Shown in pieces: positions 1 through 64,000 of a stretch of 64,000 bases of DNA (positions are counted from its first letter, which is position 1; each line of letters begins with the position of its first letter). A model generated the notes under the pieces. That model ran no database searches. It had not been told where the DNA came from and worked only from the letters and a program-made list of their open reading frames with translations. This DNA is from Oscillospiraceae bacterium (GTDB lineage: Bacteria > Bacillota > Clostridia > Oscillospirales > Oscillospiraceae), in assembly GCA_017622995.1 (NCBI GenBank), contig JAGAQA010000024.1, positions 6,272 to 70,271 on the forward strand. The letters run 5' to 3'. Made by a program: the position numbers and the translations under genes.

Positions 1-342
1 GTGCGCACCATGATGCTCTCCGGCGCCATCTGCGGTCTGGCGGGTCTGCTGCTGGTGGGCGGCACCGATCATACCATCACCACCACCATCGCCGGCGGCC
101 GGGGCTTTACCGCCGTTATGGTTGCCTGGCTTGCCAAGTTCAATCCCTTCGGTATGGTTTTCACAAGCTTCCTGCTGGTGTTCCTCGGTCGGGGCGCGGC
201 GGAAATCTCCACCATCTACGGCCTGAACCACTCCTTCGGCGATATTCTCACAGGCATTATCCTGTTCTTTATCATCGGCAGTGAGTTCTTCATCAGCTAC
301 AGACTGGATTTCCTGAAAAACAATGGAAAGGAGCAGGCATAA
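1..342 (+). CDS. ABC transporter permease, nucleoside/sugar (NupB/RbsC-like) family, 5'-truncated by the window edge
   Basis: Hydrophobic C-terminal part with motifs GLAG and GRGFTAVMVAWLAKFNP, typical of BPD_transp_2 permeases; directly followed by a second permease. Confidence 0.8.
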   Translation: MRTMMLSGAICGLAGLLLVGGTDHTITTTIAGGRGFTAVMVAWLAKFNPFGMVFTSFLLVFLGRGAAEISTIYGLNHSFGDILTGIILFFIIGSEFFISYRLDFLKNNGKEQA

Positions 343-1326
343 ATGTTCGATCTTGTTGCGTTCTTCCCCCGTGCGGTGATGCAGAGTATCCCCCTGCTCT
401 TCGGCTCCACCGGCGAGACCCTGACGGAAAAATCCGGCAACCTGAATCTGGGTATTCCGGGCATCATGTATGTAGGCGGCATCTGCGGCGTCATCGGAGC
501 GTTCTTCTATGAGCAGGCGGGGGCGTCCAACGGCTTTCTGGCGGTGCTCATTCCTCTGGTTTGCTGCCTGGTTGGCAGCCTTCTCATGGGCCTTCTGTAC
601 TGCTTCCTGACCGTTACTCTGCGGGCAAACCAGAATGTGACCGGCCTGGCCATGACCACCTTCGGCGTGGGCTTCGGCAACTTCTTTGGCGGCTCGCTCA
701 TCAAGCTTACCGGCGCGGAGGTTCCCTCTATCGCGCTGACGGCCACCTCCGGCTACTTCCGGAAGACCCTGCCCTTTGCGGAGTCCACCGGCGTATTCGG
801 CAAGCTCTTTCTGTCCTACGGCTTCCTGGCCTATGCCGCCATTGCCATCGCGCTGATTTCCTCCTATGTGCTGAAGAAGACCCGGGTTGGCCTACAGCTC
901 CGGGCGGTGGGGGAGAGCCCTGCTACCGCCGACGCGGCAGGCATCAACATCACCCGCTATAAGTATGTGGCAACCTGTATCGGTTCCATGATTGCGGGCC
1001 TGGGCGGCCTGTACTACGTTATGGACTACGCTTGCGGCGTCTGGTCCAACAATGGCTTCGGCGACCGGGGCTGGCTGGCAATCGCATTGGTGATCTTTAC
1101 CATCTGGCGGCCCAATGTGGGCATCCTCAGCTCCATGCTTTTTGGCGGCCTGTATATTCTGTATCTGTTCATCCCCACCGGCACCTTCCTGGCGGTGAAG
1201 GAGCTGTACAAGATGCTGCCCTACCTGGTTACCATCCTGGTACTGGTGCTGACCTCCATGCGCAACAAGCGGGAGAATCAGCCCCCCGAAAGCTTGGGTG
1301 TGCCCTACTTCCGGGAGGAACGATAA
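343..1326 (+). CDS. ABC transporter permease, nucleoside (NupC-like) family
   Basis: GETLTEKSGNLNLGIPGIM, GLQLRAVGESPATADAAGINI, GRGWLAIALVIF, KMLPYLVTI and PESLGVPY motifs. Confidence 0.88.
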   Translation: MFDLVAFFPRAVMQSIPLLFGSTGETLTEKSGNLNLGIPGIMYVGGICGVIGAFFYEQAGASNGFLAVLIPLVCCLVGSLLMGLLYCFLTVTLRANQNVTGLAMTTFGVGFGNFFGGSLIKLTGAEVPSIALTATSGYFRKTLPFAESTGVFGKLFLSYGFLAYAAIAIALISSYVLKKTRVGLQLRAVGESPATADAAGINITRYKYVATCIGSMIAGLGGLYYVMDYACGVWSNNGFGDRGWLAIALVIFTIWRPNVGILSSMLFGGLYILYLFIPTGTFLAVKELYKMLPYLVTILVLVLTSMRNKRENQPPESLGVPYFREER

Positions 1327-1338
1327 ATTTTACATCCC

Positions 1339-1366
1339 CAGAGCCGCCTGGTCCCAGGCGGCTCTG
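1339..1366 (+). terminator. Hairpin after the permease operon
   Basis: cagagccgcctgg-tc-ccaggcggctctg, 13 nt after the stop codon. Confidence 0.7.
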
Positions 1367-1395
1367 ATCCGTTGGCGGAGAAAGGGAACTTTATC

Positions 1396-1719
1396 TCAGT
1401 TGACAGTTGACAGTTGACAGTTGAGGAATCCCCTCCGGGGATGAATAAAATAGCCTTTTAAACCAGAAGTTTTCGAAGATTTTCCAGAATTTCTGTAGCC
1501 ATTCAGTCGCCTGTGTCATTGCGAACCAGTCCGCAGGCTGGTGTGGTGACCGAAGGGAATGCTCTTGAGTGCAATCCCCCGGTTTCTTCGGCCATATCCC
1601 AAACTTTTTACGACAAAAAACCGTGGCTACTGAATAGATACGAATTTCTAATATAATTATTTCAATCATCCCGAAGGGATACCATAATTGTCAATTGTTC
1701 ATTGTCAATTGTCAATTGA
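1396..1719. mobile_element. Non-autonomous MITE-like repeat with heptamer-repeat ends, copy 1 (contains a nested REP-like insert)
   Basis: Left end (tcagttga/cagttga)n-ggaatcccctccggggatga and right end atcatcccgaagggatacc-aattgtcaattgttcattgtcaattgtcaattga are imperfect inverted repeats; a second copy lies at 38801-38992. Confidence 0.7.
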
Positions 1720-1739
1720 GCTAACTCCTTCTTTTCCGA

Positions 1740-1768
1740 TTGAAAAACCGAAAAAACGATGCTATCAT
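1740..1768 (+). promoter_or_regulatory. Sigma-A promoter of the peptidase gene
   Basis: TTGAAA-17bp-TATCAT. Confidence 0.55.
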
Positions 1769-1800
1769 ATATCCATCCAACACAAAAGAAGGAATTTGCC

Positions 1801-2883
1801 ATGAATCAAACCAAACTTCAGAATGTCCTTTCCGCAATGGAGAAGCAGGGCGTTTCCCAGCTGATTGTTTCCGACCCGGCGGTGATTTTTTATCTCACCG
1901 GCGCACGGATCGAGCCCGGTGAGCGGATGCTGGCGCTGCTCCTGCGGACCGATGGCGCCCACCGCTTCTTCATCAACGACCTGTTCCACCAGACCCGGGA
2001 GCTGGGTGCGCCCATTACCTATTATAACGATACCCAGGACGGAGTCGCCATCCTGGCATCCTGCCTGACGGCGGGAAAGACCGCTGCCATCGATAAGAAC
2101 TGGCCTGCCCGGTTCCTGCTGCGGCTCCAGGAGCTGTTTGACGGCAGGTGCGTCAATTCTTCTCCCATCATTGACGGGGTCCGGGCCATCAAAACCCCGG
2201 AAGAGCAGGAAAAAATGCGGGTTTCCTCCCGGATCAATGACGGGGTTATGGAGCGCCTCATTGCCTGCCTGGGGGAGAACCATACCGAAAAGGAACTGGG
2301 GGAGATCCTCCTGAAGCTCTATCTGGACGCGGGCTGCACCGGCTTCTCCTTTGAGCCCATCACCGCCTTTGCGGGCAACGCGGCAGACCCCCACCATGTG
2401 CCGGACAACAGCCGGGGCAAGCGGGGAGACTGTGTGGTGCTGGACATCGGCGGCGTAAAGGATGACTACTGCTCCGATATGACCCGAACGGTGTTCCTGG
2501 GAGAGGCATCCCCCCGGGCAAGAGAGATCTACGAAGTGGTGCTGGAGGCCAACCGCCGGGGCATTGCCGCCGCAAAGCCCGGAAACCGGATGCGGGATGT
2601 GGACGACGCGGCCCGGAACTACATCACCGAAAAAGGCTTTGGCCCCTACTTTACCCACCGCACCGGCCACTCCATCGGGTTGGAGGTTCACGAAGCGGGG
2701 GATGTGTCCGCCGTCAATGAGGCGGTGATCCGCCCCGGGCAGTGCTTCTCCGTGGAGCCGGGCATCTACATTCCGGAGGAAAACATCGGTGTTCGGATTG
2801 AGGACCTGGTGCTGATCACGGAGTCGGGCTGTGAGGTGCTGAACCATTTTCCCAAGGAATTGACAGTGGTCCCCTTTGACTGA
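1801..2883 (+). CDS. Xaa-Pro aminopeptidase/dipeptidase (M24 family)
   Basis: N-terminal creatinase-like domain; metal motifs DIGG..YCSDMTRT, HRTGHSIGLEVHE, FSVEPGIY, GVRIED; ATG at 1801 follows an aaggaa RBS. Confidence 0.92.
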   Translation: MNQTKLQNVLSAMEKQGVSQLIVSDPAVIFYLTGARIEPGERMLALLLRTDGAHRFFINDLFHQTRELGAPITYYNDTQDGVAILASCLTAGKTAAIDKNWPARFLLRLQELFDGRCVNSSPIIDGVRAIKTPEEQEKMRVSSRINDGVMERLIACLGENHTEKELGEILLKLYLDAGCTGFSFEPITAFAGNAADPHHVPDNSRGKRGDCVVLDIGGVKDDYCSDMTRTVFLGEASPRAREIYEVVLEANRRGIAAAKPGNRMRDVDDAARNYITEKGFGPYFTHRTGHSIGLEVHEAGDVSAVNEAVIRPGQCFSVEPGIYIPEENIGVRIEDLVLITESGCEVLNHFPKELTVVPFD

Positions 2884-2902
2884 TTTTCCATCCTGAATTT
2901 AC

Positions 2903-2937
2903 GCCGCTTCCGAAAAGCACCGCTTTTCGGAAGCGGC
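2903..2937 (+). terminator. Hairpin terminator
   Basis: gccgcttccgaaaagc-acc-gcttttcggaagcggc. Confidence 0.75.
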
Positions 2938-2980
2938 AATTCCGTTTTGCATCGGACACAAAATAACGCACATAATTATG

Positions 2981-3009
2981 TTGACCACCCGGCGAAGCTT
3001 GTGTATAAT
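2981..3009 (+). promoter_or_regulatory. Sigma-A promoter of the 3060-5827 operon
   Basis: TTGACC-17bp-TATAAT. Confidence 0.65.
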
Positions 3010-3059
3010 AAATGGAAACGTTATGTTAATTCCGTGGCAGAGAGGAGGCCCGGCCAAAG

Positions 3060-3707
3060 ATGAAAAGCAACAGATTCTTCAGCGTGCTGAGCCTTCTGCT
3101 GGCAGTCCCGGCTGCCGCGGCGGCGCTGTACATGGGCATGACCGCCGACTCCCGGCCGGCAAAGCTCCTGTGGTCAGAGCCCGGTGCCCGGGCGGCGGCA
3201 TCGGCCTTGGTGGAAACCCTCAGTACCGGAGATTTCCAAAAGGGCTGCGATTTTCTCTATGGCACCACTCAGCTGATTCTGCCGGAGGGGGAAGGCCAGG
3301 ACGCGTCGGCGCTGCTGTGGAACCATTATTGTGAAAATCTCACCGGAGGACTGGTGGGGGAACCCTATCTCAGTCCCCGGGGCTACTGTCAGGATGCGGT
3401 GTTTTATGTGCCGGACCTGGATGCGCTTACCCGGCGGATGAAGGAACTGGCCCCGGAACTGGTAACCCGGCGCATTGTGGAGGCCCGGGAGCTTTCGGAT
3501 GTGTACGACGCGGATTATTCCTTCCGCCAGGACCTGATTTCGGAGGTGCTGGTGGAGGCGGCCCGAAGCGCCATTGCCCAGGAGCCGGAACGGAAAGTGT
3601 GTCAGGTGCAGCTGCGGCTTGTTTATGAGAAGGACCGGTGGCTGATTCAGCCGGATCAGGCGCTGCTGGATATTCTGGCAGGAAAGATGGAGAATCAGGG
3701 AGCATGA
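3060..3707 (+). CDS. Hypothetical exported or membrane-anchored protein
   Basis: N-terminal hydrophobic segment; C-terminal VQLRLVYEKDRWLI resembles NTF2/DUF4878-like folds; ATGA overlap with the next gene. Confidence 0.7.
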   Translation: MKSNRFFSVLSLLLAVPAAAAALYMGMTADSRPAKLLWSEPGARAAASALVETLSTGDFQKGCDFLYGTTQLILPEGEGQDASALLWNHYCENLTGGLVGEPYLSPRGYCQDAVFYVPDLDALTRRMKELAPELVTRRIVEARELSDVYDADYSFRQDLISEVLVEAARSAIAQEPERKVCQVQLRLVYEKDRWLIQPDQALLDILAGKMENQGA

Positions 3708-4819
3708 AGGGAATCAAGGTGTTTTTTGGCACGCTGCTCTGCTTGGCGGCGCTGGCCCTGACTGCGGGGCTTTTGGCAATCCTGCTGCTTTTTCCCAGCG
3801 GGAAGACCCTGCCCCGGGGGGAACGGGCCTATGACCTGGCCTCCCAGTACGATAAAAACATGCAGAACAGGCTCCTGGATGCCATTTCGGGTATTACGGC
3901 GGTAAAGAAGACCTATTGGATCCCGGAGGATGCCCCCGCGGCGCCTGTGCCCGACGGGGACTGCTTTGGCCGGACGGAGGATCCTTCCATGCTGCAATGG
4001 ATCCTGGAAAAAGCCCAGGATGTGCTGGAGGGCCAGACCCTGTTTTTCTCCCCGGATGTGGAGCTGCTGCCCGGCAGCCAGGTAAACTATTATCTGGATG
4101 AAACCATCCTGGCCCTGACCTGGAAGCAGGAGATTGACAATATGGCCATCACCTTTGCGGAAGTGAAGGTGATGGACCCCAGCCAGTTCCGGCGCTACCT
4201 TTCGGGAAACGAGTTTGCCTCCGGAAAGCTGATGCTGACCACGGAAATGTCCCAGGCGGTGAACGCGGTGGTGGCCTGCAGCGGCGACTACTATGGCTAC
4301 CGGCCGGATGGCTCCGTGGTCATCGGGGGGAAGGTCATGCGCAACAGCCTGGCGCTGCCGGATACCTGCTATATTGATGAAAACGGCGACATGATCCTGC
4401 GCCGCCGGGAATTTTTCCAGAGCCAGGAAGAGGCCCAGGCCTTTGTGGACCAGCACCATATCCGATTCTCTCTGGCCTTTGGACCGATCCTGGTCCGGGA
4501 TGGGGAGGTCTGCCCCCTTTACAGCTATTCCATCGGAGAGGTGAACCAGAACTATGCCCGGGCGGGTTTGGGGCAGCTGGACAGATGCCACTATCTCTAC
4601 GTTGCCTGCAATCAGGAGGGCAATACCCAAACCACCGACATCGGCCGCTTTGCCCAGCTGATGAAGGACTGCGGCTGTGTACAGGCCTATAACCTGGACG
4701 GAGGCCAGACGGCCACCGTGGTGATGAAGGACCAGGTCATCAATCGGGTGAACTATGGTTCCCAGCGCCGAATCAGCGACATCATTTATTTTGCCACGGC
4801 AAAGCCGGGAAAGGAGTAG
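3704..4819 (+). CDS. Phosphodiester glycosidase (NAGPA) family protein, membrane-anchored
   Basis: N-terminal TM; AVVACSGDYY, LAFGPILVRDG, ARAGLGQ and AYNLDGGQT motifs. Confidence 0.8.
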   Translation: MKGIKVFFGTLLCLAALALTAGLLAILLLFPSGKTLPRGERAYDLASQYDKNMQNRLLDAISGITAVKKTYWIPEDAPAAPVPDGDCFGRTEDPSMLQWILEKAQDVLEGQTLFFSPDVELLPGSQVNYYLDETILALTWKQEIDNMAITFAEVKVMDPSQFRRYLSGNEFASGKLMLTTEMSQAVNAVVACSGDYYGYRPDGSVVIGGKVMRNSLALPDTCYIDENGDMILRRREFFQSQEEAQAFVDQHHIRFSLAFGPILVRDGEVCPLYSYSIGEVNQNYARAGLGQLDRCHYLYVACNQEGNTQTTDIGRFAQLMKDCGCVQAYNLDGGQTATVVMKDQVINRVNYGSQRRISDIIYFATAKPGKE

Positions 4820-4822
4820 TCT

Positions 4823-5827
4823 ATGGATGCCATCGCGTTTCTGGTGGGACCCTACAGCATCTATTGGAGTACGGTGATCCAGGCCATGGCCGCCCTCACC
4901 GGGGTGCTGCTGTTCTGGTTTTTCTATCTGTGGGATGAACGGGACTGCGTGGGGGCGTTCTGCGTGGTGCCCCTGGCAATTGCGGGGGCTGTGGTGCTGG
5001 GCAGACTGGTTCACTGGTATTTCCGCCAGGACAGCTACCTGAGTTTGGTTTCCGCCCTGACGGATTACAGCTACGGCGGCTTCGCCCTCATGGGCTGCTT
5101 TGCCGGTGTCTTCCTGGCGGCGGCTATGCTGGCGCTGCTGCGCCGGGGACGGCACTTCGGCGCCATGCTGGATGCTCTGTCCGTTGCCGGGGCGGGGGCT
5201 GTGGGCATCGGCAGGCTTTCCGGCTTCTGCAATACAGCAGACCGGGGGCAGATTCTTTTGAACCCCTCCTTTTGGGGAACCCAGCTTGTCAATCCCGGCA
5301 CCGGTGCCTCAGAATACCGGCTGGCCACCTTCCTTTTGCAGGCAGCGGCGGCGGGGGTTATTTTTCTGGTGCTCACCTTTCTGTTCTTCTGGAGAAGGGG
5401 CGGCCACCGCAGAAAGCCCGGGGACATCTTCTGGCTGTTCTGCCTGTATTATGGGGCCAGTCAGGCGGTTTTGGATTCCACCCGATACGACAGCCTCTAT
5501 TTCCGAAGCAACGGCTTTGTCAGTGTGGTGCAGATTGCCTGCATCGGGGCCATTGTCCTTTCCCTTTCCGTGTTTTTTATCCGTTACCGGAGGGCCAATG
5601 GCTGGCTGCCGGGGGGAATGGCGGTGCTGTTTTCCTCTGCTGTTTTGCTGGCAGGGGGCGGCTGGATGGAGTATTATGTCCAGCGCCACGGCAATCAGGC
5701 GGTGTTTGCCTACTCGGTGATGTCCTCCTGTATGCTGGGAATCGCGGTGCTGGGTACCATCCTGTGGTACATTGCCCGGATGCGGGAGATTCCCCGGAGC
5801 CTGCCAACCATTTATCCCACCCTTTGA
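4823..5827 (+). CDS. Divergent prolipoprotein diacylglyceryl transferase (Lgt)-like membrane protein
   Basis: N-terminal IYWS, GRLVHW, GRLSGFCN..RG and YGASQAVLDSTR segments align with Lgt motifs, but several catalytic residues differ. Confidence 0.65.
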   Translation: MDAIAFLVGPYSIYWSTVIQAMAALTGVLLFWFFYLWDERDCVGAFCVVPLAIAGAVVLGRLVHWYFRQDSYLSLVSALTDYSYGGFALMGCFAGVFLAAAMLALLRRGRHFGAMLDALSVAGAGAVGIGRLSGFCNTADRGQILLNPSFWGTQLVNPGTGASEYRLATFLLQAAAAGVIFLVLTFLFFWRRGGHRRKPGDIFWLFCLYYGASQAVLDSTRYDSLYFRSNGFVSVVQIACIGAIVLSLSVFFIRYRRANGWLPGGMAVLFSSAVLLAGGGWMEYYVQRHGNQAVFAYSVMSSCMLGIAVLGTILWYIARMREIPRSLPTIYPTL

Positions 5828-5830
5828 TGC

Positions 5831-5856
5831 TTCAGCCGCCTTTTCAGGCGGCTGAA
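5831..5856 (+). terminator. Hairpin terminator
   Basis: ttcagccgcct-tttc-aggcggctgaa directly after the stop. Confidence 0.75.
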
Positions 5857-6011
5857 TTTGTTCAAACCCCTTGTAACTGGGGATTTTCTGTGATAGAATA
5901 AATCGATTTTATTCTGTATATTCGCATTTGGAGGAGAGTATGTTGCCTTTTGGTCCACATTAGCCCTCTGCTGTAGGAAAAATGCCAAACAACTTTGTGG
6001 AGGACTATGTT

Positions 6012-7604
6012 ATGTCTACTTTAGAACAAGAAATCAGCCGGCGCAGAACCTTTGCCATCATTTCCCACCCCGACGCCGGTAAAACCACCCTGACGGAAAA
6101 GTTCCTGCTCTACGGCGGCGCCATTGCCCAGGCAGGCGTGGTCAAGGGCAAGAAAAACTCCCGGGCTGCCACTTCCGACTGGATGGAAATTGAAAAGCAG
6201 CGTGGTATTTCCGTTACCTCATCCGTGATGCAGTTCCAGTACGAGGGCTTCTGCATCAACATTCTGGATACGCCGGGTCACCAGGATTTCTCGGAGGATA
6301 CCTACCGCACCCTGATGGCCGCGGATTCCGCCGTCATGGTCATCGACGGCGCCAAGGGCGTGGAACCCCAGACCCGGAAGCTGTTCAAGGTCTGTGCCAT
6401 GCGGCATATTCCCATTTTCACCTTTGTCAACAAAATGGACCGGGAGGCCAAGGACCCCTTCGACCTGCTGGACGAATTGGAGCGGGAGCTGGGCATTGAG
6501 ACCTACGCCATGAACTGGCCCATCGGCTCCGGCAAAGATTTCCAGGGCGTTTACGACCGGGAAAACAGCCAGCTGCTGTTCTTCTCCGGCGTTTCCGGCA
6601 AGAACAAGGCAGGCAAGCAGGCCGTGGACCTCTACGACCCCGAGGTAGCCCGTCTCCTCGACAGTGAGCAGAAGCATCAGCAGCTTATTGATGACATTGA
6701 GCTCTTGTCTGCCGGGCGGGAAATGGACCTGGAGGAGGTCCGCCGGGGACAGCTGAGCCCGGTGTTCTTCGGCTCCGCCCTGACAAACTTCGGCATTGAG
6801 CCCTTCCTGGAATCCTTCCTGAAGCTGACGCCGCCCCCGCTGAGCCGTGTGGCCGACTGCGGCACCATCGATACCTTCAGCCCGGACTTCTCCGCCTTTG
6901 TGTTCAAGATCCAGGCCAACATGAATAAGGCCCACCGGGACCGGCTGGCCTTTATGCGCATCTGCTCCGGCAAATTCACCCGGGATGCGGAATACTACCA
7001 TGTCCAGGGCGGCCGGAAAATGCGGCTTTCCCAGCCCCAGCAGATGATGGCTGCCGAACGGGAGATTGTGGAGGAGGCCTACGCCGGCGACGTGATCGGT
7101 GTCTTTGACCCCGGCATCTTCTCCATCGGCGATACCATCACCGTGCCCGGCAAGAAGTTTACCTTCTCCGGAATCCCCACCTTCGCTCCGGAGCATTTTG
7201 CCCGGGTTTCCGCCAGGGATTCCATGAAGCGCAAGCAGTTTGTCAAGGGCACCGAGCAGATTGCCCAGGAAGGCGCCATTCAGATTTTCAAGGTTCCCAA
7301 TTCCGGCATGGAAGAGGTCATCGTGGGCGTTGTGGGCACCCTGCAGTTTGACGTGTTTGAATACCGCATGAAGAATGAATACGGTGTGGATCTGCGGATG
7401 GAGGGCCTGCCCTACGAGGAAATCCGGCTGATCGACAGCTATCCCGGCGACCTGACGGACCTGAACCTGGGCAGCGATGCCGAACTGCTGGAGGATTACA
7501 GGGGAAGAAATCTGCTGGTATTCTCCAGCTTCTGGGCCATCGATTTCACCTGCCGGAGAAATCCGGGCCTGCAGGTGTCGGAAATCGTGGTATCGGAAGG
7601 GTAA
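6012..7604 (+). CDS. prfC: Peptide chain release factor 3
   Basis: RRRTFAIISHPDAGKTT, DWMEIEKQRGISVTSSV, LDTPGHQDFSEDTYR, NKMDR; GGAGG RBS 8 nt before ATG 6012. Confidence 0.97.
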   Translation: MSTLEQEISRRRTFAIISHPDAGKTTLTEKFLLYGGAIAQAGVVKGKKNSRAATSDWMEIEKQRGISVTSSVMQFQYEGFCINILDTPGHQDFSEDTYRTLMAADSAVMVIDGAKGVEPQTRKLFKVCAMRHIPIFTFVNKMDREAKDPFDLLDELERELGIETYAMNWPIGSGKDFQGVYDRENSQLLFFSGVSGKNKAGKQAVDLYDPEVARLLDSEQKHQQLIDDIELLSAGREMDLEEVRRGQLSPVFFGSALTNFGIEPFLESFLKLTPPPLSRVADCGTIDTFSPDFSAFVFKIQANMNKAHRDRLAFMRICSGKFTRDAEYYHVQGGRKMRLSQPQQMMAAEREIVEEAYAGDVIGVFDPGIFSIGDTITVPGKKFTFSGIPTFAPEHFARVSARDSMKRKQFVKGTEQIAQEGAIQIFKVPNSGMEEVIVGVVGTLQFDVFEYRMKNEYGVDLRMEGLPYEEIRLIDSYPGDLTDLNLGSDAELLEDYRGRNLLVFSSFWAIDFTCRRNPGLQVSEIVVSEG

Positions 7605-8176
7605 TGACTATGGATTTCTGGGGCCATCTGAAAACCGTGGCGCACCACCGGGCGCTGGTGTGCCAGGGCTGCTTCCGGGTAGGGCTGTACCGTCAGGGGC
7701 TGACCCACGACCTGAGCAAATTCTCTCCCACAGAGTTCTGGCAGGGGGTCAAATACTACCAGGGAACCCGCAGCCCCAATGCGGCGGAGCGTGAGGAAAA
7801 GGGCTACAGTCAGGCCTGGATGCACCACAAGGGCCGCAACAAGCACCATTATGAATACTGGACGGATCTGAGCCTGGCCACCCGCCGGTATGAGCCGGTG
7901 GAAATGCCCAGAAAATACCTGGTGGAAATGGTGATGGACCGCCGGGCCGCCTGCATGACCTATGAGGGAAAGCATTACAATCCGGGTTCTGCCCTCCGGT
8001 ATTTTGAAAAGAGCCGGGAGCGGCTGCTGATGCACCCCAATACGGAAAAAGAGCTGGGGTATCTGCTGACCATGCTTCGGGATCAGGGGGAGGAAGAGAC
8101 CTTCCGATACATCCGGGAATCCGTGCTGAAGAACAAACCCTTCCCATGGGAAGAAACAAGCGGAGGCCGCGTCTAG
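7604..8176 (+). CDS. DUF5662-family (HD-like) protein
   Basis: HLKTVAHHR, HDLSKFSPTEF, AWMHHKGRNKHHYEYW and EMVMDRRAAC motifs; coupled to the prfC stop. Confidence 0.75.
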   Translation: MTMDFWGHLKTVAHHRALVCQGCFRVGLYRQGLTHDLSKFSPTEFWQGVKYYQGTRSPNAAEREEKGYSQAWMHHKGRNKHHYEYWTDLSLATRRYEPVEMPRKYLVEMVMDRRAACMTYEGKHYNPGSALRYFEKSRERLLMHPNTEKELGYLLTMLRDQGEEETFRYIRESVLKNKPFPWEETSGGRV

Positions 8177-8270
8177 CGGCCTCCCGTTGCGTTTCCGGTA
8201 CAATCGGCTTTACAAAGAATCCCCCAGCCGTTATAATGAAAGCAAAATGACCCGGGAAGGAATGGGTTCG

Positions 8271-10067
8271 ATGAAGAAAAAAATTCGCCTGGACGGGAAA
8301 GCAATCCTTTGGAGCCTTCCCTGGACGGCGGTTACCCTGGTTTCAGCCCTGAATCTGCGGGCGCTGAACTGGGGCGCCGACGGCGGCGGGCTCCTGGCGC
8401 ACCTGCGCTATGGACTGGTATACAATCTTTCCAGCAATGTGTTTGATTTTCTGGCGCTGTGCCTGACCTGCTTTTTGCTGGCGCTTCTGGAGACGGAAAC
8501 CCTGAGAAAGGAAAAACGGCGCTTCTTTCTGCCGGGGGTGCTGCTGGCGGTGCTGTTTGCGGAGAATACCCTGATTTTTCAGTCTCCGACGAAGGTGCTG
8601 GAAAATCTCATTGCCCTGCCCGGCTGCGGAATTCCCGAAAACCTTTTGCACTGGGTAGCCCAGCTGGGCAGCTGGTATGCCCTGAGCCTTTGCTTTTTCC
8701 GCTGGATGTCCCGCCCGATGGAAAAGGGGGAAGGGAAGGAAGCAACTGCCGGACAGTGCCTTCTTTGGGCGGCGGTGATTCTGGTTTTGTGGCTGCCGGT
8801 ATGGATGCTCCGGTTCCCCGGCTCTATCTATTCCGATACGGATGTGCAGATCCTTCAGTTTATGGGGGCGCTTCCCTGGGAGGCTTCCAATCCGTTGCTT
8901 CTGACCCTTGTGTATGGCCCCCTGTTCTGCCTGGGAAGACTCCTGGGCGGGGACAATGCAGGCATCTTTCTGTGTGTGGCGGTACAGGTTGCCCTCACAC
9001 TGTTTGCCTTTTCCTTTGCCTGCCGGGAGGTGGCCCGGGAGCGGGACAGCCGGAAAGCCGGTTGGCTGCTGTGCCTGTTCTTTGGCCTGATGCCCAATTT
9101 CCCGTCCTTTGCGGTGTCGGTACTGAAGGACTTTATCCATGCGCCGCTGTATCTGCTGTTCGCGCTTTTCCTGCGCAGATGTGCCCGGGGCGGGGAGCGG
9201 AAGGACCTGTACCGTCTGCTGATCCTGGCGGTGCTCTGCGCTGCCACCCGGAAGGGCGCCGTGTATCTGGTGGGCATCTGCCTGCTGGCTCTCGCCTGGC
9301 TGAGACTGGACGGCCGAAAGGTTCTGGTTCTGGCGGTCTGCGGCATTCTTGCGGGGCACTTCTGCCTGAATGAGTTCCTTTACCCGGCTCTGGGGGTGGA
9401 AAAACCCATGGAGCGGGAAAACTACAGCTTCTTTTACCCCATTACGGGATACTACTGCCAGAAATATGACGCGGAGCTCACGCCGGAAGAAAAGGAGATC
9501 ATTGGTTCCGTGCTGGACTATGAGACGGTGCGCACAGGCTTTTCTCCCGATGGGGTGGACCGGATCAAGGAAACCTACCACGCGGAAAACGCTGATCAGG
9601 TGCGCCGGTATCTGAAGCTCCACGGGTCCTTCTTCCTGCGCCATCCGGTGACCTGCCTGGAGGCGCTGGTGTATTCCAGAAACTATTATTTTACCCCCTG
9701 GACCACCCAGGGGGAGCGGATCACGGTGTCCATGTATCCCTTCCAGAAGCTGACAACCAAGGCAGAGAGCAATTTCCGCTACCTGCTGCCGGAGGATACC
9801 CGTCAGCATGCGGAAAACTTCCTTTGGGAAGTGATGAAGGCCCCCGTTCTGCGGGAGCTGACCGGCACCGGAAGCTATACCTGGCTGAGCCTGCTGCTTT
9901 TCGGCGCGGCGCTGTGGCAACAGGACAAAACGAAACAGATCTATCTTCTCAGTGTGGCGGTTCTGACGCTGGGCTTGCTGCTGACCCACCTCAACGGCGC
10001 CCTGCGCTATGCCAGCCCTCTGATTTACACCGCCCCGGTGCTGCTGATGCTCTACCGAACAGAATAA
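8271..10067 (+). CDS. Multi-pass membrane protein, DUF6020/GT-C glycosyltransferase-like
   Basis: Many TM helices; FPGSIYSDT..QILQ, KDF, TRKGA and LRYASPLI motifs; TTTACA-17-TATAAT promoter at 8209-8237. Confidence 0.65.
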   Translation: MKKKIRLDGKAILWSLPWTAVTLVSALNLRALNWGADGGGLLAHLRYGLVYNLSSNVFDFLALCLTCFLLALLETETLRKEKRRFFLPGVLLAVLFAENTLIFQSPTKVLENLIALPGCGIPENLLHWVAQLGSWYALSLCFFRWMSRPMEKGEGKEATAGQCLLWAAVILVLWLPVWMLRFPGSIYSDTDVQILQFMGALPWEASNPLLLTLVYGPLFCLGRLLGGDNAGIFLCVAVQVALTLFAFSFACREVARERDSRKAGWLLCLFFGLMPNFPSFAVSVLKDFIHAPLYLLFALFLRRCARGGERKDLYRLLILAVLCAATRKGAVYLVGICLLALAWLRLDGRKVLVLAVCGILAGHFCLNEFLYPALGVEKPMERENYSFFYPITGYYCQKYDAELTPEEKEIIGSVLDYETVRTGFSPDGVDRIKETYHAENADQVRRYLKLHGSFFLRHPVTCLEALVYSRNYYFTPWTTQGERITVSMYPFQKLTTKAESNFRYLLPEDTRQHAENFLWEVMKAPVLRELTGTGSYTWLSLLLFGAALWQQDKTKQIYLLSVAVLTLGLLLTHLNGALRYASPLIYTAPVLLMLYRTE

Positions 10068-10110
10068 CAAATACCGCCCCTTTCGGGGCGGTCCAATAAA
10101 ACAGTTTAAC
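10061..10110. repeat. attL of the integrative element
   Basis: aataacaaataccgcc-CCCTTT-cggggcggtccaataaaacagtttaa; core CCCTTT (10078-10083) is repeated at 26254-26259, and the inner arm is inverted relative to attR. Confidence 0.85.
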
Positions 10111-10140
10111 AATTGTTTTCGGGAAACGGCATGATTTCGG

Positions 10141-12086
<1,946 letters not shown>

Positions 12087-12122
12087 AAAAATTATCCTTT
12101 CATTTTTAGTGATGGGGAAGGA

Positions 12123-13598
12123 TCAGATTTCCTTCTCTTGTTTTTGTGTGGGAGCATTGATTTGTATGGGCTCAATATTCTTTCGGGCGGTATCGATATG
12201 GGACTTGATTTTCCAAAGAGTCTGGGACTCTGCTCGGATTGCTTTGAACTCACTGTAGGTTGCATCGTGCTGCTGTTCCAGTGCTGCATAACGGCTCTGG
12301 ATTGCTTTGCTGTTGTATTTACCGTCGGGGAAATACTTGGTCAGCAGCCGATTGGCAGCATAGAACTGATTCAGTTCTGCCTTGTGCTCGGCTTTATATT
12401 TCTCCTTGGCTTTTGTGAATTTGATGCTGCGTACTTTGTCCGCAACAGGCTTCAACCGCTTGTAAGTATCCCAGGCATCCGGAAGTTTCTGAAGATCTTT
12501 CATCTCTGTGGTTTGGATATCCAGCTGCGTTTTCTTTTCATCCACGATGCTGCGTCTCTCGGAAATAAAAGCTTCCAAAGATTCCACATCGGTGATGCCA
12601 TTCTCCTGCAGGAAAGTGATGATCTCGCTGAGTTCCTTCAGGTTGTTGGCTCTGGCTTTTTGGCTGTAAGCGCTGGCATTGCGCTGATTGAAGTAAATCT
12701 GTAGCAGCGAAATCAGATCAGGAGTCTGGGGCTTGCTCAGTTCTTCCTTTGTTTCTTTCAGCCAGTCCAGCAGAACGGCAATCTTCTTCCGGATACTCTG
12801 GATCAGCCCATTGGTAGCCTTGATCCAACGGTTGAACTCACCTTTGTCGGTGCGTATACCCTTGGCTTCCATTTGACGGACAGAAGGACCTTCATGGATG
12901 GTAGGAAGAATATCCACACCCTGTCGTTCATAGCTGCGGTGGTCAATGCGTTCTGGTAATCCCTTTTCCTCAAACTTGGCATTGCACAGAGCTGCCCATT
13001 GCTCCCGCCAGTATTCAAGCGTTTCCGGACTGCCCCAGTCGGTTGTGGGAACTGCGTTGAAAATGTAATTACCCTCAGCATCCAGAAGACGTATTCCGTT
13101 TTCATCCAATTCATAAACACGTCGCTGCTTCATGCCCCATTTTCCGTTTCCCTCGATGGGGCGAATTGGAGCCATCACATGAAAATGGGGATTGGAGATT
13201 CCGCCAGGTTCTGTGTCCGGAACATGAATAGCGAAGTCTACCACCATGCCCCGACTGACAAAATGCTCCAATAAAAACTGCCTTGCAAGGGCGATGTTCT
13301 CGTCCAGGGAGAACTCATTTTGCAAGGCAATGTCAAAGCTGTATGCCAGCTGGGCTCGTTTACCCCGCTCGACTTTTTCTACGGCATTCCAGAGAGTCTG
13401 TCGGTCAGCATACTCCCTGGGAGCGTGAGCAGGCAGCAGGATTTCGGAAAAGATCACACCATGCTTCTTTGTGTAATCGGATGTCTCGCCGTAGTATTCG
13501 CTGTATAGTTTTTCTCCGGCCCGGTAAGCGGCGGCAGCGATGGCAGACTGTCCTTTGCTCCGCTTAATCTGTGTGACATTCAGATGAAACAGTGCCAA
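12123..13598 (-). CDS. MobA/MobL (MOBQ) relaxase
   Basis: ALFHLNVTQIKRSKGQSAIAAAAYRAG, DFAIH..NPHFHVM and IDHRSYERQG motifs; TTG start after AGGAGG. Confidence 0.92.
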   Translation of the reverse strand: MALFHLNVTQIKRSKGQSAIAAAAYRAGEKLYSEYYGETSDYTKKHGVIFSEILLPAHAPREYADRQTLWNAVEKVERGKRAQLAYSFDIALQNEFSLDENIALARQFLLEHFVSRGMVVDFAIHVPDTEPGGISNPHFHVMAPIRPIEGNGKWGMKQRRVYELDENGIRLLDAEGNYIFNAVPTTDWGSPETLEYWREQWAALCNAKFEEKGLPERIDHRSYERQGVDILPTIHEGPSVRQMEAKGIRTDKGEFNRWIKATNGLIQSIRKKIAVLLDWLKETKEELSKPQTPDLISLLQIYFNQRNASAYSQKARANNLKELSEIITFLQENGITDVESLEAFISERRSIVDEKKTQLDIQTTEMKDLQKLPDAWDTYKRLKPVADKVRSIKFTKAKEKYKAEHKAELNQFYAANRLLTKYFPDGKYNSKAIQSRYAALEQQHDATYSEFKAIRAESQTLWKIKSHIDTARKNIEPIQINAPTQKQEKEI

Positions 13599-13908
13599 TA
13601 GGCGGTTCCTCCTTTTCGTGATTTTGAATTGCGGACTGGATCGCCTGCTGGACACTGGGCAGGCAGAGAATGGTTTCCATCAGCTCATTGACTTCCGGAA
13701 GTGTCAACTTCTTGATATCCGGTGCGATACTCTCAATCGTTCCGGCAATGGTGCAAAGACGGTGGGTGCGTTTCTTCCGATCAGCTTTTTCGTAATAAGA
13801 TTTGCGGTTTTCCAGCCGCTGCTGATTATGCTGAAGCTGTTGCAACTTCTGTTCCACGCTGGCCTGTTCTTCTTGGAGCTTTATTAGCTCCGGGTTAGAT
13901 TGATACAT
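13564..13908 (-). CDS. DUF3847-like relaxase accessory coiled-coil protein
   Basis: RLENRKSYYEKADRKKRTHRLCTIAGTIES, typical of the small gene preceding MobA/MobL. Confidence 0.75.
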   Translation of the reverse strand: MYQSNPELIKLQEEQASVEQKLQQLQHNQQRLENRKSYYEKADRKKRTHRLCTIAGTIESIAPDIKKLTLPEVNELMETILCLPSVQQAIQSAIQNHEKEEPPIGTVSSECHTD

Positions 13909-14105
13909 AAAATAAACCTCCTTTGATTGTCGTTTTGATGAAAGAAATAGGGAACAAATATGGTTCGTCAGAACCGTGTTTGTTCCCTATTTGGGCAAGG
14001 ATAGATGCGAAGCATCGCAAGGGGTGCAGCCCTTTGTACGGAACGCAAGTGACGCATCCCAGTTCAACATTCGGATGTTGTAATCGGGGCAGCTCCGCAG
14101 GACGC

Positions 14106-14143
14106 ACTACATGGTCACTGACCATGTATAGAAGTGCGCCCTT
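14106..14143 (+). promoter_or_regulatory. MOBQ-type origin of transfer (oriT/nic)
   Basis: Inverted repeat tacatggtca-c-tgaccatgta followed by GAAGTGCGCCCT, matching the RSF1010-type nic consensus AAGTG^CGCCCT. Confidence 0.8.
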
Positions 14144-14492
14144 AGTTCCTAAGGGTTTTCTCCCATGCTTCTCCATTTTTCGCTTTCTCTCGCTTCTTCC
14201 CATCGTATTTACCCCACAGGCCGTTTTCTTTTGCCCATCTCCGGGCATTGCTTCTTCGTTCCTCACTGTACGGAGCTGTCAACCGGATGCTGATTCTATC
14301 TTTGGCAATGTCAAACCGCAGACCGCCCTGTTCATCATCCTCGGTAAGCTGACAAAGCTGCGGATATTTTTCTGCGTATTCCAACAGCCGCCGCTTCAGC
14401 TTCGTATCGTGGGTGTAAATCTCAGCCATGGGGTCTTTTGCGTTGTAATAAAGCTCCGTGACCTTCTGCTTTTTCGTAAGACCTGTTTTCAT
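14142..14492 (-). CDS. Conserved hypothetical protein of clostridial mobile elements
   Basis: YNAKDPMAEIYTHDTKLKRRL...GGLRFDIAKDRISIRL; AGGAGG RBS. Confidence 0.7.
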   Translation of the reverse strand: MKTGLTKKQKVTELYYNAKDPMAEIYTHDTKLKRRLLEYAEKYPQLCQLTEDDEQGGLRFDIAKDRISIRLTAPYSEERRSNARRWAKENGLWGKYDGKKREKAKNGEAWEKTLRN

Positions 14493-14643
14493 GGAATTTC
14501 CTCCTTTTTTCGTAGATTTTTCCCGGCTCTTGAATTGGGAAAGAGGGGTGATTTTCTGACAGAAATGCTTCGGATGATGCCCAGGTCATTCAATACTGTG
14601 CTATTCGTTGATTCCTGCATTTTCTCAATTCAAGACCGTATTT

Positions 14644-14844
14644 TTACTTGGGTCTGTTGGTGTGGCTGTTCAGCCATTCCAGCAGATCCTTTTTCATCAC
14701 CATTTTCCGTCCCCCGACCCGCAAAGTCGGGAAGTCAGAATGGTTCAAAAGTGCGTAAGCGCCGGACTTGGAAATCTGCAAAGCAGACGCAAGCTGTTCT
14801 GCGGTTATTACATCCGGCAAGCTAGAAAACATCTCATTTGCCAT
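14644..14844 (-). CDS. Excisionase-like helix-turn-helix DNA-binding protein
   Basis: LPDVITAEQLASALQISKSGAYALL...FPTLRVGGRKMVMK (HTH_17-type); GGAGG RBS. Confidence 0.8.
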   Translation of the reverse strand: MANEMFSSLPDVITAEQLASALQISKSGAYALLNHSDFPTLRVGGRKMVMKKDLLEWLNSHTNRPK

Positions 14845-14913
14845 AGTTTTTTCCTCCTTTCTGCATGAAAAAACAGCAGCCACAAAATGTGACTGCTGTC
14901 TAACAATGCGTGT

Positions 14914-15858
14914 TTAGTTGCTCGGTTTGTCCAGATATTTTTGGTATTCCCCGGTGACAAAATCCTCGTAGATGCTGGCAATCTTTGCAATGCGTTTATG
15001 GACAGCACTGGCGGTTTTATAGCCGACCTTGTCCGCAATTTCCTGCTCCGTATGTCCCAGCATCCGAAGTCGCAGGATCTCCTGATCTTTATCCGTCAGC
15101 GTTGACTTTTTGAATGCTTCAATCTGATTTTCGTCCATGATGTCTTTCTCAAATTCCGCCCGGGGATCTGCGATAGCTAACACAGAACCGTCTTCGTTTT
15201 CCATCATCTTATCAAGAGAGATGGATCTTCCGGAACGATTGTGATGCCACTTGCGCATGAAGTCGTTCTTTGGAACACTGAACTTATCATCGTAATCTTC
15301 CGGAGAACGCATTTCCCATGCTGCATCGATTACCGGCTGCCATTGCTGTTCAATAACGATCATGTCTGTCAGATTGCCCACCAGATTTCCAAACTGCTGA
15401 TAGGTCAGCCAGGGAACTTCTGTGCCCATGGGTATATTGTAAAGATTCTGAAATCCTAAGCCATGGGTTTCCAACTTCATTCTCATGTAGGGAATGATCG
15501 CATAAGAAAGCTGCCAGATGGGAGAGTAGCCTGCATAGTTTGGTCGACTTCCCGGAATATCTCTGTAATTTCCGTTGCGTCCCTTCACCTGGAAGAACTG
15601 CCATGCTGCCCAGGAACAGCTGTCCCAAATCAGCAGCTTCATCATGTCGTCTTTCACAATGCGGTCATACTTGTCCGTCCGCAAAACTTCGTAGGGACAG
15701 CGGGGAATTTCCAGAGCGGCGGGGAATTTTTCCACCAGTTCCTTTGGCAGCGCATAAAAGAGTGTCAGCCAGGATTTATCGTCATCCTGCGGGATTTCGA
15801 TGATCTCTCCGGGTAGCACTACGATAAATCCTTTCGGCCCATTACGGGATTCTGTCAC
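14914..15858 (-). CDS. Sigma-70 region-4-containing regulator with an unknown N-terminal domain
   Basis: C-terminal LTDKDQEILRLRMLGHTEQEIADKVGYKTASAVHKRI; GTG start after GGAGGTG. Confidence 0.7.
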   Translation of the reverse strand: MTESRNGPKGFIVVLPGEIIEIPQDDDKSWLTLFYALPKELVEKFPAALEIPRCPYEVLRTDKYDRIVKDDMMKLLIWDSCSWAAWQFFQVKGRNGNYRDIPGSRPNYAGYSPIWQLSYAIIPYMRMKLETHGLGFQNLYNIPMGTEVPWLTYQQFGNLVGNLTDMIVIEQQWQPVIDAAWEMRSPEDYDDKFSVPKNDFMRKWHHNRSGRSISLDKMMENEDGSVLAIADPRAEFEKDIMDENQIEAFKKSTLTDKDQEILRLRMLGHTEQEIADKVGYKTASAVHKRIAKIASIYEDFVTGEYQKYLDKPSN

Positions 15859-16062
15859 GTTATTTCACCTCCTGATTTTAATAGTAGAGTTACCCCCCTA
15901 CTATATATGGCATGAGAAAGGCCAAATTGTTCCAATGTTTCTAAAAATTTTTCATAATTTTTTTGAAGCCAATATCTGCAATCATTATAGCGAAACTTGG
16001 AAATCATATCCAGTCGAAAAGTGTGGATAAAAATTGAACTTTCTGTATCTGTCCATCAAAAG

Positions 16063-16100
16063 AAATAAGGCGGTGACCGGGATGGTCACCGCCCCTATTT
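16063..16100 (-). terminator. Terminator after the giant surface-protein gene
   Basis: aaataaggcggtgacc-ggat-ggtcaccgcccctattt. Confidence 0.7.
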
Positions 16101-16129
16101 GTTCCCAGGACTAAAACAGCTTCTTCAAA

Positions 16130-19100
16130 TTAATGTATTCTTTTCTTGTTATCAGTCAAAAGAATTGCCACACCAAGAACACTTCCACACAGGATACTGC
16201 TCCACAGCACAAGCTGGAAGTCGTCTCCGGTCTTGGGGTTGGTGGGGTCTGCTTTCGCAGTGCTGATTTTCTTGAAGGTTGCGGTTACGGTCACATCAGC
16301 ATCAGGCATGGTGAAATAGTATTTGCCGTTATTGTCTGTGCTGACCACATAGGATTTGCCAGCAGCATCCTTCACGGTCAGGGTAGACAACTTGTAACCG
16401 GACTTGGGAGTTACTGTAATGGCAACTTCTGTTCCTTCGGCAGCTTTGCTGACATTGGTGGTCACAGAGCCGTTGGTGGTATCCGCAATCTTTACGTTGT
16501 GCTTCTGCTTCACGGTCAGCTTACCTGCAACATAGGCGATGCTGTAGTTGTCACCAGCCTGAGCATTGCTGGGAGTAATGGCATAGTCGCCAGGCTTGCT
16601 CATATCAACAGTACAAGTCATGGTGGGGGCTGTGGTCAGTTTGTCAGTCCCCTTCAGACCGGTGACAGTGTAAGTAAAGGCAGGCTTAGCATCACCCTCT
16701 ACAGCGGTCTTATCTTCCGCAGTAATGGTCACAGCAGCCTTGGCAATGGTGAAGTTCAGCGTGGTCTCACCGGCGAGGGTCTCGTGGGTTTCCGGAATGG
16801 TGATCTTCACGCTGTAGGTACCGGCATTGGTGGGCGCGGTGGTGCTGGGGCCATAGGTGGTGTTACCGGTGCCGGTGTAGATCACATCAAATGTTCCGGT
16901 ATAACCCTGCACTGCGGGAGTTCCGGTGTAACCAGCCTGCGCGTTGCCGGAATAGGTCAGACCGCTGGCTGCGGTGACACCGGTAATAGTTACTGTTGCC
17001 TTGTTGGTACGCTTGACGGTGATGGTGGCATTGGAAACGGTGAAGTTGTCCGTGGTGAAGGAAATGGTGATGGTACCGAAGCTGCCTTCCTCACTGTTGT
17101 TCATGCTCCGGACCGGCACAGACAGAACGTCGTCGGTGATGGTCGGTGCTGCGCTGTTGTAGCCCTGAAGGTCATAGGCCGCAACTGTATAGGACACATC
17201 ACCATAGCTCTTTCCGGTTTCCAGAGCGGGCAGCAGTTCAGCCAGATCCACGTTGTAGGTCTTTGCCAGACGGTTGGTGATGGTCAGTTCACCATTTTCT
17301 GCGGTGGCGCTGGCTTTGGTGATGTTCACGGTGACACCGGTGGGCTGTGCAGTCAGCGTGTAGTTGGCAGCGTCAGCACCATCCAGCGCAACGCCGGTGA
17401 TGGTGACGGCCTTGCCGTTGCCCACATTGGCATCTGCAGTGTTAGCAACTGCTTTGCTCAGGTCAACAGAAACAGTATCGCCGGAAATCACGCCATTCAC
17501 AACGCCGCCGGTCAGGGCTACCACGGTAGTGCCGTTGTATGCACGATTGGTGGCAGTGATGCTGGAAACAGTGACTTCCTTGGGAGCAACAGCAACGATC
17601 AGATTTACTTCCACGGTGCTGTAGTTGGACGTATCACCGGGTGTGAAGATAGCGGGGAAGGTGTTATTGCCATTCACATCACCAACGGGGGTATTGCTGG
17701 CCTTCCATGCCCAACCAGTGGGCAGGGGGATGCCTGCCAGAGTCTGACCATAAGTTGCAGTCAGGCCGGTGGGGGTAGAGTAGCTGGGCTCAGCCTTACC
17801 GATGCTCCAGGTCTTGGTTGCCGTGCCGGTGAAGTTACCGTTGCCGGTAACGGTCAGGGTATAGGTTCCAACATTGGTGCCGGTATTGCCGGAGATGGTG
17901 TAGTCATCGACTACCACATCGCCAACCTTGATTTCTGTCACTGTCTGGTTCTTCTCTTCGCCGGTATAGGTCAGAGCGGCACCCAGGGTGATGGTGGCAC
18001 CGGTGATGTCCCGCTTGGAAATGGTAATGGGATTGCTGGTCACACTGGAAGCTTCGGTATTTGCAGTCTCCGCAATGGAAGCCACCACATAGTAGGTGCC
18101 AGCATCCTTGGGTGCGGCAGTCAGCTTGTTGGCTTCGTCCACAGAATCCTTGTACCAGGTGAAGGTCACATCGGCGTAGGCTGCGCCGGAGATGGTCAAC
18201 TCACCTTCGGTGGGATTTGCCAGAGGCTGAGCGTCATAGGTCTTGCCGGGGGCATATCCATTATAGGTGATGGAGGTGTTGGCCTTATTGATAATCAGGT
18301 CACCATCCGCATAGGAAATTGCGTAGTTGGTGGTCACGTCCTTGTCGCCGTTCTTGATCACGGCATTGCTGGGCGTGATTTTACCATTGGTGGTGGCATT
18401 GGTGGTGCTGGGAGTCAGGGTCGCGGTGATGCTGTGACCATCGATCAAACCGGTATTCGTAATCTTGGTGCTGTCCAGAACTTCGCCATAGGTAATCTGC
18501 TGATTATCTGCCTTGATGGTTAACTCCTTTTGGTTGACGGTATACTCTGCGGAAATGATCTTATCGGTATCCACGGTCAGGCTTGCCTTGTAGATGCCTG
18601 CATCAGTGGGAGCAGTGGGAGTTGCGGCGTTCCAGGTATCGCCGTCCTTCTTCTGATACTGAATCAGGTCGGACAGATTCGTGAGATCACCAACGGGTTC
18701 TGCGGTCAGAGCTGCGGTCTTTGCCGTGCCGTCATAAGTGGCATTGGATGCGGAGATGGTCACGGTGCCGCCAGCAGTGTTGGGGCAGCTGCTGTCCCCA
18801 TTGGCGCAGGTTGCGGTGATGGTATCCTTTGCCTCGTTGACGGAGTAAGTCCAGCTGTGCACATGAGAAATCACAGTAACTTCCTTGGTCTTGCTGAGGG
18901 CATTGCTGGTTGCCTTAACGGTCAGCTTGGTGCCATTGGGAACGTTTACGGGAACGGTCAGTTTGCCGTCTGCGCCGATGGTTACACCATCATGGCCGGT
19001 AACGCTCCAGGTAACCGCGGATGGTACGGCTGCGCCGTAGATATCCTCACCGGTGATGGTGTAGGTGCCGGTCTGGGGTTCGGTCTTGCCGGACAGGGAG

Positions 19101-22100
19101 ATGCTGTCGGGGCCGGTGATCTCACCCAGCGCGGTCAGGACACCGACGTTCGCCTTGGTCAGGGTGATTTCGATTTCACCGGTCTTATCGCCGTAGGTGG
19201 CAGTGGCCTTGATGGTGCCTGCAGCCGCTTCGGGAGTAAGGGTAATAACGTTGCCCTCGATGCTGACACCGGTGTAATTCTCTGCCAGATTCCAGGTGGC
19301 ATCCTCGGTCACATCCACATCTTCGCCGTAGGAATAATCTGCCATAGCAGTCAGAGTGACAATCGTGGAATTATCCTTAGTGGGAACGGCCACGGAGCCG
19401 GTGGAATCGGCGGTGACGGTAATGCTGTTCAGCACATTCTCAATGATGTAGGTGACGCTGATTTCTGCCGTGCCTAGTGTGATAGTTGCGGTGTAGGTAC
19501 CAGGATTCACAGGTTTGCCTTCAATCAGACCGTCACCGGAGTAAACCACGGTATGTTCGGGAGTCAGATTATCCGTGACCTTGGCTTCGATGGCACTGCC
19601 GGTGTAAGACACACTGTCGGGAACAGCAATGCTGATGCTGCCGCCATTGGTATCGGGGCAGCTGCGGTCCTCATTGGAGCAAATTGCGGTAATGGTGTCG
19701 CCGTCAGCGGAGTATTCCCAATCATGGCTGTGTTCTGGAATATTAAATTGCAGTTCCTTAGTTCCGGTATAGTTACCTTCGCCAGTGATTGTCATGGTTG
19801 CAGTGCCAGGCGTGGTATTGTTAGCATATTCAAGGGTATAGTCGATATCCTTTACAAGGGTCATACCGTTATACTGAATGGTAACATCGGGTGTAGCCAC
19901 ACCGCCGATCAGAGGATAGCTATCCTCTAAATCGTAAGTCAAATCTCCGATATCCTTGGCTGCAATGGTGAGCGTAACGGCCTCTCTGCCATTTCGCAAC
20001 ATGATCGTCTTCTCGGTGTAATAGTCGCTCTCCGCAACACTGATCGAGATGGCATAGCTACCCACGTCGGTAGGAGGCGTATCACTGTTGTTATACAGAA
20101 CCTTAACTGCGCCAACATATGCAGCTATCGTGTCCACAGGAGTAACCGTTACGGACTTCGATGTTCCGTCATAAATAACGGTGGTGGCAGAATCGTAAGC
20201 AAAATCTGCATAAGAAAGAGAACCTTTGATAATCTCAAACTCACAGCTTGCAGTTGCCGTTCCAAGCGTAATGCTTGCAACATAAACACCGGGAGCAAAA
20301 GGTGTTGCTACTTCGTCCGTGGATTTCAGCGTGTAAACAATTTCGGGAAGTACGACATCTTCAATCGTACCGGAAATTGTCGCGGCTTTAACTGCATTGT
20401 TGAAAACCAATCCCCCTCTTCCACTGGACGGCGCTTTAATTGTAATGCTCTGTTCCGGATCGCCACACGCACCGTCTGTATTTGCGCAGGTTGCGGTAAT
20501 GGTGGCACCTTCTGCAGAGTATTCCCATTCATGTTTATGATCGAAAACTACTCTGAGATTCTCTTGTAAATAATCCACCGTCGCATCTACATTGTTGTTA
20601 TCATCATCTACAAATTTATATCCTTCTGCTAACAAACCGGAGAGAGGATAACCACTTAGAGAAGTACTGCGAATACCATTAATAAAGTAACCGCCGGACA
20701 AGGTGATTTTTGAAGTGTGATAAGATGCTTGTCTGTATATTGCATACAGGCCACCATCAAGTGTACCGCCACTGATGATTATCTCGGAATTTGCATCCTC
20801 GACCTGAATTGCATTTAAGGTAGATTTGAGCGTTCCTCCGGTCATCACAAAGGTGCCTTCAACGTAGTTGCATTGATAGTTTCCTTCCACAAAACCGCTA
20901 TTCAGAGTGAGCTTTGCACCTTCCGTAATGCTATGCTGATAAGTAATCAGAAGTTTACCCGCCTGTTCTGATGTACTATCCTTGATGGTTAAATCTGCAT
21001 CAGAGACATAGTATAGACTTTTGATCGTCGCAGATTTGCCGTTTAGGTCGAGTGTGATTGCCTTTGCAGGGAAAAATATAGTAGCATCGCTTGTTGAATC
21101 GGCAGTTAACTTCATTTCAACCGCATCACTTCCGGACAGATTCGTGACATATTCGACTGCCGATATAATGTCCTTATAATGAGTTGTGCTTCCGTTTACG
21201 GTTACCGATACAACAGCTACATACGCATCGCATACGGAGCAGATGCCTGTTGCAGCATCAAAGGTACACGCATCTGTAAGCGTCAAGTTGCACTCCGTGC
21301 AAGTGTATGTATGCTGACAATTTGCAGTTGTATACTCGGTGTGCGTGCTGCCTGCATGGTCGCAAACTGTCACGGCACAAGTTGCGGTATACTCTCCGTC
21401 CTTAGTGGTGACGGTGATGGTAGCTGTGCCTTTGCTTACGCCGGTAACAACACCGTTTACAACCGTTGCTATCGAATTATTATCAGATGTCCAAGTAACA
21501 GTTTTGTCATTAGCGTGTTCGGGAGTTACGGTTGCAGTCAAAGTGACAGTTTTACCAACACCCACAGTTGCGGTTGTTGGATCAATTATTATGCCCGTGG
21601 CATCAACGCCAAGAGCATTGCTACCATTATAGAATACGGGATGCGTATCAGTGCCGATTGTCTGTCCCCAAACAAGCTCAAGATTTTCTGCTTGTAAGAG
21701 TCTTGCAACAGTTCCGTCGGAAAATGCGGTTGAGTTCTTGCTGGTTGCATTTGAATCCGTGCCCTTACCGCTTAGGAAATAGCAGTTTTTGATAGTTCCT
21801 GAGGATTTGTAGGCAATCGCCTTGCTGTAGGTCGAGTTGCCGGTTGATATCGTTCCGCTGTTAAAGCAATTCGAGACCGTTGCGTTGCTCTTCAAACAAC
21901 CGGAGATGCCGCTTACATACCAACTCGTAGAAGAGCCGCCCGAAACTGCTCCGGTGTTGTAACAGTTGTTGATGGCTGCTCCGTAGGATAGTCCTTCGAT
22001 ACCGCCAACATAAACCTGGGCACTTGAACCTGTATTTGTGCTTTTTACAGTTCCGGTATTATAGCATTTTGAAATCAGGCTTTCGCCATAACCGGAAATA

Positions 22101-24100
22101 CCGCCAATGTTTTTGGGACCGGAAATGGTTCCGCTGTTGGAGCAGTTTACAATACCGCCTTTAGATTTGCTAGAAGTTGTGTTATATCCGCAGATGCCGC
22201 CTGCAGAGTCAGTACTTGCCGTCACATTGCCGCTGTTGGTACAACCTTCAATTTTGCCGTTTGCTTTACCGATTATACCACCAACATACGATTTCGAAGA
22301 AACATTACCAGTGTTTGTGCAGTTGGAAATCACTGCCGCTGAATTGTTAAGCGTTGCGCAAATACCACCAGTTCCGTTTGTTCCGTTACCTTGAATCGCA
22401 CCTGTATTGGTACAATTTGCTATCTGTTTTTGTGACGCACCAAACGAACCACAGATACCGCCTGTATATATTTCACCGATTGTATTTAAATTGCCATTAT
22501 TTTGACAGTTTTCAATATTACCGGTACAGTATGCTGCAATGCCGCCTGCATAAGCGCTACCACTTGAAATAGAAATGGTAATATTTACGTTGTTCGTACA
22601 ATTATAAAAAGATCCAGTAGAGCGAGCGCAAATACCTGCACTACGAGCTGCGGTAGATGAATATGTACCGCTGACGGTGAGATTTTTGATCGTACCGTTC
22701 TCAAGGTATCCAAACAAAGCGGCCGACTTGTGGGTAGTTGAAACGCTGTTAAGACCGCTGATGGTTTTGCCGTTTCCGTCAAAGGTGCCCTTAAAACTTG
22801 CGTATTGTGAAGCGCTTGAACCGTCGTAGTAACCTATCGGCTCCCATGTGCCCCCCGAAATGTCGATATCGTTGCCGAGTTTGTAATGCTTGCTGTAATA
22901 CGATGAGTTTTTGTTATTTACAAACCACGCCAAATCAGCAAGCTGCTGTGCTGTTGTAATAATATAAGGGTCTGCTTCCGTACCGCTGCCCGTCCAGGTG
23001 ATCGTGGGCTTGCTGGTAGGATAAGCCCAGGTGTCCAGCATATCTGCAACACCCAGATCTACTTCCAGTTTCAGGGTGGAAACGCTTACACCCAGAGCAT
23101 AGCCCTCAGGCAGAATAGCTTTCAGTTCGTAAGTACCCTGTCCCTCGCCCTCAGTGGGGAAGGTTTCGCACTCCCACTGTACAGGGATTTCCACTTCTGT
23201 GCCGTCCACCATAGCAGTGATGGCAGAGGGCAGGATGGACTTCAGGGTTTCCCAGTCTGCTGCATTAGGCAGGGTTGCGTAGGTGCCGTCCTCGGAGAGA
23301 ATCTCATATTCATCTACCCAGCTCCATGCGGTGATGGTCAGCACCACAGGCTCCGGGACAGGCTCATCCATGCCGCAAACCTTGCACTTTCCATCCAGAT
23401 ATTCTGCATGGGAGCAGTCTGCACCGCAGGCATCGCACTTGCCGTCGGCATCGGTGCCGTAATTGTGGGCTGCCAGCTCGCCATAGGCAGTTTCGCATTT
23501 TTCGCAGATGGCCTGATCCTTACAGGTAGCCGTGCCACCGGAATGGACGCAAGGCTCTGCTGCGCCGCAAACAGTACACTTGCCCTCGGTATACTCTGCG
23601 TGGTTACAGATTTCACCGCAGCCACATACGCCATCGGTATAGGTATGGGCATGGGGTTCTGCTGCACCGCAGACGGTGCACTTACCCTCGGCATACTCTG
23701 CATGGACACAGACAGCGCCGCAAACTACGCATACACCGTTTTCATAGCTGTGAGCTGCCAGTTCACCATAGGCTGCAGTGCATACTGCGCAAACCGCCTG
23801 TGCTTTGCAGGTAGCTTCGCCACCGGTATGAGCAGCCAGCTCACCATAAGGCTCACCGCATTCGTCGCAGTTAGCCAGAGCGGTACAGGTTGCCGTACCA
23901 CCGGAATGCTGACATTCCTCTGTCACGACAAGCTGGGCCAGATTACAAACAGTGCAGATTCCCTCTGCATTGTAAGTACCCTCGCAGCCCTCAGTGACAG
24001 TACAGGGATCGCCCTCCGCTGCCAGCGCAGGCATGGGCACATAGGACAGTACCATGCTCAGAACCAGCAGGAAAGATAGGATCTTCTTCATGTTTCTCAT
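16130..24100 (-). CDS. Giant (2656 aa) sortase-anchored surface protein/adhesin
   Basis: Signal peptide MKKILSFLLVLSMVLSYVPMPALA; Cys/His repeats; Ig-like domain; GLUG-type GSGTEADPYII/GGICG repeats; Big_2; MBG/YDG-like stalk; C-terminal NPKTG plus TM plus KKRIH. Confidence 0.88.
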   Translation of the reverse strand: MRNMKKILSFLLVLSMVLSYVPMPALAAEGDPCTVTEGCEGTYNAEGICTVCNLAQLVVTEECQHSGGTATCTALANCDECGEPYGELAAHTGGEATCKAQAVCAVCTAAYGELAAHSYENGVCVVCGAVCVHAEYAEGKCTVCGAAEPHAHTYTDGVCGCGEICNHAEYTEGKCTVCGAAEPCVHSGGTATCKDQAICEKCETAYGELAAHNYGTDADGKCDACGADCSHAEYLDGKCKVCGMDEPVPEPVVLTITAWSWVDEYEILSEDGTYATLPNAADWETLKSILPSAITAMVDGTEVEIPVQWECETFPTEGEGQGTYELKAILPEGYALGVSVSTLKLEVDLGVADMLDTWAYPTSKPTITWTGSGTEADPYIITTAQQLADLAWFVNNKNSSYYSKHYKLGNDIDISGGTWEPIGYYDGSSASQYASFKGTFDGNGKTISGLNSVSTTHKSAALFGYLENGTIKNLTVSGTYSSTAARSAGICARSTGSFYNCTNNVNITISISSGSAYAGGIAAYCTGNIENCQNNGNLNTIGEIYTGGICGSFGASQKQIANCTNTGAIQGNGTNGTGGICATLNNSAAVISNCTNTGNVSSKSYVGGIIGKANGKIEGCTNSGNVTASTDSAGGICGYNTTSSKSKGGIVNCSNSGTISGPKNIGGISGYGESLISKCYNTGTVKSTNTGSSAQVYVGGIEGLSYGAAINNCYNTGAVSGGSSTSWYVSGISGCLKSNATVSNCFNSGTISTGNSTYSKAIAYKSSGTIKNCYFLSGKGTDSNATSKNSTAFSDGTVARLLQAENLELVWGQTIGTDTHPVFYNGSNALGVDATGIIIDPTTATVGVGKTVTLTATVTPEHANDKTVTWTSDNNSIATVVNGVVTGVSKGTATITVTTKDGEYTATCAVTVCDHAGSTHTEYTTANCQHTYTCTECNLTLTDACTFDAATGICSVCDAYVAVVSVTVNGSTTHYKDIISAVEYVTNLSGSDAVEMKLTADSTSDATIFFPAKAITLDLNGKSATIKSLYYVSDADLTIKDSTSEQAGKLLITYQHSITEGAKLTLNSGFVEGNYQCNYVEGTFVMTGGTLKSTLNAIQVEDANSEIIISGGTLDGGLYAIYRQASYHTSKITLSGGYFINGIRSTSLSGYPLSGLLAEGYKFVDDDNNNVDATVDYLQENLRVVFDHKHEWEYSAEGATITATCANTDGACGDPEQSITIKAPSSGRGGLVFNNAVKAATISGTIEDVVLPEIVYTLKSTDEVATPFAPGVYVASITLGTATASCEFEIIKGSLSYADFAYDSATTVIYDGTSKSVTVTPVDTIAAYVGAVKVLYNNSDTPPTDVGSYAISISVAESDYYTEKTIMLRNGREAVTLTIAAKDIGDLTYDLEDSYPLIGGVATPDVTIQYNGMTLVKDIDYTLEYANNTTPGTATMTITGEGNYTGTKELQFNIPEHSHDWEYSADGDTITAICSNEDRSCPDTNGGSISIAVPDSVSYTGSAIEAKVTDNLTPEHTVVYSGDGLIEGKPVNPGTYTATITLGTAEISVTYIIENVLNSITVTADSTGSVAVPTKDNSTIVTLTAMADYSYGEDVDVTEDATWNLAENYTGVSIEGNVITLTPEAAAGTIKATATYGDKTGEIEITLTKANVGVLTALGEITGPDSISLSGKTEPQTGTYTITGEDIYGAAVPSAVTWSVTGHDGVTIGADGKLTVPVNVPNGTKLTVKATSNALSKTKEVTVISHVHSWTYSVNEAKDTITATCANGDSSCPNTAGGTVTISASNATYDGTAKTAALTAEPVGDLTNLSDLIQYQKKDGDTWNAATPTAPTDAGIYKASLTVDTDKIISAEYTVNQKELTIKADNQQITYGEVLDSTKITNTGLIDGHSITATLTPSTTNATTNGKITPSNAVIKNGDKDVTTNYAISYADGDLIINKANTSITYNGYAPGKTYDAQPLANPTEGELTISGAAYADVTFTWYKDSVDEANKLTAAPKDAGTYYVVASIAETANTEASSVTSNPITISKRDITGATITLGAALTYTGEEKNQTVTEIKVGDVVVDDYTISGNTGTNVGTYTLTVTGNGNFTGTATKTWSIGKAEPSYSTPTGLTATYGQTLAGIPLPTGWAWKASNTPVGDVNGNNTFPAIFTPGDTSNYSTVEVNLIVAVAPKEVTVSSITATNRAYNGTTVVALTGGVVNGVISGDTVSVDLSKAVANTADANVGNGKAVTITGVALDGADAANYTLTAQPTGVTVNITKASATAENGELTITNRLAKTYNVDLAELLPALETGKSYGDVSYTVAAYDLQGYNSAAPTITDDVLSVPVRSMNNSEEGSFGTITISFTTDNFTVSNATITVKRTNKATVTITGVTAASGLTYSGNAQAGYTGTPAVQGYTGTFDVIYTGTGNTTYGPSTTAPTNAGTYSVKITIPETHETLAGETTLNFTIAKAAVTITAEDKTAVEGDAKPAFTYTVTGLKGTDKLTTAPTMTCTVDMSKPGDYAITPSNAQAGDNYSIAYVAGKLTVKQKHNVKIADTTNGSVTTNVSKAAEGTEVAITVTPKSGYKLSTLTVKDAAGKSYVVSTDNNGKYYFTMPDADVTVTATFKKISTAKADPTNPKTGDDFQLVLWSSILCGSVLGVAILLTDNKKRIH

Positions 24101-24135
24101 AGGCTTATTCCTCCTCGGGAAGATATAAGAGAGGC

Positions 24136-24390
24136 TTACGCCTCAGATTTTACATAGTGGTCAATCAGTTGTGCTCTGGCTGCCTCCGAAGTCACTTCCT
24201 CCGGTGCTCCTGTCAGATAGCGCAGGGCATCATTCCAGACAGAAAAGGGATAGGTTTCGGGCGGTATGGATTCCAGCTTCTTAGCCAGACGACCCTGCTG
24301 ATCCGAATTTACATTTCTCAAATCGCTCAAGAAAGCACAGCCTGCGCTCTCTGCCAGCAGATCAAGCAAGGATTTTCGTTTTTCGGTCAT
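24136..24390 (-). CDS. Small hypothetical protein (84 aa) directly upstream of the giant gene
   Basis: ORF with LLDLLAESAGCAFLSDL, 36 nt before the adhesin start; weak RBS. Confidence 0.6.
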   Translation of the reverse strand: MTEKRKSLLDLLAESAGCAFLSDLRNVNSDQQGRLAKKLESIPPETYPFSVWNDALRYLTGAPEEVTSEAARAQLIDHYVKSEA

Positions 24391-24421
24391 AGAACGACAT
24401 CCAATCGTCGAAAATTTTTAT

Positions 24422-24525
24422 GGGATCAATAGATCCTATAAAGGAAGGGCGCCCTTCCTTTATGATGGTTTGACAGCCACTTATCCTGTTAGTGAGCCTA
24501 ACAGGATAGAGGGGTACCCCTCTAT
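24422..24525. repeat. Cluster of five near-abutting palindromes/hairpins in the 5' leader of the adhesin operon
   Basis: ggatc-aata-gatcc; perfect 26-bp ATAAAGGAAGGGCGCCCTTCCTTTAT; tggtt-tgac-agcca; tatcctgttag-tgagc-ctaacaggata; perfect 20-bp ATAGAGGGGTACCCCTCTAT. Confidence 0.85.
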
Positions 24526-24575
24526 TTTTGCAGATGGACATAATAAGGCATAATACCCTATATTATATCGATAAT

Positions 24576-24604
24576 ATTATACGGTATCAGAATACCAAAT
24601 GCAA
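24576..24604 (-). promoter_or_regulatory. Sigma-A promoter of the small-ORF/adhesin operon
   Basis: Minus-strand TTGCAT-17bp-TATAAT; the spacer contains the palindrome GGTAT-tctg-ATACC. Confidence 0.65.
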
Positions 24605-24612
24605 TTACACTT

Positions 24613-25155
24613 TTAATTATTTTCAATTTTTTCACTTGCATTTTCTGCTGCCACACTTTCAGGCATATGGAAAATATCTTTCTCCGCTATCGTTCCGGCG
24701 GTATACTCTAGAACACAACTGTATTTGGGTGAAACAGTCCAGCAAAGGTAGGTCAGTCCATCTAATTCCCCCTGTACGCCACACCAACTGCCCACTTTGC
24801 AATCGCTGCGGTTTTCAAGGGTGCCAATGTCCACCGCCATATCCAATGCTGTCTTGTTCAGTCCTTCAAGTTCAGATGGTTCCTCGTTGAGATAGGTTGT
24901 GGTACAGCAGTAATAGTTGATGGATACATTGTTAGGACCCTTTATCACAAAGGGTCTTACTTCGGAGATGGATTCCAGTTTCCAATCTTCGTCCACTTCC
25001 TGCAAGGCCGACTGAACCTTGTCTATCTCCTTCGCCGCCTGCCAATATGGATTTTGTTCTCTCCGATAGATTCTATATCCCCACACGATGCCTACGGTGA
25101 TGGCGATCATGGAAATGCAGATAATGATTGCAAATAGAATCTTTTTCTTGGTCAT
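24613..25155 (-). CDS. Hypothetical membrane-anchored protein
   Basis: N-terminal KKK plus TM helix and an acidic soluble domain; ATGA-type overlap with the upstream SLOG gene. Confidence 0.65.
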   Translation of the reverse strand: MTKKKILFAIIICISMIAITVGIVWGYRIYRREQNPYWQAAKEIDKVQSALQEVDEDWKLESISEVRPFVIKGPNNVSINYYCCTTTYLNEEPSELEGLNKTALDMAVDIGTLENRSDCKVGSWCGVQGELDGLTYLCWTVSPKYSCVLEYTAGTIAEKDIFHMPESVAAENASEKIENN

Positions 25156-25634
25156 TCTAAGTCCTCCAAAGGATCATTAAGGTTGATGCGGGGAATACCT
25201 TTCCGCTTTGCGTATTTCATGGTCTGCCATGCTCCGCCGCTTTCATGCTGGACGAAGAAAACAACAAGATCAGAGCGGTCAACCATTTCACGGTTCCTTG
25301 TTTGGTAAGCTCCCTTAAAGTGGCCGCCAGCAGCGGCTCCGCAGATTTCTATTTCATCGTAGTAATCCCGGTAGGCATCCTCGTTGTCCCGGAAGTCTGC
25401 CGTTGGGTATGGCAGCACCCAAACATGGGCGCAGTTATCATCCCGGATCGTGCGCTTGCAGCGGCAAATGGTGGAGGAAACTATCTGGTCAAATTCTCCG
25501 TCCCTGCCTACCAGGAACTCCACATATTCATGTTCCCGCAACAACGTTTGTATGAGCTTGTCCAACCTGCCTTCAATTTCCAATGCATTTTTAATTATGC
25601 GATGTCCAAAGAAGCTGACGGTAAGTGTATTCAA
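25152..25634 (-). CDS. SLOG-superfamily (YpsA/DUF1273-like) protein
   Basis: VSFFGHR, FLVGRDGEFD, VLPY, RNREMVDRSDLVVFFV, SGGAWQTMKYAKRKG; TTG start after AGGGGA. Confidence 0.75.
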   Translation of the reverse strand: MNTLTVSFFGHRIIKNALEIEGRLDKLIQTLLREHEYVEFLVGRDGEFDQIVSSTICRCKRTIRDDNCAHVWVLPYPTADFRDNEDAYRDYYDEIEICGAAAGGHFKGAYQTRNREMVDRSDLVVFFVQHESGGAWQTMKYAKRKGIPRINLNDPLEDLE

Positions 25635-25755
25635 CACGCTATCCCCTAACAATTAGTATACTTGCGTTTATCGTTAAAATTATACGACATAAATGATTAA
25701 ATATCAACGATTTGTCGAAGTATAATTTACGAAGAATACAAGCAAAGGGGTGAGT

Positions 25756-26064
25756 GTGGTGAAGGATATTCTTGCTACCATAACAGAATACCGGGCAGAA
25801 AGAGGATGGACGGAGTATCAGCTTGCAGAACACTCTGGCTTGCCCCAGTCTACAATCTCCTCATGGTATCGTAAGAACATGGTGCCAACAATTCCATCCT
25901 TGGAGAAGATTTGTTCTGCGTTTGGGATTACACTGTCCCAGTTATTTGCCGAAGGCGATGCACCTGTTTCGCTGACTGAATCTCAACGAAAACTGTTAGA
26001 TCGTTGGTCGAGGTTGAGCGAGGAGCAGCAGTCTGTGGTTTTTGCTTTGATCGATAAAATGTAA
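25756..26064 (+). CDS. XRE-family helix-turn-helix regulator
   Basis: RGWTEYQLAEHSGLPQSTISSWYRKNMVPTIPSLEKICSAFGITLSQLF; divergent from the SLOG gene. Confidence 0.88.
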   Translation: MVKDILATITEYRAERGWTEYQLAEHSGLPQSTISSWYRKNMVPTIPSLEKICSAFGITLSQLFAEGDAPVSLTESQRKLLDRWSRLSEEQQSVVFALIDKM

Positions 26065-26065
26065 A

Positions 26066-26113
26066 AAATCCGCCAGTACCGGCACCGTAAGGTGTGCCAG
26101 CACTGGCGGATTT
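26066..26113 (+). terminator. Hairpin after the XRE gene
   Basis: aaatccgccagt...actggcggattt. Confidence 0.6.
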
Positions 26114-26230
26114 CAATCACAATTTGATTTGGATAAAAGAAAAACAAGCGATACCTCGTTCATAATGAACCAGATATCGCTCATTTTTGCTCTTGCACCC
26201 TGCTTGGCAGCTACCCTATGTCGGTAGTTT

Positions 26231-26273
26231 TTATACTGTCTTATTGGAAGCTACCCTTTGGGCGGTATTGTTA
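26231..26273. repeat. attR of the integrative element
   Basis: ttatactgtcttattggaagcta-CCCTTT-gggcggtattgtta; the inner arm is inverted to the attL arm and the outer arm is complementary to the host sequence left of attL. Confidence 0.85.
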
Positions 26274-27326
26274 TTTCTTTGGCAAGGTTACCGTGAATTT
26301 TGTGAAGGAGGGGTTGCTTTCTACCCGGATGCTGCCGCCGTGGAGCTCCACCACCCGCTTGACCACGGCAAGACCGATACCGTTGCCTTCGGTATTGTGG
26401 GAGTGATCCGCCTGGTAGAATTTCCGAAAGATGGCGCTCTGCTGCTCCTGGGGGATATAGGAGCCGGTATTCGTGATGGATACGGAAACGCTGGATTCCT
26501 CCTCGGCAGCGGAAATTTCCACGGACTGTCCCTCGGGGGAGAACTTGATGGCATTGTCCAGCAGATTCACCCAAACCTGGCGCAGAAGCTCCTGGTTCCC
26601 GGAAATGGTGTGCTCCTCCAGCTCCAGGTTCATTTCCAGGTCCTTTTGTTCCCATTTGGCCTCCAGCAGCAGTACACAGGTCCGCAGCTGTTCCGAAAGA
26701 TTGAAAACGCTGACATCCGTCAGAATGGTCTGGTTTTCCACCTTGGTCAGGTTCAGTACATTGGTGGCCATATAAGCCAGCCGCCGGGATTCGCTTTCAA
26801 TGATGTTTAAGTACTCCTTCTGCTCCTGCTCGTCCAGATTTCCCTGCTTCAGAAGGCCGGCAAACCCGGCGATGGAGACAATGGGGGTTTTGAATTCATG
26901 GGAAAAATTGTTGATGAAGTCCGAGCGCAGCATCTCCGTACCCTCCAGCTCCTGGGCGGTGGTATTGAAGCTGTCGATCATTTCCCGGATGGGACGGATG
27001 GAGCCCAGGATTTTTCCCGGAACAATCCGGGCCTTGTAGTCGCCGGAGGCCAGACGGTGCAGGCCTTCCGTCATCCGGTTTATGGAACGCAGAGGAAAGG
27101 TGCCGAGAAACACCGTCAGCAGGGTGCCGCCGATGAGGCTAATGAGGGCAATAATGCCGAAGAAGCTCAGGATACTGGCGTCTTCCATCCACCGGGACAG
27201 CAAGCCCAGCCTGTCCGCTGCCAGCAGAACGATGCCGATGATGCCCAGGGTCACCAGGGTCACCAGAAACACACTGCCGGACAGCAGCAGCGTCAGGGTC
27301 ATGCGGCCCTTTTTCTCTTCCTTCAT
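26271..27326 (-). CDS. Sensor histidine kinase (HAMP-HisKA-HATPase; HssS-like)
   Basis: Two TM helices, FINNFSHEFKTP, NLLDNAIKF, GNGIGLAVVKRVVELHGG. Confidence 0.93.
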   Translation of the reverse strand: MKEEKKGRMTLTLLLSGSVFLVTLVTLGIIGIVLLAADRLGLLSRWMEDASILSFFGIIALISLIGGTLLTVFLGTFPLRSINRMTEGLHRLASGDYKARIVPGKILGSIRPIREMIDSFNTTAQELEGTEMLRSDFINNFSHEFKTPIVSIAGFAGLLKQGNLDEQEQKEYLNIIESESRRLAYMATNVLNLTKVENQTILTDVSVFNLSEQLRTCVLLLEAKWEQKDLEMNLELEEHTISGNQELLRQVWVNLLDNAIKFSPEGQSVEISAAEEESSVSVSITNTGSYIPQEQQSAIFRKFYQADHSHNTEGNGIGLAVVKRVVELHGGSIRVESNPSFTKFTVTLPKK

Positions 27327-27997
27327 ACCTTTTTCACCGCCTTATAACCCAGGCCGCGGACGGAGATGATCTCAAACTCCGGCCAGGATTCAAAGCGCTT
27401 GCGCAGACGGCCGATGTGAACCGTAACGGTTTCCCAGCCGGTATCGCTGTCCATACCCCAGATCTCGTCCATCAGCTGAATGCGGGTGAAGATTTTGCCG
27501 GGGTAGGAAAGAAGCTTGTACAGCAGAAGAAACTCCTTTTGGGGCAGCTCCTGCTGCTCCTCTCCCCGGGAGACGGTGAGGGAATCGTAATCCAGCACCA
27601 CAGGACCGATGACGATTTTTCGTTCACTGACAATCTTTGCCCGCCGCAGCAGGGCTTTGATCCGCAAAAGCATTTCATCCGTGTCCACGGGCTTGGTCAT
27701 ATAGTCATCGGTGCCCACCAGGAATCCCTTTTTCCGGTCTTCCGACAGCTGCTTGGCGGAAACCATCAGGATCGGCAGATCGCTGTTGGCGCTGCGCAGG
27801 GTTTTTGTGAATTCATAGCCGTCCATCCGCGGCATCATAATGTCCAGAACGGCCAGGTCAATGTGCTCCCTGTCCATGACGGCCAGTGCTTCCTCACCAT
27901 CACAGGCAGTGGTTACGGTGTAGCCGTCGCCCTCCAGAACAGCACGCATCAGCCGCCGGGTATTTTTGTCGTCATCCACCACGAGAATATGAAACAT
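27323..27997 (-). CDS. OmpR-family response regulator (HssR-like)
   Basis: MFHILVVDDD, LDIMMPRMDG, GTDDYMTKP, winged-helix TVTVHIGRLRKRF. Confidence 0.93.
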   Translation of the reverse strand: MFHILVVDDDKNTRRLMRAVLEGDGYTVTTACDGEEALAVMDREHIDLAVLDIMMPRMDGYEFTKTLRSANSDLPILMVSAKQLSEDRKKGFLVGTDDYMTKPVDTDEMLLRIKALLRRAKIVSERKIVIGPVVLDYDSLTVSRGEEQQELPQKEFLLLYKLLSYPGKIFTRIQLMDEIWGMDSDTGWETVTVHIGRLRKRFESWPEFEIISVRGLGYKAVKKV

Positions 27998-28108
27998 TGT
28001 ATCCCCCTCTCCGGTTTTGCTTGCATTCCCGCTAAGAATATGGTATGATTCTAAACCGAAACGAAACATTTTCCCTCATTATACCCTCTGGCAGGGAAAG
28101 AAACAAGA

Positions 28109-28141
28109 GTTTATATGCAGTTTAGCTTCCGGCCTTACAAT
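28109..28141 (+). promoter_or_regulatory. Candidate OmpR-type tandem repeat overlapping the -35 of the acyltransferase promoter
   Basis: GTTTATATG-ca-GTTTAGCTT (11-bp period), then TACAAT at 28136-28141. Confidence 0.4.
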
Positions 28142-28171
28142 GTGCTCCTATGACAATGGGAGGGTGCGGCT

Positions 28172-28948
28172 GTGAGAGTGTGGATTGAGAAACTGTTTTA
28201 TAAGGTGGTTTGGCGCCTGGTGTGGATCTTCTATCCGAGATATACCATCGAAGGACTGGATAATCTGCCGGAGGAGCCGTCGATTGTGGTGGGGAACCAC
28301 TCCCAGGCCCACGGGCCGATTTTCAGCGAATTGTATTTTCCCGGCAAGAGGTCAATCTGGTGTGCCGGGCAGATGATGTGCTGCAAAGAAGTGCCGGACT
28401 ATACCTATCATGACTTCTGGGATGAGAAGCCCCGGTTTCTGCACCCCCTGTTCCGGCTCCTGTCCTACATCATTGCGCCGTTCATTTCCGCGGTGATGCG
28501 CTGCGGAGACACCATTGCGGTGTACCACGATACCCGGGTCATCAACACCTTCCGCACCACCGTCAAAAAGCTGAACGAGGGCAATCACATCATCATTTTC
28601 CCGGAGTGCAAGCGGGGGTACAATCAGATTCTCTGCGCCTTCCAGGAGAATTTCATCGATGTGGCCAAGCTCTATTACAAAAAGACGGGGAAAGAGGTTT
28701 GCTTCGTTCCCATGTATCTGGCGCCCAGGCTGCGGAAAGCCTATTTCGGCAAGCCCATCCGGTTCGACAGCACGGCACCCATTGCCGACGAGCGGAAACG
28801 GATCTGCAAGGCGTTGATGGACGCCATTACAGATATGGCGGTTTCCCTGCCGGAGCATATTGTGGTGCCGTACCCCAATATTCCCAAAAAGGAATACCGC
28901 ACAAATCTTTCAACCGAGGCGATTATCCGTGAAGAAACCAGTTGTTGA
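28172..28948 (+). CDS. PlsC-like phospholipid/glycerol acyltransferase
   Basis: IVVGNHSQAHGP, IIIFPE and FVPMYLA blocks; lacks the canonical HxxxxD aspartate. Confidence 0.75.
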   Translation: MRVWIEKLFYKVVWRLVWIFYPRYTIEGLDNLPEEPSIVVGNHSQAHGPIFSELYFPGKRSIWCAGQMMCCKEVPDYTYHDFWDEKPRFLHPLFRLLSYIIAPFISAVMRCGDTIAVYHDTRVINTFRTTVKKLNEGNHIIIFPECKRGYNQILCAFQENFIDVAKLYYKKTGKEVCFVPMYLAPRLRKAYFGKPIRFDSTAPIADERKRICKALMDAITDMAVSLPEHIVVPYPNIPKKEYRTNLSTEAIIREETSC

Positions 28949-29603
28949 CTATCGTCAGTTCCGACTGTCAAAAATAAATGAGCCCCAGTTCGCGCATTTG
29001 AAGCTGCTATTGGGCTGGGTCGTCTATTTTCTGTTCTATTTCCTGACTGAGAACTTTATCCCCGTGGAAAGCTGCCATGTGATCCACAGCGCACTGGATG
29101 ATTTGATTCCCTTCAACGAGTTCTTTTTCATTCCCTATTGCTTCTGGTATCTGCTGATTGTGATCTCTCTGGTGTATTTTGCCCTGTACGATGTGGAGAA
29201 TTTCAAAAATCTGCAAATCTTCATCATCATCACCCAGGTGGTGGCCATGACGGTGTACATCCTTTATCCCAGTGTTCAGGATCTGCGGCCTACGGAGTTT
29301 GCCAGGGACAATTTCTTTACCTGGCTGGCAAACATCGTCTATACCTTCGATACCCCCACCGGTGTCTGTCCCAGCCTGCACGTTGCCTATTCCCTGGGCA
29401 TCGGCTCCTGTTGGCTGAAGGAAAAGAGCGCCTCCAAACTCTGGAAAGGGTTTGTGGTGTTCAGCGTAATCCTCATCAGCCTTTCCACCGCCGTGGTCAA
29501 GCAGCATTCCGTCATCGATATTGCCGCCGCGCTGCCGGTGGGCCTGCTGGCGGAAATCCTGGTGTTCGGCAAATACTGGAAAAACAAGCTCCGGAACGCA
29601 TAA
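28929..29603 (+). CDS. PAP2-superfamily membrane phosphatase/phosphotransferase
   Basis: DDLIPFNEFF, DTPTGVCPSLHV and KQHSVID motifs; GTG start overlapping the previous gene. Confidence 0.82.
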   Translation: MKKPVVDYRQFRLSKINEPQFAHLKLLLGWVVYFLFYFLTENFIPVESCHVIHSALDDLIPFNEFFFIPYCFWYLLIVISLVYFALYDVENFKNLQIFIIITQVVAMTVYILYPSVQDLRPTEFARDNFFTWLANIVYTFDTPTGVCPSLHVAYSLGIGSCWLKEKSASKLWKGFVVFSVILISLSTAVVKQHSVIDIAAALPVGLLAEILVFGKYWKNKLRNA

Positions 29604-29889
29604 TCGCCCGAAAGGGCGATTTGAGCTTGTCGAAAAACCCCTTCGGGCTTTTCCGCCAGCTTTTGCAGTCTGCCGCGCGCATAATTTGTTCGCCGTAGGC
29701 GAACAAATTCCACACTTGCAGCCTGAGATGTATTTTCTGCCAGGTACAGAAGGTGAATTGCCCCGAAGGGGCTAGAGAAGCCACCCTGGGGTGCGCCCCG
29801 GCAGAAAATGATTGAATCTTTTTCGCTGCTAACGCAGCGAACTCTGCGAGGCTTTTTTGACAGTCTGTAATCGCCCGAAAGGGCGATTT
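29601..29889. mobile_element. 245-bp MITE-like insertion flanked by 22-bp direct repeats of a hairpin
   Basis: taatcgcccgaaagggcgattt at 29601-29622 and 29868-29889; inner ends gagcttgtcgaaaaa / ttttttgacagtctg form imperfect inverted repeats; several internal hairpins. Confidence 0.7.
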
Positions 29890-29951
29890 TTCTTTACATA
29901 CGGGCAGGAAAGTGGTAGGATAGAAACAGAAAAAACGAGGAGGGATGTTTT

Positions 29952-30650
29952 GTGAAACGCTCTGAAATCAACGCGGCTATTCGGGAAATGGAAGAAATGT
30001 GCGCAAAATGCGGCTTCCGGCTGCCGCCCTTCTGCGGCTATACACCCCAGCAGTGGCAGAACCTGGACAGCTCCTATGATGAAATCCGGGACTGCGGTCT
30101 GGGCTGGGACATTACGGACTACGGCCTGGGAGATTTTGAAAAGGTGGGCTTCTCCCTGGTGACCATCCGCAACGGCAACCGGGCCATGAAGGAGACCTAT
30201 CCCAAGGTCTACGCGGAAAAACTGCTGTATTTGAAGGAGGGCCAGTATTCCCCCAACCATTTCCACTGGTACAAAACGGAAGACATCATCAACCGGGGCG
30301 GCGGAACGGTGCTGATCAGGGTATACAACAGCCTGCCCAATGAAGAAATCGATTTGGAAACCCCCGTCACCGTGCATACCGATGGGCATACCTATACCGT
30401 TCCCGCAGGCTCCTGCATCCGCCTGACCCCCGGGGAGAGCATCCACATCCAGCAGCGCCTGTACCACGATTTCACTGTAGAGCCCGGCAGCGGCAATGTG
30501 CTGCTGGGAGAGGTGAGCCAGTGCAACGATGATGAGACCGACAACCGGTTTAACCCGCCGGTGGGTCGGTTCCCGGCCATTGAAGAGGATGAGCCCCCTT
30601 ACCGGCTTCTGTGCAACGAGTATCCAAAAGCCAGCAACTCCGCGCGATGA
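29952..30650 (+). CDS. D-lyxose/D-mannose family sugar isomerase (cupin)
   Basis: MKRSEINAAI, LGWDITDYG, YAEKLL, PNHFHWYKTEDIINRGGG, GEVSQCNDD..DNRF. Confidence 0.9.
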   Translation: MKRSEINAAIREMEEMCAKCGFRLPPFCGYTPQQWQNLDSSYDEIRDCGLGWDITDYGLGDFEKVGFSLVTIRNGNRAMKETYPKVYAEKLLYLKEGQYSPNHFHWYKTEDIINRGGGTVLIRVYNSLPNEEIDLETPVTVHTDGHTYTVPAGSCIRLTPGESIHIQQRLYHDFTVEPGSGNVLLGEVSQCNDDETDNRFNPPVGRFPAIEEDEPPYRLLCNEYPKASNSAR

Positions 30651-30721
30651 AAACGGCGGGCTTCGGTGGGTCGTTTGCCCAATGATGCGTGAAGTCGAAA
30701 GAAAAAACTCCCAGGCATTTT

Positions 30722-30764
30722 TGTTGCGGCGGCAACGGTGCCCGGGAGTTTTTCCGCTTATAAT
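30722..30764 (+). promoter_or_regulatory. Palindrome centred at about -41.5 of a TATAAT promoter (candidate Crp/Fnr-type site), embedded in a longer hairpin
   Basis: TGTTGC-ggcg-GCAACG at 30722-30737; TATAAT at 30759-30764. Confidence 0.4.
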
Positions 30765-30797
30765 GGTGCCATAAAAACAAAAACGGAGGATTAAGAT

Positions 30798-31478
30798 ATG
30801 ATTCGCAGAATTATTGAGATTGACCGGGAAAAGTGCAACGGCTGCGGCCTGTGCGTTACCGCCTGCCATGAAGGTGCCATTGCCCTGATCGGCGGAAAAG
30901 CCTATCTTGCCAGAGAACATTACTGCGACGGTTTGGGAGACTGCCTGCCCGGCTGCCCCACCGGGGCCATCACCTTTGTGGAGCGGGAGGCGCCTGCCTA
31001 TGATGAAGCCGCCGTGCGGAAAGCCAAGGCGGAAAAGGCTGCTGCCCACCAGGGCTGCCCCGGCTCCCGCACACAGAAGCTGGCTCCCCAGGCGCCCACC
31101 CAGGGCAGCTGTCCCAGCCAGCTCCGGCAGTGGCCGGTGCAGATCAAGCTGGTGCCGGTGCAGGCACCTTGGTTTGACGGTGCCCATGTGCTGATTGCCG
31201 CGGACTGCACCGCCTACGCCTACGGCGACTTCCACCGGGATTTTCTGCGGGGGAAGATTCTGCTGGTTGGCTGCCCCAAGCTGGACCAGGGCGACTACAG
31301 CGAGAAGCTGACGAAGATCTTTGCTTCCAATTCCCTGGCTTCCGTTACGGTGCTGCGGATGGAGGTGCCCTGCTGCGGCGGTTTGGAGCGGGCGGTGAAA
31401 GCGGCCATTGCGGCCTCCGGCAAGGAGCTCCCCTGTCAGGTGACCACCATTACCACAGACGGAAAAATCAAGGAATAA
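30798..31478 (+). CDS. 4Fe-4S dicluster protein (often hcp/Crp-associated type)
   Basis: CNGCGLCVTAC and CDGLGDCLPGCP clusters; GCPGS, LRQWPVQIKLV, GCPKLD and MEVPCC motifs. Confidence 0.85.
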   Translation: MIRRIIEIDREKCNGCGLCVTACHEGAIALIGGKAYLAREHYCDGLGDCLPGCPTGAITFVEREAPAYDEAAVRKAKAEKAAAHQGCPGSRTQKLAPQAPTQGSCPSQLRQWPVQIKLVPVQAPWFDGAHVLIAADCTAYAYGDFHRDFLRGKILLVGCPKLDQGDYSEKLTKIFASNSLASVTVLRMEVPCCGGLERAVKAAIAASGKELPCQVTTITTDGKIKE

Positions 31479-31519
31479 AGGCTCCGCTGGGGCTGCTGAT
31501 TTGCAATATCTTTTCAACA

Positions 31520-31553
31520 AAAAACACCGGAAGCAATTGCTTCCGGTGTTTTT
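31520..31553. terminator. Bidirectional terminator between convergent genes
   Basis: Perfect palindrome aaaaacaccggaagc-aatt-gcttccggtgttttt. Confidence 0.85.
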
Positions 31554-31562
31554 CAGAACAAA

Positions 31563-31841
31563 TTAGCCGTTGGCACGCATCTGAGCGAAGCACTCGCTGC
31601 AGAATACAGGGCGATCGGACTTGGGCTGGAAGGGCACCTTGGCCTCGCCGCCGCAGCGTGCGCAGGTAGCGGTGAAGAACTCACGGGGACCACGAGCGTT
31701 GTTCTTGCGAGCGTCACGGCAGGCCTTGCAGCGCTGGGGCTCATTCTGGAAGCCGCGCTCTGCGTAGAACTCCTGCTCACCGGCGGTGAACACGAACTCC
31801 TTGCCGCAATCCTTGCAAACTAAAGTCTTGTCTTCGTACAT
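31563..31841 (-). CDS. Zinc-ribbon / CxxC-x17-CxxC domain protein
   Basis: MYEDKTLVCKDCGKEFVFTAGEQEFYAERGFQNEPQRCKACR...CARCG..KVPFQPKSDRPVFCSEC. Confidence 0.9.
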   Translation of the reverse strand: MYEDKTLVCKDCGKEFVFTAGEQEFYAERGFQNEPQRCKACRDARKNNARGPREFFTATCARCGGEAKVPFQPKSDRPVFCSECFAQMRANG

Positions 31842-31942
31842 TGGAAATACCTCTCTTCGGTTTTTTGCCCCGTGAAAATCTACCAGGAATGGTTGTAACG
31901 CAGGGTGAATAAAATACGCGGCACATAAACACCGCATGTTGA

Positions 31943-31971
31943 ATTATACACAGGATCGGTTCTTTTGTCAA
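31943..31971 (-). promoter_or_regulatory. Consensus sigma-A promoter of the zinc-ribbon gene
   Basis: Minus-strand TTGACA-17bp-TATAAT. Confidence 0.75.
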
Positions 31972-32068
31972 TCCTTTATAGAATTTTTTGCCCAAGAATT
32001 TCAGATTTATGCAATATTTCCATAGGCTAATCCGGGAATTTGGTAAAAAGAACCAGAAAACCTTTCCC

Positions 32069-33106
32069 TTACAGGCTGAAAGAGGTCTGGCCCTCAAAGG
32101 GAATGTGCAGGTGCTCATAGGCCAGGGGTGTGACGCACCGGCCCCGGGGGGTCCGGGTCAGGAAGCCCAGCTGCATCAGGTAGGGCTCATACACATCCTC
32201 CAGGGTTACGGCCTCCTCGCCGATGGTGGCAGCCAGGGTTTCCAGGCCCACGGGGCCCCCGCCATAGTTGCGGATGATGGCGGTGAGCATCCGCCGATCG
32301 ATAACATCCAGTCCCAGCTTGTCCACCTCCAGCCGCTGCAGGGCCAGGTCCGCTGCCTCTTTTGTGATGGTGCCGTCCCCCATAACCTGGGCAAAGTCCC
32401 GCACCCGCCGCAGGAACCGGTTGGCAATTCTCGGTGTGCCCCGACTCCGGGAGGCAATCTCCATGGCACCTTCCGGTTCAATGGGCATCCCCAGAATGGT
32501 GGCCGAACGGGTGACAATGGCCGCCAGCTCCTCCGGCGTGTAGAGCTCCAGCCGCAGAGAAACGCCGAACCGGTCCCGCAGAGGGGCGGAGAGCTGCCCG
32601 GCCCGGGTGGTGGCCCCCACCAGGGTGAATTTCGGCAGATCCAGACGGATGGAGTTGGCGCTGGGACCCTTTCCCACAATGATGTCGATGGCGAAGTCCT
32701 CCATGGCCGGATACAGAATTTCTTCCACGACCCGGTTCAGACGGTGGATTTCATCGATAAAAAGAATGTCTCCGGCGTTCAGGTTGGTCAGCAGTGCCGC
32801 CAGATCGCCGGGTTTTTCAATGGCGGGGCCGGAGGTAATGCGGATGCCCGCCCCCATTTCGTTGGCAATGACACCGGCCAATGTGGTTTTGCCCAGACCC
32901 GGAGGGCCGTAGAGCAGCACATGGTCCAGGGGCTCATTCCGCCGCCGGGCAGCTTCGATGTACACAGACAGGTTCCCCTTGGCCTTTTCCTGACCGGTGT
33001 AGTCGGAGAGCAGCTTGGGCCGCAGACCGATTTCACCGGCATCCTGGGCGGTATAGGTAGGCAGAACCAGGGTATCCTCCGGTTCCTGAGAAAATTCCAG
33101 ACTCAT
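32069..33106 (-). CDS. ruvB: Holliday junction branch migration helicase RuvB
   Basis: [51 protein letters not shown]. Confidence 0.97.
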
Positions 33107-33112
33107 AGCGCG

Positions 33113-33715
33113 TTATCCTTTCATGACCATGGCCCGCAGAGCGTGGCGAACCATATCCTCGGTGCTGGCCTGAGGGTCCACGCCCTTTAATGCGGCGTTG
33201 ATTTCGGCGGGGGAATAGCCCAGCTCCTGCAAAGCGGCATTGGCCAGTGCCAAATTGCTGCCCTGCTGCACCGGAGCGGCCACAGAACCGCCGGAGAAGT
33301 CCAGCTCCATGCTGGCCCCGCCGATTTTGTCCCGCAGCTCCAGAATGATGCGCTGGGCCAGCTTTTTGCCCACGCCCTGGGCGGCGGTGAGCATTTTTTC
33401 GTCCCCCGTCATCACGGCCAGGGTGAAGTTCTGGGGACCGCCGGCGGAAAGAATGGCCATGGCGGCTTTGGGTCCCACGCCGTTGACGGCGGTGAGCAGC
33501 TCATAGCAGCGCTGCTCTTCCCGGGACGCAAAGCCGTAGAGGTCAAACGCATCCTCCCGGATGGATTCCGTAATGAAGAGCTTGGCGGCGGCATTCAGTT
33601 TCAGCTGGGAAGCGGTATAGGCGGTCACCCGGCAGCCGTAGCCCACGCCGCCGCAGTCAATGACGGCCAGCCCCGGCTCCAGCACGGTGACGGTGCCGGA
33701 AAGATAGTAGAGCAT
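33113..33715 (-). CDS. ruvA: Holliday junction DNA-binding protein RuvA
   Basis: DCGGVGY, IREDAFDLYGF, VNGVGPKAA, GVGKKLAQRIILELRDK. Confidence 0.95.
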   Translation of the reverse strand: MLYYLSGTVTVLEPGLAVIDCGGVGYGCRVTAYTASQLKLNAAAKLFITESIREDAFDLYGFASREEQRCYELLTAVNGVGPKAAMAILSAGGPQNFTLAVMTGDEKMLTAAQGVGKKLAQRIILELRDKIGGASMELDFSGGSVAAPVQQGSNLALANAALQELGYSPAEINAALKGVDPQASTEDMVRHALRAMVMKG

Positions 33716-33829
33716 GGGAAATCTCCTTAATTGGATAAAGTGGAAGTTGTTGAATGGACAATTGACAATTGTTCATTGTCAATGCAAATCACGATCCCAA
33801 ATGTTGCGAATGACTGTAGTACGAACGGA

Positions 33830-33948
33830 TTTGTCATCCTGAGCGAGCGCAGCGAGTCGAAGGATCTTCTACGTTCGCCCAGCAGTACGGTCAAATCACG
33901 GAAAAGATCCTTCGACTGCGCGCTTCGCGCTCCGCTCAGGATGACAAA
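33830..33948. repeat. REPIN-like long inverted repeat between ruvC and ruvA
   Basis: tttgtcatcctgagcgagcgcagcgagtcgaaggatct ... agatccttcgactgcgcgcttcgcgctccgctcaggatgacaaa; heptamer-type ggacaattgacaattgttcattgtcaat lies nearby (~33765-33783). Confidence 0.8.
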
Positions 33949-34033
33949 CGTTTCCGTTATTCCAGCGTCTTCCGTATTTCAACTCTTGATTCGTATTGTC
34001 AATTCGATAATTTCTTATTTGACGTACCGCCCT

Positions 34034-34528
34034 TTACTTCCCCGCCAGGGCCAGCAGGGATGTGGAGGAGCGGGCGTGGCACAGGGCGATGGCCACCGCG
34101 TCGGCGGCATCGTCGGGCTTTGGCACCGCGGACAGGTGGAGGATTCGTTTGGTCATATCCATTACCTGATGCTTGCTGGCATTGCCGTAGCCCACCACGG
34201 ACTGCTTGACCTGCATGGGCTTGTATTCAAACACCGGGACATTTGCCTGCTGAACGGCAAGGAGAATCACGCCTCTGGCCTGGGCGACCTTGATGCCCGT
34301 GGTTACGTTGTTGCCGAAGAACAGCTCTTCAATGGCCACCGCGTCGGGCTTTGCCAAAAGCATCAGCTCCGTCATATTGTTGTAGATCTCCCCCAGACGC
34401 CAGGAAAAGTCCGTGTTCGGAGGGGTGGTGATGGCGCCGCAGCGCAGCAGACGGCAGATGCCCCGGTCCGCTTCAATCAGTCCGAAACCGGTGATGCCGT
34501 AGCCGGGATCAATACCGAGAATCCGCAT
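34034..34528 (-). CDS. ruvC: Holliday junction resolvase RuvC
   Basis: MRILGIDPG, AIEELFF, QARGV, VGYGNASKHQV, PKPDDAADAVAIALCH. Confidence 0.96.
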   Translation of the reverse strand: MRILGIDPGYGITGFGLIEADRGICRLLRCGAITTPPNTDFSWRLGEIYNNMTELMLLAKPDAVAIEELFFGNNVTTGIKVAQARGVILLAVQQANVPVFEYKPMQVKQSVVGYGNASKHQVMDMTKRILHLSAVPKPDDAADAVAIALCHARSSTSLLALAGK

Positions 34529-34671
34529 TACAGCCCACCCCGGCTGATGGCCACGATCTGATAGATCACGAAGACAACAAAGACCACAAGACCGATCCGG
34601 GCCAACCATACTTCCCCTTTGGGCCGGGGCCTGTAGCCTTCTTCCTGCTGCTCCTGCCGGTCGTTTTCCAT
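34528..34671 (-). CDS. Small (47 aa) single-pass membrane protein coupled to ruvC (absent from the ORF track)
   Basis: MENDRQEQQEEGYRPRPKGEVWLARIGLVVFVVFVIYQIVAISRGGL; GAGGTG RBS; stop overlaps the ruvC start as TAATG. Confidence 0.65.
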   Translation of the reverse strand: MENDRQEQQEEGYRPRPKGEVWLARIGLVVFVVFVIYQIVAISRGGL

Positions 34672-34807
34672 ATTTGTTCACCTCAAGGGTTATCATATCA
34701 CATCCCAGCGAAAAAACCAACTTCTTTTCAAGAAATTTTCAAACGAAAGTTCAGGTGAATAGCTCTGCCAATCCTGGGAAATACTGTGGCTGGAAGGCGG
34801 TGGGGCA

Positions 34808-35890
34808 ATGGAAGAGTTTCAGTGCGGCACCCGGATCGTTGCCGGAGAAGGCGCGGTAAAGGTGCTGCGGGAGTATGGGGCCAAGCGGGTATTTGTGGTG
34901 ACGGATCCCTATTTCTTCAAAAACGGTATGGCCCGGACTGTGGCCCAGGAAACCGGGGCCAGTCAGACGGAATTTTTCGCGGATGTGAAGCCGGACCCCA
35001 CAGTGGAGCTGGCGGCGGAGGGAACGGCCAGATTAAAGGCCTTTGGGCCGGATTTGCTGGTGGCGCTGGGGGGCGGCAGCGCCATGGACTGCGCCAAAGC
35101 CATGGCCTATTTCAGCCAGGGCTCTTTCCCGCTGGCGGCCATTCCCACCACCTCGGGGTCCGGCAGCGAAGTAACGGATTTCGCGGTGCTGACCCATGGG
35201 GATACCAAGTATCCCCTGGTGGATAAGCGCCTGCAGCCGGACCTGGCGATTCTGGACAGCTTCTTTCTGCGGGAGCTGCCCCCGGGGCTCATCGCCGATA
35301 CGGGGTTTGATGTGCTGACCCATGCGGTGGAAGGGTTCACCGCCACCGGCGCCGGAATGATTACAGACCTCTATGCCCAGGAGGCCTTCCGGGTGGCCTA
35401 CGGCTGCCTGCCGGCATCCTTTGCGGGCCGGCAGGAGGTACGGCTCAGAATGCACATGGCTTCCTGCATGGCGGGGCTTTCCTTCTCCCGGGCGGGACTG
35501 GGACTGTGCCACGCCATGTCCCACAGCCTGGGAGCCCGGTTCCATGTGCCCCACGGAAGGCTCAATGCCATCCTGCTGCCGGCGGTTATCGGCAGCAACG
35601 GGGCCTGCTGTCAGAAAAAGTATGCCGTTCTGGCCCGGGCGGCGGGCATGAGCGGCAGCAGCGACGGGGTGGCTCTGCGGAATCTGCGCAGCGGCCTTGT
35701 GCGGCTCCGGCGGGAGCTGAACCTGCCGGCAACGCTGGCAGCGGCCGGTGTGGCCCCCGGAAGGGTATGGAACGCTCTGGACGACATTGTAAAAGCCGTG
35801 CTGGCGGACCCCTGCTGCAAGACCAATCCCATGCCGGTTGAGGACTTCCAGGTGCGGCGGATCCTGGAGGAGGTGACCGGCCATATCTGA
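34808..35890 (+). CDS. eutG: Iron-containing alcohol dehydrogenase (EutG-like)
   Basis: ALGGGSAMDCAK, IPTTSGSGSEVT, DVLTHAVE, GLCHAMSH, VPHGRLNA; first gene of the eut locus. Confidence 0.8.
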   Translation: MEEFQCGTRIVAGEGAVKVLREYGAKRVFVVTDPYFFKNGMARTVAQETGASQTEFFADVKPDPTVELAAEGTARLKAFGPDLLVALGGGSAMDCAKAMAYFSQGSFPLAAIPTTSGSGSEVTDFAVLTHGDTKYPLVDKRLQPDLAILDSFFLRELPPGLIADTGFDVLTHAVEGFTATGAGMITDLYAQEAFRVAYGCLPASFAGRQEVRLRMHMASCMAGLSFSRAGLGLCHAMSHSLGARFHVPHGRLNAILLPAVIGSNGACCQKKYAVLARAAGMSGSSDGVALRNLRSGLVRLRRELNLPATLAAAGVAPGRVWNALDDIVKAVLADPCCKTNPMPVEDFQVRRILEEVTGHI

Positions 35891-37223
35891 GCTGTTAAGC
35901 GTTGGTCTGGATGTGGGCACCACTTCCACTCAGCTGATCGTATCCCGGCTGACGGTGGAAAACCGGGCCTCCGCCTTCGCTGTGCCGGATATGGCCATTG
36001 CGTCCCGGCAGGTGCTCTATGAAAGCCCGGTACACTTTACGCCCCTGCTGGATGAAAGCCATGTGGACGAGGACCGGCTGCGCCGCCTGGTGCAAAGCGA
36101 GTACGCCTCCGCCGGAATCACCCGGGAGCTGGTGGATACCGGCGCCGTCATCGTCACCGGGGAGACCAGCCGGAAGGAGAATGCCCAGGCGGTGACCCGG
36201 GCTCTTTCGGATCTTGCCGGGGACTTTGTGGTGGCAACCGCCGGGCCGGATCTGGAAAGTGTTCTGGCTGCCCGGGGCTCCGGCGCGGTGGACTACAGCG
36301 AGAACACAGGGAAGACCCTGCTGCATATGGACATCGGCGGCGGCACGGCCAATCTGGCTCTGATCCGGAAAGGCGTCATTGTGAAAACCGGCTGCCTGAA
36401 TGTGGGGGGGCGGCTGGTCAAATTCCGGGAGGACGGCACCATCCGCTATGTTTCCCCGGTGCTGGAGGGCCTCTGGGAAAGCGGGGATACGGAGGAGCTG
36501 TGCCGCTGTCTGGCAAAGACGCTGGAAGCGGCTGCCGGGCTGGGGGAATCCCCCTGGCTGAAGGCGCTGACAACCGCGGGAACTGCGTCCCTGCCCCTGA
36601 ATGACCCGGGGGAGCCGGTGGTTCCCTCCTTCTCCGGAGGCGTGGCGGACTGTATTTCCAAAACCTATCCCCCAAGGGCCTTTGGGGACATTGGTCCAAC
36701 CCTTGGAAAATGTATCCGGGAGAGCAGACTCTGCCATGGGGAATACTACCTGGGGAGCCAGACCATCCGGGCCACGGTCATCGGGGCAGGCTGCCACAGC
36801 GCCATGCTTTCCGGCAGCACGGTGTTCTGCCAGAATGTGGCGCTGCCGCTGAAAAACCTGAGTGTGGTGCATCTGGATAGGGAAGACCAGACTGCTATGG
36901 GTCCGGTGCTTACCCAGGCGGCAAAGACCCAGGAAGGGCCCTGGGTGCTGGCGCTGCCGGGGTACACGGCCCCGGATTACGGCAGGGTTTCGGCTCTGGC
37001 GGAGGAGCTCCTCCGCTTTCTGGCAGGAAAGCCAATGCTTCTGTGCCTGGAGGCGGATATGGCCAAGGCCCTGGGCCAGGCCCTGGCACTGCGGGCGGGA
37101 AAGGACGCGGAGATTCTTTGCATCGATCGGGTGCGCCTGCCCAAAGGCAGCTATCTGGATGTGGGGGCTCCCGTGGGCCCCGCCTTCCCGGTGGTGGTGA
37201 AAACCCTGGTATTTGGAACGTGA
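35883..37223 (+). CDS. eutA: Ethanolamine ammonia-lyase reactivating factor EutA (apparent ATA start)
   Basis: In-frame ATA TCT GAG CTG TTA AGC GTT GGT CTG GAT GTG GGC ACC gives SELLSVGLDVGTTSTQ; also VTGETSRKENA, DFVVATAGPDLES, DIGGGTAN and TIRATVIGAG. Confidence 0.85.
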   Translation: MSELLSVGLDVGTTSTQLIVSRLTVENRASAFAVPDMAIASRQVLYESPVHFTPLLDESHVDEDRLRRLVQSEYASAGITRELVDTGAVIVTGETSRKENAQAVTRALSDLAGDFVVATAGPDLESVLAARGSGAVDYSENTGKTLLHMDIGGGTANLALIRKGVIVKTGCLNVGGRLVKFREDGTIRYVSPVLEGLWESGDTEELCRCLAKTLEAAAGLGESPWLKALTTAGTASLPLNDPGEPVVPSFSGGVADCISKTYPPRAFGDIGPTLGKCIRESRLCHGEYYLGSQTIRATVIGAGCHSAMLSGSTVFCQNVALPLKNLSVVHLDREDQTAMGPVLTQAAKTQEGPWVLALPGYTAPDYGRVSALAEELLRFLAGKPMLLCLEADMAKALGQALALRAGKDAEILCIDRVRLPKGSYLDVGAPVGPAFPVVVKTLVFGT

Positions 37224-37239
37224 AAGGCAGGAAACAGCA

Positions 37240-38148
37240 ATGAACAAACAGGAGCTATCCAACCTGGTAGCGGAGATTCTGGCGGGTATGGGGTCGGAGC
37301 CCCAGGTAAAAGCCGGGGACTACCGCCCCACCTGTCCGGGACCGGAGAGAAAACAGACAGCTTTCGCCCCCGGGGACTTTGTGCCGGATGTGACGGAGCT
37401 GGATCTGCGGAAGCTCTATCTGACGGAATCTCCCCGGAACCGGGAACGCTTCGCGGCAATGAAAGAAAAAACCCCCGCCCGTCTGGGCTGCGGAAAGGCC
37501 GGGGCGCGGTATAAAACCCTGACCATGCTGCGATTCCGGGCGGACCATGCCGCCGCCCAGGATACGGTATTCAGCCAGGTTCCGGAGGACTTTGCCCGGT
37601 CCCAGGGCTGGGTATCGGTGCAGACCCGGTGCGAAAGCAAGGACCAGTATCTGACCAGGCCGGACCTGGGCCGGTGCTTTGACGAAGAGAACCGGCAGAT
37701 ACTTCGTACCGAACTGCCCCAGAATCCAAAGGTGCAGCTGGTGGTGGGAGACGGCCTGTCCTCCGCGGCCATTCTGGCCAACGCCGTGGACTGCCTGGCA
37801 GCCATCCGGGACGGACTGAAGCTCCGGGGCATCGATCCGGGGAAAACGGTATTCGTCCGGTACTGCCGGGTAGGGGCGGGAGACGCCATCGGCGATGTGA
37901 CAAACGCGGAAGTGGTGTGTATGCTGGTGGGCGAACGGCCGGGACTGGTTACGGATAAGAGTATGTCCTGCTATATCACCTACGGCGCCCGCACCGGGGT
38001 GCTGGAATCCTGCCGGACGGTGGTCAGCAACATCCACGCCCAGGGAACCCCGGCTGTGGAGGCCGGCGCCCATATCGCGGGGCTGCTGGAAACGATTCTG
38101 AAGAAAAAGGTTTCCGGTGTGGCCCTCTACGGGGAGGAAGGGGCATGA
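37240..38148 (+). CDS. eutC: Ethanolamine ammonia-lyase small subunit
   Basis: TPARLGCGKAGARY, LRFRADHAAAQD, YLTRPDLGR, GDGLSSAA, GERPGL, SNIH; N-terminal amphipathic encapsulation-like peptide. Confidence 0.93.
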   Translation: MNKQELSNLVAEILAGMGSEPQVKAGDYRPTCPGPERKQTAFAPGDFVPDVTELDLRKLYLTESPRNRERFAAMKEKTPARLGCGKAGARYKTLTMLRFRADHAAAQDTVFSQVPEDFARSQGWVSVQTRCESKDQYLTRPDLGRCFDEENRQILRTELPQNPKVQLVVGDGLSSAAILANAVDCLAAIRDGLKLRGIDPGKTVFVRYCRVGAGDAIGDVTNAEVVCMLVGERPGLVTDKSMSCYITYGARTGVLESCRTVVSNIHAQGTPAVEAGAHIAGLLETILKKKVSGVALYGEEGA

Positions 38149-38762
38149 TCCCTGTAAAGGTCCTGGCGGTGCGGTTTCTGCCCAATGCCAGCCGGAGCCT
38201 TCTGGAGAAGCTGGGAACCGACTGTCACAGCCTGGCGCTTCTGACAACGGACTGCGATGACGCGACCTACATTGCCCTGGACGAGGCCACCAAGTCGGCC
38301 CGGGCCAAGGTGGTGTTTGCCAGGAGCTTCTACGCCGGGGCCGCCAACGCCACCCAGCCCTATGCCGGAGAGGTCATCGGCATTCTCGGGGCGGATACGC
38401 CCCCGGACGCGGCCAGCGCCATGGACGCGGCGTTAAGCGCGCTGGAAAAAGTGGGCTTTGAAGAATACCGGGGCGTCAGCTTCCTTGCCCACACCGTCAG
38501 CAGCGTGGGCTCTTTTCTGGCGGAGGAGGCGGGGGTGCCCCTTGGAAGCGCACTGGCCTATCTGATCGCCCCGCCGTTGGAGAGCGTTGTGGGGCTGGAT
38601 GCCGCTCTGAAGGCGGCGGATGTACGGCTGTGTAAATTCTATGATCCGCCCAGCCAGACCAACTTCGGCGGCGGTCTGCTGACCGGCACCCAGTCGGCAT
38701 GCGATGCTGCCTGTCAGGCATTCCGGGAGGCGGTTATGGAAGTAGCGGACAGCCCCCGGTGA
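38145..38762 (+). CDS. eutL: BMC tandem-domain shell protein EutL
   Basis: DCDDATYIALDEATK, SFYAGAANA, AYLIAPPLE, LDAALKAADV, PPSQTNFGGG. Confidence 0.92.
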   Translation: MIPVKVLAVRFLPNASRSLLEKLGTDCHSLALLTTDCDDATYIALDEATKSARAKVVFARSFYAGAANATQPYAGEVIGILGADTPPDAASAMDAALSALEKVGFEEYRGVSFLAHTVSSVGSFLAEEAGVPLGSALAYLIAPPLESVVGLDAALKAADVRLCKFYDPPSQTNFGGGLLTGTQSACDAACQAFREAVMEVADSPR

Positions 38763-38800
38763 GGGGCGAACAGGGACCCGCGGGGAAAGAAAGATTACTT

Positions 38801-38992
38801 TCAGTTGACAATTGACAGTTGACAGTTGACAGTTGACAGTTGTCAGTTGAGGAATCCCCTCCGGGGATGAATAAAAAAGTACTGTAAAACCGGAAGTTTT
38901 CTAAGAATTTACCAGACTTCCTAACCAATTTATTTAAATTATCCCGAAGGGATACCAAAATTGTCAATTGTTCATTGTCAATTGTCAATTGA
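38801..38992. mobile_element. MITE-like repeat with heptamer-repeat ends, copy 2, inside the eut locus
   Basis: Same ends and internal aaaccggaagttttc..ccaga segment as 1396-1719; longer heptamer tract and no nested insert. Confidence 0.7.
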
Positions 38993-39053
38993 TCCAACGC
39001 TTGCTTTTGCAATTCAACACAATATGGAACACAACACGAAAGGATGACACACT

Positions 39054-39359
39054 ATGGATACCAATTCTCTGGGAATGATTGAAACAAAAGGTCTTGTGGG
39101 GGCCATTGAAGCTGCGGATGCCATGGTCAAGTCGGCCAATGTGCAGCTGGTAGGCAAGGAGCAGGTAGGCGGCGGTCTGGTGACCGTTATGGTCCGGGGG
39201 GACGTGGGCGCCGTGAAGGCCGCCACGGATGCCGGTGCCGCGGCGGCGGAAAAGGTGGGGGAGCTGATTTCCGTCCATGTCATTGCCCGTCCCCATGTGG
39301 AGGTGGACAACATCCTGCCCAAGGCCCGCACCGGCGGAAGCAATGCCCAGGGGAAATAA
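39054..39359 (+). CDS. eutM: BMC hexameric shell protein (EutM/PduA-like)
   Basis: [45 protein letters not shown]. Confidence 0.9.
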
Positions 39360-39362
39360 CCC

Positions 39363-40040
39363 ATGCTCTGGTGCCTGGAAAATGTCCGGGATAATATCCG
39401 AACCCGGCAGGGCCGGCGGGTTTTCTTCCTGGGAGAGGGGGACACCCTGACCAGCTCTGCCCGGGATTACCTGACAGAGGAGCGGATCCCCATTGTTCCC
39501 GCTGCGCAGGCAAAGATCACCCGATACCGGGGCCTGGACGGCTGCTATTACGAGGAAAAGCCGGAGCATATGACCCAGCTCACCGGGGAAGTGCTGGTGC
39601 CCAAAACCAACCCCAGAATCCGTTTCCGGGGCAGCCTGGACAGTCTGGAAAGCCGAATTCTCCTGCTGGCGCTGGAAGAACCGGAGCTGCAGGCCCAGTG
39701 CAGCGAGCTGCTGGATTTTGTCCGGCAGATTCTGAAGTGCGAGGTGCTGGAGGAGCCCTTCCGGGCGGACAGGCTCCTGGGCATGACCCTGGACCAGGTA
39801 CGCGCCTACAGCCAGCTGCCCCAACAGTATCTGGGGATTCCCCATTTCATGCCCGGGCCCCGGCATGGCCTGCGGGTGGCCCGGCTCAACGGTCTGCGCA
39901 CACAGGTGCGCCAGACGGAGCTGGCGGCGGCCCAGGCCTTTCCGGAGGGACGGGAGGATATCATCCGGGGCCTCAACCGGCTCAGCAGCGCGGTGTATAT
40001 TCTCATGCTGAAATGCGTGCAGCAACAAGGGGCCACCTAG
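39363..40040 (+). CDS. eutT: Cobalamin adenosyltransferase (EutT-like)
   Basis: EEKPEHMTQL, VPKTNPRIRFRGSLDSLE, LNGLRTQVRQTE and LNRLSSAVY motifs. Confidence 0.8.
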   Translation: MLWCLENVRDNIRTRQGRRVFFLGEGDTLTSSARDYLTEERIPIVPAAQAKITRYRGLDGCYYEEKPEHMTQLTGEVLVPKTNPRIRFRGSLDSLESRILLLALEEPELQAQCSELLDFVRQILKCEVLEEPFRADRLLGMTLDQVRAYSQLPQQYLGIPHFMPGPRHGLRVARLNGLRTQVRQTELAAAQAFPEGREDIIRGLNRLSSAVYILMLKCVQQQGAT

Positions 40041-40062
40041 GGGGCCGGGAGGAAGGACTTCT

Positions 40063-41427
40063 ATGAAATTGAAAACCACCCTTTTGGGGAAAACATACCA
40101 GTTTCGGGACCTGAAACAGGTGCTTGCCAAGGCAAACGAGGTGAAAACCGGAGACCAATTGGCGGGCCTGGCAGCGGAAAGCGCCCAGGAGCGCGTTGCC
40201 GCCAAGGTGGTGCTTGCCGGGGTGACCCTGCAGGAGCTGCGGGAGAATCCGGCGGTTCCCTATGAAGCGGACGAGGTTACCCGCATCATCCAGGACGACC
40301 TGAATATTCCCCAGTATGAAAAAATCAAGGGCTGGACGGTGTCCGATCTGCGGGAATATATCCTGGATGAAAACACCACAGGCGGGGATATTCACCGGCT
40401 CAGCCGGGGGCTGACCTCCGAAATGGTGGCGGCGGTGTGCAAGCTGATGGGCAATCTGGACCTCATTTACGCCGCCTCCAAAATCACCGTAACGGCCCAC
40501 TGCAATACCACCATCGGGCTTCCCGGTACGCTGAGCTGCCGCCTGCAGCCCAACCACACCACCGATGACCCGGAGGGCATTACCGCCTCCACCCTGGAGG
40601 GCCTGAGCTTCGGCGCGGGAGACGCGGTCATCGGCCTGAACCCGGTGACGGATTCCCCGGAACAGGCGGGAAAGATTCTGCGCCGGTTTCAGGAAATCAA
40701 GGAGCACTGGGCCATTCCGACCCAGATCTGTGTGCTGGCCCATGTGACCACCCAGATGAAGGCGGTGGAAAAAGGGGCCCCCTGTGACCTGATTTTCCAG
40801 TCCATTGCCGGAAGCCAGAAGGGCAACGAGGCCTTCGGCTTCACCGCCAAAACCCTGGAGGATGCCCGGGCGCTGGTGCTCCAGAAGGGCACCGCCGAAG
40901 GGCCCAATGTGATGTATTTTGAAACCGGCCAGGGATCGGAGCTGTCAAGCTCCGCCCACTTTGATACGGATCAGGTGACCATGGAAGCCAGGTGCTATGG
41001 CTTTGCCAAGCGGTTTGCGCCCTTCCTCGTGAACACCGTGGTAGGCTTTATCGGCCCGGAATATCTGTACGATGCCCGCCAGGTGACACGGGCAGGTCTG
41101 GAGGATCACTTCATGGGCAAGCTGACGGGGATCAGCATGGGCTGCGACTGCTGCTACACCAACCACATGAAGGCGGACCAGAACGACATTGAGAATCTGG
41201 CATCCCTTCTGACGCTGGCGGGCTGCAACTATTTTATGGGCATCCCCCATGGGGATGACATTATGCTGAACTACCAGACCACCGGCTTCCGGGAGACTGC
41301 CGCCCTGCGGGAGATCACCGGAAAGACCGCCATCCCGGAGTTCCAGCGCTGGCTGGAAAAGATGGGCTTTGTGGAAAACGGCCATCTGACGGCCAAGGCC
41401 GGGGATGGATCCAGCCTGCTGTACTGA
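40063..41427 (+). CDS. eutB: Ethanolamine ammonia-lyase large subunit
   Basis: LAKANEVKTGDQLAG, RLQPNHTTDD, GDAVIGLNPVTD, YFETGQGSELS, VNTVVGFIGPEY, GLEDHFMGKL, DIMLNYQTT. Confidence 0.96.
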   Translation: MKLKTTLLGKTYQFRDLKQVLAKANEVKTGDQLAGLAAESAQERVAAKVVLAGVTLQELRENPAVPYEADEVTRIIQDDLNIPQYEKIKGWTVSDLREYILDENTTGGDIHRLSRGLTSEMVAAVCKLMGNLDLIYAASKITVTAHCNTTIGLPGTLSCRLQPNHTTDDPEGITASTLEGLSFGAGDAVIGLNPVTDSPEQAGKILRRFQEIKEHWAIPTQICVLAHVTTQMKAVEKGAPCDLIFQSIAGSQKGNEAFGFTAKTLEDARALVLQKGTAEGPNVMYFETGQGSELSSSAHFDTDQVTMEARCYGFAKRFAPFLVNTVVGFIGPEYLYDARQVTRAGLEDHFMGKLTGISMGCDCCYTNHMKADQNDIENLASLLTLAGCNYFMGIPHGDDIMLNYQTTGFRETAALREITGKTAIPEFQRWLEKMGFVENGHLTAKAGDGSSLLY

Positions 41428-41443
41428 GGGAAAGGAGAACACC

Positions 41444-42874
41444 ATGACAGAATTTGATGAAGACCTGCTGGCCCGTCAGGAAGCACGGATGCTGTGCCGC
41501 CGGGCGGGCCAGGCGCAGCAAACCCTGGAAACCCTGCCTCAGGAAAAGCTGGATGCCATTGTGCGGGCCATGGCCGCTGCTTTTGAGGGCGAATGCGCTT
41601 CCCTTGCCAAAATGGCGGTGGAAGAAACGGGCTTTGGCAATACCCAGGACAAAACGGAGAAGAATCGCTTTGCCTGCCAGGATGTTCTGCGTGCCATTGA
41701 ACCCATGAAAACCGTGGGAATTCTGAGGGAAGACCGGGAGAAAAGTCTGTGGGAAATCGGGGTTTCCGTGGGGGTCATCGGAGCTATTGTTCCCAGCACC
41801 AACCCCACGTCCACGGTTTGCTACAAGGCCCTCATCGCGGTAAAGGCCGGCTGCGCCATTGTGTTTTCGCCCCATCCCAAAGCGGCAAAATGCAGCTGCG
41901 CGGCAGCGCAGATCCTTGCCCGGGCGGCAGAAGCGGCAGGGGCCCCGGAAGGGACCATCGCTTGCCTGACCAAAAACAAAATGGCGGGCACCCAGGAGAT
42001 GATGTCCGCACCGGAAGTAAAGCTCCTGCTGGCCACCGGCGGACCGGGGATGGTGCGCGCTGCCTACTCCTCCGGCAAGCCCGCCATTGGCGTGGGGGCG
42101 GGAAATGGGCCTGCCTTCATCCACTCCTCCGCGGACGTGCCGAAAGCGGTGGCGGATATAATCCGCTCCAAGACCTTTGACAACGGCACCGTCTGCGCTT
42201 CCGAACAGAGCATCATTGTGGAAAGAAGCATGGAAACCGCCGTTCTGGCAGAGGCGGAAAAACAGGGCATCTATCTGATGCCCAAGGACCAGGCAGGGGC
42301 GCTGGCCAAGCTCCTCTTTAAGCCCGGCGGCGGGCTGGACCCCCAGGTGGTGGGCAAAACTGCCATTTACCTGGCGGAAAAGGCGGGCTTCAGCGTGCCC
42401 AAAAACACCAAGGTCCTCATGGCCCGGGAGCAGGAGGCAGGCCCCACCCGGCCCTATTCCATGGAAAAGCTGTGTCCGGTGCTGGCCTTCTTTGTGATGG
42501 ACAGTGAGGACGCAGTGCTTTCCAAGGCTGTGGAGGTGCTGCGCCACGAGGGCAGCGGCCATACCTTCGCCATTCACGCCAGAGACGAAGAGGTGATCCG
42601 CAGGTTTGCCTTGAAAATCCCCGTGTCCCGGTTCCTGGTCAATGCCCCGGCGGCGCTGGGGGGCATCGGGGCGGCAACGGGTCTGTTCCCGGCGCTGACG
42701 CTGGGCTGCGGAGCCATAGGCGGCAGCAGCTCTTCCAATAACATTTCCCCGCTGGACCTGATCAACATCCGGCGGGTGGCCTGGGGGCTGAAGGAGGAAC
42801 CCCATATCCCCCAGGCACCGGACAGTGAACTGGTAGAACTGCTGACCCAGAAGATCCTGGAACGGCTGGGGTAA
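41444..42874 (+). CDS. eutE: CoA-acylating acetaldehyde dehydrogenase (EutE-like)
   Basis: PSTNPTST, ATGGPGMV, GVGAGNGPA, KTFDNGTVCASEQ, EKLCPVL, LTLGCG; C-terminal encapsulation-like peptide SELVELLTQKILERL. Confidence 0.9.
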   Translation: MTEFDEDLLARQEARMLCRRAGQAQQTLETLPQEKLDAIVRAMAAAFEGECASLAKMAVEETGFGNTQDKTEKNRFACQDVLRAIEPMKTVGILREDREKSLWEIGVSVGVIGAIVPSTNPTSTVCYKALIAVKAGCAIVFSPHPKAAKCSCAAAQILARAAEAAGAPEGTIACLTKNKMAGTQEMMSAPEVKLLLATGGPGMVRAAYSSGKPAIGVGAGNGPAFIHSSADVPKAVADIIRSKTFDNGTVCASEQSIIVERSMETAVLAEAEKQGIYLMPKDQAGALAKLLFKPGGGLDPQVVGKTAIYLAEKAGFSVPKNTKVLMAREQEAGPTRPYSMEKLCPVLAFFVMDSEDAVLSKAVEVLRHEGSGHTFAIHARDEEVIRRFALKIPVSRFLVNAPAALGGIGAATGLFPALTLGCGAIGGSSSSNNISPLDLINIRRVAWGLKEEPHIPQAPDSELVELLTQKILERLG

Positions 42875-42887
42875 AGGAGGAAATCGA

Positions 42888-43487
42888 ATGGATTCTGCGG
42901 CACTTTCGGATGCGATTCTGCACCGGCTGTTTGTGGAGCTGGAGGCTTCCGGACGCCACGTCCATGTGACCCGGGAGCAGGCCCAGGCTCTGTTCGGCCA
43001 CTGCCTGACACCGGAAAGGCCATTGAGCCAGCCGGGGCAGTTTCTTGCCCGGGAACGGGTAACCCTCCGGGGACCCAAGGGAGAATTCCGGGATGTGGCG
43101 GTGCTGGGGCCGGAACGGAAGGAAGCCCAGGTGGAAATATCCCTGACCGACGGCCGCAGTCTGGGCATCCCGGCGCCGGTCCGGCTTTCCGGCCATGTGT
43201 CCGGCAGTCCCGGCGCGGTGCTTTCCGGCCCCATGGGTACGGTGGAGCTGGGGGAGGGCGTGATTGTGGCACAACGGCACATCCACCTGACACCCGAAGC
43301 GGCGGCGCGGTTTGGCGTACAGGACGGACAGAGGGTAAAGCTGCGTACCTTTACGGACCGGCCCCTGATCTTTGAGGATGTGGTGGTGCGGGTCAGTGAC
43401 CAATTCGCCCCCTATGCCCACCTGGACTATGACGAAGCCAACGCCTGCGGCTTCCATAAGGGCGACCTGGGGAGGATTCTGACATGA
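42888..43487 (+). CDS. pduL: Phosphotransacylase PduL family
   Basis: EASGRHVHVT, LSQPGQF, VLGPERKEAQVEIS, RHIHLTP, HLDYDEANA. Confidence 0.9.
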   Translation: MDSAALSDAILHRLFVELEASGRHVHVTREQAQALFGHCLTPERPLSQPGQFLARERVTLRGPKGEFRDVAVLGPERKEAQVEISLTDGRSLGIPAPVRLSGHVSGSPGAVLSGPMGTVELGEGVIVAQRHIHLTPEAAARFGVQDGQRVKLRTFTDRPLIFEDVVVRVSDQFAPYAHLDYDEANACGFHKGDLGRILT

Positions 43488-43879
43488 CAGCACTTCTGAT
43501 TGGAAAAGAGCCCGGGGTCCCATTGGGCTTTACCTATGTCCGGGAGCCGCCCTATGACGCGGTGGTCATCGGCTCCCTGACTCTGGGGGAGCTGCTGCGG
43601 TTCCGGGAGGAACGGGTGCTGCAGGCCCTTTCCCAGGGAAAAAGCGTGTATCTCTACACCCCGGGGCTGCCCCAGAGCGATCAGAACCGGGCGCTGTCCG
43701 GAAGCCTGACGGCGGCCCGGCGGGAACTGAAAAACTGGGGCGTTCTCTTTACGGATGGGGGAAGAAAACGGCTGATCACCGCCGAGGAGGCCCGGACCAT
43801 GAAGGCTCAGGGAAGACACCCCACGGCTTCTTCCGTGCTCACGCCGCTGGCGAAGGAAATTTTGGAGGGATCGGATTGA
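43484..43879 (+). CDS. Ethanolamine-utilisation hypothetical protein (PduM/TIGR02536-like)
   Basis: C-terminal KRLITAEEA...VLTPLAKE motif and position in the eut locus. Confidence 0.55.
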   Translation: MTALLIGKEPGVPLGFTYVREPPYDAVVIGSLTLGELLRFREERVLQALSQGKSVYLYTPGLPQSDQNRALSGSLTAARRELKNWGVLFTDGGRKRLITAEEARTMKAQGRHPTASSVLTPLAKEILEGSD

Positions 43880-44115
43880 AAATCGGAAATGTGGTAGGCT
43901 CCATCTGGGCCACCCGAAAGGCCCAGTGTTTGCAGGGCCAGACCTTCCTGGTGGTGCGTTCCGGCAGCGAGGAGCTGGTGGCGGCGGACCAGGTGGGAGC
44001 GGGCCCCGGAGACCGGGTACTGCTGGCCACCGGCACCGTGGCATCCCGTTACTGTATGGATGCACCGGTGGACGCGGCGGTGGTGGCCATTCTGGACAGT
44101 AAGAAGGAATCCTGA
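43876..44115 (+). CDS. eutN: BMC pentameric vertex protein EutN/CcmL
   Basis: MKIGNVVGSIWATRK, VAADQVGAGPGDRVL, PVDAAVVAILD; TTG start. Confidence 0.92.
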   Translation: MKIGNVVGSIWATRKAQCLQGQTFLVVRSGSEELVAADQVGAGPGDRVLLATGTVASRYCMDAPVDAAVVAILDSKKES

Positions 44116-45197
44116 TGTCGTTTGATGAAGTGCTGATCGCCCTGATGGCTGTCTTTGCCCTGCTGGGCGGCCTGGATCGGATCCTGGGAGGCAGATTCGG
44201 CCTGGGGCAGCGGTTTGAAGAGGGGGTTCTGGCCATGGGCTCCCTGGCTCTGGCCATGGTGGGCATTGTCTGCCTGGCGCCGGTGCTGGCAGCGGTGCTG
44301 AAGCCCGTGGTGGTGCCGGTATACGGCGCCCTGGGGGCGGACCCTGCCATGTTTGTGGGGACCATTCTTGCCTGCGATATGGGCGGCGGACAGCTTGCCC
44401 GGGAGCTGGCCCTTTCCCCCCAGGCGGCGGGGCTGGGCGGCGTGATCACCGGCTCCATGCTGGGAGCTACCATCGTCTTTACCATTCCGGTGGCCATGGG
44501 GATTCTCCGGGAGGAGGACCGGCCCGCCATGGCAAAAGGCATTCTCTGCGGGATGGTTGCCATTCCCTTCGGGGTGCTTTTCGGGGGACTCACGGCAGGG
44601 TATCCCGCGGGGCTGGTGCTGCGGAATCTCATTCCCATTGTGCTCATCGCCCTGCTGATTGCCCTGGGGCTGTGGCGGGCTGAAAAGGCCATGGTCCGGG
44701 CCTTCACCGTCTTCGGAAAAATTGTGGTGGCGGTGGTGACCCTGGGCCTTTGCGCCGCCATTGTGGAAACCCTCACGGGCTTCGTCCTGATCCCGGGGCT
44801 GGCGCCCATCGGGGATGGCTTTCAGACCGTGGGCACCATTGCCATTGTCCTTGCGGGGGCGTTCCCGCTGGTGTATGTGCTCACAAGGCTGCTGCAAAAG
44901 CCCCTGATGGCGGCAGGAAAGCTGCTGGGCATCAATGATACGGCTGCCGGGGGCCTGCTTGCCAGCCTGGCAAACTCCATTGCCACCTTCGGCATGGTGA
45001 AGGACATGGATGACCGGGGCAAGGTGGTAAACATCGCCTTCGCGGTGCCCGCGGCCTTTGTCTTCGGGGACCACCTGGGCTTTGCCGCGGGGTTCGCGCC
45101 GGAATTGCTGCCGGCGATGATCGTGGGAAAGCTGTCAGGCGGCGTATTTGCCGTGGTGTTCGCGCTGATTCTGACAAAGGGGAAAAAAGAGAAGTAA
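44115..45197 (+). CDS. eutH: Ethanolamine transporter EutH
   Basis: GQRFEEG, ILACDMGG, GSMLGATIVFTIPV, LANSIA, FVFGDHLGF, MIVGKLSGG. Confidence 0.92.
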   Translation: MSFDEVLIALMAVFALLGGLDRILGGRFGLGQRFEEGVLAMGSLALAMVGIVCLAPVLAAVLKPVVVPVYGALGADPAMFVGTILACDMGGGQLARELALSPQAAGLGGVITGSMLGATIVFTIPVAMGILREEDRPAMAKGILCGMVAIPFGVLFGGLTAGYPAGLVLRNLIPIVLIALLIALGLWRAEKAMVRAFTVFGKIVVAVVTLGLCAAIVETLTGFVLIPGLAPIGDGFQTVGTIAIVLAGAFPLVYVLTRLLQKPLMAAGKLLGINDTAAGGLLASLANSIATFGMVKDMDDRGKVVNIAFAVPAAFVFGDHLGFAAGFAPELLPAMIVGKLSGGVFAVVFALILTKGKKEK

Positions 45198-45215
45198 AGG
45201 GAGCTTTCGCGAACG

Positions 45216-45512
45216 AAGCCCTCTCCTGGGAGAGGGTGCCCCCGAAGGGGGCGGGTGTGGGGCGGTATCCGGTTGAGCATTTGAGCACTTTGGGCGCAAA
45301 GCGCCCTTGGCTCTCCCCTGGGAGAGCTGGCACGGCATCTGCCGTGACTGAGAGGAGCTCCCGGGTGCGGGGCCCCCTCTTCGCCCCAGTGCGCGTTACT
45401 TCTGCACCGCTTCTTATGGGAAAGGCAAGGGCGTTATCTGAGTTTCCAGCTGCTACCGCCCCACATCCGTCTCGCCCTTACGGGCGAGCCACCTTCTCCC
45501 AGGAGAAGGCTT
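45216..45512. repeat. REPIN-like inverted pair enclosing a second REP-like unit
   Basis: aagccctctcctgggagagggtg...tgtggggcggta (45216-45267) is inverted to taccgccccaca...caccttctcccaggagaaggctt (45454-45512); inner unit ggctctcccctgggagagctggcacggcatctgccgtgactgagagg (45309-45355). Confidence 0.75.
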
Positions 45513-45570
45513 TGCGTTCCTTAATGAACTATATCCTCCTTTCTCTGCTTACTTCCCCGGAGAATCCCCC

Positions 45571-45600
45571 TTGACAATCCTTCCCTCTTTCGGCTATAAT
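45571..45600 (+). promoter_or_regulatory. Sigma-A promoter of the metG leader
   Basis: TTGACA-18bp-TATAAT. Confidence 0.7.
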
Positions 45601-45609
45601 ATCTCATAA

Positions 45610-45838
45610 TACCGGCTGTGAAGAGAAGAGTAAGCCTGAAAACCGCCAAGAGAGCCCCGGAAGGTGCGAGGGGGTGCGGGTCCAGCAGGGCCGAACATGG
45701 TCTCGGAGCCGAAGGGTCGATAGGTAGGCCCTTCCGGGTGCGCCCGTTAAAGCGCCAACGAGGCAGGAAGGCTCCTGCGAATCAAGGTGGTACCGCGTCA
45801 ATTTTGTCGCCCTTGGATCGTCCAAGGGCGATTTTCTA
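45610..45838 (+). ncRNA. T-box riboswitch (Met specifier)
   Basis: T-box AAGGTGGTACCGCG at 45784-45797; gaacATG specifier at 45697-45699; terminator tcgcccttgga-tcg-tccaagggcga plus T tract; located upstream of metG. Confidence 0.9.
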
Positions 45839-45857
45839 TTATGAGGAGGAAACAGCT

Positions 45858-47816
45858 ATGTGTAATGCCTGCAAGGGAAAATTCTACATTACCACGCCCA
45901 TCTACTATCCGTCTGCCAAACTCCACATCGGCCACTCTTACTGCACCGTGGCCACCGACGCCATGGCCCGCTTCAAGCGGCTCCAGGGCTACGATGTGAT
46001 GTTCCTCACCGGCACCGATGAGCATGGCCAGAAGATTGAGGACAAGGCCAAAGAGGCGGGCGTCACCCCCCAGCAGTTTGTGGACAACATTGTGGAGGGC
46101 CCCGGCGGCGTGCTGGATTTGTGGAAGCTGATGAACATCTCCTACGACCGGTTCATCCGTACCACGGATGACTACCATGTGGAGGCCATTCAGAAGATCT
46201 TCAAGAAGATGTACGACAATGGCGACATCTACAAGGGCACCTACAAGGGCAAATACTGCAAGCCCTGTGAAAGCTTCTGGACCGACAGCCAGCTGGTAGA
46301 GGGCAAGTGCCCGGACTGCGGCGGCGAGGTGCAGGACGCGGAGGAGGAGGCCTACTTCTTCCGGCTCAGCAAGTACGCCGATCGGGTTCAGGATCTGCTG
46401 GAGAATACCGATTTCCTGGAGCCCCGGAGCCGGGTCAACGAAATGGTCAACAACTTCATCAAGCCCGGCCTGGAGGATCTGTGCGTCTCCCGTACCAGCT
46501 TTACCTGGGGCGTACCTGTGGACTTTGACCCGGGCCATGTGGTGTATGTGTGGATCGATGCCCTCTTTAACTACATGACCGCTCTGGGCTTTGAGAATGA
46601 CCGCTACCAGGATCTGGAAAAGTTCTGGCCCGCCGATGTGCACTTCGTGGGCAAGGAAATTGTAAGGTTCCACTCCATCATCTGGCCCGCCATGCTCATG
46701 AGCCTGAACCTGCCCCTGCCCAAGAAGGTCTTCGGCCACGGCTGGCTGCTGCTGGACGGCGGCAAGATGAGCAAATCCAAGGGCAATGTGGTGGACCCCT
46801 ATATTCTGGCCCAGCGCTTCGGCGTGGATGCCCTGCGGTTCTTCCTGCTGCGGACCTTCCCCTTCGGTTCCGACGGCAATTTCTCCAATGAGTCCCTGAT
46901 TTCCACCATCAATGTGGATCTGGCAAACGACCTGGGCAACCTGGTTTCCCGTACCGTGGCCATGGCCCAGAAGTATTTTGGAGAGAGACTCCCCGCCGAC
47001 CAGGCGGAAGACAGCGAGAAGGATGCCGAGCTCCTGGCTATGGCTGCTTCTCTCCGGGATAAGTACGAGGAGGCCATGGAGAAGTACGCCTTCCAGAATG
47101 CCCTTTCCGAGGTATTCAAGGTGATCTCCCGGGCCAACAAGTATATCGATGAGAACGCGCCCTGGGTCCTGGCCAAGGATGAAGCAATGAAGCCCAGACT
47201 GGCCAGAGTCCTCTATAACCTCTTGGAGACCGTCCGCATCTGCGCAGGGCTCCTGCAGCCCTTTATGCCCGATACCTGCGCCGAGATCGGCAGGCGGCTG
47301 GGCGGCGCGGACCTCAGCTGGGATACCCTGAATGTATTCGGTTCCCTGGACCGCCAGGTCGCCACTGTGGCAGGCCCCGCTCTGTTCCCCCGCATCGACA
47401 TGGAGAAGGAACTGGCGGAGCTGGAAGCCCTGAACAAGCCCGCCGTGCCGCCTCTGGAAATCGAGCCCTACACGGAAGAAAGCGTGGACTTTGATACCTT
47501 CTGTAAGAATGAGCTCCGGGCGGTGAAGGTCAAGGCCTGTGAAGCCGTCAAGAAGAGCGACAAGCTTCTTCAGTTCACCCTGGATGACGGTACCGGCACC
47601 GACCGGCAGATCCTCTCCGGCATTGCGAAGTTCTACAAGCCCGAGGAGCTGGTTGGCAAGACCCTGGTGGCCATCACCAATCTGCCCCCCAGAAAGATGA
47701 TGGGAAGGCTCAGCTCCGGCATGCTCCTGAGTGCGGTGCACAAGGAAAACGGAGAAGAAAAGCTGAACCTGGTGATGCTCTCCGACAGCATCCCCGCCGG
47801 CGCAAAGCTGTGCTGA
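45858..47816 (+). CDS. metG: Methionyl-tRNA synthetase with C-terminal tRNA-binding domain
   Basis: FYITTPIYYPS..LHIGH (HIGH), GTDEHGQK, KMSKSKGN, C-terminal OB domain SDKLLQFTLDDG. Confidence 0.97.
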   Translation: MCNACKGKFYITTPIYYPSAKLHIGHSYCTVATDAMARFKRLQGYDVMFLTGTDEHGQKIEDKAKEAGVTPQQFVDNIVEGPGGVLDLWKLMNISYDRFIRTTDDYHVEAIQKIFKKMYDNGDIYKGTYKGKYCKPCESFWTDSQLVEGKCPDCGGEVQDAEEEAYFFRLSKYADRVQDLLENTDFLEPRSRVNEMVNNFIKPGLEDLCVSRTSFTWGVPVDFDPGHVVYVWIDALFNYMTALGFENDRYQDLEKFWPADVHFVGKEIVRFHSIIWPAMLMSLNLPLPKKVFGHGWLLLDGGKMSKSKGNVVDPYILAQRFGVDALRFFLLRTFPFGSDGNFSNESLISTINVDLANDLGNLVSRTVAMAQKYFGERLPADQAEDSEKDAELLAMAASLRDKYEEAMEKYAFQNALSEVFKVISRANKYIDENAPWVLAKDEAMKPRLARVLYNLLETVRICAGLLQPFMPDTCAEIGRRLGGADLSWDTLNVFGSLDRQVATVAGPALFPRIDMEKELAELEALNKPAVPPLEIEPYTEESVDFDTFCKNELRAVKVKACEAVKKSDKLLQFTLDDGTGTDRQILSGIAKFYKPEELVGKTLVAITNLPPRKMMGRLSSGMLLSAVHKENGEEKLNLVMLSDSIPAGAKLC

Positions 47817-47843
47817 TGCCCTGAAAATATCCTGACGCGAAAA

Positions 47844-47868
47844 CCCTCCTGCCCAAAAAGCAGGAGGG
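47844..47868. terminator. Bidirectional terminator
   Basis: ccctcctgc-ccaaaaa-gcaggaggg between convergent genes. Confidence 0.7.
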
Positions 47869-47875
47869 TAAATCA

Positions 47876-49774
47876 TTATTCCAATTCAAAGGCACCGGTG
47901 TAGAGCTGATAGTAGGTGCCCTTCTGGGCAATCAGATCATCGTGGGTGCCCCGCTCAATGATGCGGCCCTGGTCCAGCACCATGATGCAGTCGGAGTTGC
48001 GTACGGTGGACAGCCGGTGGGCGATGACGAACACCGTCCGGCCCTTCATCAGCGCGTCCATACCTGCCTGCACCAGGGATTCCGTGTGGGTATCGATGGA
48101 GGAGGTGGCCTCGTCCAGGATCATCACCGGGGGGTCGGCTACCGCGGCACGGGCAATGGCGATGAGCTGCCGCTGGCCCTGGGAAAGGCTGCTTCCGTTG
48201 GCGGTGAGCTGTGTGTTGTAGCCCTCGGGCAGACGGGTGATGAAGTCATCGGCGTTGGCCAGCTTGGCCGCGTGGATGCATTCTTCATCGGTGGCGTCCA
48301 GCTTGCCGTAGCGGATGTTGTCCATGACGGTGCCGGTGAACAGGTTGGTTTCCTGGAGCACCACGCCCAGAGAGCGGCGCAGATCAGGCTTGCAAATCTT
48401 GTTCACGTTGATTCCGTCGTAGCGGATCTTGCCGTCGGCAATGTCATAGAACCGGTTGATGAGGTTGGTGATGGTGGTCTTACCGGCGCCGGTTGCGCCC
48501 ACAAAGGCGATTTTCTGGCCGGGGTGGGCATACAGCGTCACATCGTGGAGCACGGTCTTTTCCGGCACATAGCCAAAGTCCACATGCTCCATGGTGATGT
48601 CGCCCTTGAGCTCGGTGTAGGTGACGGTGCCGTCGGCCTGATGGGGATGCCGCCAGGCCCAGTGGCCGGTGTGCTCGGGGCACTCATGGATGGTGCCGTC
48701 CGGATCCACTCTGGCATTGACTAGGGTGACATAACCCTGGTCCTGCTCGGGCTCCTCATCCATGAGGGCAAAGATCCGCTCGGCACCGGCCAGGGCCATG
48801 ACGATGGAGTTGATCTGGTTGGAGATCTGGGAAATGGGCATATTGAAGCTGCGGCTGAGCACCATGAAGGCCATCAGGCTGCCCAGAGTCAAAAATTGCC
48901 CGTTGGACTTGATGCACAGCAGACCGCCGAAAATGGCCAGCACACCGTACTGCACATAGCCCAGGTTGTTGTTGATGGGGCCCAGCATATTGGAGAATTT
49001 GCCGGCGTTGAAGGCATTGACCCGGAGGGCTTCATTGAGCTTGTCAAAGTCCTCTTTGCAGGCCTCCTCGTGGTTGAAGATCTTGATCACCTTCTGACCG
49101 GAAATCATCTCCTCGATATAGCCGTTGACGGCGCCCAGCGCCCGCTGCTGACCGATAAAGAAACCGGCGGATTTGGTGGCGAGAATCTTGGTGACATAGA
49201 TGATGACCGCCACGGTAAAGGCCATGACGATGGTCAGGACCCAGGAGGTGTCGATGAGGTTCCACAGCACCACCACCAGGGTCACCAGAGAGGAGACGCA
49301 CTGGGGAATGCTCTGGGAGATCACCTGACGCAGGGTATCAATATCGCTGGTGTAGCGGGACATGATGTCGCCGGCGGCGTGGCTGTCGAAATACCGCAGG
49401 GGAAGCTTCTGCATTTTGGCGAAAAGCTCATCCCGGATGGTTTTCTGAACACCCTGGGTAACGCCTACCATCAGGTAGTTAAAGAGGAACGAGCCCAGAA
49501 TGCCAAGGCAGAGAATGCAGGCAACCTTTCCAAGATACCGGAGCAATGGCGTAAAATCGGTGGAACCGCTGGCCACCATGGGCAGGATATAGTCGTCCAC
49601 CAGGGGACCCAGCGCCCGGCTGCCCTGGGCCTGGGCAACGGAGGTGAGGATGATGCACACCATGACAATCACCAGGGTGGGGGTGTACTGCTTCATATAG
49701 CTCAGCAGCCGCAGCAGGGTTTTTTGGGGGTTCTTGGCTTTGCGGCCGTCACCGCGCATTTTTACGGGAGGCAT
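47876..49774 (-). CDS. Multidrug-type ABC exporter subunit (TM plus ATPase)
   Basis: GATGAGKTT, LSQGQRQL, MILDEATSSID, IAHRLSTV. Confidence 0.93.
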   Translation of the reverse strand: MPPVKMRGDGRKAKNPQKTLLRLLSYMKQYTPTLVIVMVCIILTSVAQAQGSRALGPLVDDYILPMVASGSTDFTPLLRYLGKVACILCLGILGSFLFNYLMVGVTQGVQKTIRDELFAKMQKLPLRYFDSHAAGDIMSRYTSDIDTLRQVISQSIPQCVSSLVTLVVVLWNLIDTSWVLTIVMAFTVAVIIYVTKILATKSAGFFIGQQRALGAVNGYIEEMISGQKVIKIFNHEEACKEDFDKLNEALRVNAFNAGKFSNMLGPINNNLGYVQYGVLAIFGGLLCIKSNGQFLTLGSLMAFMVLSRSFNMPISQISNQINSIVMALAGAERIFALMDEEPEQDQGYVTLVNARVDPDGTIHECPEHTGHWAWRHPHQADGTVTYTELKGDITMEHVDFGYVPEKTVLHDVTLYAHPGQKIAFVGATGAGKTTITNLINRFYDIADGKIRYDGINVNKICKPDLRRSLGVVLQETNLFTGTVMDNIRYGKLDATDEECIHAAKLANADDFITRLPEGYNTQLTANGSSLSQGQRQLIAIARAAVADPPVMILDEATSSIDTHTESLVQAGMDALMKGRTVFVIAHRLSTVRNSDCIMVLDQGRIIERGTHDDLIAQKGTYYQLYTGAFELE

Positions 49775-51519
49775 CAGCGTTCACTTCCTTTCTGCTGAGA
49801 TTCATAGATGCCCCGATAGAAATCCGATTCCCTCATCAGGGTTTCGTGGTCGCCCACACAGGCAACCTTGCCGTTTTCCATGACCAGAATGATGTCCGCA
49901 TCCTGGATGGAGGAGATCCGCTGGGCAATGATCAGCTTGGTGGTGCCGGGGATCTCCTCCCGGAAGGCCTTGCGGATCAGGGAATCCGTGTGGGTATCCA
50001 CAGCGGAGGTGGAGTCGTCCAGAATCAGGATTTTGGGCTTTTTCAGCAGCGCCCGGGCAATGCACAGCCGCTGCTTCTGACCGCCGGACACGTTGGAGCC
50101 GCCCTGCTCGATGTGGGTATCGTAGCCTCCGGGGAAGGAGCGGATGAAGTCATCGGCGCAGGCAAGCCTGCAGGCGTGAACCAGCTCTTCATCGGTGGCA
50201 TTGGGATTTCCCCAGCGCAGGTTTTCCTTGATGGTGCCGGAGAACAGGGTGTTCTTTTGCAGCACCATGGCAACATTGTCCCGGAGCACTTCCAGATCAT
50301 AGTCCTTTACATCCACACCGCCTACCTTCACGGTGCCCTCGGTGGCATCGTACAGCCGGGGAATCAGCTGCACCAGGGTGGTTTTGGAGGAGCCGGTGGA
50401 ACCCAGAATGCCCACGGTGGCGCCGGAGGGGATATGCAGATCCACCTCTTTCAGCGCCCGGTGCTTTGCCTTGGCGGAGTACCGGAACGAAACGTTTTCA
50501 AAGTCGATGGAGCCGTCCTTTACTTCCCTTACGGGGTTTTCCGGGGAGACGAGGCTGGGCTCCTCCACCAGCAGCTCATAGCACCGGCGCATGGGGGCCC
50601 GGGCCATGATCATCATGACAAAGACCATGGACAGCATCATCAGCGCCATGAAGATCTGGGTGGTGTAGGTGAACATGGAGCTGAGCTCGCCGGTGGTCAG
50701 GCCCAGAGCCCCATTGTTGCCGGAGGCAACCACCAGATGAGCGCCGATCCAGGAGATGGCCAGAGTGCAGCCGTAGACACAGAACTGCATGGCCGGGTTG
50801 CTGAGGGCCAGAATGTGTTCGGCCTTGCAGAAATCCCTGTAAATGGCCTGAGAGACACCGGCGAATTTATCGACCTCCTTGTCCTCCCGTACGAAGCTCT
50901 TGACCACCCGGACGCCGTGGACATTCTCCTGGACCACGTTGTTCAGCCGGTCGTAGGTCTGGAACACCCGGTCAAAAATCCGGAAGACAAAGGGGACGAT
51001 GCACACAAGCGTCGCTGCCAGCAAAGGGATGGCCACCAGGTAAACGGTGGTCAGCCTGGGGCTGATGCGCAGGGAGGAGATCATGGCCAGAATCAGCATC
51101 ATGGGGCAGCGGATGGCAAGCCGGATGCTCATCTGAAAGGCCATTTGCAGGTTCGCCACATCGGAGGTCAGCCGGGTCACGATGGAGGCGGAGGAGAACT
51201 TGTCAATGTTGGCAAAGCTGAAATCCTGCACCCGGTAGTACATATCGTGGCGCAGATTCCGGGCAAAGCCGGTGGCGGCTTTGGACGCGTAGGTAGCGGA
51301 CAGAACGCCGAAGATCAGGGAAACAACGGCGCACAGCACCAGCACCATTGCCTTTTGCACCACTATCGTCATATTTCCGGCGGCAATGCCCTGATCGTAA
51401 AGCTGGGCCATGACCAGGGGAATGGTCACTTCCATGGCCACCTCGCCGATCATCGCCAGTGGACTCACCAGGGCGGTCCACTTGTATTCCCGGAGACACC
51501 GGGCAAGTCGTCTGATCAT
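49774..51519 (-). CDS. Multidrug-type ABC exporter subunit (degenerate site; heterodimer partner)
   Basis: GSTGSSKTT, VSGGQKQR, ILDDSTSAVD, IAQRISS. Confidence 0.93.
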   Translation of the reverse strand: MIRRLARCLREYKWTALVSPLAMIGEVAMEVTIPLVMAQLYDQGIAAGNMTIVVQKAMVLVLCAVVSLIFGVLSATYASKAATGFARNLRHDMYYRVQDFSFANIDKFSSASIVTRLTSDVANLQMAFQMSIRLAIRCPMMLILAMISSLRISPRLTTVYLVAIPLLAATLVCIVPFVFRIFDRVFQTYDRLNNVVQENVHGVRVVKSFVREDKEVDKFAGVSQAIYRDFCKAEHILALSNPAMQFCVYGCTLAISWIGAHLVVASGNNGALGLTTGELSSMFTYTTQIFMALMMLSMVFVMMIMARAPMRRCYELLVEEPSLVSPENPVREVKDGSIDFENVSFRYSAKAKHRALKEVDLHIPSGATVGILGSTGSSKTTLVQLIPRLYDATEGTVKVGGVDVKDYDLEVLRDNVAMVLQKNTLFSGTIKENLRWGNPNATDEELVHACRLACADDFIRSFPGGYDTHIEQGGSNVSGGQKQRLCIARALLKKPKILILDDSTSAVDTHTDSLIRKAFREEIPGTTKLIIAQRISSIQDADIILVMENGKVACVGDHETLMRESDFYRGIYESQQKGSER

Positions 51520-51965
51520 TTGGAAAATTCCTCCTTTGGAATGGTAAAGTCCGGGGATACATTGCGCATGGCCCGGGTCAGGTATACCCGGAACTGCTCC
51601 TGCTCCGCTTGGGTAAAGCCCCGCAAAAGTGTCGCGTCTCCCTGCCGGATCACCTCCGACATGGTTTCAATGCATTGCAGTCCCTTGGGAAGCAGATACA
51701 CAAGCTTTCTGCGCCGGTCCCCGGGATCCGGCTCCAGACGAACAAAGCCCTTCTTTTCCATTCGGGACAACAGCCCGGATACCGTGGGGTGCGTCAGCTG
51801 AAACGCGTCTTCAATGTCTCTGACACAGGGCGTTTGGGTGCACTGGGCAAGGTAGCCCAGGATGTGGCCCTGAGAGAAGGTCAGCTCCATGCCGGACAGG
51901 GCCTGGTTCATGCGCTGACCCAGGGCACAGCTGATGGCCCGGAACATATGGCCGTAGTTGGTCAA
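51516..51965 (-). CDS. MarR-family transcriptional regulator
   Basis: LTFSQGHIL, LTHPTVSGLLSRMEKKGFV, DPGDRRRKLVYL; TTG start after AGGAGG. Confidence 0.88.
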   Translation of the reverse strand: MTNYGHMFRAISCALGQRMNQALSGMELTFSQGHILGYLAQCTQTPCVRDIEDAFQLTHPTVSGLLSRMEKKGFVRLEPDPGDRRRKLVYLLPKGLQCIETMSEVIRQGDATLLRGFTQAEQEQFRVYLTRAMRNVSPDFTIPKEEFSK

Positions 51966-51986
51966 AATATCCCTCCTTTCCATTAA

Positions 51987-52031
51987 GTAGCAAGCTACGC
52001 AATATTCTAGCACGATTTTCCAAAAATGCAA
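51987..52031 (-). promoter_or_regulatory. MarR operon promoter with palindromic operator
   Basis: TTGCAT-16-TAGAAT followed by GTAGC-TT-GCTAC near +1. Confidence 0.5.
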
Positions 52032-52114
52032 GGGCTTTTGATAATTTAACAAATCATTCAAAAATCTGTGATTATCACGGAAGAATGCCGGTTTTCTTAT
52101 TCAGTTTCTAAACA

Positions 52115-52150
52115 AAATACCCGCTCTGCAAGAAAACAGAGCGGGTATTT
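52115..52150 (-). terminator. Hairpin terminator after the GtrA gene
   Basis: aaatacccgctctg...cagagcgggtattt. Confidence 0.75.
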
Positions 52151-52190
52151 GCATAAGAGTGTGATTATAAGATACGAGAAAACAATAAGA

Positions 52191-52598
52191 TTATTCCTTC
52201 GCTTTCCCGGCGGTATCAATGGAAGCACCAAAGACAAAGAACCGCTGATACAGAAATTCTGTGGTGAAATTCAGTACCATATTGATGGCCGTTACCAGGT
52301 ATTCGTTCCACAGCAGGCCGGATGCCAGGAAATTGCCCAGCAGGGTGGAAAGGGGGGTAAAGACCCCGTAGTAGGCCGCAACCTTTGCCATGGCCACGGG
52401 CACGTTGGCCGCGGATTGGAAGGTGAACTTCCGGTTCAGGGTGAAATTCCACAGCACGCTCAGAACAAGGGCGATCAGGTAGCAGGGCCAGTAGGGAAGG
52501 GCCGTAAACTCATTGAGCAGGGCAAAGGATGCCAATTCAATCAGCCCGGCACTGATGGAAAAAAAGGTGAATTTGAGAACCCGGATCCATTCTTTCAT
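52191..52598 (-). CDS. GtrA-family membrane protein
   Basis: LKFTFFSISAGLIE, SVLWNFTLNRKFTFQS, NFTTEFLYQRFFVF. Confidence 0.85.
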   Translation of the reverse strand: MKEWIRVLKFTFFSISAGLIELASFALLNEFTALPYWPCYLIALVLSVLWNFTLNRKFTFQSAANVPVAMAKVAAYYGVFTPLSTLLGNFLASGLLWNEYLVTAINMVLNFTTEFLYQRFFVFGASIDTAGKAKE

Positions 52599-52656
52599 GG
52601 AAAACCTCCTCCACAAAAAGCTGCCCCGGCAAGCCGGGGCAGATCGGAACATTTGC

Positions 52657-53442
52657 TTACTTCACGGTAACGGAGGTCACATGGGGCTGCATACCGTTGT
52701 ACCAGTACAGGAAGCCTTCCACATCGATCTTGTCGCCAACCTTCAGACCGGTGACGGTGTTGTACACATCGGTGCCTTCGCCGCAGAGGTAGCTCTCGAC
52801 AGTGAAGGTGTAGGTGCCGGTGCCGTCGGATACCTTGAAGTACAGGTCGCAGTTGTCGCCGGCCTGGCCGGAGCCGTCCCAGTTGTACAGGAAGGAAGCG
52901 CCCTTGTCGTCAGCGGCAACCACCTCCAGGTCACGGACGGCGATCTTCTGGTTCTGGGAGTCGATCAGGTTCTTGGCAGCCAGGGTGCCGGTGATGTCCA
53001 GGGCGGGAGCCACATAGGTGCCCTCCAGGATCTCAAAGGTGGCGTCCATGATTTCCACTTCGCCTTCCCATTCGGCCTTGAAGCCGTTGACACGGATATG
53101 GGTGCCTTCCGTCAGCAGAGCGGCCTGCTCCTCAGAGCACTCCATGTTGTACAGGAAGTAGGCGCCGTCCTTGCTCTGGGCGTAGACGGTGATCTTGTTG
53201 TCCCACCAGGACTGGTGGGCCTGGACATAGGTCTCAATGCACACGGGGGTATCCACATCGGCAGCGATATACTCTTCGTAGGTCATGCAGTCTGCTTCGG
53301 GAGCCTCCGTTGCGGGGGCAGTGGTAGCGGGAGCCTCGGTAGGGGCCTCGGTGGTGGCAGCGGGAGCTTCAGCCTTATTTCCGCAGCCTGCAAAAGCGGC
53401 CAGCATGGCGATTGCCAGCAGCAGGGCAATGATCTTTTTCAT
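52657..53442 (-). CDS. Lipoprotein with a Pro/Ala/Thr/Glu linker and two putative OB-fold domains
   Basis: Lipobox LAAFAGC; repeated strands GTHIRVNG / VGDKIDVEGFLYWY; own TTGATT-17-TATAAT promoter at ~53510-53537. Confidence 0.65.
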   Translation of the reverse strand: MKKIIALLLAIAMLAAFAGCGNKAEAPAATTEAPTEAPATTAPATEAPEADCMTYEEYIAADVDTPVCIETYVQAHQSWWDNKITVYAQSKDGAYFLYNMECSEEQAALLTEGTHIRVNGFKAEWEGEVEIMDATFEILEGTYVAPALDITGTLAAKNLIDSQNQKIAVRDLEVVAADDKGASFLYNWDGSGQAGDNCDLYFKVSDGTGTYTFTVESYLCGEGTDVYNTVTGLKVGDKIDVEGFLYWYNGMQPHVTSVTVK

Positions 53443-53534
53443 TTTGAATCTCCTTAAGATTTGGAAAGCGGCAGGGCTTTCTTTTGATTTGTGCGTTCCG
53501 CACGGTTTCATTATATCGGGTGTTCCCGGAAAAA

Positions 53535-55136
53535 TCAATGACTTCTCCTGTTTTTTCCTGGGGATTTCCATTTGTCCCGCAGAAAAGCCCCAAGGATGCA
53601 CAGCCAGGCAAGGCCCAGCCCCCCGAGGAGCAGCCTGGCCTCCCCGGGCAGGGGGCCAAGGGAACCGGCGCCGGGGGTTACGGAAATGGAATCCAGCCGG
53701 TACAGGGCGGATGTCTTGCGGTAGATCTCTTCCAGCCCGGCGTCGGAGGTATCCTGCTTCCGGCGGACGGCCTTGGCGGTATCCTCGATCAGCTGGCCCG
53801 CCGCCAGACGAAGGGAGGCAGAGCCGTTGAATACAGGGGTGACAAAGGTGTGCTCCATATGGTCAAGAAGCAGCTGGGATGCCTGGATTTTAATGGGGTA
53901 GTGGGTATCCATATCCTCACCGCCCCGGCTTAAATAGTCCCGGTATCGGTGGCTTTCCTGGGCATCCACCGTCACGGGAACATAGCCTTCCGTTTCCGCA
54001 TAGCCGATCTGCACATCGTCGGTCAGCAGAAACTGGGCAAAAAGCCAGGAGGCCAGCACTTCCTGAGGGTCTTCTTTCTGGAAGAGGCATACGGATGGGC
54101 CCTGGGAGATCATTTGGGGATGCTCGGGGTCATACTGGGGAATGGGCTTTACCAGGGTTTCAAACTCCACCAGAGCATCCTCACTGATGTCCAGCAGGGG
54201 GGCGTGGCTGCCTACCCATGTGGCGCCGGCGGTGGAATCAATGGCGAAGATACACTGGCCCGCGTTGAAGAAGTTGGCGGGGTAGCCGGAGATCTTAAAG
54301 GTGGAGAAAGCGCCGGACGCAACATGCCGGGCGACTTCTGTCAGAATGGTTTTGGTCTGTTCGTTCCAGAGCTCCACGGTTCCGTCGGCTCTGGAATAGC
54401 CTGCGTCCAATTGCCGCAGCATCTGAATCATCATATTGTCCGTGGATTTGTAGATAAAGGGGATCAGAACCTTCTGACCGTTCACCTTGTAGGTGCCGTC
54501 GGCATTCTTTTCCATGGCTTTTTCGCTGACCTGCCAGATAAAATCCCAGGTAAGGGTTTCCGGCAGGGTGAAGCCCAGCCTTTCCACATAGTTTTTATTT
54601 ACATAACATGCTTCCGTGGAGCGCATATAGGGAAGGGCGACCGTTACGCCGTTGATGGCGCACTCCGAAAGGAATTTGGGAGCGATTTCCCCGGGGCCCC
54701 GGTAGCGCAGCTGGGAGCCGCCCAGACCAAACCGGGGATCCTCCAGAAAGCCGTCCAGAGGCACGACGGTATCTTCGCCCGTCAGGTAGGTGGCAATGTG
54801 GTCCGGGTAGGTGATGCACACATTGGGGGTGGTATTTGTGGCGATGTTGGTGATCACATCGTTGTAAATTCTCGTGTAGTCCGTATACAGCCGCATATTC
54901 ACGGTGATGTTCGGATACAGCTTTTCAAAATCCCGGATGGCCTGTTCATAAACGGCGGTCTGCCGCTTGTTGGTGTCGTTTTTGGCCCAGAAGGTGATGG
55001 TATGCTGCTTTGTGGTGTCGAAGGTTTCCGGCACCGGGTAGTCAAGCTGAGAAGAACCGGCGTTTTCCGCCAGGGTTCCGTGGCAGCCGGTGAGCAGGAG
55101 CAGCGCCGCAAGCAGGAGGGCGATGGTTTTCTTCAT
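53535..55136 (-). CDS. Extracellular solute-binding lipoprotein (carbohydrate/G3P family) with a C-terminal TM helix
   Basis: Lipobox LLLTGC; LPYMRSTE..YVNK and SQGPSV motifs; hydrophobic C-terminal LLLGGLGLAWLCILGAFL. Confidence 0.8.
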   Translation of the reverse strand: MKKTIALLLAALLLLTGCHGTLAENAGSSQLDYPVPETFDTTKQHTITFWAKNDTNKRQTAVYEQAIRDFEKLYPNITVNMRLYTDYTRIYNDVITNIATNTTPNVCITYPDHIATYLTGEDTVVPLDGFLEDPRFGLGGSQLRYRGPGEIAPKFLSECAINGVTVALPYMRSTEACYVNKNYVERLGFTLPETLTWDFIWQVSEKAMEKNADGTYKVNGQKVLIPFIYKSTDNMMIQMLRQLDAGYSRADGTVELWNEQTKTILTEVARHVASGAFSTFKISGYPANFFNAGQCIFAIDSTAGATWVGSHAPLLDISEDALVEFETLVKPIPQYDPEHPQMISQGPSVCLFQKEDPQEVLASWLFAQFLLTDDVQIGYAETEGYVPVTVDAQESHRYRDYLSRGGEDMDTHYPIKIQASQLLLDHMEHTFVTPVFNGSASLRLAAGQLIEDTAKAVRRKQDTSDAGLEEIYRKTSALYRLDSISVTPGAGSLGPLPGEARLLLGGLGLAWLCILGAFLRDKWKSPGKNRRSH

Positions 55137-55996
55137 CCCTTGGTACCTCCCCTGGCCACACCGGCCATGATCTTTTTCCGGAAGAGCAGAAACAGGGCGA
55201 TCAGCGGCAGGGAAATGACCACCACCGCCGCCATCATGGCGGGAATGTTCTCCCGGCCGAAGCCGTTTTCCCGGATCTCCTGAATGCCCACGGAAACCAG
55301 AAAATAGTTCTGGTCATCGGTGATGAGCCGGGGCCAGACGAAGCTGTTCCAGCACTCAATCACCTTCAAAATGGTGATGGTCACGATGGTGGGCTGGCAG
55401 ATGGGGATCATCACCTTCCACAGGTATTTGAAATCGGAGGTGCCGTCCACCTTGGCCGCGTAGTACAGCTCGTCGGGAATCTGGGAAAAGTTCTCCTTCA
55501 GAAGGTAGATATAAAAAACCGAGGTCACCGAGGGGAGAATCAGGCCCAGGAAGCTGTTCCGGAGATTCAGATCTGTCACGGTGACAAAGTTGGTGATGAC
55601 CACCAGCTCGGTGGGGATCATCATCAGGGACAGAAAGGCGGTGAAGATCAGATCCCGCCCCCGGAACCGGAGCCGGGAAAAGGCAAAGGCCGCCAGCACC
55701 GTCACAAAGAGCATCAGGGCGGTGGTGATCACCGTAAACACCAGGGTATTCAGAAAATACCGGCCCAGGGGCACCTGGGAAAAGGCGCTGCCGTAGTTTT
55801 CCAGGGTGGGGCTCAGGGTAAAGAGCCTGGGGATGAACTCGCTGTTGTAGCTGCCGTAGCTTTTTACGGAGGTCAGCAGCATCCAGTAGAAGGGAAACAG
55901 CACAATGACTGCCCAGCTGCACAGTACCAGCCCCAGCAGAATATCGCGCAGACACTTACGCCGCCGGGCGTTTTTCTCGATTTGTTCGTAATCCAT
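55133..55996 (-). CDS. Carbohydrate ABC permease (MalG/UgpE type)
   Basis: FPFYWMLLTS, YFLNT, IPDELYYAAKVDG, WNSFVWP. Confidence 0.92.
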   Translation of the reverse strand: MDYEQIEKNARRRKCLRDILLGLVLCSWAVIVLFPFYWMLLTSVKSYGSYNSEFIPRLFTLSPTLENYGSAFSQVPLGRYFLNTLVFTVITTALMLFVTVLAAFAFSRLRFRGRDLIFTAFLSLMMIPTELVVITNFVTVTDLNLRNSFLGLILPSVTSVFYIYLLKENFSQIPDELYYAAKVDGTSDFKYLWKVMIPICQPTIVTITILKVIECWNSFVWPRLITDDQNYFLVSVGIQEIRENGFGRENIPAMMAAVVVISLPLIALFLLFRKKIMAGVARGGTKG

Positions 55997-56005
55997 GGCG
56001 GCACC

Positions 56006-56899
56006 TCAAATATAGTGGACGTGCTTTTTGCTCACCAGCAGATTGATGCAGGTGATGGTCAGCACGATGGCGAAGAGAATGACTGCGGCGGCGGAGGCAT
56101 AGGAGGGGTAGCCGCCGGAACGGCCGTAGAGCATATCGTAGACAAAGCCCACGATGGTGTTCATGCCCGCGGCATTCAGGTCGATGCCAAAGAGGGCTAC
56201 CGCGTCGGAGTAGGCCTTGAAGGCGCCGATAAAGCCGGTGATCACCAGGTAAAACAGGCTGGGGGAGATCATGGGCAGGGTGATGCGCCAGAAGATCCGG
56301 CCCCGGGAGGCGCCGTCCACCCGGGCGGCATTGTGGTACTGCTGGCTGACGGAGGCAAGGGCGCTGGTGAGAATCAGGATTTTAAAGGGCATGACGATCC
56401 ACACGGTGTACAGGCACAGCACCAGCATCTTTGCCCAATAGGGCCCGGAGAGGAAGTCCACACTGGCAAAGCCGAAGGCGTTCAGCAGCAGGTTCATAAA
56501 GCCGTCGGAGTAGGGGGTCTTCTTAAAAAGGATCATAAATACCAGACCTACGGCCAGGGTGTTGGTCACATAGGGCAGAAAGAAAACGGTCTGGAAAAAG
56601 TCCCGCAGCTTCTCAATGGAGCTCAGGCACAGGGAAATGAGCAGCGCAAGACCGGTGGACAGAGGCACCGTGATGATGACCAGCAGAAAGGTGTTTTTCA
56701 GCGCCTGCAGGAAGAAGGGATCCCGCAGCACATACCGGAAATTGTAAATGCCCACCCCGGTGTAGGTCTGGGAGGCGAAATTGTAGTTTTCCTGGAAGGA
56801 GTAGACAAATACATCCATCAGGGGATACACCAGGAAAATGCCCAGAAACAGAAATGCGGGCAGCAGATATAGATACCCTTTGGGATTATTCTTTTCCAT
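56006..56899 (-). CDS. Carbohydrate ABC permease (MalF/UgpA type)
   Basis: YLYLLPA, FFLPYVT, AARVDGASRGRIFWRITLPMISP, YASAAAV. Confidence 0.92.
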   Translation of the reverse strand: MEKNNPKGYLYLLPAFLFLGIFLVYPLMDVFVYSFQENYNFASQTYTGVGIYNFRYVLRDPFFLQALKNTFLLVIITVPLSTGLALLISLCLSSIEKLRDFFQTVFFLPYVTNTLAVGLVFMILFKKTPYSDGFMNLLLNAFGFASVDFLSGPYWAKMLVLCLYTVWIVMPFKILILTSALASVSQQYHNAARVDGASRGRIFWRITLPMISPSLFYLVITGFIGAFKAYSDAVALFGIDLNAAGMNTIVGFVYDMLYGRSGGYPSYASAAAVILFAIVLTITCINLLVSKKHVHYI

Positions 56900-57995
56900 G
56901 ATTGGTTCCTCGCAGACGGCTGCCGTTTTCATCAAAGAGCAGCACTTTTCCGGGCTTCAGCCGGAAGCGGACGGTTTCTGGGTGGCTTTGCTCGGTGCCG
57001 TCGGACTGAATGATGGCCCGGAAGGTTTCTTTCCGGCAGGCATCGTTGGTGCATACAAAGCTCACATCCCGGCCCATGATCTCGGTGCGCAGCAGCCTGC
57101 AGGAGAAGGGCCCCTGTTCCTCCGGAACAAAACCCTCGGGCCGGATGCCCACGGTGACGGCCTGATCCGCGATTCCCGGAACCGGGAGCAGGGCTTCACC
57201 GCCAATGTACAGGGTTTCCTTTTCCACCCGGCCGTCAAAGAGATTGATGGGAGGGGTGCCCAGGAAGGTGGCCACAAAGAGGTTGCATGGGTTGTCGTAA
57301 ACCTCCTGGGGCTTGCCGGTCTGCTGCACCACGCCCTCCTTCATCACCACGATCTGATCGGAAATGCTCATGGCCTCCTCCTGGTCGTGGGTGACAAATA
57401 CGGTGGTGATGCCGGTTTGCCGCTGAATGCGGCGGATTTCCTCCCGGGTCTGGAGCCGCAGCCGGGCATCCAGGTTGGAAAGAGGCTCGTCCAGCAGAAG
57501 AACCCCCGGCATTTTCACCAGGGCCCGGGCAATGGCTACCCGCTGCTGCTGACCGCCGGAAAGCTCGCTGGGCTTCCGGTCCAGAAGAGAATCGATCTGC
57601 ACCAGCCTGGCGGCCTCCACGGCACGGCGGCGCATTTCTTCCTTGCCGGGGCGGTCCTTGCCCTTAAGGTTTTCCAGGGGGAAGAGGATGTTTTGCAGAA
57701 CGGTCATGTGGGGATACAGGGCATAGTTCTGGAAAACCAGTCCAACTCCCCGGTTCTCCGTGGGCAGGTCCGTTACATCCCGGTCGCCGAAGAAGATTCG
57801 CCCGGAGGTGGGGGCCTGCAAGCCGCAGATCATATAAAGCGTGGTGCTCTTTCCGCAGCCAGAGGGGCCCAGCAGCCCGATGAGCTGCCCGTCCGGCACC
57901 TCAAAGGTGAAGTCGTTCACGGCGGTTACCTCGCCCCCGGCCTTTTTGTTTCGGTTTGGGAATTTTTTGGTCAGGTTCTGCAGGGTGACATTCAT
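56886..57995 (-). CDS. Carbohydrate ABC ATPase (MalK/UgpC type)
   Basis: GPSGCGKST, FQNYALYPHM, LSGGQQQRVA, LLDEPLSNLD, FLGTPPIN. Confidence 0.95.
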   Translation of the reverse strand: MNVTLQNLTKKFPNRNKKAGGEVTAVNDFTFEVPDGQLIGLLGPSGCGKSTTLYMICGLQAPTSGRIFFGDRDVTDLPTENRGVGLVFQNYALYPHMTVLQNILFPLENLKGKDRPGKEEMRRRAVEAARLVQIDSLLDRKPSELSGGQQQRVAIARALVKMPGVLLLDEPLSNLDARLRLQTREEIRRIQRQTGITTVFVTHDQEEAMSISDQIVVMKEGVVQQTGKPQEVYDNPCNLFVATFLGTPPINLFDGRVEKETLYIGGEALLPVPGIADQAVTVGIRPEGFVPEEQGPFSCRLLRTEIMGRDVSFVCTNDACRKETFRAIIQSDGTEQSHPETVRFRLKPGKVLLFDENGSRLRGTNHGKE

Positions 57996-58082
57996 AGCAT
58001 CCCATCCTTTTTTGTATTCTTAAGGGTTATTATATGCGCTCTCGGAGGGCATTGCAAGGAGAATTTCACCGCCGCCCGGGGC

Positions 58083-58111
58083 TTGACCGGATGTTTGGAG
58101 AAGGGTATAAT
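58083..58111 (+). promoter_or_regulatory. Sigma-A promoter of the TrmH operon
   Basis: TTGACC-17bp-TATAAT. Confidence 0.65.
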
Positions 58112-58139
58112 AAAGGATCATTTCCACCAGGAGACTGCC

Positions 58140-58946
58140 ATGATCCAATTTACAGAAATAACCGATATCGAAGCCCCGGAGCTGGACGTATTTGCCCGGC
58201 TGACGGAAGCCCAGCTGCTCAACCGGTTCGAGCCGAAAAAGGGAATGCTGATTGCCGAAAGCCCCAAGGTGATCCAGCGTGCGCTGGACGGGGGCTGCGT
58301 TCCCGTCTCCCTGCTGGTGGAACGGGGCCACTGCAATGAGGAGGCCCAGGCGGCCATTGCCCGCTGCGGGGATGTGCCGGTGTATACCGCCAGCATGGAC
58401 ATTCTTACAAAGCTCACAGGCTTTCAGCTGACCAGAGGCATGCTCTGCGCCATGCTGCGGCCCAGGCAGCCTGCCGCGGAGGAAATCCTTTCTTCCGGCC
58501 GCCGGGTGGCGGTGCTGGAAAACGTGATGAACCCCACCAATGTGGGGGCCATTTTCCGCTCTGCCGCGGCTCTGGGCATGGATGGGGTGCTGCTGACCTC
58601 CGGCTGTACGGATCCGCTGTACCGCCGCAGTGCCCGGGTGAGCATGGGCACGGTGTTCCAGGTACCCTGGGCCTATGTGCCGGACACCTGGCAGGAGCTT
58701 CTGAAGGAAAAGAGCTTTGCCACCGCTGCCATGGCCCTGCGGGAGGATTCCCTTTCCATTGACGATCCTCTTCTGCGGCAGCAGGAAAAGCTGGCGGTGG
58801 TGCTGGGGACGGAGGGCGACGGCCTGGCCCAGCAAACCATTGCCCGCTGTGATTATACGGTAAAGATTCCCATGTATCATGGGGTGGATTCCTTAAATGT
58901 GGCGGCGGCCAGCGCCGTGGCCTTCTGGGAACTGCGGGCAAGGTGA
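58140..58946 (+). CDS. TrmH/SpoU-family RNA methyltransferase
   Basis: NPTNVGAIFRSAAALG, DPLYRRSARVSMG, LGTEGDGL, IPMYHGVDSLNVAAA. Confidence 0.92.
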   Translation: MIQFTEITDIEAPELDVFARLTEAQLLNRFEPKKGMLIAESPKVIQRALDGGCVPVSLLVERGHCNEEAQAAIARCGDVPVYTASMDILTKLTGFQLTRGMLCAMLRPRQPAAEEILSSGRRVAVLENVMNPTNVGAIFRSAAALGMDGVLLTSGCTDPLYRRSARVSMGTVFQVPWAYVPDTWQELLKEKSFATAAMALREDSLSIDDPLLRQQEKLAVVLGTEGDGLAQQTIARCDYTVKIPMYHGVDSLNVAAASAVAFWELRAR

Positions 58947-58950
58947 GCGT

Positions 58951-59799
58951 ATGAATTGTGACTGTCATATCCATATGGTGCTGGATGGGGCGGACTGGCG
59001 CAGCGCCATCGCCCGGCACAGGGAGAAGCCCCAGGATGCCTTTATCCGAAGAACACTGGAAACCTACCAAAGGCTGGGCTTCGGGTATCTGCGGGATGGC
59101 GGCGACCGCTGGGGCGTGGGCAAACGGGCAAAGGAGCTGGCCCCGGACTACGGCATTGTCTACCGCACCCCCTGTGCGCCCTTGTGCAAGGCGGGCCATT
59201 ACGGCAGCTTCATCGGGGAACCCTTTGCTTCCCTCCGGGAATACCGGGTTTTGATTGGGGAAAACAGAAAAAACGGGGCGGATTTCGTGAAAATCATGAT
59301 CTCCGGCCTGATGGATTTTGACCGGTTCGGGGTTCTTTCGGAGCCGGGGCTCCCCGGGGAAGAGATCCGGGAGCTCGTTCACATTGCCCACGAGGAGGGC
59401 TTTCCCGTGATGGCCCACGCCAACGGGGCGGAAACGGTGATTGCCGCGGCGGAGGCCCGGGTGGATTCCGTGGAACACGGCGCTTACCTGAATGAGGAGG
59501 CCCTGCACGCCATGAAGGAAGCCGGCACCGTCTGGGTGCCCACCCTTTCCACCATTGGAAACCTCCGGGGGAAAGGGCGGTTTCAGGAAAGGGCGGTGGA
59601 GGCCATTCTGGCTTCCGCCCAGGAAAACGTGGCCTCCTTTGCCGCCATGGGCGGCCTTCTGGCCCCCGGGACCGATGCCGGTGCCTGGGCAGTGCCCCAT
59701 GGCAGTCTGACGGAGTATGCCCTCCTGGGGGAGACCCTGGGGAGCAGGGTAGATGATCTGCTGGCAAAGGGCCTTGCCGCCCTCCGGGAGAAGTTCTGA
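58951..59799 (+). CDS. Amidohydrolase-family protein
   Basis: DCHIH, LRDGGD, VKIMISG, VMAHANG, SVEHG, WVPTL, GTDAG. Confidence 0.85.
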   Translation: MNCDCHIHMVLDGADWRSAIARHREKPQDAFIRRTLETYQRLGFGYLRDGGDRWGVGKRAKELAPDYGIVYRTPCAPLCKAGHYGSFIGEPFASLREYRVLIGENRKNGADFVKIMISGLMDFDRFGVLSEPGLPGEEIRELVHIAHEEGFPVMAHANGAETVIAAAEARVDSVEHGAYLNEEALHAMKEAGTVWVPTLSTIGNLRGKGRFQERAVEAILASAQENVASFAAMGGLLAPGTDAGAWAVPHGSLTEYALLGETLGSRVDDLLAKGLAALREKF

Positions 59800-59800
59800 T

Positions 59801-60361
59801 ATGCAGACAAAGATTCTGAGGTCAAGAAGGAAAACCCTTTCCCTGCGCATTACCCCGTGGGGGGATCTGGAGATCCGGGCGCCCCTTCGGATGCCGGACC
59901 GGGAAATCCAGGCCTTTGTAGCGGAAAAGGCCCGGTGGATCGAAATCCACCGGACCCAGGTGCTCCGGGACCAGGCGCAGGGCGCCCTTGCGCCGCTGGA
60001 TGAAGCGGCCCTGGAAGAGCTGAAGGAGCAGACAAGGCAGAAGCTTGCGCTTATGCTGGAGCGTCACGCTGCCCACATGGGTATTTCCTACGGCAGGGTC
60101 AGCATCCGCTGCCAGCGCAGCCGCTGGGGCAGCTGCTCGGCGGAAGGGAATCTGAACTTCAACTGTCTGCTGGCTCTGGCGCCGGAAGAGGTTATGGAGT
60201 ATGTGGCGGTTCACGAGCTTGCCCACCGGAAGCAGATGAACCATTCCCCCCTCTTTTGGCAGGAGGTGGCCCGGGAGTGTCCCCGGTATATCCAGTGCCG
60301 CCGCTGGCTGAAGCAGAACGGCGGCGCCCTGCTGGCAAGAGCCCGCCGGGGCAGAGAATAA
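59801..60361 (+). CDS. YgjP/SprT-like (M48) zinc metallopeptidase
   Basis: RSRRKTLSL, QRSRWGSCS, YVAVHELAHRKQMNHS..FW. Confidence 0.88.
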   Translation: MQTKILRSRRKTLSLRITPWGDLEIRAPLRMPDREIQAFVAEKARWIEIHRTQVLRDQAQGALAPLDEAALEELKEQTRQKLALMLERHAAHMGISYGRVSIRCQRSRWGSCSAEGNLNFNCLLALAPEEVMEYVAVHELAHRKQMNHSPLFWQEVARECPRYIQCRRWLKQNGGALLARARRGRE

Positions 60362-60387
60362 GCGCCGCCTCAAAAAAGGGCGGCGCT
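60361..60387. terminator. Bidirectional terminator
   Basis: agcgccgcc-tcaaaaaag-ggcggcgct. Confidence 0.65.
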
Positions 60388-60392
60388 TCCGG

Positions 60393-60599
60393 TTATTCGG
60401 CTGCTTCCTCCTCCGGCAGGGCATCGGGGGAGAGGGTTCCAACATTGTTGGAGCCGATGGTGACGGTCTTTCTGGGAGACAGAAGCATACCCAGAGTCAG
60501 ACCGGTGGTCAGGCACAGCAGCCCGCCCAGAAGCAGCTCCCGTTTGCGTGCCAGCACAACACCGTCCAGGCTGTTCCAGAGGGTTTCCAAGCGTTTCAT
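60393..60599 (-). CDS. Small single-pass membrane protein
   Basis: GGAGG RBS; LLLGGLLCLTTGLTLGMLLSP..TIGSNN; acidic tail. Confidence 0.7.
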   Translation of the reverse strand: MKRLETLWNSLDGVVLARKRELLLGGLLCLTTGLTLGMLLSPRKTVTIGSNNVGTLSPDALPEEEAAE

Positions 60600-60690
60600 T
60601 GTTCAGCACCTCCATAGTGTGTTTCTTCCAGTATAGCAGTGGGGAAGGGAGAAGTCAAGGTGGGCCCCTGCAAACAGTACATTTGCGCCC

Positions 60691-60719
60691 TTGCATTTCT
60701 TTTTATGTTTAGGTATAAT
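60691..60719 (+). promoter_or_regulatory. Sigma-A promoter of the oxidoreductase operon
   Basis: TTGCAT-17bp-TATAAT. Confidence 0.65.
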
Positions 60720-60752
60720 GAACAAAAACCCAGACAGAGAGGCGGATGCGGG

Positions 60753-62192
60753 ATGTATGATACTGTGATCATTGGCGGCGGCGTAGTGGGCTGCGCGGTG
60801 GCCCGGTTCCTGAGCAGGTTCCGGGGCAGCTTCTGCCTGCTGGAACGGGAAAATGATGTGTGCTGCGGTACGTCAAAAGCCAACAGCGCCATCATCCATG
60901 CAGGCTTTGATGCCAAGGCGGGCACCCTGATGGCAAAATACAATGTCCTGGGCAGCCGGATGATGCCGGAGCTTGCCCGGGAGCTGGACATTCCCTTCCG
61001 GCGCAACGGCTCTCTGGTGCTGTGCATGGACCGGGCGGATTTGCCCAGATTGCAGGCCCTTTATGAAAACGGCCTTCAAAACGGAGTGGAGGGCCTGGAG
61101 ATCATCGATGCCCGGCGGCTTCACGAAATGGAGCCCAACGTCAGCCGGTCCGCGGTGGCGGCCCTCTGGGCACCTACGGGGGGCATCGTCTGTCCCTTCG
61201 GGATGACGGTGGCACTGGGAGAGAACGCCATCCAAAACGGCGTGGAGTTCCGTCTGGGAACCAGGGTTTCCCAGGTTCGCCCCGGGGAAAAGGGCACCTG
61301 GTTGGTGATTACAGAAAAAGAGACCCTGGTTACCCGGGCGGTGGTCAATGCCGCGGGGGTGTATTCTGGGGTGCTGCACAATATGGTGAGCAAAGACAAA
61401 ATCCACATTACCCCCCGGCGGGGCGAGTATCTGCTGCTGGATAAGTCCGCGGGAGAAACGGTGCACTCCACCGTTTTCCAGCTGCCCGGGGTGCTGGGCA
61501 AGGGCGTGCTGGTGACGCCCACGATCCACGGCAATCTGCTCATCGGTCCCACCGCCCAGGATACGGAGGATTTTGAGGGCACCAACACCACCGCCGCAGG
61601 GCTGGCCCAGGTCCGGGAACGAGCCCAAAAGGGCATAGAGAACATTCCCTTCCGCCAGACCATCACCAGCTTCGCGGGGCTCCGGGCCCATGAGGAGGGC
61701 CACGAATTCATTCTGGGGCAGCCCCGGGATGCCAAAAACTTTTTCGACTGCGCGGGGATCGAGTCTCCGGGCCTCAGCGCCGCTCCGGCCATCGGCCTTG
61801 AGATTGCCAATCAGGTGGCCCAGGCTCTGAAGCTGCCGGAAAAGGAGGATTTTGTCCCCACCCGGCAGGCCCCCATAGATCCCAGGAAGCTGACGAAAGA
61901 CCAGTGGGCAGACCTTGTAAGGCGGGAGCCGGAATACGGCCAGATCATCTGCCGCTGCGAGCAGATCAGCCAGGGGGAGATCCTGGCCGCCATCCGGTCC
62001 CCTCTGGGGGCCCGGGATCTGGACGGGGTAAAACGCCGTACAAGGGCTGGAATGGGCAGATGCCAGGGCGGCTTCTGCGCCCCCCGGGTTATGGAAATTC
62101 TTGCCCGGGAGCTGGGCGTTTCTCAGAAGGAGATCACCAAAGCCGGCGGCGGGTCCGGGATGATCTGCGGCCGGGCCAAGAATGAGGTGTGA
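60753..62192 (+). CDS. FAD-dependent oxidoreductase with a BFD-like 2Fe-2S domain (GlpA/LhgO-like glycerol-3-phosphate dehydrogenase subunit)
   Basis: VIIGGGVVG, TSKANSAIIHAG, GIESPGLSAAPA, ICRCEQIS, RTRAGMGRCQGGFC. Confidence 0.88.
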   Translation: MYDTVIIGGGVVGCAVARFLSRFRGSFCLLERENDVCCGTSKANSAIIHAGFDAKAGTLMAKYNVLGSRMMPELARELDIPFRRNGSLVLCMDRADLPRLQALYENGLQNGVEGLEIIDARRLHEMEPNVSRSAVAALWAPTGGIVCPFGMTVALGENAIQNGVEFRLGTRVSQVRPGEKGTWLVITEKETLVTRAVVNAAGVYSGVLHNMVSKDKIHITPRRGEYLLLDKSAGETVHSTVFQLPGVLGKGVLVTPTIHGNLLIGPTAQDTEDFEGTNTTAAGLAQVRERAQKGIENIPFRQTITSFAGLRAHEEGHEFILGQPRDAKNFFDCAGIESPGLSAAPAIGLEIANQVAQALKLPEKEDFVPTRQAPIDPRKLTKDQWADLVRREPEYGQIICRCEQISQGEILAAIRSPLGARDLDGVKRRTRAGMGRCQGGFCAPRVMEILARELGVSQKEITKAGGGSGMICGRAKNEV

Positions 62193-62194
62193 TC

Positions 62195-63454
62195 ATGGAA
62201 CAGTTTGATCTTGTAGTCATCGGCGGCGGTCCCGCGGGGCTGGCTGCGGCCTGCGCTGCCTTTGACAGCGGCGTCCGCAGCATTCTGATTCTGGAGCGGG
62301 ACCGGGAGCTGGGCGGCATCCTCAATCAGTGTATCCACAACGGTTTCGGTCTGCATACCTTCGGCCAGGAGCTGACGGGGCCGGAGTACGCCGCCCGGTA
62401 TATCCGGCAGGTCCGGGAGCGGGGCATTGCCTACCGGCTCAATACCATGGTTCTGGATATTTCCCGGGAAAAGGTGGTAACCGCCATCAGCCGGGACCGG
62501 GGTCTTAGCGAGATTGCCGCGAAAGCCGTCATTCTCGCCATGGGCTGCCGGGAGCGGCCCAGAGGGGCCCTGAACATTCCCGGCTTCCGGCCCGCGGGGA
62601 TCTACACCGCCGGTACGGCCCAGCGCCTTGTAAACGTGGAGGGCCTGCTTCCCGGCAGGGAAGTGGTGATTCTGGGCAGCGGCGACATTGGCCTCATTAT
62701 GGCTCGGCGCATGACTCTGGAAGGGGCGAAGGTCAAGCTGGTGGCAGAGCTGATGCCCTATTCCGGAGGACTGAAGCGAAACATTGTGCAGTGCCTGGAG
62801 GATTTCGGCATCCCCCTGAAGCTCAGCCACACGGTTGTGGATATTGCGGGAAAGGAACGGGTCACCGGCGTGACCATTGCCCGGGTGGACGGCAGGGGCA
62901 CGCCCATTCCCGGCACGGAGGAGCACATTCCCTGTGATACCCTGCTGCTGTCCTGCGGCCTGATTCCGGAGAACGAGCTGTCCCGTTCCATGGGGCTGGA
63001 GCTGGACCCGGCCACCAACGGCCCCAGGGTGAACCAGCGTTTGGAAACCGAGATTCCCGGCGTGTTTGCCGCGGGCAATGTGCTCCATGTCCACGATCTG
63101 GTGGATTTCGTATCCCAGGAGGCAGCCGCCGCGGGCAGGGGCGCCGCCCGGTTCCTGGCATTGGGGGAGGATACCTCCTGTCAGATCCCCATTGAAGCCT
63201 CCGGCGGGATCCGCTATACGGTGCCTGCCTCCGTCAGCCCCCGGGAAATGGAGGAGCAGCTCACAATCCGCTTCCGGGTGGGCAGTGTGATGAACAACCG
63301 GGCGGTGGCGGTCTATCTGGACGATTGCCAGGTTTACAGGCGGAAGCGCCCCGTGATGGCCCCAGGCGAAATGGAGCAGGTGGTGCTCCCCCGGGACATT
63401 TTCCGGGCCCATGGGGACGCGAAGCGCATCCGCATCCTGACAGAGGAGGCCTGA
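62195..63454 (+). CDS. NAD(P)/FAD pyridine nucleotide-disulfide oxidoreductase
   Basis: VIGGGPAGLAAA, LGGILNQCIHNGFG, MGCRERPRG, GSGDIGLIMARR, GNVLHVHDLVD. Confidence 0.9.
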   Translation: MEQFDLVVIGGGPAGLAAACAAFDSGVRSILILERDRELGGILNQCIHNGFGLHTFGQELTGPEYAARYIRQVRERGIAYRLNTMVLDISREKVVTAISRDRGLSEIAAKAVILAMGCRERPRGALNIPGFRPAGIYTAGTAQRLVNVEGLLPGREVVILGSGDIGLIMARRMTLEGAKVKLVAELMPYSGGLKRNIVQCLEDFGIPLKLSHTVVDIAGKERVTGVTIARVDGRGTPIPGTEEHIPCDTLLLSCGLIPENELSRSMGLELDPATNGPRVNQRLETEIPGVFAAGNVLHVHDLVDFVSQEAAAAGRGAARFLALGEDTSCQIPIEASGGIRYTVPASVSPREMEEQLTIRFRVGSVMNNRAVAVYLDDCQVYRRKRPVMAPGEMEQVVLPRDIFRAHGDAKRIRILTEEA

Positions 63455-63456
63455 CC

Positions 63457-63822
63457 ATGGAGAAACGGATCTTAACCTGTATCGGCTGCCCCATGGGCTG
63501 TCAGCTGGAAGTGACCCTGGAAAAGGGCGCTTTTGCCTCTGTCACCGGAAATACCTGCAAAAACGGCGCCCGGTATGCCCAAAAGGAAGTGACGGATCCC
63601 CGCCGGATCGTCACCACCACCGTCCGGGTGGAGGGGAGCCGGGAAAACGCCTGCACCGTCCCCTGCAAGACGGCGCAGGATGTTCCCAAGGATCTGATAT
63701 TTGCCGTCATGGAGGACGCGGCGGCAGTGGTGGCCACCGCGCCGGTGCGTATCGGGGACGTGCTGAAGGAAAACGCGGGGGGCACCGGCGTCAGCCTGAT
63801 TGCCACCAAAAACGTGAATTGA
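63457..63822 (+). CDS. DUF1667-family metal-binding protein
   Basis: TCIGCPMGC, VTGNTCKNG, PRRIVTTTV, APVRIGDV; third gene of the GlpA-like trio. Confidence 0.85.
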   Translation: MEKRILTCIGCPMGCQLEVTLEKGAFASVTGNTCKNGARYAQKEVTDPRRIVTTTVRVEGSRENACTVPCKTAQDVPKDLIFAVMEDAAAVVATAPVRIGDVLKENAGGTGVSLIATKNVN

Positions 63823-63843
63823 TTTCAAATTGGGAGACAGAAT

Positions 63844-64000
63844 ATGAGTGTACACGAATCCGGAGAAATGTACCTGGAAGCGATCCTGGTACTGGGAAAG
63901 AAAAGCAATTTTGTCCGTTCCGTGGATGTGGGAGAATACCTGGGCTATTCCAAGCCCAGCGTATCCCGGGCTATGGGCATTCTGCGGGAGGAAAACTACA
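63844..64000 (+). CDS. DtxR/MntR-family metal-dependent regulator (3'-truncated by the window edge)
   Basis: MSVHESGEMYLEAIL...VRSVDVGEYLGYSKPSVSRAM. Confidence 0.85.
   Translation, partial: MSVHESGEMYLEAILVLGKKSNFVRSVDVGEYLGYSKPSVSRAMGILREENY

Follow-up and report, generated by a model that had tools for sequence, protein, structure and literature searches.

Fibrillar adhesins show recombination of their adhesive domains with various stalks (Monzon et al., bioRxiv 10.1101/2020.12.07.414375; PMC9210967, where YDG appears among the stalk domains), and shuffling of this kind has been put forward as a source of new adhesins ('Domain shuffling ... drives adhesin generation'; Barringer et al. 2023, PMC10952558). 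The giant surface protein gene P0001, found in the 64,000-nucleotide stretch of Oscillospiraceae DNA analyzed here (the window), encodes a protein resembling these adhesins in its signal peptide, distal non-repeat head, YDG/MBG/Big_2 stalk and C-terminal wall anchor, and its relatives likewise carry heads on different stalks. P0001 differs in having a GLUG β-helix as head, compared with the CshA/PAD fold of fibrillar adhesins. In the fibrillar-adhesin papers, domain architectures serve to infer shuffling over deep time, and the words 'recombination', 'horizontal' and 'mobile' do not appear in the text, whereas the exchange in P0001 appears to be recent, with nt identity of up to 100%, and is mapped to the base, crosses bacterial families and lies on an integrative mobilizable element (IME). 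Periscope proteins have the same stalk domain families (PF18676 and PF18657 listed; Whelan et al., bioRxiv 10.1101/2020.12.24.424174), but vary in the copy number of near-identical tandem repeats, while P0001 alleles vary in module identity. A periscope reading of P0001 was rejected, as the four alleles are all 2,653-2,656 aa long, the HxHxW units share 54-61% nt identity and variation in number is restricted to the Cys-rich units at the N-terminus.

Polymorphic toxin loci (CdiA-CT, Rhs) attach variable modules to a constant part, and the joins lie at short conserved motifs such as VENN and PxxxxDPxGL. P0001 and its relatives have in common with these loci a constant scaffold, swappable modules, short conserved peptides exactly at the borders and spread on mobile DNA, but the variable part is internal and resembles a binding head, the genome carries no orphan modules and there are no immunity genes. 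Block-wise ancestry, with the anchoring part kept and the receptor-binding part exchanged, is also found in mosaic surface genes of naturally transformable streptococci (PspA, PspC, Zmp) and in phages that swap tail-fiber or tailspike heads. Unlike these examples, P0001 belongs to a gut host with a genome of 55.6% GC, has an IME as its likely carrier and points to a donor lineage ~20% GC apart. No new principle is involved, since shuffled adhesin domains and mosaic surface genes are both known already; the locus is an unusually clear natural example of adhesin modules being shuffled, with a constant secretion signal, stalk and anchor and differing heads, in which one head was apparently imported recently across this GC gap on mobilizable DNA.

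The P0001 product is very probably a fibrillar-adhesin-like surface protein in three parts (Table 1). The N scaffold consists of the signal peptide, Cys-rich repeats and an Ig-like domain with a LEVDLG end; the head of a GLUG β-helix, Big_2, a Cys linker, a second β domain and one HxHxW-capped stalk unit; and the C scaffold of an HxHxW-capped MBG/YDG stalk, an InlB B-repeat and an NPKTG sorting signal. Pfam matches are to MBG_2, Big_2, YDG, Flg_new_2, MBG_3 and Glug, with stalk-type domains exceeding the Pfam cut-offs (YDG 60 bits, MBG_2 68, MBG_3 29.5, Big_2 63.7) and Glug matched at aa 604-627 (24.8 bits; cut-off 20.5). The first-pass annotation, made from the sequence alone, had named GLUG and Big_2 (aa 834-910) and had placed the three HxHxW repeats correctly (aa 1188, 1457 and 1746; 20539, 19732 and 18865). 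The signal peptide is 85-100% conserved across 13 related proteins, while the number of Cys-rich repeats varies between alleles, P0003 and P0005 having one additional ~33-aa unit compared with the window allele. The putative sortase-type wall anchor at the C-terminus comprises NPKTG (aa 2621-2625; an xPxTG variant that differs from canonical LPxTG), a hydrophobic span and a KKRIH tail, and at least 10 sortase homologs are encoded in the genome.

Table 1 Coordinates of the predicted mobile element, the P0001 gene and its modules in the window (aa positions refer to P0001).
Feature	Position	Strand	Basis or remark
Predicted integrative mobilizable element, ~16.2 kb, carrying the adhesin gene	10078-26256		recombinase, relaxase, composition, homology ends
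Large serine recombinase (Resolvase + Recombinase + Zn_ribbon_recom + DUF4368)	10141-11871	-	at element end
MobA/MobL relaxase	12123-13655	-	E = 5e-84
Complete giant surface protein gene P0001	16130-24100	-	single open frame, 2,656 aa; predicted to be secreted and wall-anchored
Signal peptide, aa 1-27, MRNMKKILSFLLVLSMVLSYVPMPALA	24020-24100	-	taken from translation
Cys-rich repeat region, aa 28-245, 30 Cys	23366-24019	-	part of N scaffold
Ig-like 'LTITAWSWVDEY...LEVDLG' domain, aa 246-350	23051-23365	-	last part of N scaffold
GLUG right-handed β-helix, aa 351-826, eight GGIxG rungs	21623-23050	-	Pfam Glug, AF2, Foldseek
GSGTEADPY motif, aa 371-379	22964-22990	-	β-helix N-cap
Head tract, probably exchanged, aa 380-1456	19733-22963	-	compositionally foreign, P0006-like
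Big_2 Ig-like domain, aa 834-910	21371-21601	-	Pfam E = 1.5e-17
Seven-Cys linker and second all-β domain, aa 911-1187	20540-21370	-	single-sequence AF2
HxHxW unit 1, HKHEWEYS...TITATC...C, from aa 1188	20423-20539	-	
HxHxW unit 2, HSHDWEYS..., from aa 1457	19616-19732	-	3' crossover, start of C scaffold
HxHxW unit 3, HVHSWTYS..., from aa 1746	18746-18865	-	within stalk
MBG/YDG-type stalk, aa 1457-2534	16499-19732	-	Pfam YDG, MBG_2; patchwork of allele ancestries
InlB B-repeat (Flg_new_2, aa 2535-2612), then sorting signal	16133-16498	-	

P0003, P0004 and P0005 are alleles at the same locus as P0001, with collinear flanks (95-98% identity) carrying the identical ORF set (84, 180, 161/166 and 314 aa). 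Homology of all three to the window gene is confined to nt 1-1049 (98.6% nt identity over nt 1-692 for P0003 and P0005) and nt 4369-7971, with no nt homology between these segments detected by blastn. Coverage by P0006 is complementary (nt 1076-4376, 89%). Shared scaffolds are thus paired with different cores, as the first-pass annotation had anticipated, and the alleles are not collinear full-length homologs across the block. P0006 comes from a ~35% GC bacterium (flanks of the gene 33-36% GC) and encodes a protein with an SLH anchor and a different signal peptide, of which the head is the N-terminal part. Its neighboring genes bear the labels Acutalibacteraceae or Ruminococcus, and a chromosomal neighbor has its best relatives in another family (f18, not f1); the P0006 host belongs to a different family of the same order as the window host. 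These alignments show that the ancestry of the head differs from that of both scaffolds, and the head has retained the low synonymous GC of the P0006 lineage.

At the 5' junction, the window gene is near-identical to P0008 through GSGTEADPY and P0006-like from the next codon, where P0008 diverges. At the 3' junction, the window gene follows P0006 in the alignment as far as ...NIPE and P0003/P0005 from CACAGCCATGATTGG on. Both junctions are in frame, and they lie just after GSGTEADPY and at the first codons of HxHxW unit 2, where the breakpoints had been expected. The suggestion that recombination occurred at conserved repeats holds for the position of the crossovers, less so for homology as their driver: the three intragenic HxHxW repeats have only 54-61% DNA identity to one another (exact runs ≤14 nt), and identity to the closest known donor at the 3' junction is 57-62%. 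Junction-motif homology between the available representatives is short, so that a motif-driven crossover is only a possibility.

The scaffolds also show more than one ancestry. The Ig-like LEVDLG domain is closer to P0010 (95.8% nt identity) than to P0003/P0004 (86.6%), which marks it as a separate ancestry patch; homology to P0003, P0004, P0005 and P0010 ends at aa 349-353, and the end of this domain is a recurrent 5' breakpoint of the family. The C scaffold matches P0003 over aa 1516-1854 (96.7%) and P0004 over aa 1868-2656 (97.7%), with low-identity patches between. Within the head, nt identity to P0006 is 96-100% over aa 664-1173, which argues for a recent exchange, 79-93% over aa 359-663 and 62-81% over aa 1294-1458, the fall from 96-99% to 87% occurring at ~aa 1174, just ahead of HxHxW unit 1. 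Such patchiness suggests that the head may have been assembled stepwise or in a third lineage. A region-restricted protein search identified no carrier of the whole head besides P0006, and a locus search with the head as query gave nothing close among genome contigs and a match of only 33% in JGI metagenomes. The closest other sequence to the head, among 5.8 billion clusters, is 89% identical. Searches of 301 family genomes and 41 genus genomes gave only domain-level matches (30-48%) and no ortholog of P0001.

It is highly likely that the resident head of an IME-borne adhesin gene was replaced by one from a ~35% GC lineage. Foreign-head DNA would have arrived by horizontal transfer, both gene families being located on or beside mobilizable elements: genes adjoining relatives of P0001 encode relaxases, an integrase, an excisionase-like HTH_17 protein and RecT/YqaJ, and P0006 is adjoined by Mob_Pre, TnpV and a transposase. 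Replacement of the resident head would have taken place through a double crossover. Chimeras would presumably fold only if joined at domain borders, so that those seen would be joins of this type, with border motifs contributing microhomology at most, and the chimera could then spread via ordinary homologous recombination in the scaffolds and movement of the element. The likely outcome would be a change in the binding target of the cell, with secretion, stalk length and wall anchoring held constant.

Transfer in the opposite direction, into the P0006 lineage, or acquisition by both lineages from a third of intermediate GC, seems rather unlikely. Either would fit the fourfold GC3 of P0006, which is 0.38 in the homologous head part vs 0.26 in the rest of the gene, making the low-GC origin of the head a relative one, as well as the mobility genes beside P0006 and the uneven identity between the two heads (62% to 100%). 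However, GC3 of the window head is far nearer to the P0006 background than to that of the element (0.50-0.60) or host (0.73-0.87), in P0006 the head directly follows the signal peptide without a scar, and it is the window gene that carries an extra junction piece, VADMLDTWA, in common with allele P0008.

Module exchange extends across the family. Across fifteen related proteins, six types of head and at least four of tail occur in varying combinations, together with three N-termini: head H1 is paired with an NPKTG tail and with an SLH tail, head H4b with three tails and either of two N-termini, and tail B1 with four different heads. The HxHxW-C...C mini-domain comes after the head in 4/6 head types. 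The junctions of the window gene lie at the motifs, as predicted, but family breakpoints are scattered, lying also at other domain borders and inside domains. It is possible, though we regard it as tentative, that gut Oscillospirales maintain a combinatorial adhesin 'kit' on mobile elements, with short connector motifs (the LEVDLG linker plus GSGTxxDPY N-cap, and the HxHxW-C...C mini-domain) as universal junctions. Heads would then pass from one bacterial family to another without loss of reading frame or foldability, the connectors would do for surface proteins what conserved demarcation motifs do for polymorphic toxins, and binding could be retargeted at strain level inside a community. With its six heads and at least four tails, the family is tractable for asking whether connectors keep swaps in frame and foldable.

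Sharp borders flanked by motifs, the many head types on one scaffold, the serine recombinase in the element and RecT/YqaJ beside one relative might instead indicate programmed cassette switching within the cell, of the pilE/pilS or vlsE type or site-specific at HxHxW/GSGT. This is very improbable, as a whole-genome six-frame search identified no silent head copies (best paralogue 39-40% protein identity), which points to mosaicism by gene exchange and not to a programmed switch. The divergence and short exact runs of the intragenic motifs, the identical allele in three samples and the scatter of family breakpoints also count against it, and the serine recombinase, located at the element end, is built like a typical large integrase. 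Of the 'cassette-shuffling system' initially proposed, module exchange is thus retained, while the genome has no silent cassettes and no dedicated recombinase is implicated.

The genome is in 66 contigs and may be a MAG, and both junctions are at short conserved motifs, where a metagenome assembler could have joined reads of two organisms. Such an assembly chimera is less likely still, because metagenomes of three different samples (ERZ28654709, ERZ28654753 and ERZ28019245) contain exactly this mosaic, on a 145-kb scaffold, an 8.8-kb MEGAHIT contig and a 10.2-kb scaffold. At least two assembly pipelines recovered the 2,656-aa protein in identical form, and the 145-kb scaffold is 99.93% identical to the window at nt level (10 mismatches over 14 kb). 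With the closest other head only 89% identical, no co-assembled source is known, and the in-frame junctions likewise argue against an artifact.

Base composition changes sharply within P0001. The five 60-mer counts sampled in the first-pass annotation are exact (38, 36, 21, 17 and 32 G+C of 60), and the low-GC block it placed at ~19740-22975 maps to 19733-22963 (3.2 kb). GC in sliding windows is ~55-58% at 16550-19700, ~40-49% at 19700-23000 and ~56-58% at 23000-24050, and GC3 in 100-codon windows is 0.30-0.45 for aa 450-1300 vs 0.60-0.74 for aa 1500-2450. Among the long ORFs of the genome, 1.5% of 100-codon windows have GC3 ≤0.40. The codon-usage check that had been proposed gave fourfold-degenerate-site GC of 0.40 in the head (aa 380-1456), 0.52 in the N scaffold (Fisher p = 0.003 vs head) and 0.65 in the C scaffold (p = 2e-19). 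The dip is carried by synonymous sites and amino-acid composition does not account for it, but the block is not uniform, GC3 being 0.50-0.57 near aa 650-750 and ~0.52-0.54 for aa 1300-1450. That no exchange occurred, and that alleles diverged in place with the dip reflecting an Asn/Ser/Gly/Ile-rich β-helix, is scarcely credible: the head is richer than the N scaffold in N (7.3%), S (10.5%) and I (7.3%), and GC at codon positions 1+2 is lower there (0.47 vs 0.50-0.56), but the drop from 0.65 to 0.40 is at fourfold sites, which are independent of amino-acid content, the alternative β-helix head of P0004 has a fourfold GC of 0.54, the P0006 head, 96-100% identical over aa 664-1173, lies in a gene with unrelated flanks, and the alleles lack nt homology across the head.

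The β-helix model (AF2; pLDDT 84.2, pTM 0.86) has as top Foldseek matches 3n6z (BACOVA_03286) and N-domains of IgA1 proteases (S. pneumoniae 6xja/7jgj, G. haemolysans 7uvk), with probability 1.0 and TM-scores of only 0.32-0.39; GLUG and GGIxG rungs are common to these proteins and P0001. An IgA1 protease/M26 reading of P0001 was rejected because it has no Peptidase_M26 Pfam match or M26 domain, no HExxH motif anywhere in the protein and low TM-scores; the β-helix domain alone is shared. The 'catalytic' option offered for the core in the first-pass annotation fails likewise, the protein giving no peptidase or glycosidase Pfam match. Further Foldseek matches are to PfbA (4mr0, 3zpp; PMC3718772), SRRP-type β-helices (L. 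reuteri SRRP, 5ny0) and tailspikes. PfbA and SRRP resemble P0001 in having a right-handed β-helix as distal module of a sortase-anchored protein, but similarity to them is low (E ~1e-2, 9-12% identity) and P0001 has no serine-rich repeat stalk. PDB sequence matches to the head are confined to the Big_2 domain, and the second β domain (aa 905-1190) is all-β in a single-sequence AF2 model with a pLDDT of 48.7, too low to interpret. An adhesive role for P0001 is suggested by its architecture and predicted fold, although GLUG, which with Big_2 makes up the head, is not an established adhesive domain. Attachment of gut commensals to mucus, food particles and each other differs by strain and is thought to decide colonization, and the genes behind it are mostly unannotated giants; this locus supplies defined head/stalk boundaries for expression of heads and a search for ligands.

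The 16.2-kb element has the gene content of an IME, with its own integrase and relaxase and without its own conjugation apparatus, as no T4SS or coupling-protein families were found within it. Its other ORFs are the adhesin gene, HTH_17, DUF3847 and small ORFs without matches. Homology to elements in genomes G327 and G322 (backbone, right end) starts at 10078 and ends at 26256, and at both ends fourfold GC3 steps from 0.50-0.60 in the element backbone to 0.73-0.87 in flanking chromosomal genes. The serine recombinase, MobA/MobL relaxase and this compositional step agree with the IME originally proposed as carrier. A search for a clean empty insertion site in congeners yielded none, the flanks being ~18 kb apart in G304. 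The locus is evidence that adhesins travel as cargo on small IMEs. Two other species of the genus have a backbone with 79-88% identity to this one, and in one of these sister species it carries a sugar-utilization operon instead of the adhesin gene.

P0001, the giant surface protein of the window, is a mosaic carried on a mobile element: its head is of foreign, block-wise and recent ancestry with junctions at defined positions, and throughout its family heads are paired combinatorially with other segments. Streptococci, polymorphic toxins and phage tail fibres provide well-known examples of mosaic surface genes and of receptor-binding heads that can be exchanged. Domain shuffling has been published as a source of fibrillar adhesins from domain architectures, with recombination, horizontal transfer and mobile elements not addressed (PMC10952558). 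The locus described here belongs to a new, uncharacterised family and shows the shuffling process with unusual clarity.

The first-pass annotation had reported a change of base composition within the gene from five 60-mers, whose GC counts were reproduced exactly on recount, and had correctly placed the GSGTEADPY motif (aa 371–379) and three HxHxW units (from aa 1188, 1457 and 1746). The sliding GC profile has a trough of 40–49% at about 19,700–23,000, with ~55–58% on either side, and the dip sits in synonymous positions (GC3 0.30–0.45 for aa 450–1300 versus 0.60–0.74 for aa 1500–2450, 100-codon windows); GC3 of 0.40 or less occurs in just 1.5% of such windows from long ORFs across the whole genome. 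Counting fourfold-degenerate codon families alone, which removes the effect of amino acids, separates four compositional layers in and around the gene: chromosomal neighbours (0.73–0.87), element backbone genes (0.50–0.60), the N and C scaffolds (0.52 and 0.65), and the head (aa 380–1456; 0.40), which is lower than either scaffold (Fisher p = 2e-19 versus C, 0.003 versus N).

Judged from its domains, P0001 is laid out as a fibrillar adhesin of head, stalk and anchor. A signal peptide is followed by a repeat region with 30 Cys, Pfam matches to Glug (aa 604–627), Big_2 (834–910) and Flg_new_2 (2535–2612), as well as to MBG_3, YDG (a stalk marker in PMC9210967) and MBG_2, and a C-terminus with NPKTG, a hydrophobic span and KKRIH in that order; the genome encodes 10 or more homologues of sortase. 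The AF2 model of aa 351–830, made with an alignment of six head types, is a right-handed β-helix with an N-terminal helical cap (pLDDT 84, pTM 0.86). Its top PDB matches in Foldseek are the GLUG β-helices of BACOVA_03286 (3n6z) and of streptococcal/Gemella IgA1 proteases, followed by polysaccharide-active β-helices, tailspikes and the adhesins PfbA and SRRP. P0001 lacks an HExxH motif, and none of its Pfam matches is to a peptidase or glycosidase. The number of Cys-rich units differs among alleles (one extra, of about 33 aa, in P0003, P0004 and P0005; fewer in P0008, P0012, P0018 and P0124), and a 100-N scaffold gap in the relative locus L036 lies inside this region, so these repeats also disturb assembly.

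Table. Locations of features in the window and of related loci.
Feature	Location	Strand	Remarks
Host-like genes, left	8187–10067
Element (IME)	about 10,078–26,256		limits drawn from elements of two congeners, homologous in the backbone and at the right end
Large serine recombinase	10141–11871		downstream of adhesin gene
MobA/MobL relaxase	12123–13655		downstream of adhesin gene
Adhesin gene (P0001)	16130–24100	-	single uninterrupted ORF, 2,656 aa
Foreign tract	19733–22963	-
Cys-rich region	23366–24019	-	30 Cys in 218 aa
84-aa ORF	24136–24390	-	directly upstream of adhesin gene; no Pfam match
Right end kept in G327 IME	26133–26256		about 120 bp
Host-like genes, right	from 26271 onward
G327 IME (L041)	G327:C82:25500–40063		compared with window 10078–16063
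Further MobA/MobL genes, window's genome	G000:C58:32602–34072; G000:C33:2671–4093		70–71% nt identity to window relaxase
Second giant surface protein, window's genome (L002, L003)	G000:C44:82643–85027		1,945-aa open frame
P0010 element genes	L032 12956–16383		downstream of adhesin
P0006 mobile genes	L027 106–4205		1.7–5.8 kb from P0006

A search of full-length P0001 against 5.8 billion protein clusters yielded two informative kinds of relative. P0003, P0004 and P0005 (2,653–2,655 aa) are alleles of the window locus, since the flanks on their contigs align collinearly to the window with 95–98% nt identity and carry the same 84-, 180-, 161/166- and 314-aa ORFs. In blastn they match only gene nt 1–1049 and 4369–7971, and protein identity is just 10–50% across aa ~355–1455; identical flanks thus pair with different cores, as had been proposed. 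P0006 (2,522 aa), with a signal peptide unlike that of P0001 and SLH domains at its C-terminus, matches only gene nt 1076–4376 (89% overall), so that the same core is also paired with unrelated flanks. Nucleotide identity to P0006 is 79–93% for aa 359–663, 96–100% for aa 664–1173, 87–96% for aa 1174–1293 and 62–81% for aa 1294–1458. P0006 contigs have 40% GC overall and 33–36% in the flanks; neighbouring genes are labelled Acutalibacteraceae or Ruminococcus sp. (NCBI), and the best relatives of its chromosomal neighbour belong to f18, another family within the order, rather than to f1, the family of the window. Neither result named beforehand as refuting the mosaic was obtained: full-length homologues were not collinear with uniform identity across the low-GC block, and amino-acid composition did not explain the dip.

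On the 5′ side, homology to P0003/4/5 and P0010 ends at LEVDLG (aa 349–353). The next 29 codons (VADMLDTWAYPTS.PTITWTGSGTEADPY) are common to the window and allele P0008, almost base for base; after the ...DPY codon the window takes the P0006 pattern and P0008 diverges. On the 3′ side, the window is P0006-like through ...NIPE and near-identical to P0003/P0005 starting at the codon for the first His in HSHDWEYS. These junctions delimit the foreign tract, which essentially coincides with the block first annotated at 19740–22975; the 96–100% block shared with P0006 stops just short of the first HxHxW unit. Both scaffolds are also patchworks of allele ancestry, closest to P0003/P0005 over gene nt 1–692 (98.6% nt identity), P0010 over aa 186–353 (95.8%; P0003, 86.6%), P0003 over aa 1516–1854 (96.7%) and P0004 over aa 1868–2656 (97.7%), giving at least five ancestry blocks in the gene.

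The earlier proposal of carriage on an IME holds, on recombinase, relaxase, element ends and related backbones in congeners. Between the recombinase and relaxase genes and the adhesin gene lie an excisionase-like HTH_17 ORF and a DUF3847 ORF. In G327, a sister species, the cargo of a related backbone is an ABC sugar transporter, α-amylase and LacI regulator in place of the adhesin, with relaxase, serine recombinase and 311/314-aa ORF at 79–83% nt identity. The adhesin gene was absent at the DNA level from all 40 congeners searched, and adhesin relatives adjoin other relaxases, a tyrosine integrase, MobL, RecT/YqaJ and a resolvase. The additional MobA/MobL genes suggest several related mobilizable elements in the window's genome. 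The P0010 element encodes YqaJ exonuclease, DUF932, RecT annealase, resolvase and ParE toxin; the RecT/YqaJ pair, which could promote recombination at short homologies, is not present in the window's element. Near P0006 are a Mob_Pre relaxase, TnpV and a Mutator-type transposase, so both known carriers of its head type (H1) adjoin mobile DNA.

DNA with a foreign head would have arrived by horizontal transfer and a double crossover would have swapped out the resident head, with later spread presumably by homologous recombination in the scaffolds and by element transfer. The three intragenic HxHxW units share only 54–61% DNA identity and nowhere match exactly for more than 14 nt in a row, and P0006 and the window are only 57–62% identical around the 3′ junction; on the sequences compared, the motifs thus offer no more than microhomology. 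An explanation by selection, favouring chimeras whose joins fall at domain borders, is no less likely than crossover caused by the motifs. A programmed switching system was rejected, as no silent-cassette archive was found in the genome. Assembly artefact is made very unlikely by an identical protein in three assemblies from separate samples: ERZ28654709 (145-kb scaffold; 10 mismatches over 13,971 nt), ERZ28019245 (8.8-kb MEGAHIT contig; 100% identical) and ERZ28654753 (10.2-kb scaffold). For the head exchange itself, composition favours, short of proof, transfer from a low-GC lineage into the window gene; the P0006 head is itself GC-richer than the rest of its own gene (fourfold GC3 0.38 versus 0.26), and only two H1 carriers, the window gene and P0006, are known.

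Ten further proteins carry the N scaffold, in a search limited to that scaffold. Comparing segments of 15 proteins distinguished six head types (at least 77% identity within and at most 41% across types, except P0009, a divergent H4b relative at 57–61%), at least four tail types (NPKTG; three NPFTG/NPSTG subtypes; NPNTG; SLH) and three N-termini. Head H1 occurs on two different tails, head H4b with three tails and two N-termini, and tail B1 with four different heads. LEVDLG is the recurrent 5′ border, and a HxHxW-C...C unit directly follows the head in four of six head types; other breakpoints fall where stalk domains join or even within β-helices, so the motifs are favoured, not exclusive, borders.

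The second giant surface protein of the same genome has GLUG and YDG regions 38–39% identical to P0001. The 84-aa ORF occupies the equivalent position in nine relatives' loci (L026, L029, L030, L031, L032, L033, L036, L045 and L046), is present in every allele with upstream sequence, including those that have another tail type and lie on another mobile backbone (P0008, P0010), and seems to travel together with the N scaffold.

Follow-up and report, generated by a model that had tools for sequence, protein, structure and literature searches.

The window analysed here is a 64,000-nucleotide stretch of an Oscillospiraceae bacterium genome. On its minus strand, a sigma-70-type promoter (P1) is followed by a leader of about 180 nt, an 84-aa gene, and the gene of a 2656-aa adhesin. 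In our reading, promoter and 5′ untranslated leader belong to a cargo operon of two genes, the 84-aa gene coming first and the adhesin gene second; this reading, taken jointly with the mechanism proposed below, has about even chances of being right. The operon is carried as cargo by a 16-kb integrative mobilisable element, which encodes a large serine recombinase and a MobA/MobL relaxase and has its own MOBQ-type oriT. The features are as follows.

16058–16095, minus strand: intrinsic terminator closing the operon, GGGGCGGTGACC...GGTCACCGCC then TTATTTCTTTT, read in the sequence
16130–24100, minus strand: surface adhesin P0003, 2656 aa
24131–24144, minus strand: small stem GAGGCGTAAGCCTC in the spacer between the two genes, overlapping the stop codon of P0001
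24136–24390, minus strand: 84-aa gene P0001
24395–24410, minus strand: hpE, a weak stem (cgac...gtcg) around the P0001 Shine-Dalgarno region
24423–24436, minus strand: hpD, small stem GGATC-TATT-GATCC
24438–24463, minus strand: hpC, 26-bp perfect palindrome with halves ATAAAGGAAGGGC and GCCCTTCCTTTAT
24470–24480, minus strand: conserved unpaired linker GTGGCTGTCAA
24482–24508, minus strand: hpB, 11-bp arms with asymmetric 5-nt centre GCTCA
24506–24525 (24506–24530 with TTTTT), plus strand, antisense to the operon: hpA, 20-bp perfect palindrome with halves ATAGAGGGGT and ACCCCTCTAT
24553–24587, no strand: operator-like 14-7-14 dyad, ATACCGTATAATAT, 7 nt, ATAATATAGGGTAT, symmetric at 12 of 14 positions
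24576–24604, minus strand: promoter P1, TTGCAT (24604–24599), 17 nt, TATAAT (24581–24576), read in the sequence
24613–25652, minus strand: upstream two-gene unit (phrog_289, phrog_768) of a 166-aa SLOG/DprA-like protein (25152–25652) and a 180-aa membrane protein (24613–25155)
25750–26064, plus strand: divergent Xre-family HTH regulator of the element (HTH_3, E 1.9e-10)

Domain annotation of P0003 gives a signal peptide and Cys-rich repeats; Glug, Big_2, MBG, YDG, and Flg_new_2 domains are present, and the C-terminus is that of a cell-wall-sorted protein, with an NPKTG sorting motif, then a hydrophobic segment, and a basic tail. The spacer between the two genes is 35 nt, one less than the initial annotation had counted, and its small stem is predicted to be terminator-like, with five pairs and the tail TCTTATATCT, which differs in L003. 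The SLOG/DprA-like and membrane-protein pair, which adjoins the P1 leader, also lies upstream in L010, L015, L074, and L078–L091, and the HTH_3 gene has the same position in L010, L079, L083, and L084.

Transcription most likely begins at P1, a conserved sigma-70-type promoter, with a predicted start near 24569 on the minus strand. The 17-nt spacing is kept in L010 (TTGCTT/TATACT), L009 (TCGCAT/TATATT), and L073 (TCGATT/TATATT). A simple promoter scan flagged overlapping sites at 24590–24562 and 24598–24571. The −10 box of P1 is inside the 14-7-14 dyad, a feature that the initial annotation had missed, and the dyad is perfect in the leaders of L010, L014, L015, and L074 (ATACCGTATACTAT-N7-ATAGTATACGGTAT). 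A protein may bind the dyad, and the Xre regulator would be a candidate binder.

The features that had been described earlier are present on the minus strand, in place or within a base or two, including the near-consensus promoter, the hairpin leader, and both perfect palindromes. For the whole 191-nt leader the folding energy is −65.4 kcal/mol, whereas dinucleotide shuffles give −42.6 ± 3.8 (z = −5.98, 0/200 shuffles as good). Folded singly, hpA (z −3.6), hpB (−7.2), and hpC (−3.5) are significant and hpD (−2.5) is marginal; hpE, the sixth stem of the earlier description, does exist, but its fold is not significant (−0.84). The hairpins had also been said to lack U-tracts, which is half true: TTTTT follows hpA on the plus strand, and TTTAT flanks hpC on both strands. 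hpA has the shape of an intrinsic terminator facing the plus strand (−14 kcal/mol), where a terminator scan flagged 24510–24523 with the tail ATTTTTGCAG; the plus-strand T-run recurs in all three leader types that have hpA (TTTTTG, TTTCTTAT, and TTTTTTG). hpB, the most stable hairpin at −16.1 kcal/mol, has a U-tract on neither strand. hpC, with −14.5 kcal/mol in the sense and −15.7 in the antisense direction, may be a weak terminator or attenuator-like stem that reads identically both ways. As the first reading had recognised no riboswitch or T-box, so the Rfam search of the leader gave no match, even at E ≤ 10, and a second copy of any of the hairpin sites was not found elsewhere in the genome.

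Comparison of related leaders shows that the hairpins are common only to the closest relatives, and that hpA plus hpB are separable from hpC plus hpD. Type A leaders (window and L077) are arranged P1-hpA-hpB-hpC-hpD-hpE, and type B leaders (L010, L014, L015, L074–L076) P1-hpA-hpB-hpE; type C leaders (L016–L020) have another promoter, TTGAAA-17-TATACT, then hpC-hpD-hpE. Even among these relatives no hairpin except the ribosome-binding-site stem occurs in every leader, and a common fold across the related leaders was not found. From the window type to the L010 type, two stem positions of hpB change together with their pairing partners, which is compensatory; L073 has a different 12-bp version, and the hpB centre in L077 is the reverse complement, TGAGC. 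hpC stands behind the different promoter in L016–L020 with one G-U change, gains one pair per arm in L009 with a GGGTACCC centre (symmetrically changed from GCGC to GTAC), has a bulge and a mismatch in L077, and is absent from the L010 type. The hpD stem of 4–6 bp is kept in L077, L009, and L016 with variable loops. hpE has one compensatory change in L010 (ACGG/CCGT) and is broken in L009 and L077. The linker has counterparts in L010 and L009 (GTGCCTG) and L016 (CTGTCAATAC), and is the apparent junction of the hpA/hpB and hpC/hpD modules. Judged by these sequences, the leader stem-loops are independent, exchangeable modules in related elements, and look like separate swappable units, not like a single new RNA switch. 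Across 16 near-identical contigs, the identity of the leader is 100%, which leaves no fine-scale variation for judging selection.

The 84-aa ORF, unannotated before, is a real gene, and its 14 close homologues have invariant LSDLR and WN.AL.YL motifs. P0001 is cytosolic, slightly acidic, and predicted to have five helices (structure model pLDDT 82). At E ≤ 1e-3 its homologues form about 990 clusters, almost restricted to one order; Pfam, NCBIfam, and PHROG gave no match for the family, PDB and BFVD no fold or sequence match for P0001, and all named members are 'hypothetical'. By homology, P0001 belongs to a large unnamed order-restricted family. Its homologues precede giant SLH or sortase-anchored proteins in gut Clostridia, as the initial annotation had proposed to check. 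Among the evaluable strong matches, taken from species-representative genomes of the order, six of nine have a giant ORF downstream (same strand, at least 1000 aa, start within 1.5 kb), against a baseline of 2.2% in the window's own genome (P ~9e-9). A large surface protein also lies downstream of the small gene at three independent loci (L004–L006). Genomes have several paralogous small-gene loci (three each in G103 and G199), and the giant partners have unrelated domain sets (Cna_B, SLH, LRR_5, MBG/YDG, Glug), which together argue for a general expression role over that of a domain-specific chaperone. The suggestion of a dedicated control module for long surface genes is only partly supported: the small gene is linked to such genes, but the hairpins are limited to the closest relatives. 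This linkage of an unnamed small-protein family to giant surface genes, frequently right behind an invertible promoter, is a more useful result than the hairpins.

The second proposed check, whether homologues carry covarying leader hairpins, had a negative outcome. Most homologues have no such leader: their small gene overlaps or adjoins the gene before it, or directly follows an inverted repeat at a distance of 10–40 nt. About one third of small-gene occurrences are directly downstream of a ~280-aa tyrosine recombinase gene and a promoter segment of 206–330 bp between inverted repeats of 16–35 bp. The segment carries an extended −10 promoter and terminators, the promoter is seen in both orientations, and the whole makes up a fimS-like switch. 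In the window, the leader was found to have neither a recombinase gene next to it nor inverted repeats on its flanks; for this reason, and because the leader is invariant in the 16 assemblies, we regard its promoter as fixed.

For the hairpins and the small protein we infer functions as follows. In this element, the invertible switch would have been replaced by a fixed promoter controlled through the dyad by a repressor, for which the Xre neighbour is the obvious candidate. The stem-loops would act singly, not as one folded riboregulator: hpA may keep antisense transcription from reaching the promoter and the genes upstream; hpC, possibly together with hpB, may serve as a leaky attenuator or insulator and also stabilise the 8.3-kb mRNA; and hpE would only frame the ribosome-binding site. 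The small protein would be a partner of the giant gene in expression or phase state, either a first-gene regulator like PapB/UpxZ or a cytosolic helper for the giant precursor, and probably not a binder of these particular hairpins. Several observations stand against this explanation: the hpC tail is just UUUAU, hpB has no U-tract, and neither promoter scan nor inspection found an antisense promoter for hpA to stop. In addition, the perfect centres of hpA and hpC fit a DNA-level dyad or template-switch repair better, because an RNA loop needs no symmetric centre.

The first alternative takes up that symmetry: hpA, hpB, and hpC would be DNA sites for dimeric DNA-binding proteins encoded by the element, which could be the Xre repressor, the 84-aa protein itself, or a 314-aa protein whose HTH resembles sigma region 4. 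Lying between promoter and gene, the sites would act as roadblocks or as cruciform operators. The promoter itself is within a dyad, hpB is laid out like a recombinase or repressor site, as arm, spacer, and arm, and the longer arms of hpC in L009 keep their symmetry through the centre. However, L009, with its added base pair per arm, and L077, with an indel in one arm, have altered half-site spacing, and a fixed dimer should be intolerant of such changes; the L016 change retains a G-U pair in the sense RNA only. Moreover, the sites are single in the genome, the operators at the divergent Xre promoter (window, L010, L015) share no motif with the hairpins, and the acidic 84-aa protein matches neither an HTH nor any other fold. 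We consider such operators unlikely.

Relics with no present function, that is, palindromes left at recombination junctions between modules of mosaic mobile elements and carried passively, are likewise unlikely. They could descend from old terminators of former neighbours, or from quasi-palindromes that template switching has made perfect; when such switching is mediated by DNA hairpins, it typically flips hairpin loops and perfects palindromes. The leaders are indeed mosaic, with breakpoints between hairpin modules, and type A resembles the 5′ part of type B and the 3′ part of type C joined at GTGSCTG/TCAA. hpA has the wrong orientation for the operon, and L077 has a flipped hpB centre and a damaged hpC with the gene still intact. 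Selection is suggested, in contrast, by hpB staying fully paired through several double changes in three sequence versions, and by hpC, which has 25 of 26 bases in common in elements with only ~55% identity of their small proteins.

One concerted cis-regulatory RNA, whether the array loads or modifies RNA polymerase for EAR/put-like processive antitermination or the 84-aa protein binds it for read-through of hpC and the 8-kb gene, is improbable with both variants counted. A structured leader before a very long gene, with a small conserved gene between, is aptly located, hpC could be the attenuator to overcome, and the small protein is linked to giant genes. But nothing points to the antitermination RNA that had first been suggested: besides the empty Rfam search, no hairpin other than the ribosome-binding-site stem is shared by the three leader types, a leader is missing in most family members, no alternative pairing that could form an antiterminator is seen, and the 84-aa protein has no known RNA-binding or NusG-like fold. 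Hairpin stacks are typical of antisense-regulated leaders, and a short antisense RNA from near the ribosome-binding site or hpC, containing hpB′ and ending at hpA and its U-run, could pair with the sense leader and attenuate or destabilise it, as do pCF10 prgQ/Anti-Q or pIP501 RNAIII; hpA is a good plus-strand terminator directly after hpB with a conserved U-run, but such control is highly improbable, as 24391–24500 has no convincing plus-strand promoter (best TTTTTA-16-TATAAA, 8/12, unflagged by the scan), nor have the type B leaders on inspection.

Among known systems, B. subtilis EAR and phage HK022 put share with the window only a structured leader before a long transcription unit, and differ from its modular hairpins, which have no Rfam match and no fold conserved across homologous operons. 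The enterococcal pCF10 prgQ-IRS1/Anti-Q region before the aggregation substance gene prgB is likewise on a mobile element, and there, too, a promoter, a small ORF, and a leader containing terminator-like inverted repeats come before a large surface adhesin; here, however, no peptide-pheromone ORF, PrgX-type regulator, or antisense promoter was found, and the small ORF encodes a predicted folded protein family of 84 aa. P0001 matches PapB/PapI of E. coli pili and UpxY/UpxZ of Bacteroides capsules in position, as a small cytosolic protein whose gene comes first after a switch or promoter in a long surface-structure operon, and in having several paralogous loci per genome. It resembles none of them in sequence or fold, and its position suggests that it might be regulatory in a PapB/UpxZ-like way. 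Invertible-promoter switches (E. coli fimS with FimB/FimE, C. difficile cwpV with RecV, and gut invertons) differ from the window itself in having an adjoining recombinase and flanking inverted repeats, but their layout is the same as that in the operon's relatives, and the product regulated by the cwpV switch is likewise a very large wall protein.

The initial annotation had placed a hairpin-bearing leader and an 84-aa ORF before a 2656-aa adhesin gene. Read on the minus strand, the operon formed by the two genes (small gene and adhesin gene) has the following anatomy.

The operon and its leader (window positions)
24613, - strand: stop of the 180-aa membrane-protein gene, read from sequence
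24604-24599 and 24581-24576, - strand: promoter P1, TTGCAT and TATAAT 17 nt apart, a consensus match
Downstream of P1, - strand: leader of ~180 nt, read from sequence
24506-24525, - strand reading: hpA, 20-bp perfect palindrome
24482-24508, - strand reading: hpB, 11-bp arms with a 5-nt centre
24438-24463, - strand reading: hpC, 26-bp perfect palindrome
24423-24436, - strand reading: hpD stem
24395-24410, - strand reading: hpE, weak stem around the ribosome-binding site (RBS)
24136-24390, - strand: 84-aa ORF, stop 35 nt upstream of the 2656-aa gene
16130-24100, - strand: 2656-aa gene with signal peptide, Cys-rich repeats, Glug/Big_2/MBG/YDG/Flg_new_2 domains and a C-terminal NPKTG sorting signal
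16058-16095: strong terminator 3' of the 2656-aa gene

The leader folds better than its shuffled versions (z = -5.98; 0 of 200 shuffles equally good), and this fold, together with the anatomy and the domain content, therefore confirms the annotated arrangement. Folding each hairpin alone gives significance for hpA, hpB, and hpC, a marginal result for hpD, and no significance for hpE. On the + strand only, hpA has the G+C-rich stem-loop and U-run of an intrinsic terminator (stem 24510-24523, tail ATTTTTGCAG, -14 kcal/mol). hpB has no U-run, and hpC, having only UUUAU on either strand, is not flagged as a terminator. The claim that the hairpins lack U-tracts thus holds for hpB and needs qualification for hpA, whose T-run lies on the opposite strand and yields the predicted + strand terminator, and for hpC, which is flanked by TTTAT on both sides.

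Several identities of the leader were rejected. Rfam cmscan of 23500-25500 at E <= 10 matched no family beyond chance level (mir-1421, 16.7 bits; PhotoRC-I, 14.6 bits; gathering scores 45), which dismisses a riboswitch, a T-box or another known RNA. Neither the leader nor any of its palindromes recurs in the 2.5-Mb genome, and they are hence not a REP or MITE repeat; viral contigs have no copy of them, and hpA was found in one metagenome contig. A 59-aa ORF across the hairpins (24362-24541) was dismissed as a leader peptide, since it has no RBS and type B leaders of relatives do not keep its frame open. Likewise, hpB is not one of two lox-like partner sites, as a search for a second site anywhere in the genome came back empty.

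The 84-aa ORF is, judged by its conservation, a real gene. SLL, C, LSDLR, and WN.AL.YL positions are invariant among its 14 close homologues, and a profile search of 1.84 billion representatives collects 990 clusters at E <= 1e-3 and 270 at E <= 1e-10. None of the 47 members scanned has a Pfam match, the 84-aa protein matches nothing in NCBIfam or PHROGs, and all members bearing a name are called 'hypothetical'. The AlphaFold2 model is confident, with five helices (pLDDT 82), yet Foldseek found no fold match for it (best E of 1.9 in PDB and 0.56 in BFVD), so that a structure-derived function was discarded. The family profile reached a best E of 0.41 against PDB sequences. The family is present in 18 of 401 species genomes of the window's order, versus 1 of 400 others sampled across the phylum.

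As the initial annotation had anticipated, homologues of the small gene precede giant surface-protein genes. Among nine evaluable strong hits (E < 1e-13) in species-representative genomes, six have, on the same strand, an ORF of at least 1000 aa whose start lies no more than 1.5 kb downstream, and seven have one of at least 700 aa. The baselines in the window's own genome are 2.2% and 6.9% (P ~9e-9 and ~2e-7, values that ignore relatedness; the hits span different genera). Three independent loci of relatives (L004-L006) agree, with a large surface protein downstream of the small gene and Cna_B/DUF7601, LRR_5/YDG/MBG or SLH proteins, sortases, and DUF4379 zinc-finger proteins as partners. Because the partners have unrelated domain sets and several genomes carry two or three small-gene loci, we infer that the small protein serves general expression or state control rather than one passenger domain. 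One further family member, L053 (G103:C4), lies with a 1484-aa SLH/Glug protein ~660 nt downstream of groEL; neither a recombinase nor inverted repeats were found there, and the context looks chromosomal rather than mobile. Our literature search found no paper on DUF4379-linked adhesin operons, and a paper on the Faecalibacterium mobilome mentions neither adhesins nor sortases.

The expectation that the homologues would also carry covarying leader hairpins was not borne out. Most family members have no leader because the small gene overlaps or abuts the preceding gene, and the window's leader is common only to the closest subfamily, in which it is a mosaic.

Leader types in the closest subfamily
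Type A (window, L077): P1-hpA-hpB-hpC-hpD-hpE
Type B (L010, L014, L015, L074-L076): P1-hpA-hpB-hpE, without hpC and hpD
Type C (L016-L020): a different promoter, TTGAAA-17-TATACT, then hpC-hpD-hpE
L009 and L073: further leader variants

No hairpin is common to all three types except the RBS stem. P1 is conserved. The dyad that includes its -10 box has perfect symmetry in type B (ATACCGTATACTAT-N7-ATAGTATACGGTAT). The pairing of hpB survives double changes (versions ATCCTGTTAG, ATCATGTTTG, and TCATGTTATGTG), with two compensatory pairs counted from few independent sequences. hpC is nearly unchanged across elements whose small proteins are only ~55% identical, its variants being a G-U change in L016, one extra pair per arm in L009, and a bulge plus a mismatch in L077. 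The A-run preceding hpA, i.e. the U-run of the + strand, is retained in all three hpA versions. The leader is invariant in 16 near-identical contigs, which are thus uninformative on fine-scale variation; one of them has an IS element just upstream of P1.

Three further observations concern the leader's surroundings and history. In L077, a Logan contig whose 84-aa protein is 95% identical to that of the window, the 5-nt centre of hpB is TGAGC, the reverse complement of GCTCA, while the arms are kept; by sequence, it is a tiny inversion of the hairpin loop of the sort that template switching makes. In an otherwise identical element copy (L082:1-1252), a DDE transposase (DUF772/DDE_Tnp_1_2) takes the place of the upstream membrane-protein gene; P1 and the entire leader are intact downstream of the insertion, which ends ~229 nt upstream of the small gene. 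Type C leaders are found at the edge of an element inserted beside a tRNA gene. Their small-gene/adhesin operon lies ~450 nt from the element end (L016:~1000-1560, L019:1-640), the insertions being at tRNA gene 3' ends, and the same element end (TGGTCCCAAAGAGCGGTC...) is joined to two different tRNA flanks.

The comparison of leader types bears on what the hairpins are. They may be DNA dyads bound by a protein, a rather unlikely alternative: the symmetry does run through the palindrome centres, but the spacing changes among relatives, and the 84-aa protein, which the initial annotation had suggested as the binder, is acidic and has no HTH. The P1 dyad and hpE were also compared with the divergent Xre promoter regions of three elements; no consistent motif emerged, and an operator shared with these promoters was rejected. 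That the hairpins are functionless relics of junctions is likewise improbable. The concerted, processive antitermination RNA proposed initially (by analogy to EAR and put) has little probability, as no curated model matched at E <= 10, the three leader types share no hairpin other than the RBS stem, and most homologous operons have no leader, leaving no single conserved covarying fold across them. An antisense-RNA (countertranscript) system has a predicted antisense terminator in hpA but is very unlikely, since a + strand promoter is neither flagged in 24391-24500 nor seen in type B leaders. Taken alone, the array of hairpins is on present evidence no new class of RNA.

An integrated mobilisable element of 16 kb carries the operon as cargo. 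The element ends (10061-26273) were read, and a CCCTTT core and a rebuilt host hairpin were seen.

Other genes of the element (window positions)
10141-11871: large serine recombinase with DUF4368
Element-encoded: MobA/MobL relaxase and DUF3847
14914-15858, - strand: 314-aa protein with a C-terminal sigma-70 region-4-like HTH and weak NCBIfam matches to sigma-70/ECF models
24613-25155, - strand: 180-aa single-pass membrane protein, upstream of the leader
25152-25652, - strand: SLOG/DprA-like 166-aa protein (phrog_289, phrog_768)
25750-26064: divergent Xre regulator with an HTH

The 314-aa protein, encoded directly after the adhesin terminator, has no Pfam match and is possibly an element-encoded transcription factor. 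The 166-aa and 180-aa genes are a conserved pair that, with the divergent Xre gene, accompanies the P1 leader in related elements; a sigma/anti-sigma pair was rejected, the 166-aa protein being SLOG/DprA-like. Just upstream of the DUF3847/relaxase genes, an inverted repeat ACATGGTCACTGACCATGT is followed by GAAGTGCGCCCTTAG, and the sequence after the repeat, ATAGAAGTGCGCCCTTAG (14131-14145, + strand), has two mismatches to the MOBQ nic core (~TAAGTGCGCCCTTAC); this region (~14105-14150, + strand) is likely the MOBQ oriT of the element. The centre of hpC, GAAGGGCGCCCTTCC, has three mismatches to the core TAAGTGCGCCCTTAC. With this better candidate adjoining the relaxase genes, and with three nic-core matches in the window versus at least three in 12 of 100 shuffles, the likeness of hpC is therefore at chance level, and hpC was rejected as oriT.

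In relatives, small-gene operons occur behind a different kind of promoter region. In nine loci (L004, L026, L048, L049, L051, L052, L057, L060, L064), the small gene or a DUF4379-small gene pair starts 10-40 nt past the right arm of a 16-35 bp inverted repeat, whose left arm abuts the stop codon of a ~280-aa tyrosine recombinase (Pfam Phage_integrase, E 1e-25 to 1e-27). The enclosed segment measures 224-258 bp in these loci and 206-330 bp over all loci examined; L004:4190-4447 is one example, and such repeats with an enclosed segment also occur in L095-L106. Each arm is a palindrome around an asymmetric 4-nt spacer, e.g. ACAGAAT-CAAC-ATTCTGT. By DNA search, the recombinase 3' end and the repeat were found in 26 of 164 genomes of one family, and the repeat pair is present in all 12 loci fetched. 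An extended -10 (TGnTAnAAT) lies on the antisense strand 53-77 nt from the left repeat in seven loci, and on the sense strand ~67 nt from the right repeat in two. L064 has TTGCAC-17-TATAAT directed toward the operon, and L099, L051, and L057 align with the L098 segment better when reverse-complemented than in forward orientation. The segments are fimS-like promoter switches, seen in both states across loci in different genomes. They form a widespread family of recombinase-linked invertible segments in the order, which carry an extended -10 promoter and terminators and would drive operons for DUF4379 proteins, the small protein, sortases, and giant surface proteins. Published titles and abstracts already describe such invertons, as a class, close to surface genes in gut bacteria.

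Our overall explanation is that the window's operon combines a fixed, repressor-controlled promoter, stem-loops acting singly, and a small protein acting on expression or phase state, which has in our judgement an even chance of being right. It builds on the observed anatomy, modularity, conservation of promoter and dyad, small-protein family with its synteny, and switches of relatives. In the element, the switch would have given way to a fixed promoter, probably under repressor control. The stem-loops would act one at a time: hpA would stop antisense transcription short of the promoter and upstream genes, hpC and perhaps hpB may be leaky attenuators, insulators or stabilisers of the 8.3-kb mRNA, and hpE would frame the RBS. 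The small protein, from its position, would act on expression or phase state and not on the window's hairpins. A more specific proposal, tentative and rather unlikely to hold, is that the 84-aa family comprises unrecognised first-gene regulators of giant surface-protein operons in Gram-positive gut anaerobes. Produced once the promoter fires or the switch is ON, the protein might hold the switch locked, shut down paralogous giant-adhesin loci, or help RNA polymerase through leader attenuators such as hpC. It would then be the Gram-positive equivalent of PapB or UpxY/UpxZ, and its fold would be new.

Abundant gut Clostridia have giant wall-anchored proteins as their main adhesins, and very little is known of what turns these on. 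An unnamed small-protein family of ~1000 clusters accompanies them; many such operons lie behind recombinase-driven invertible promoters, and a mobilisable element has a version in which the promoter is fixed and the leader is rich in hairpins. Phase variation and the horizontal transfer of adhesion traits thereby gain concrete, testable handles in the small protein, the switch, and the individual hairpins.

An inverton in the window itself was rejected. The only inverted repeat there is 19 nt long, 79% matched, and within coding sequence, and a separate scan for flanking repeats gave none; no tyrosine recombinase is near the leader, the sole recombinase being the large serine integrase; and the leader has no orientation variants, being identical in 16 assemblies. 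Flanking repeats, an adjacent recombinase, and both orientations, the three features of a fimS/cwpV-type inverton, are thus all absent in the window but present in its relatives, whose repeat arms resemble lox and FRT sites in being palindromes with an asymmetric spacer.
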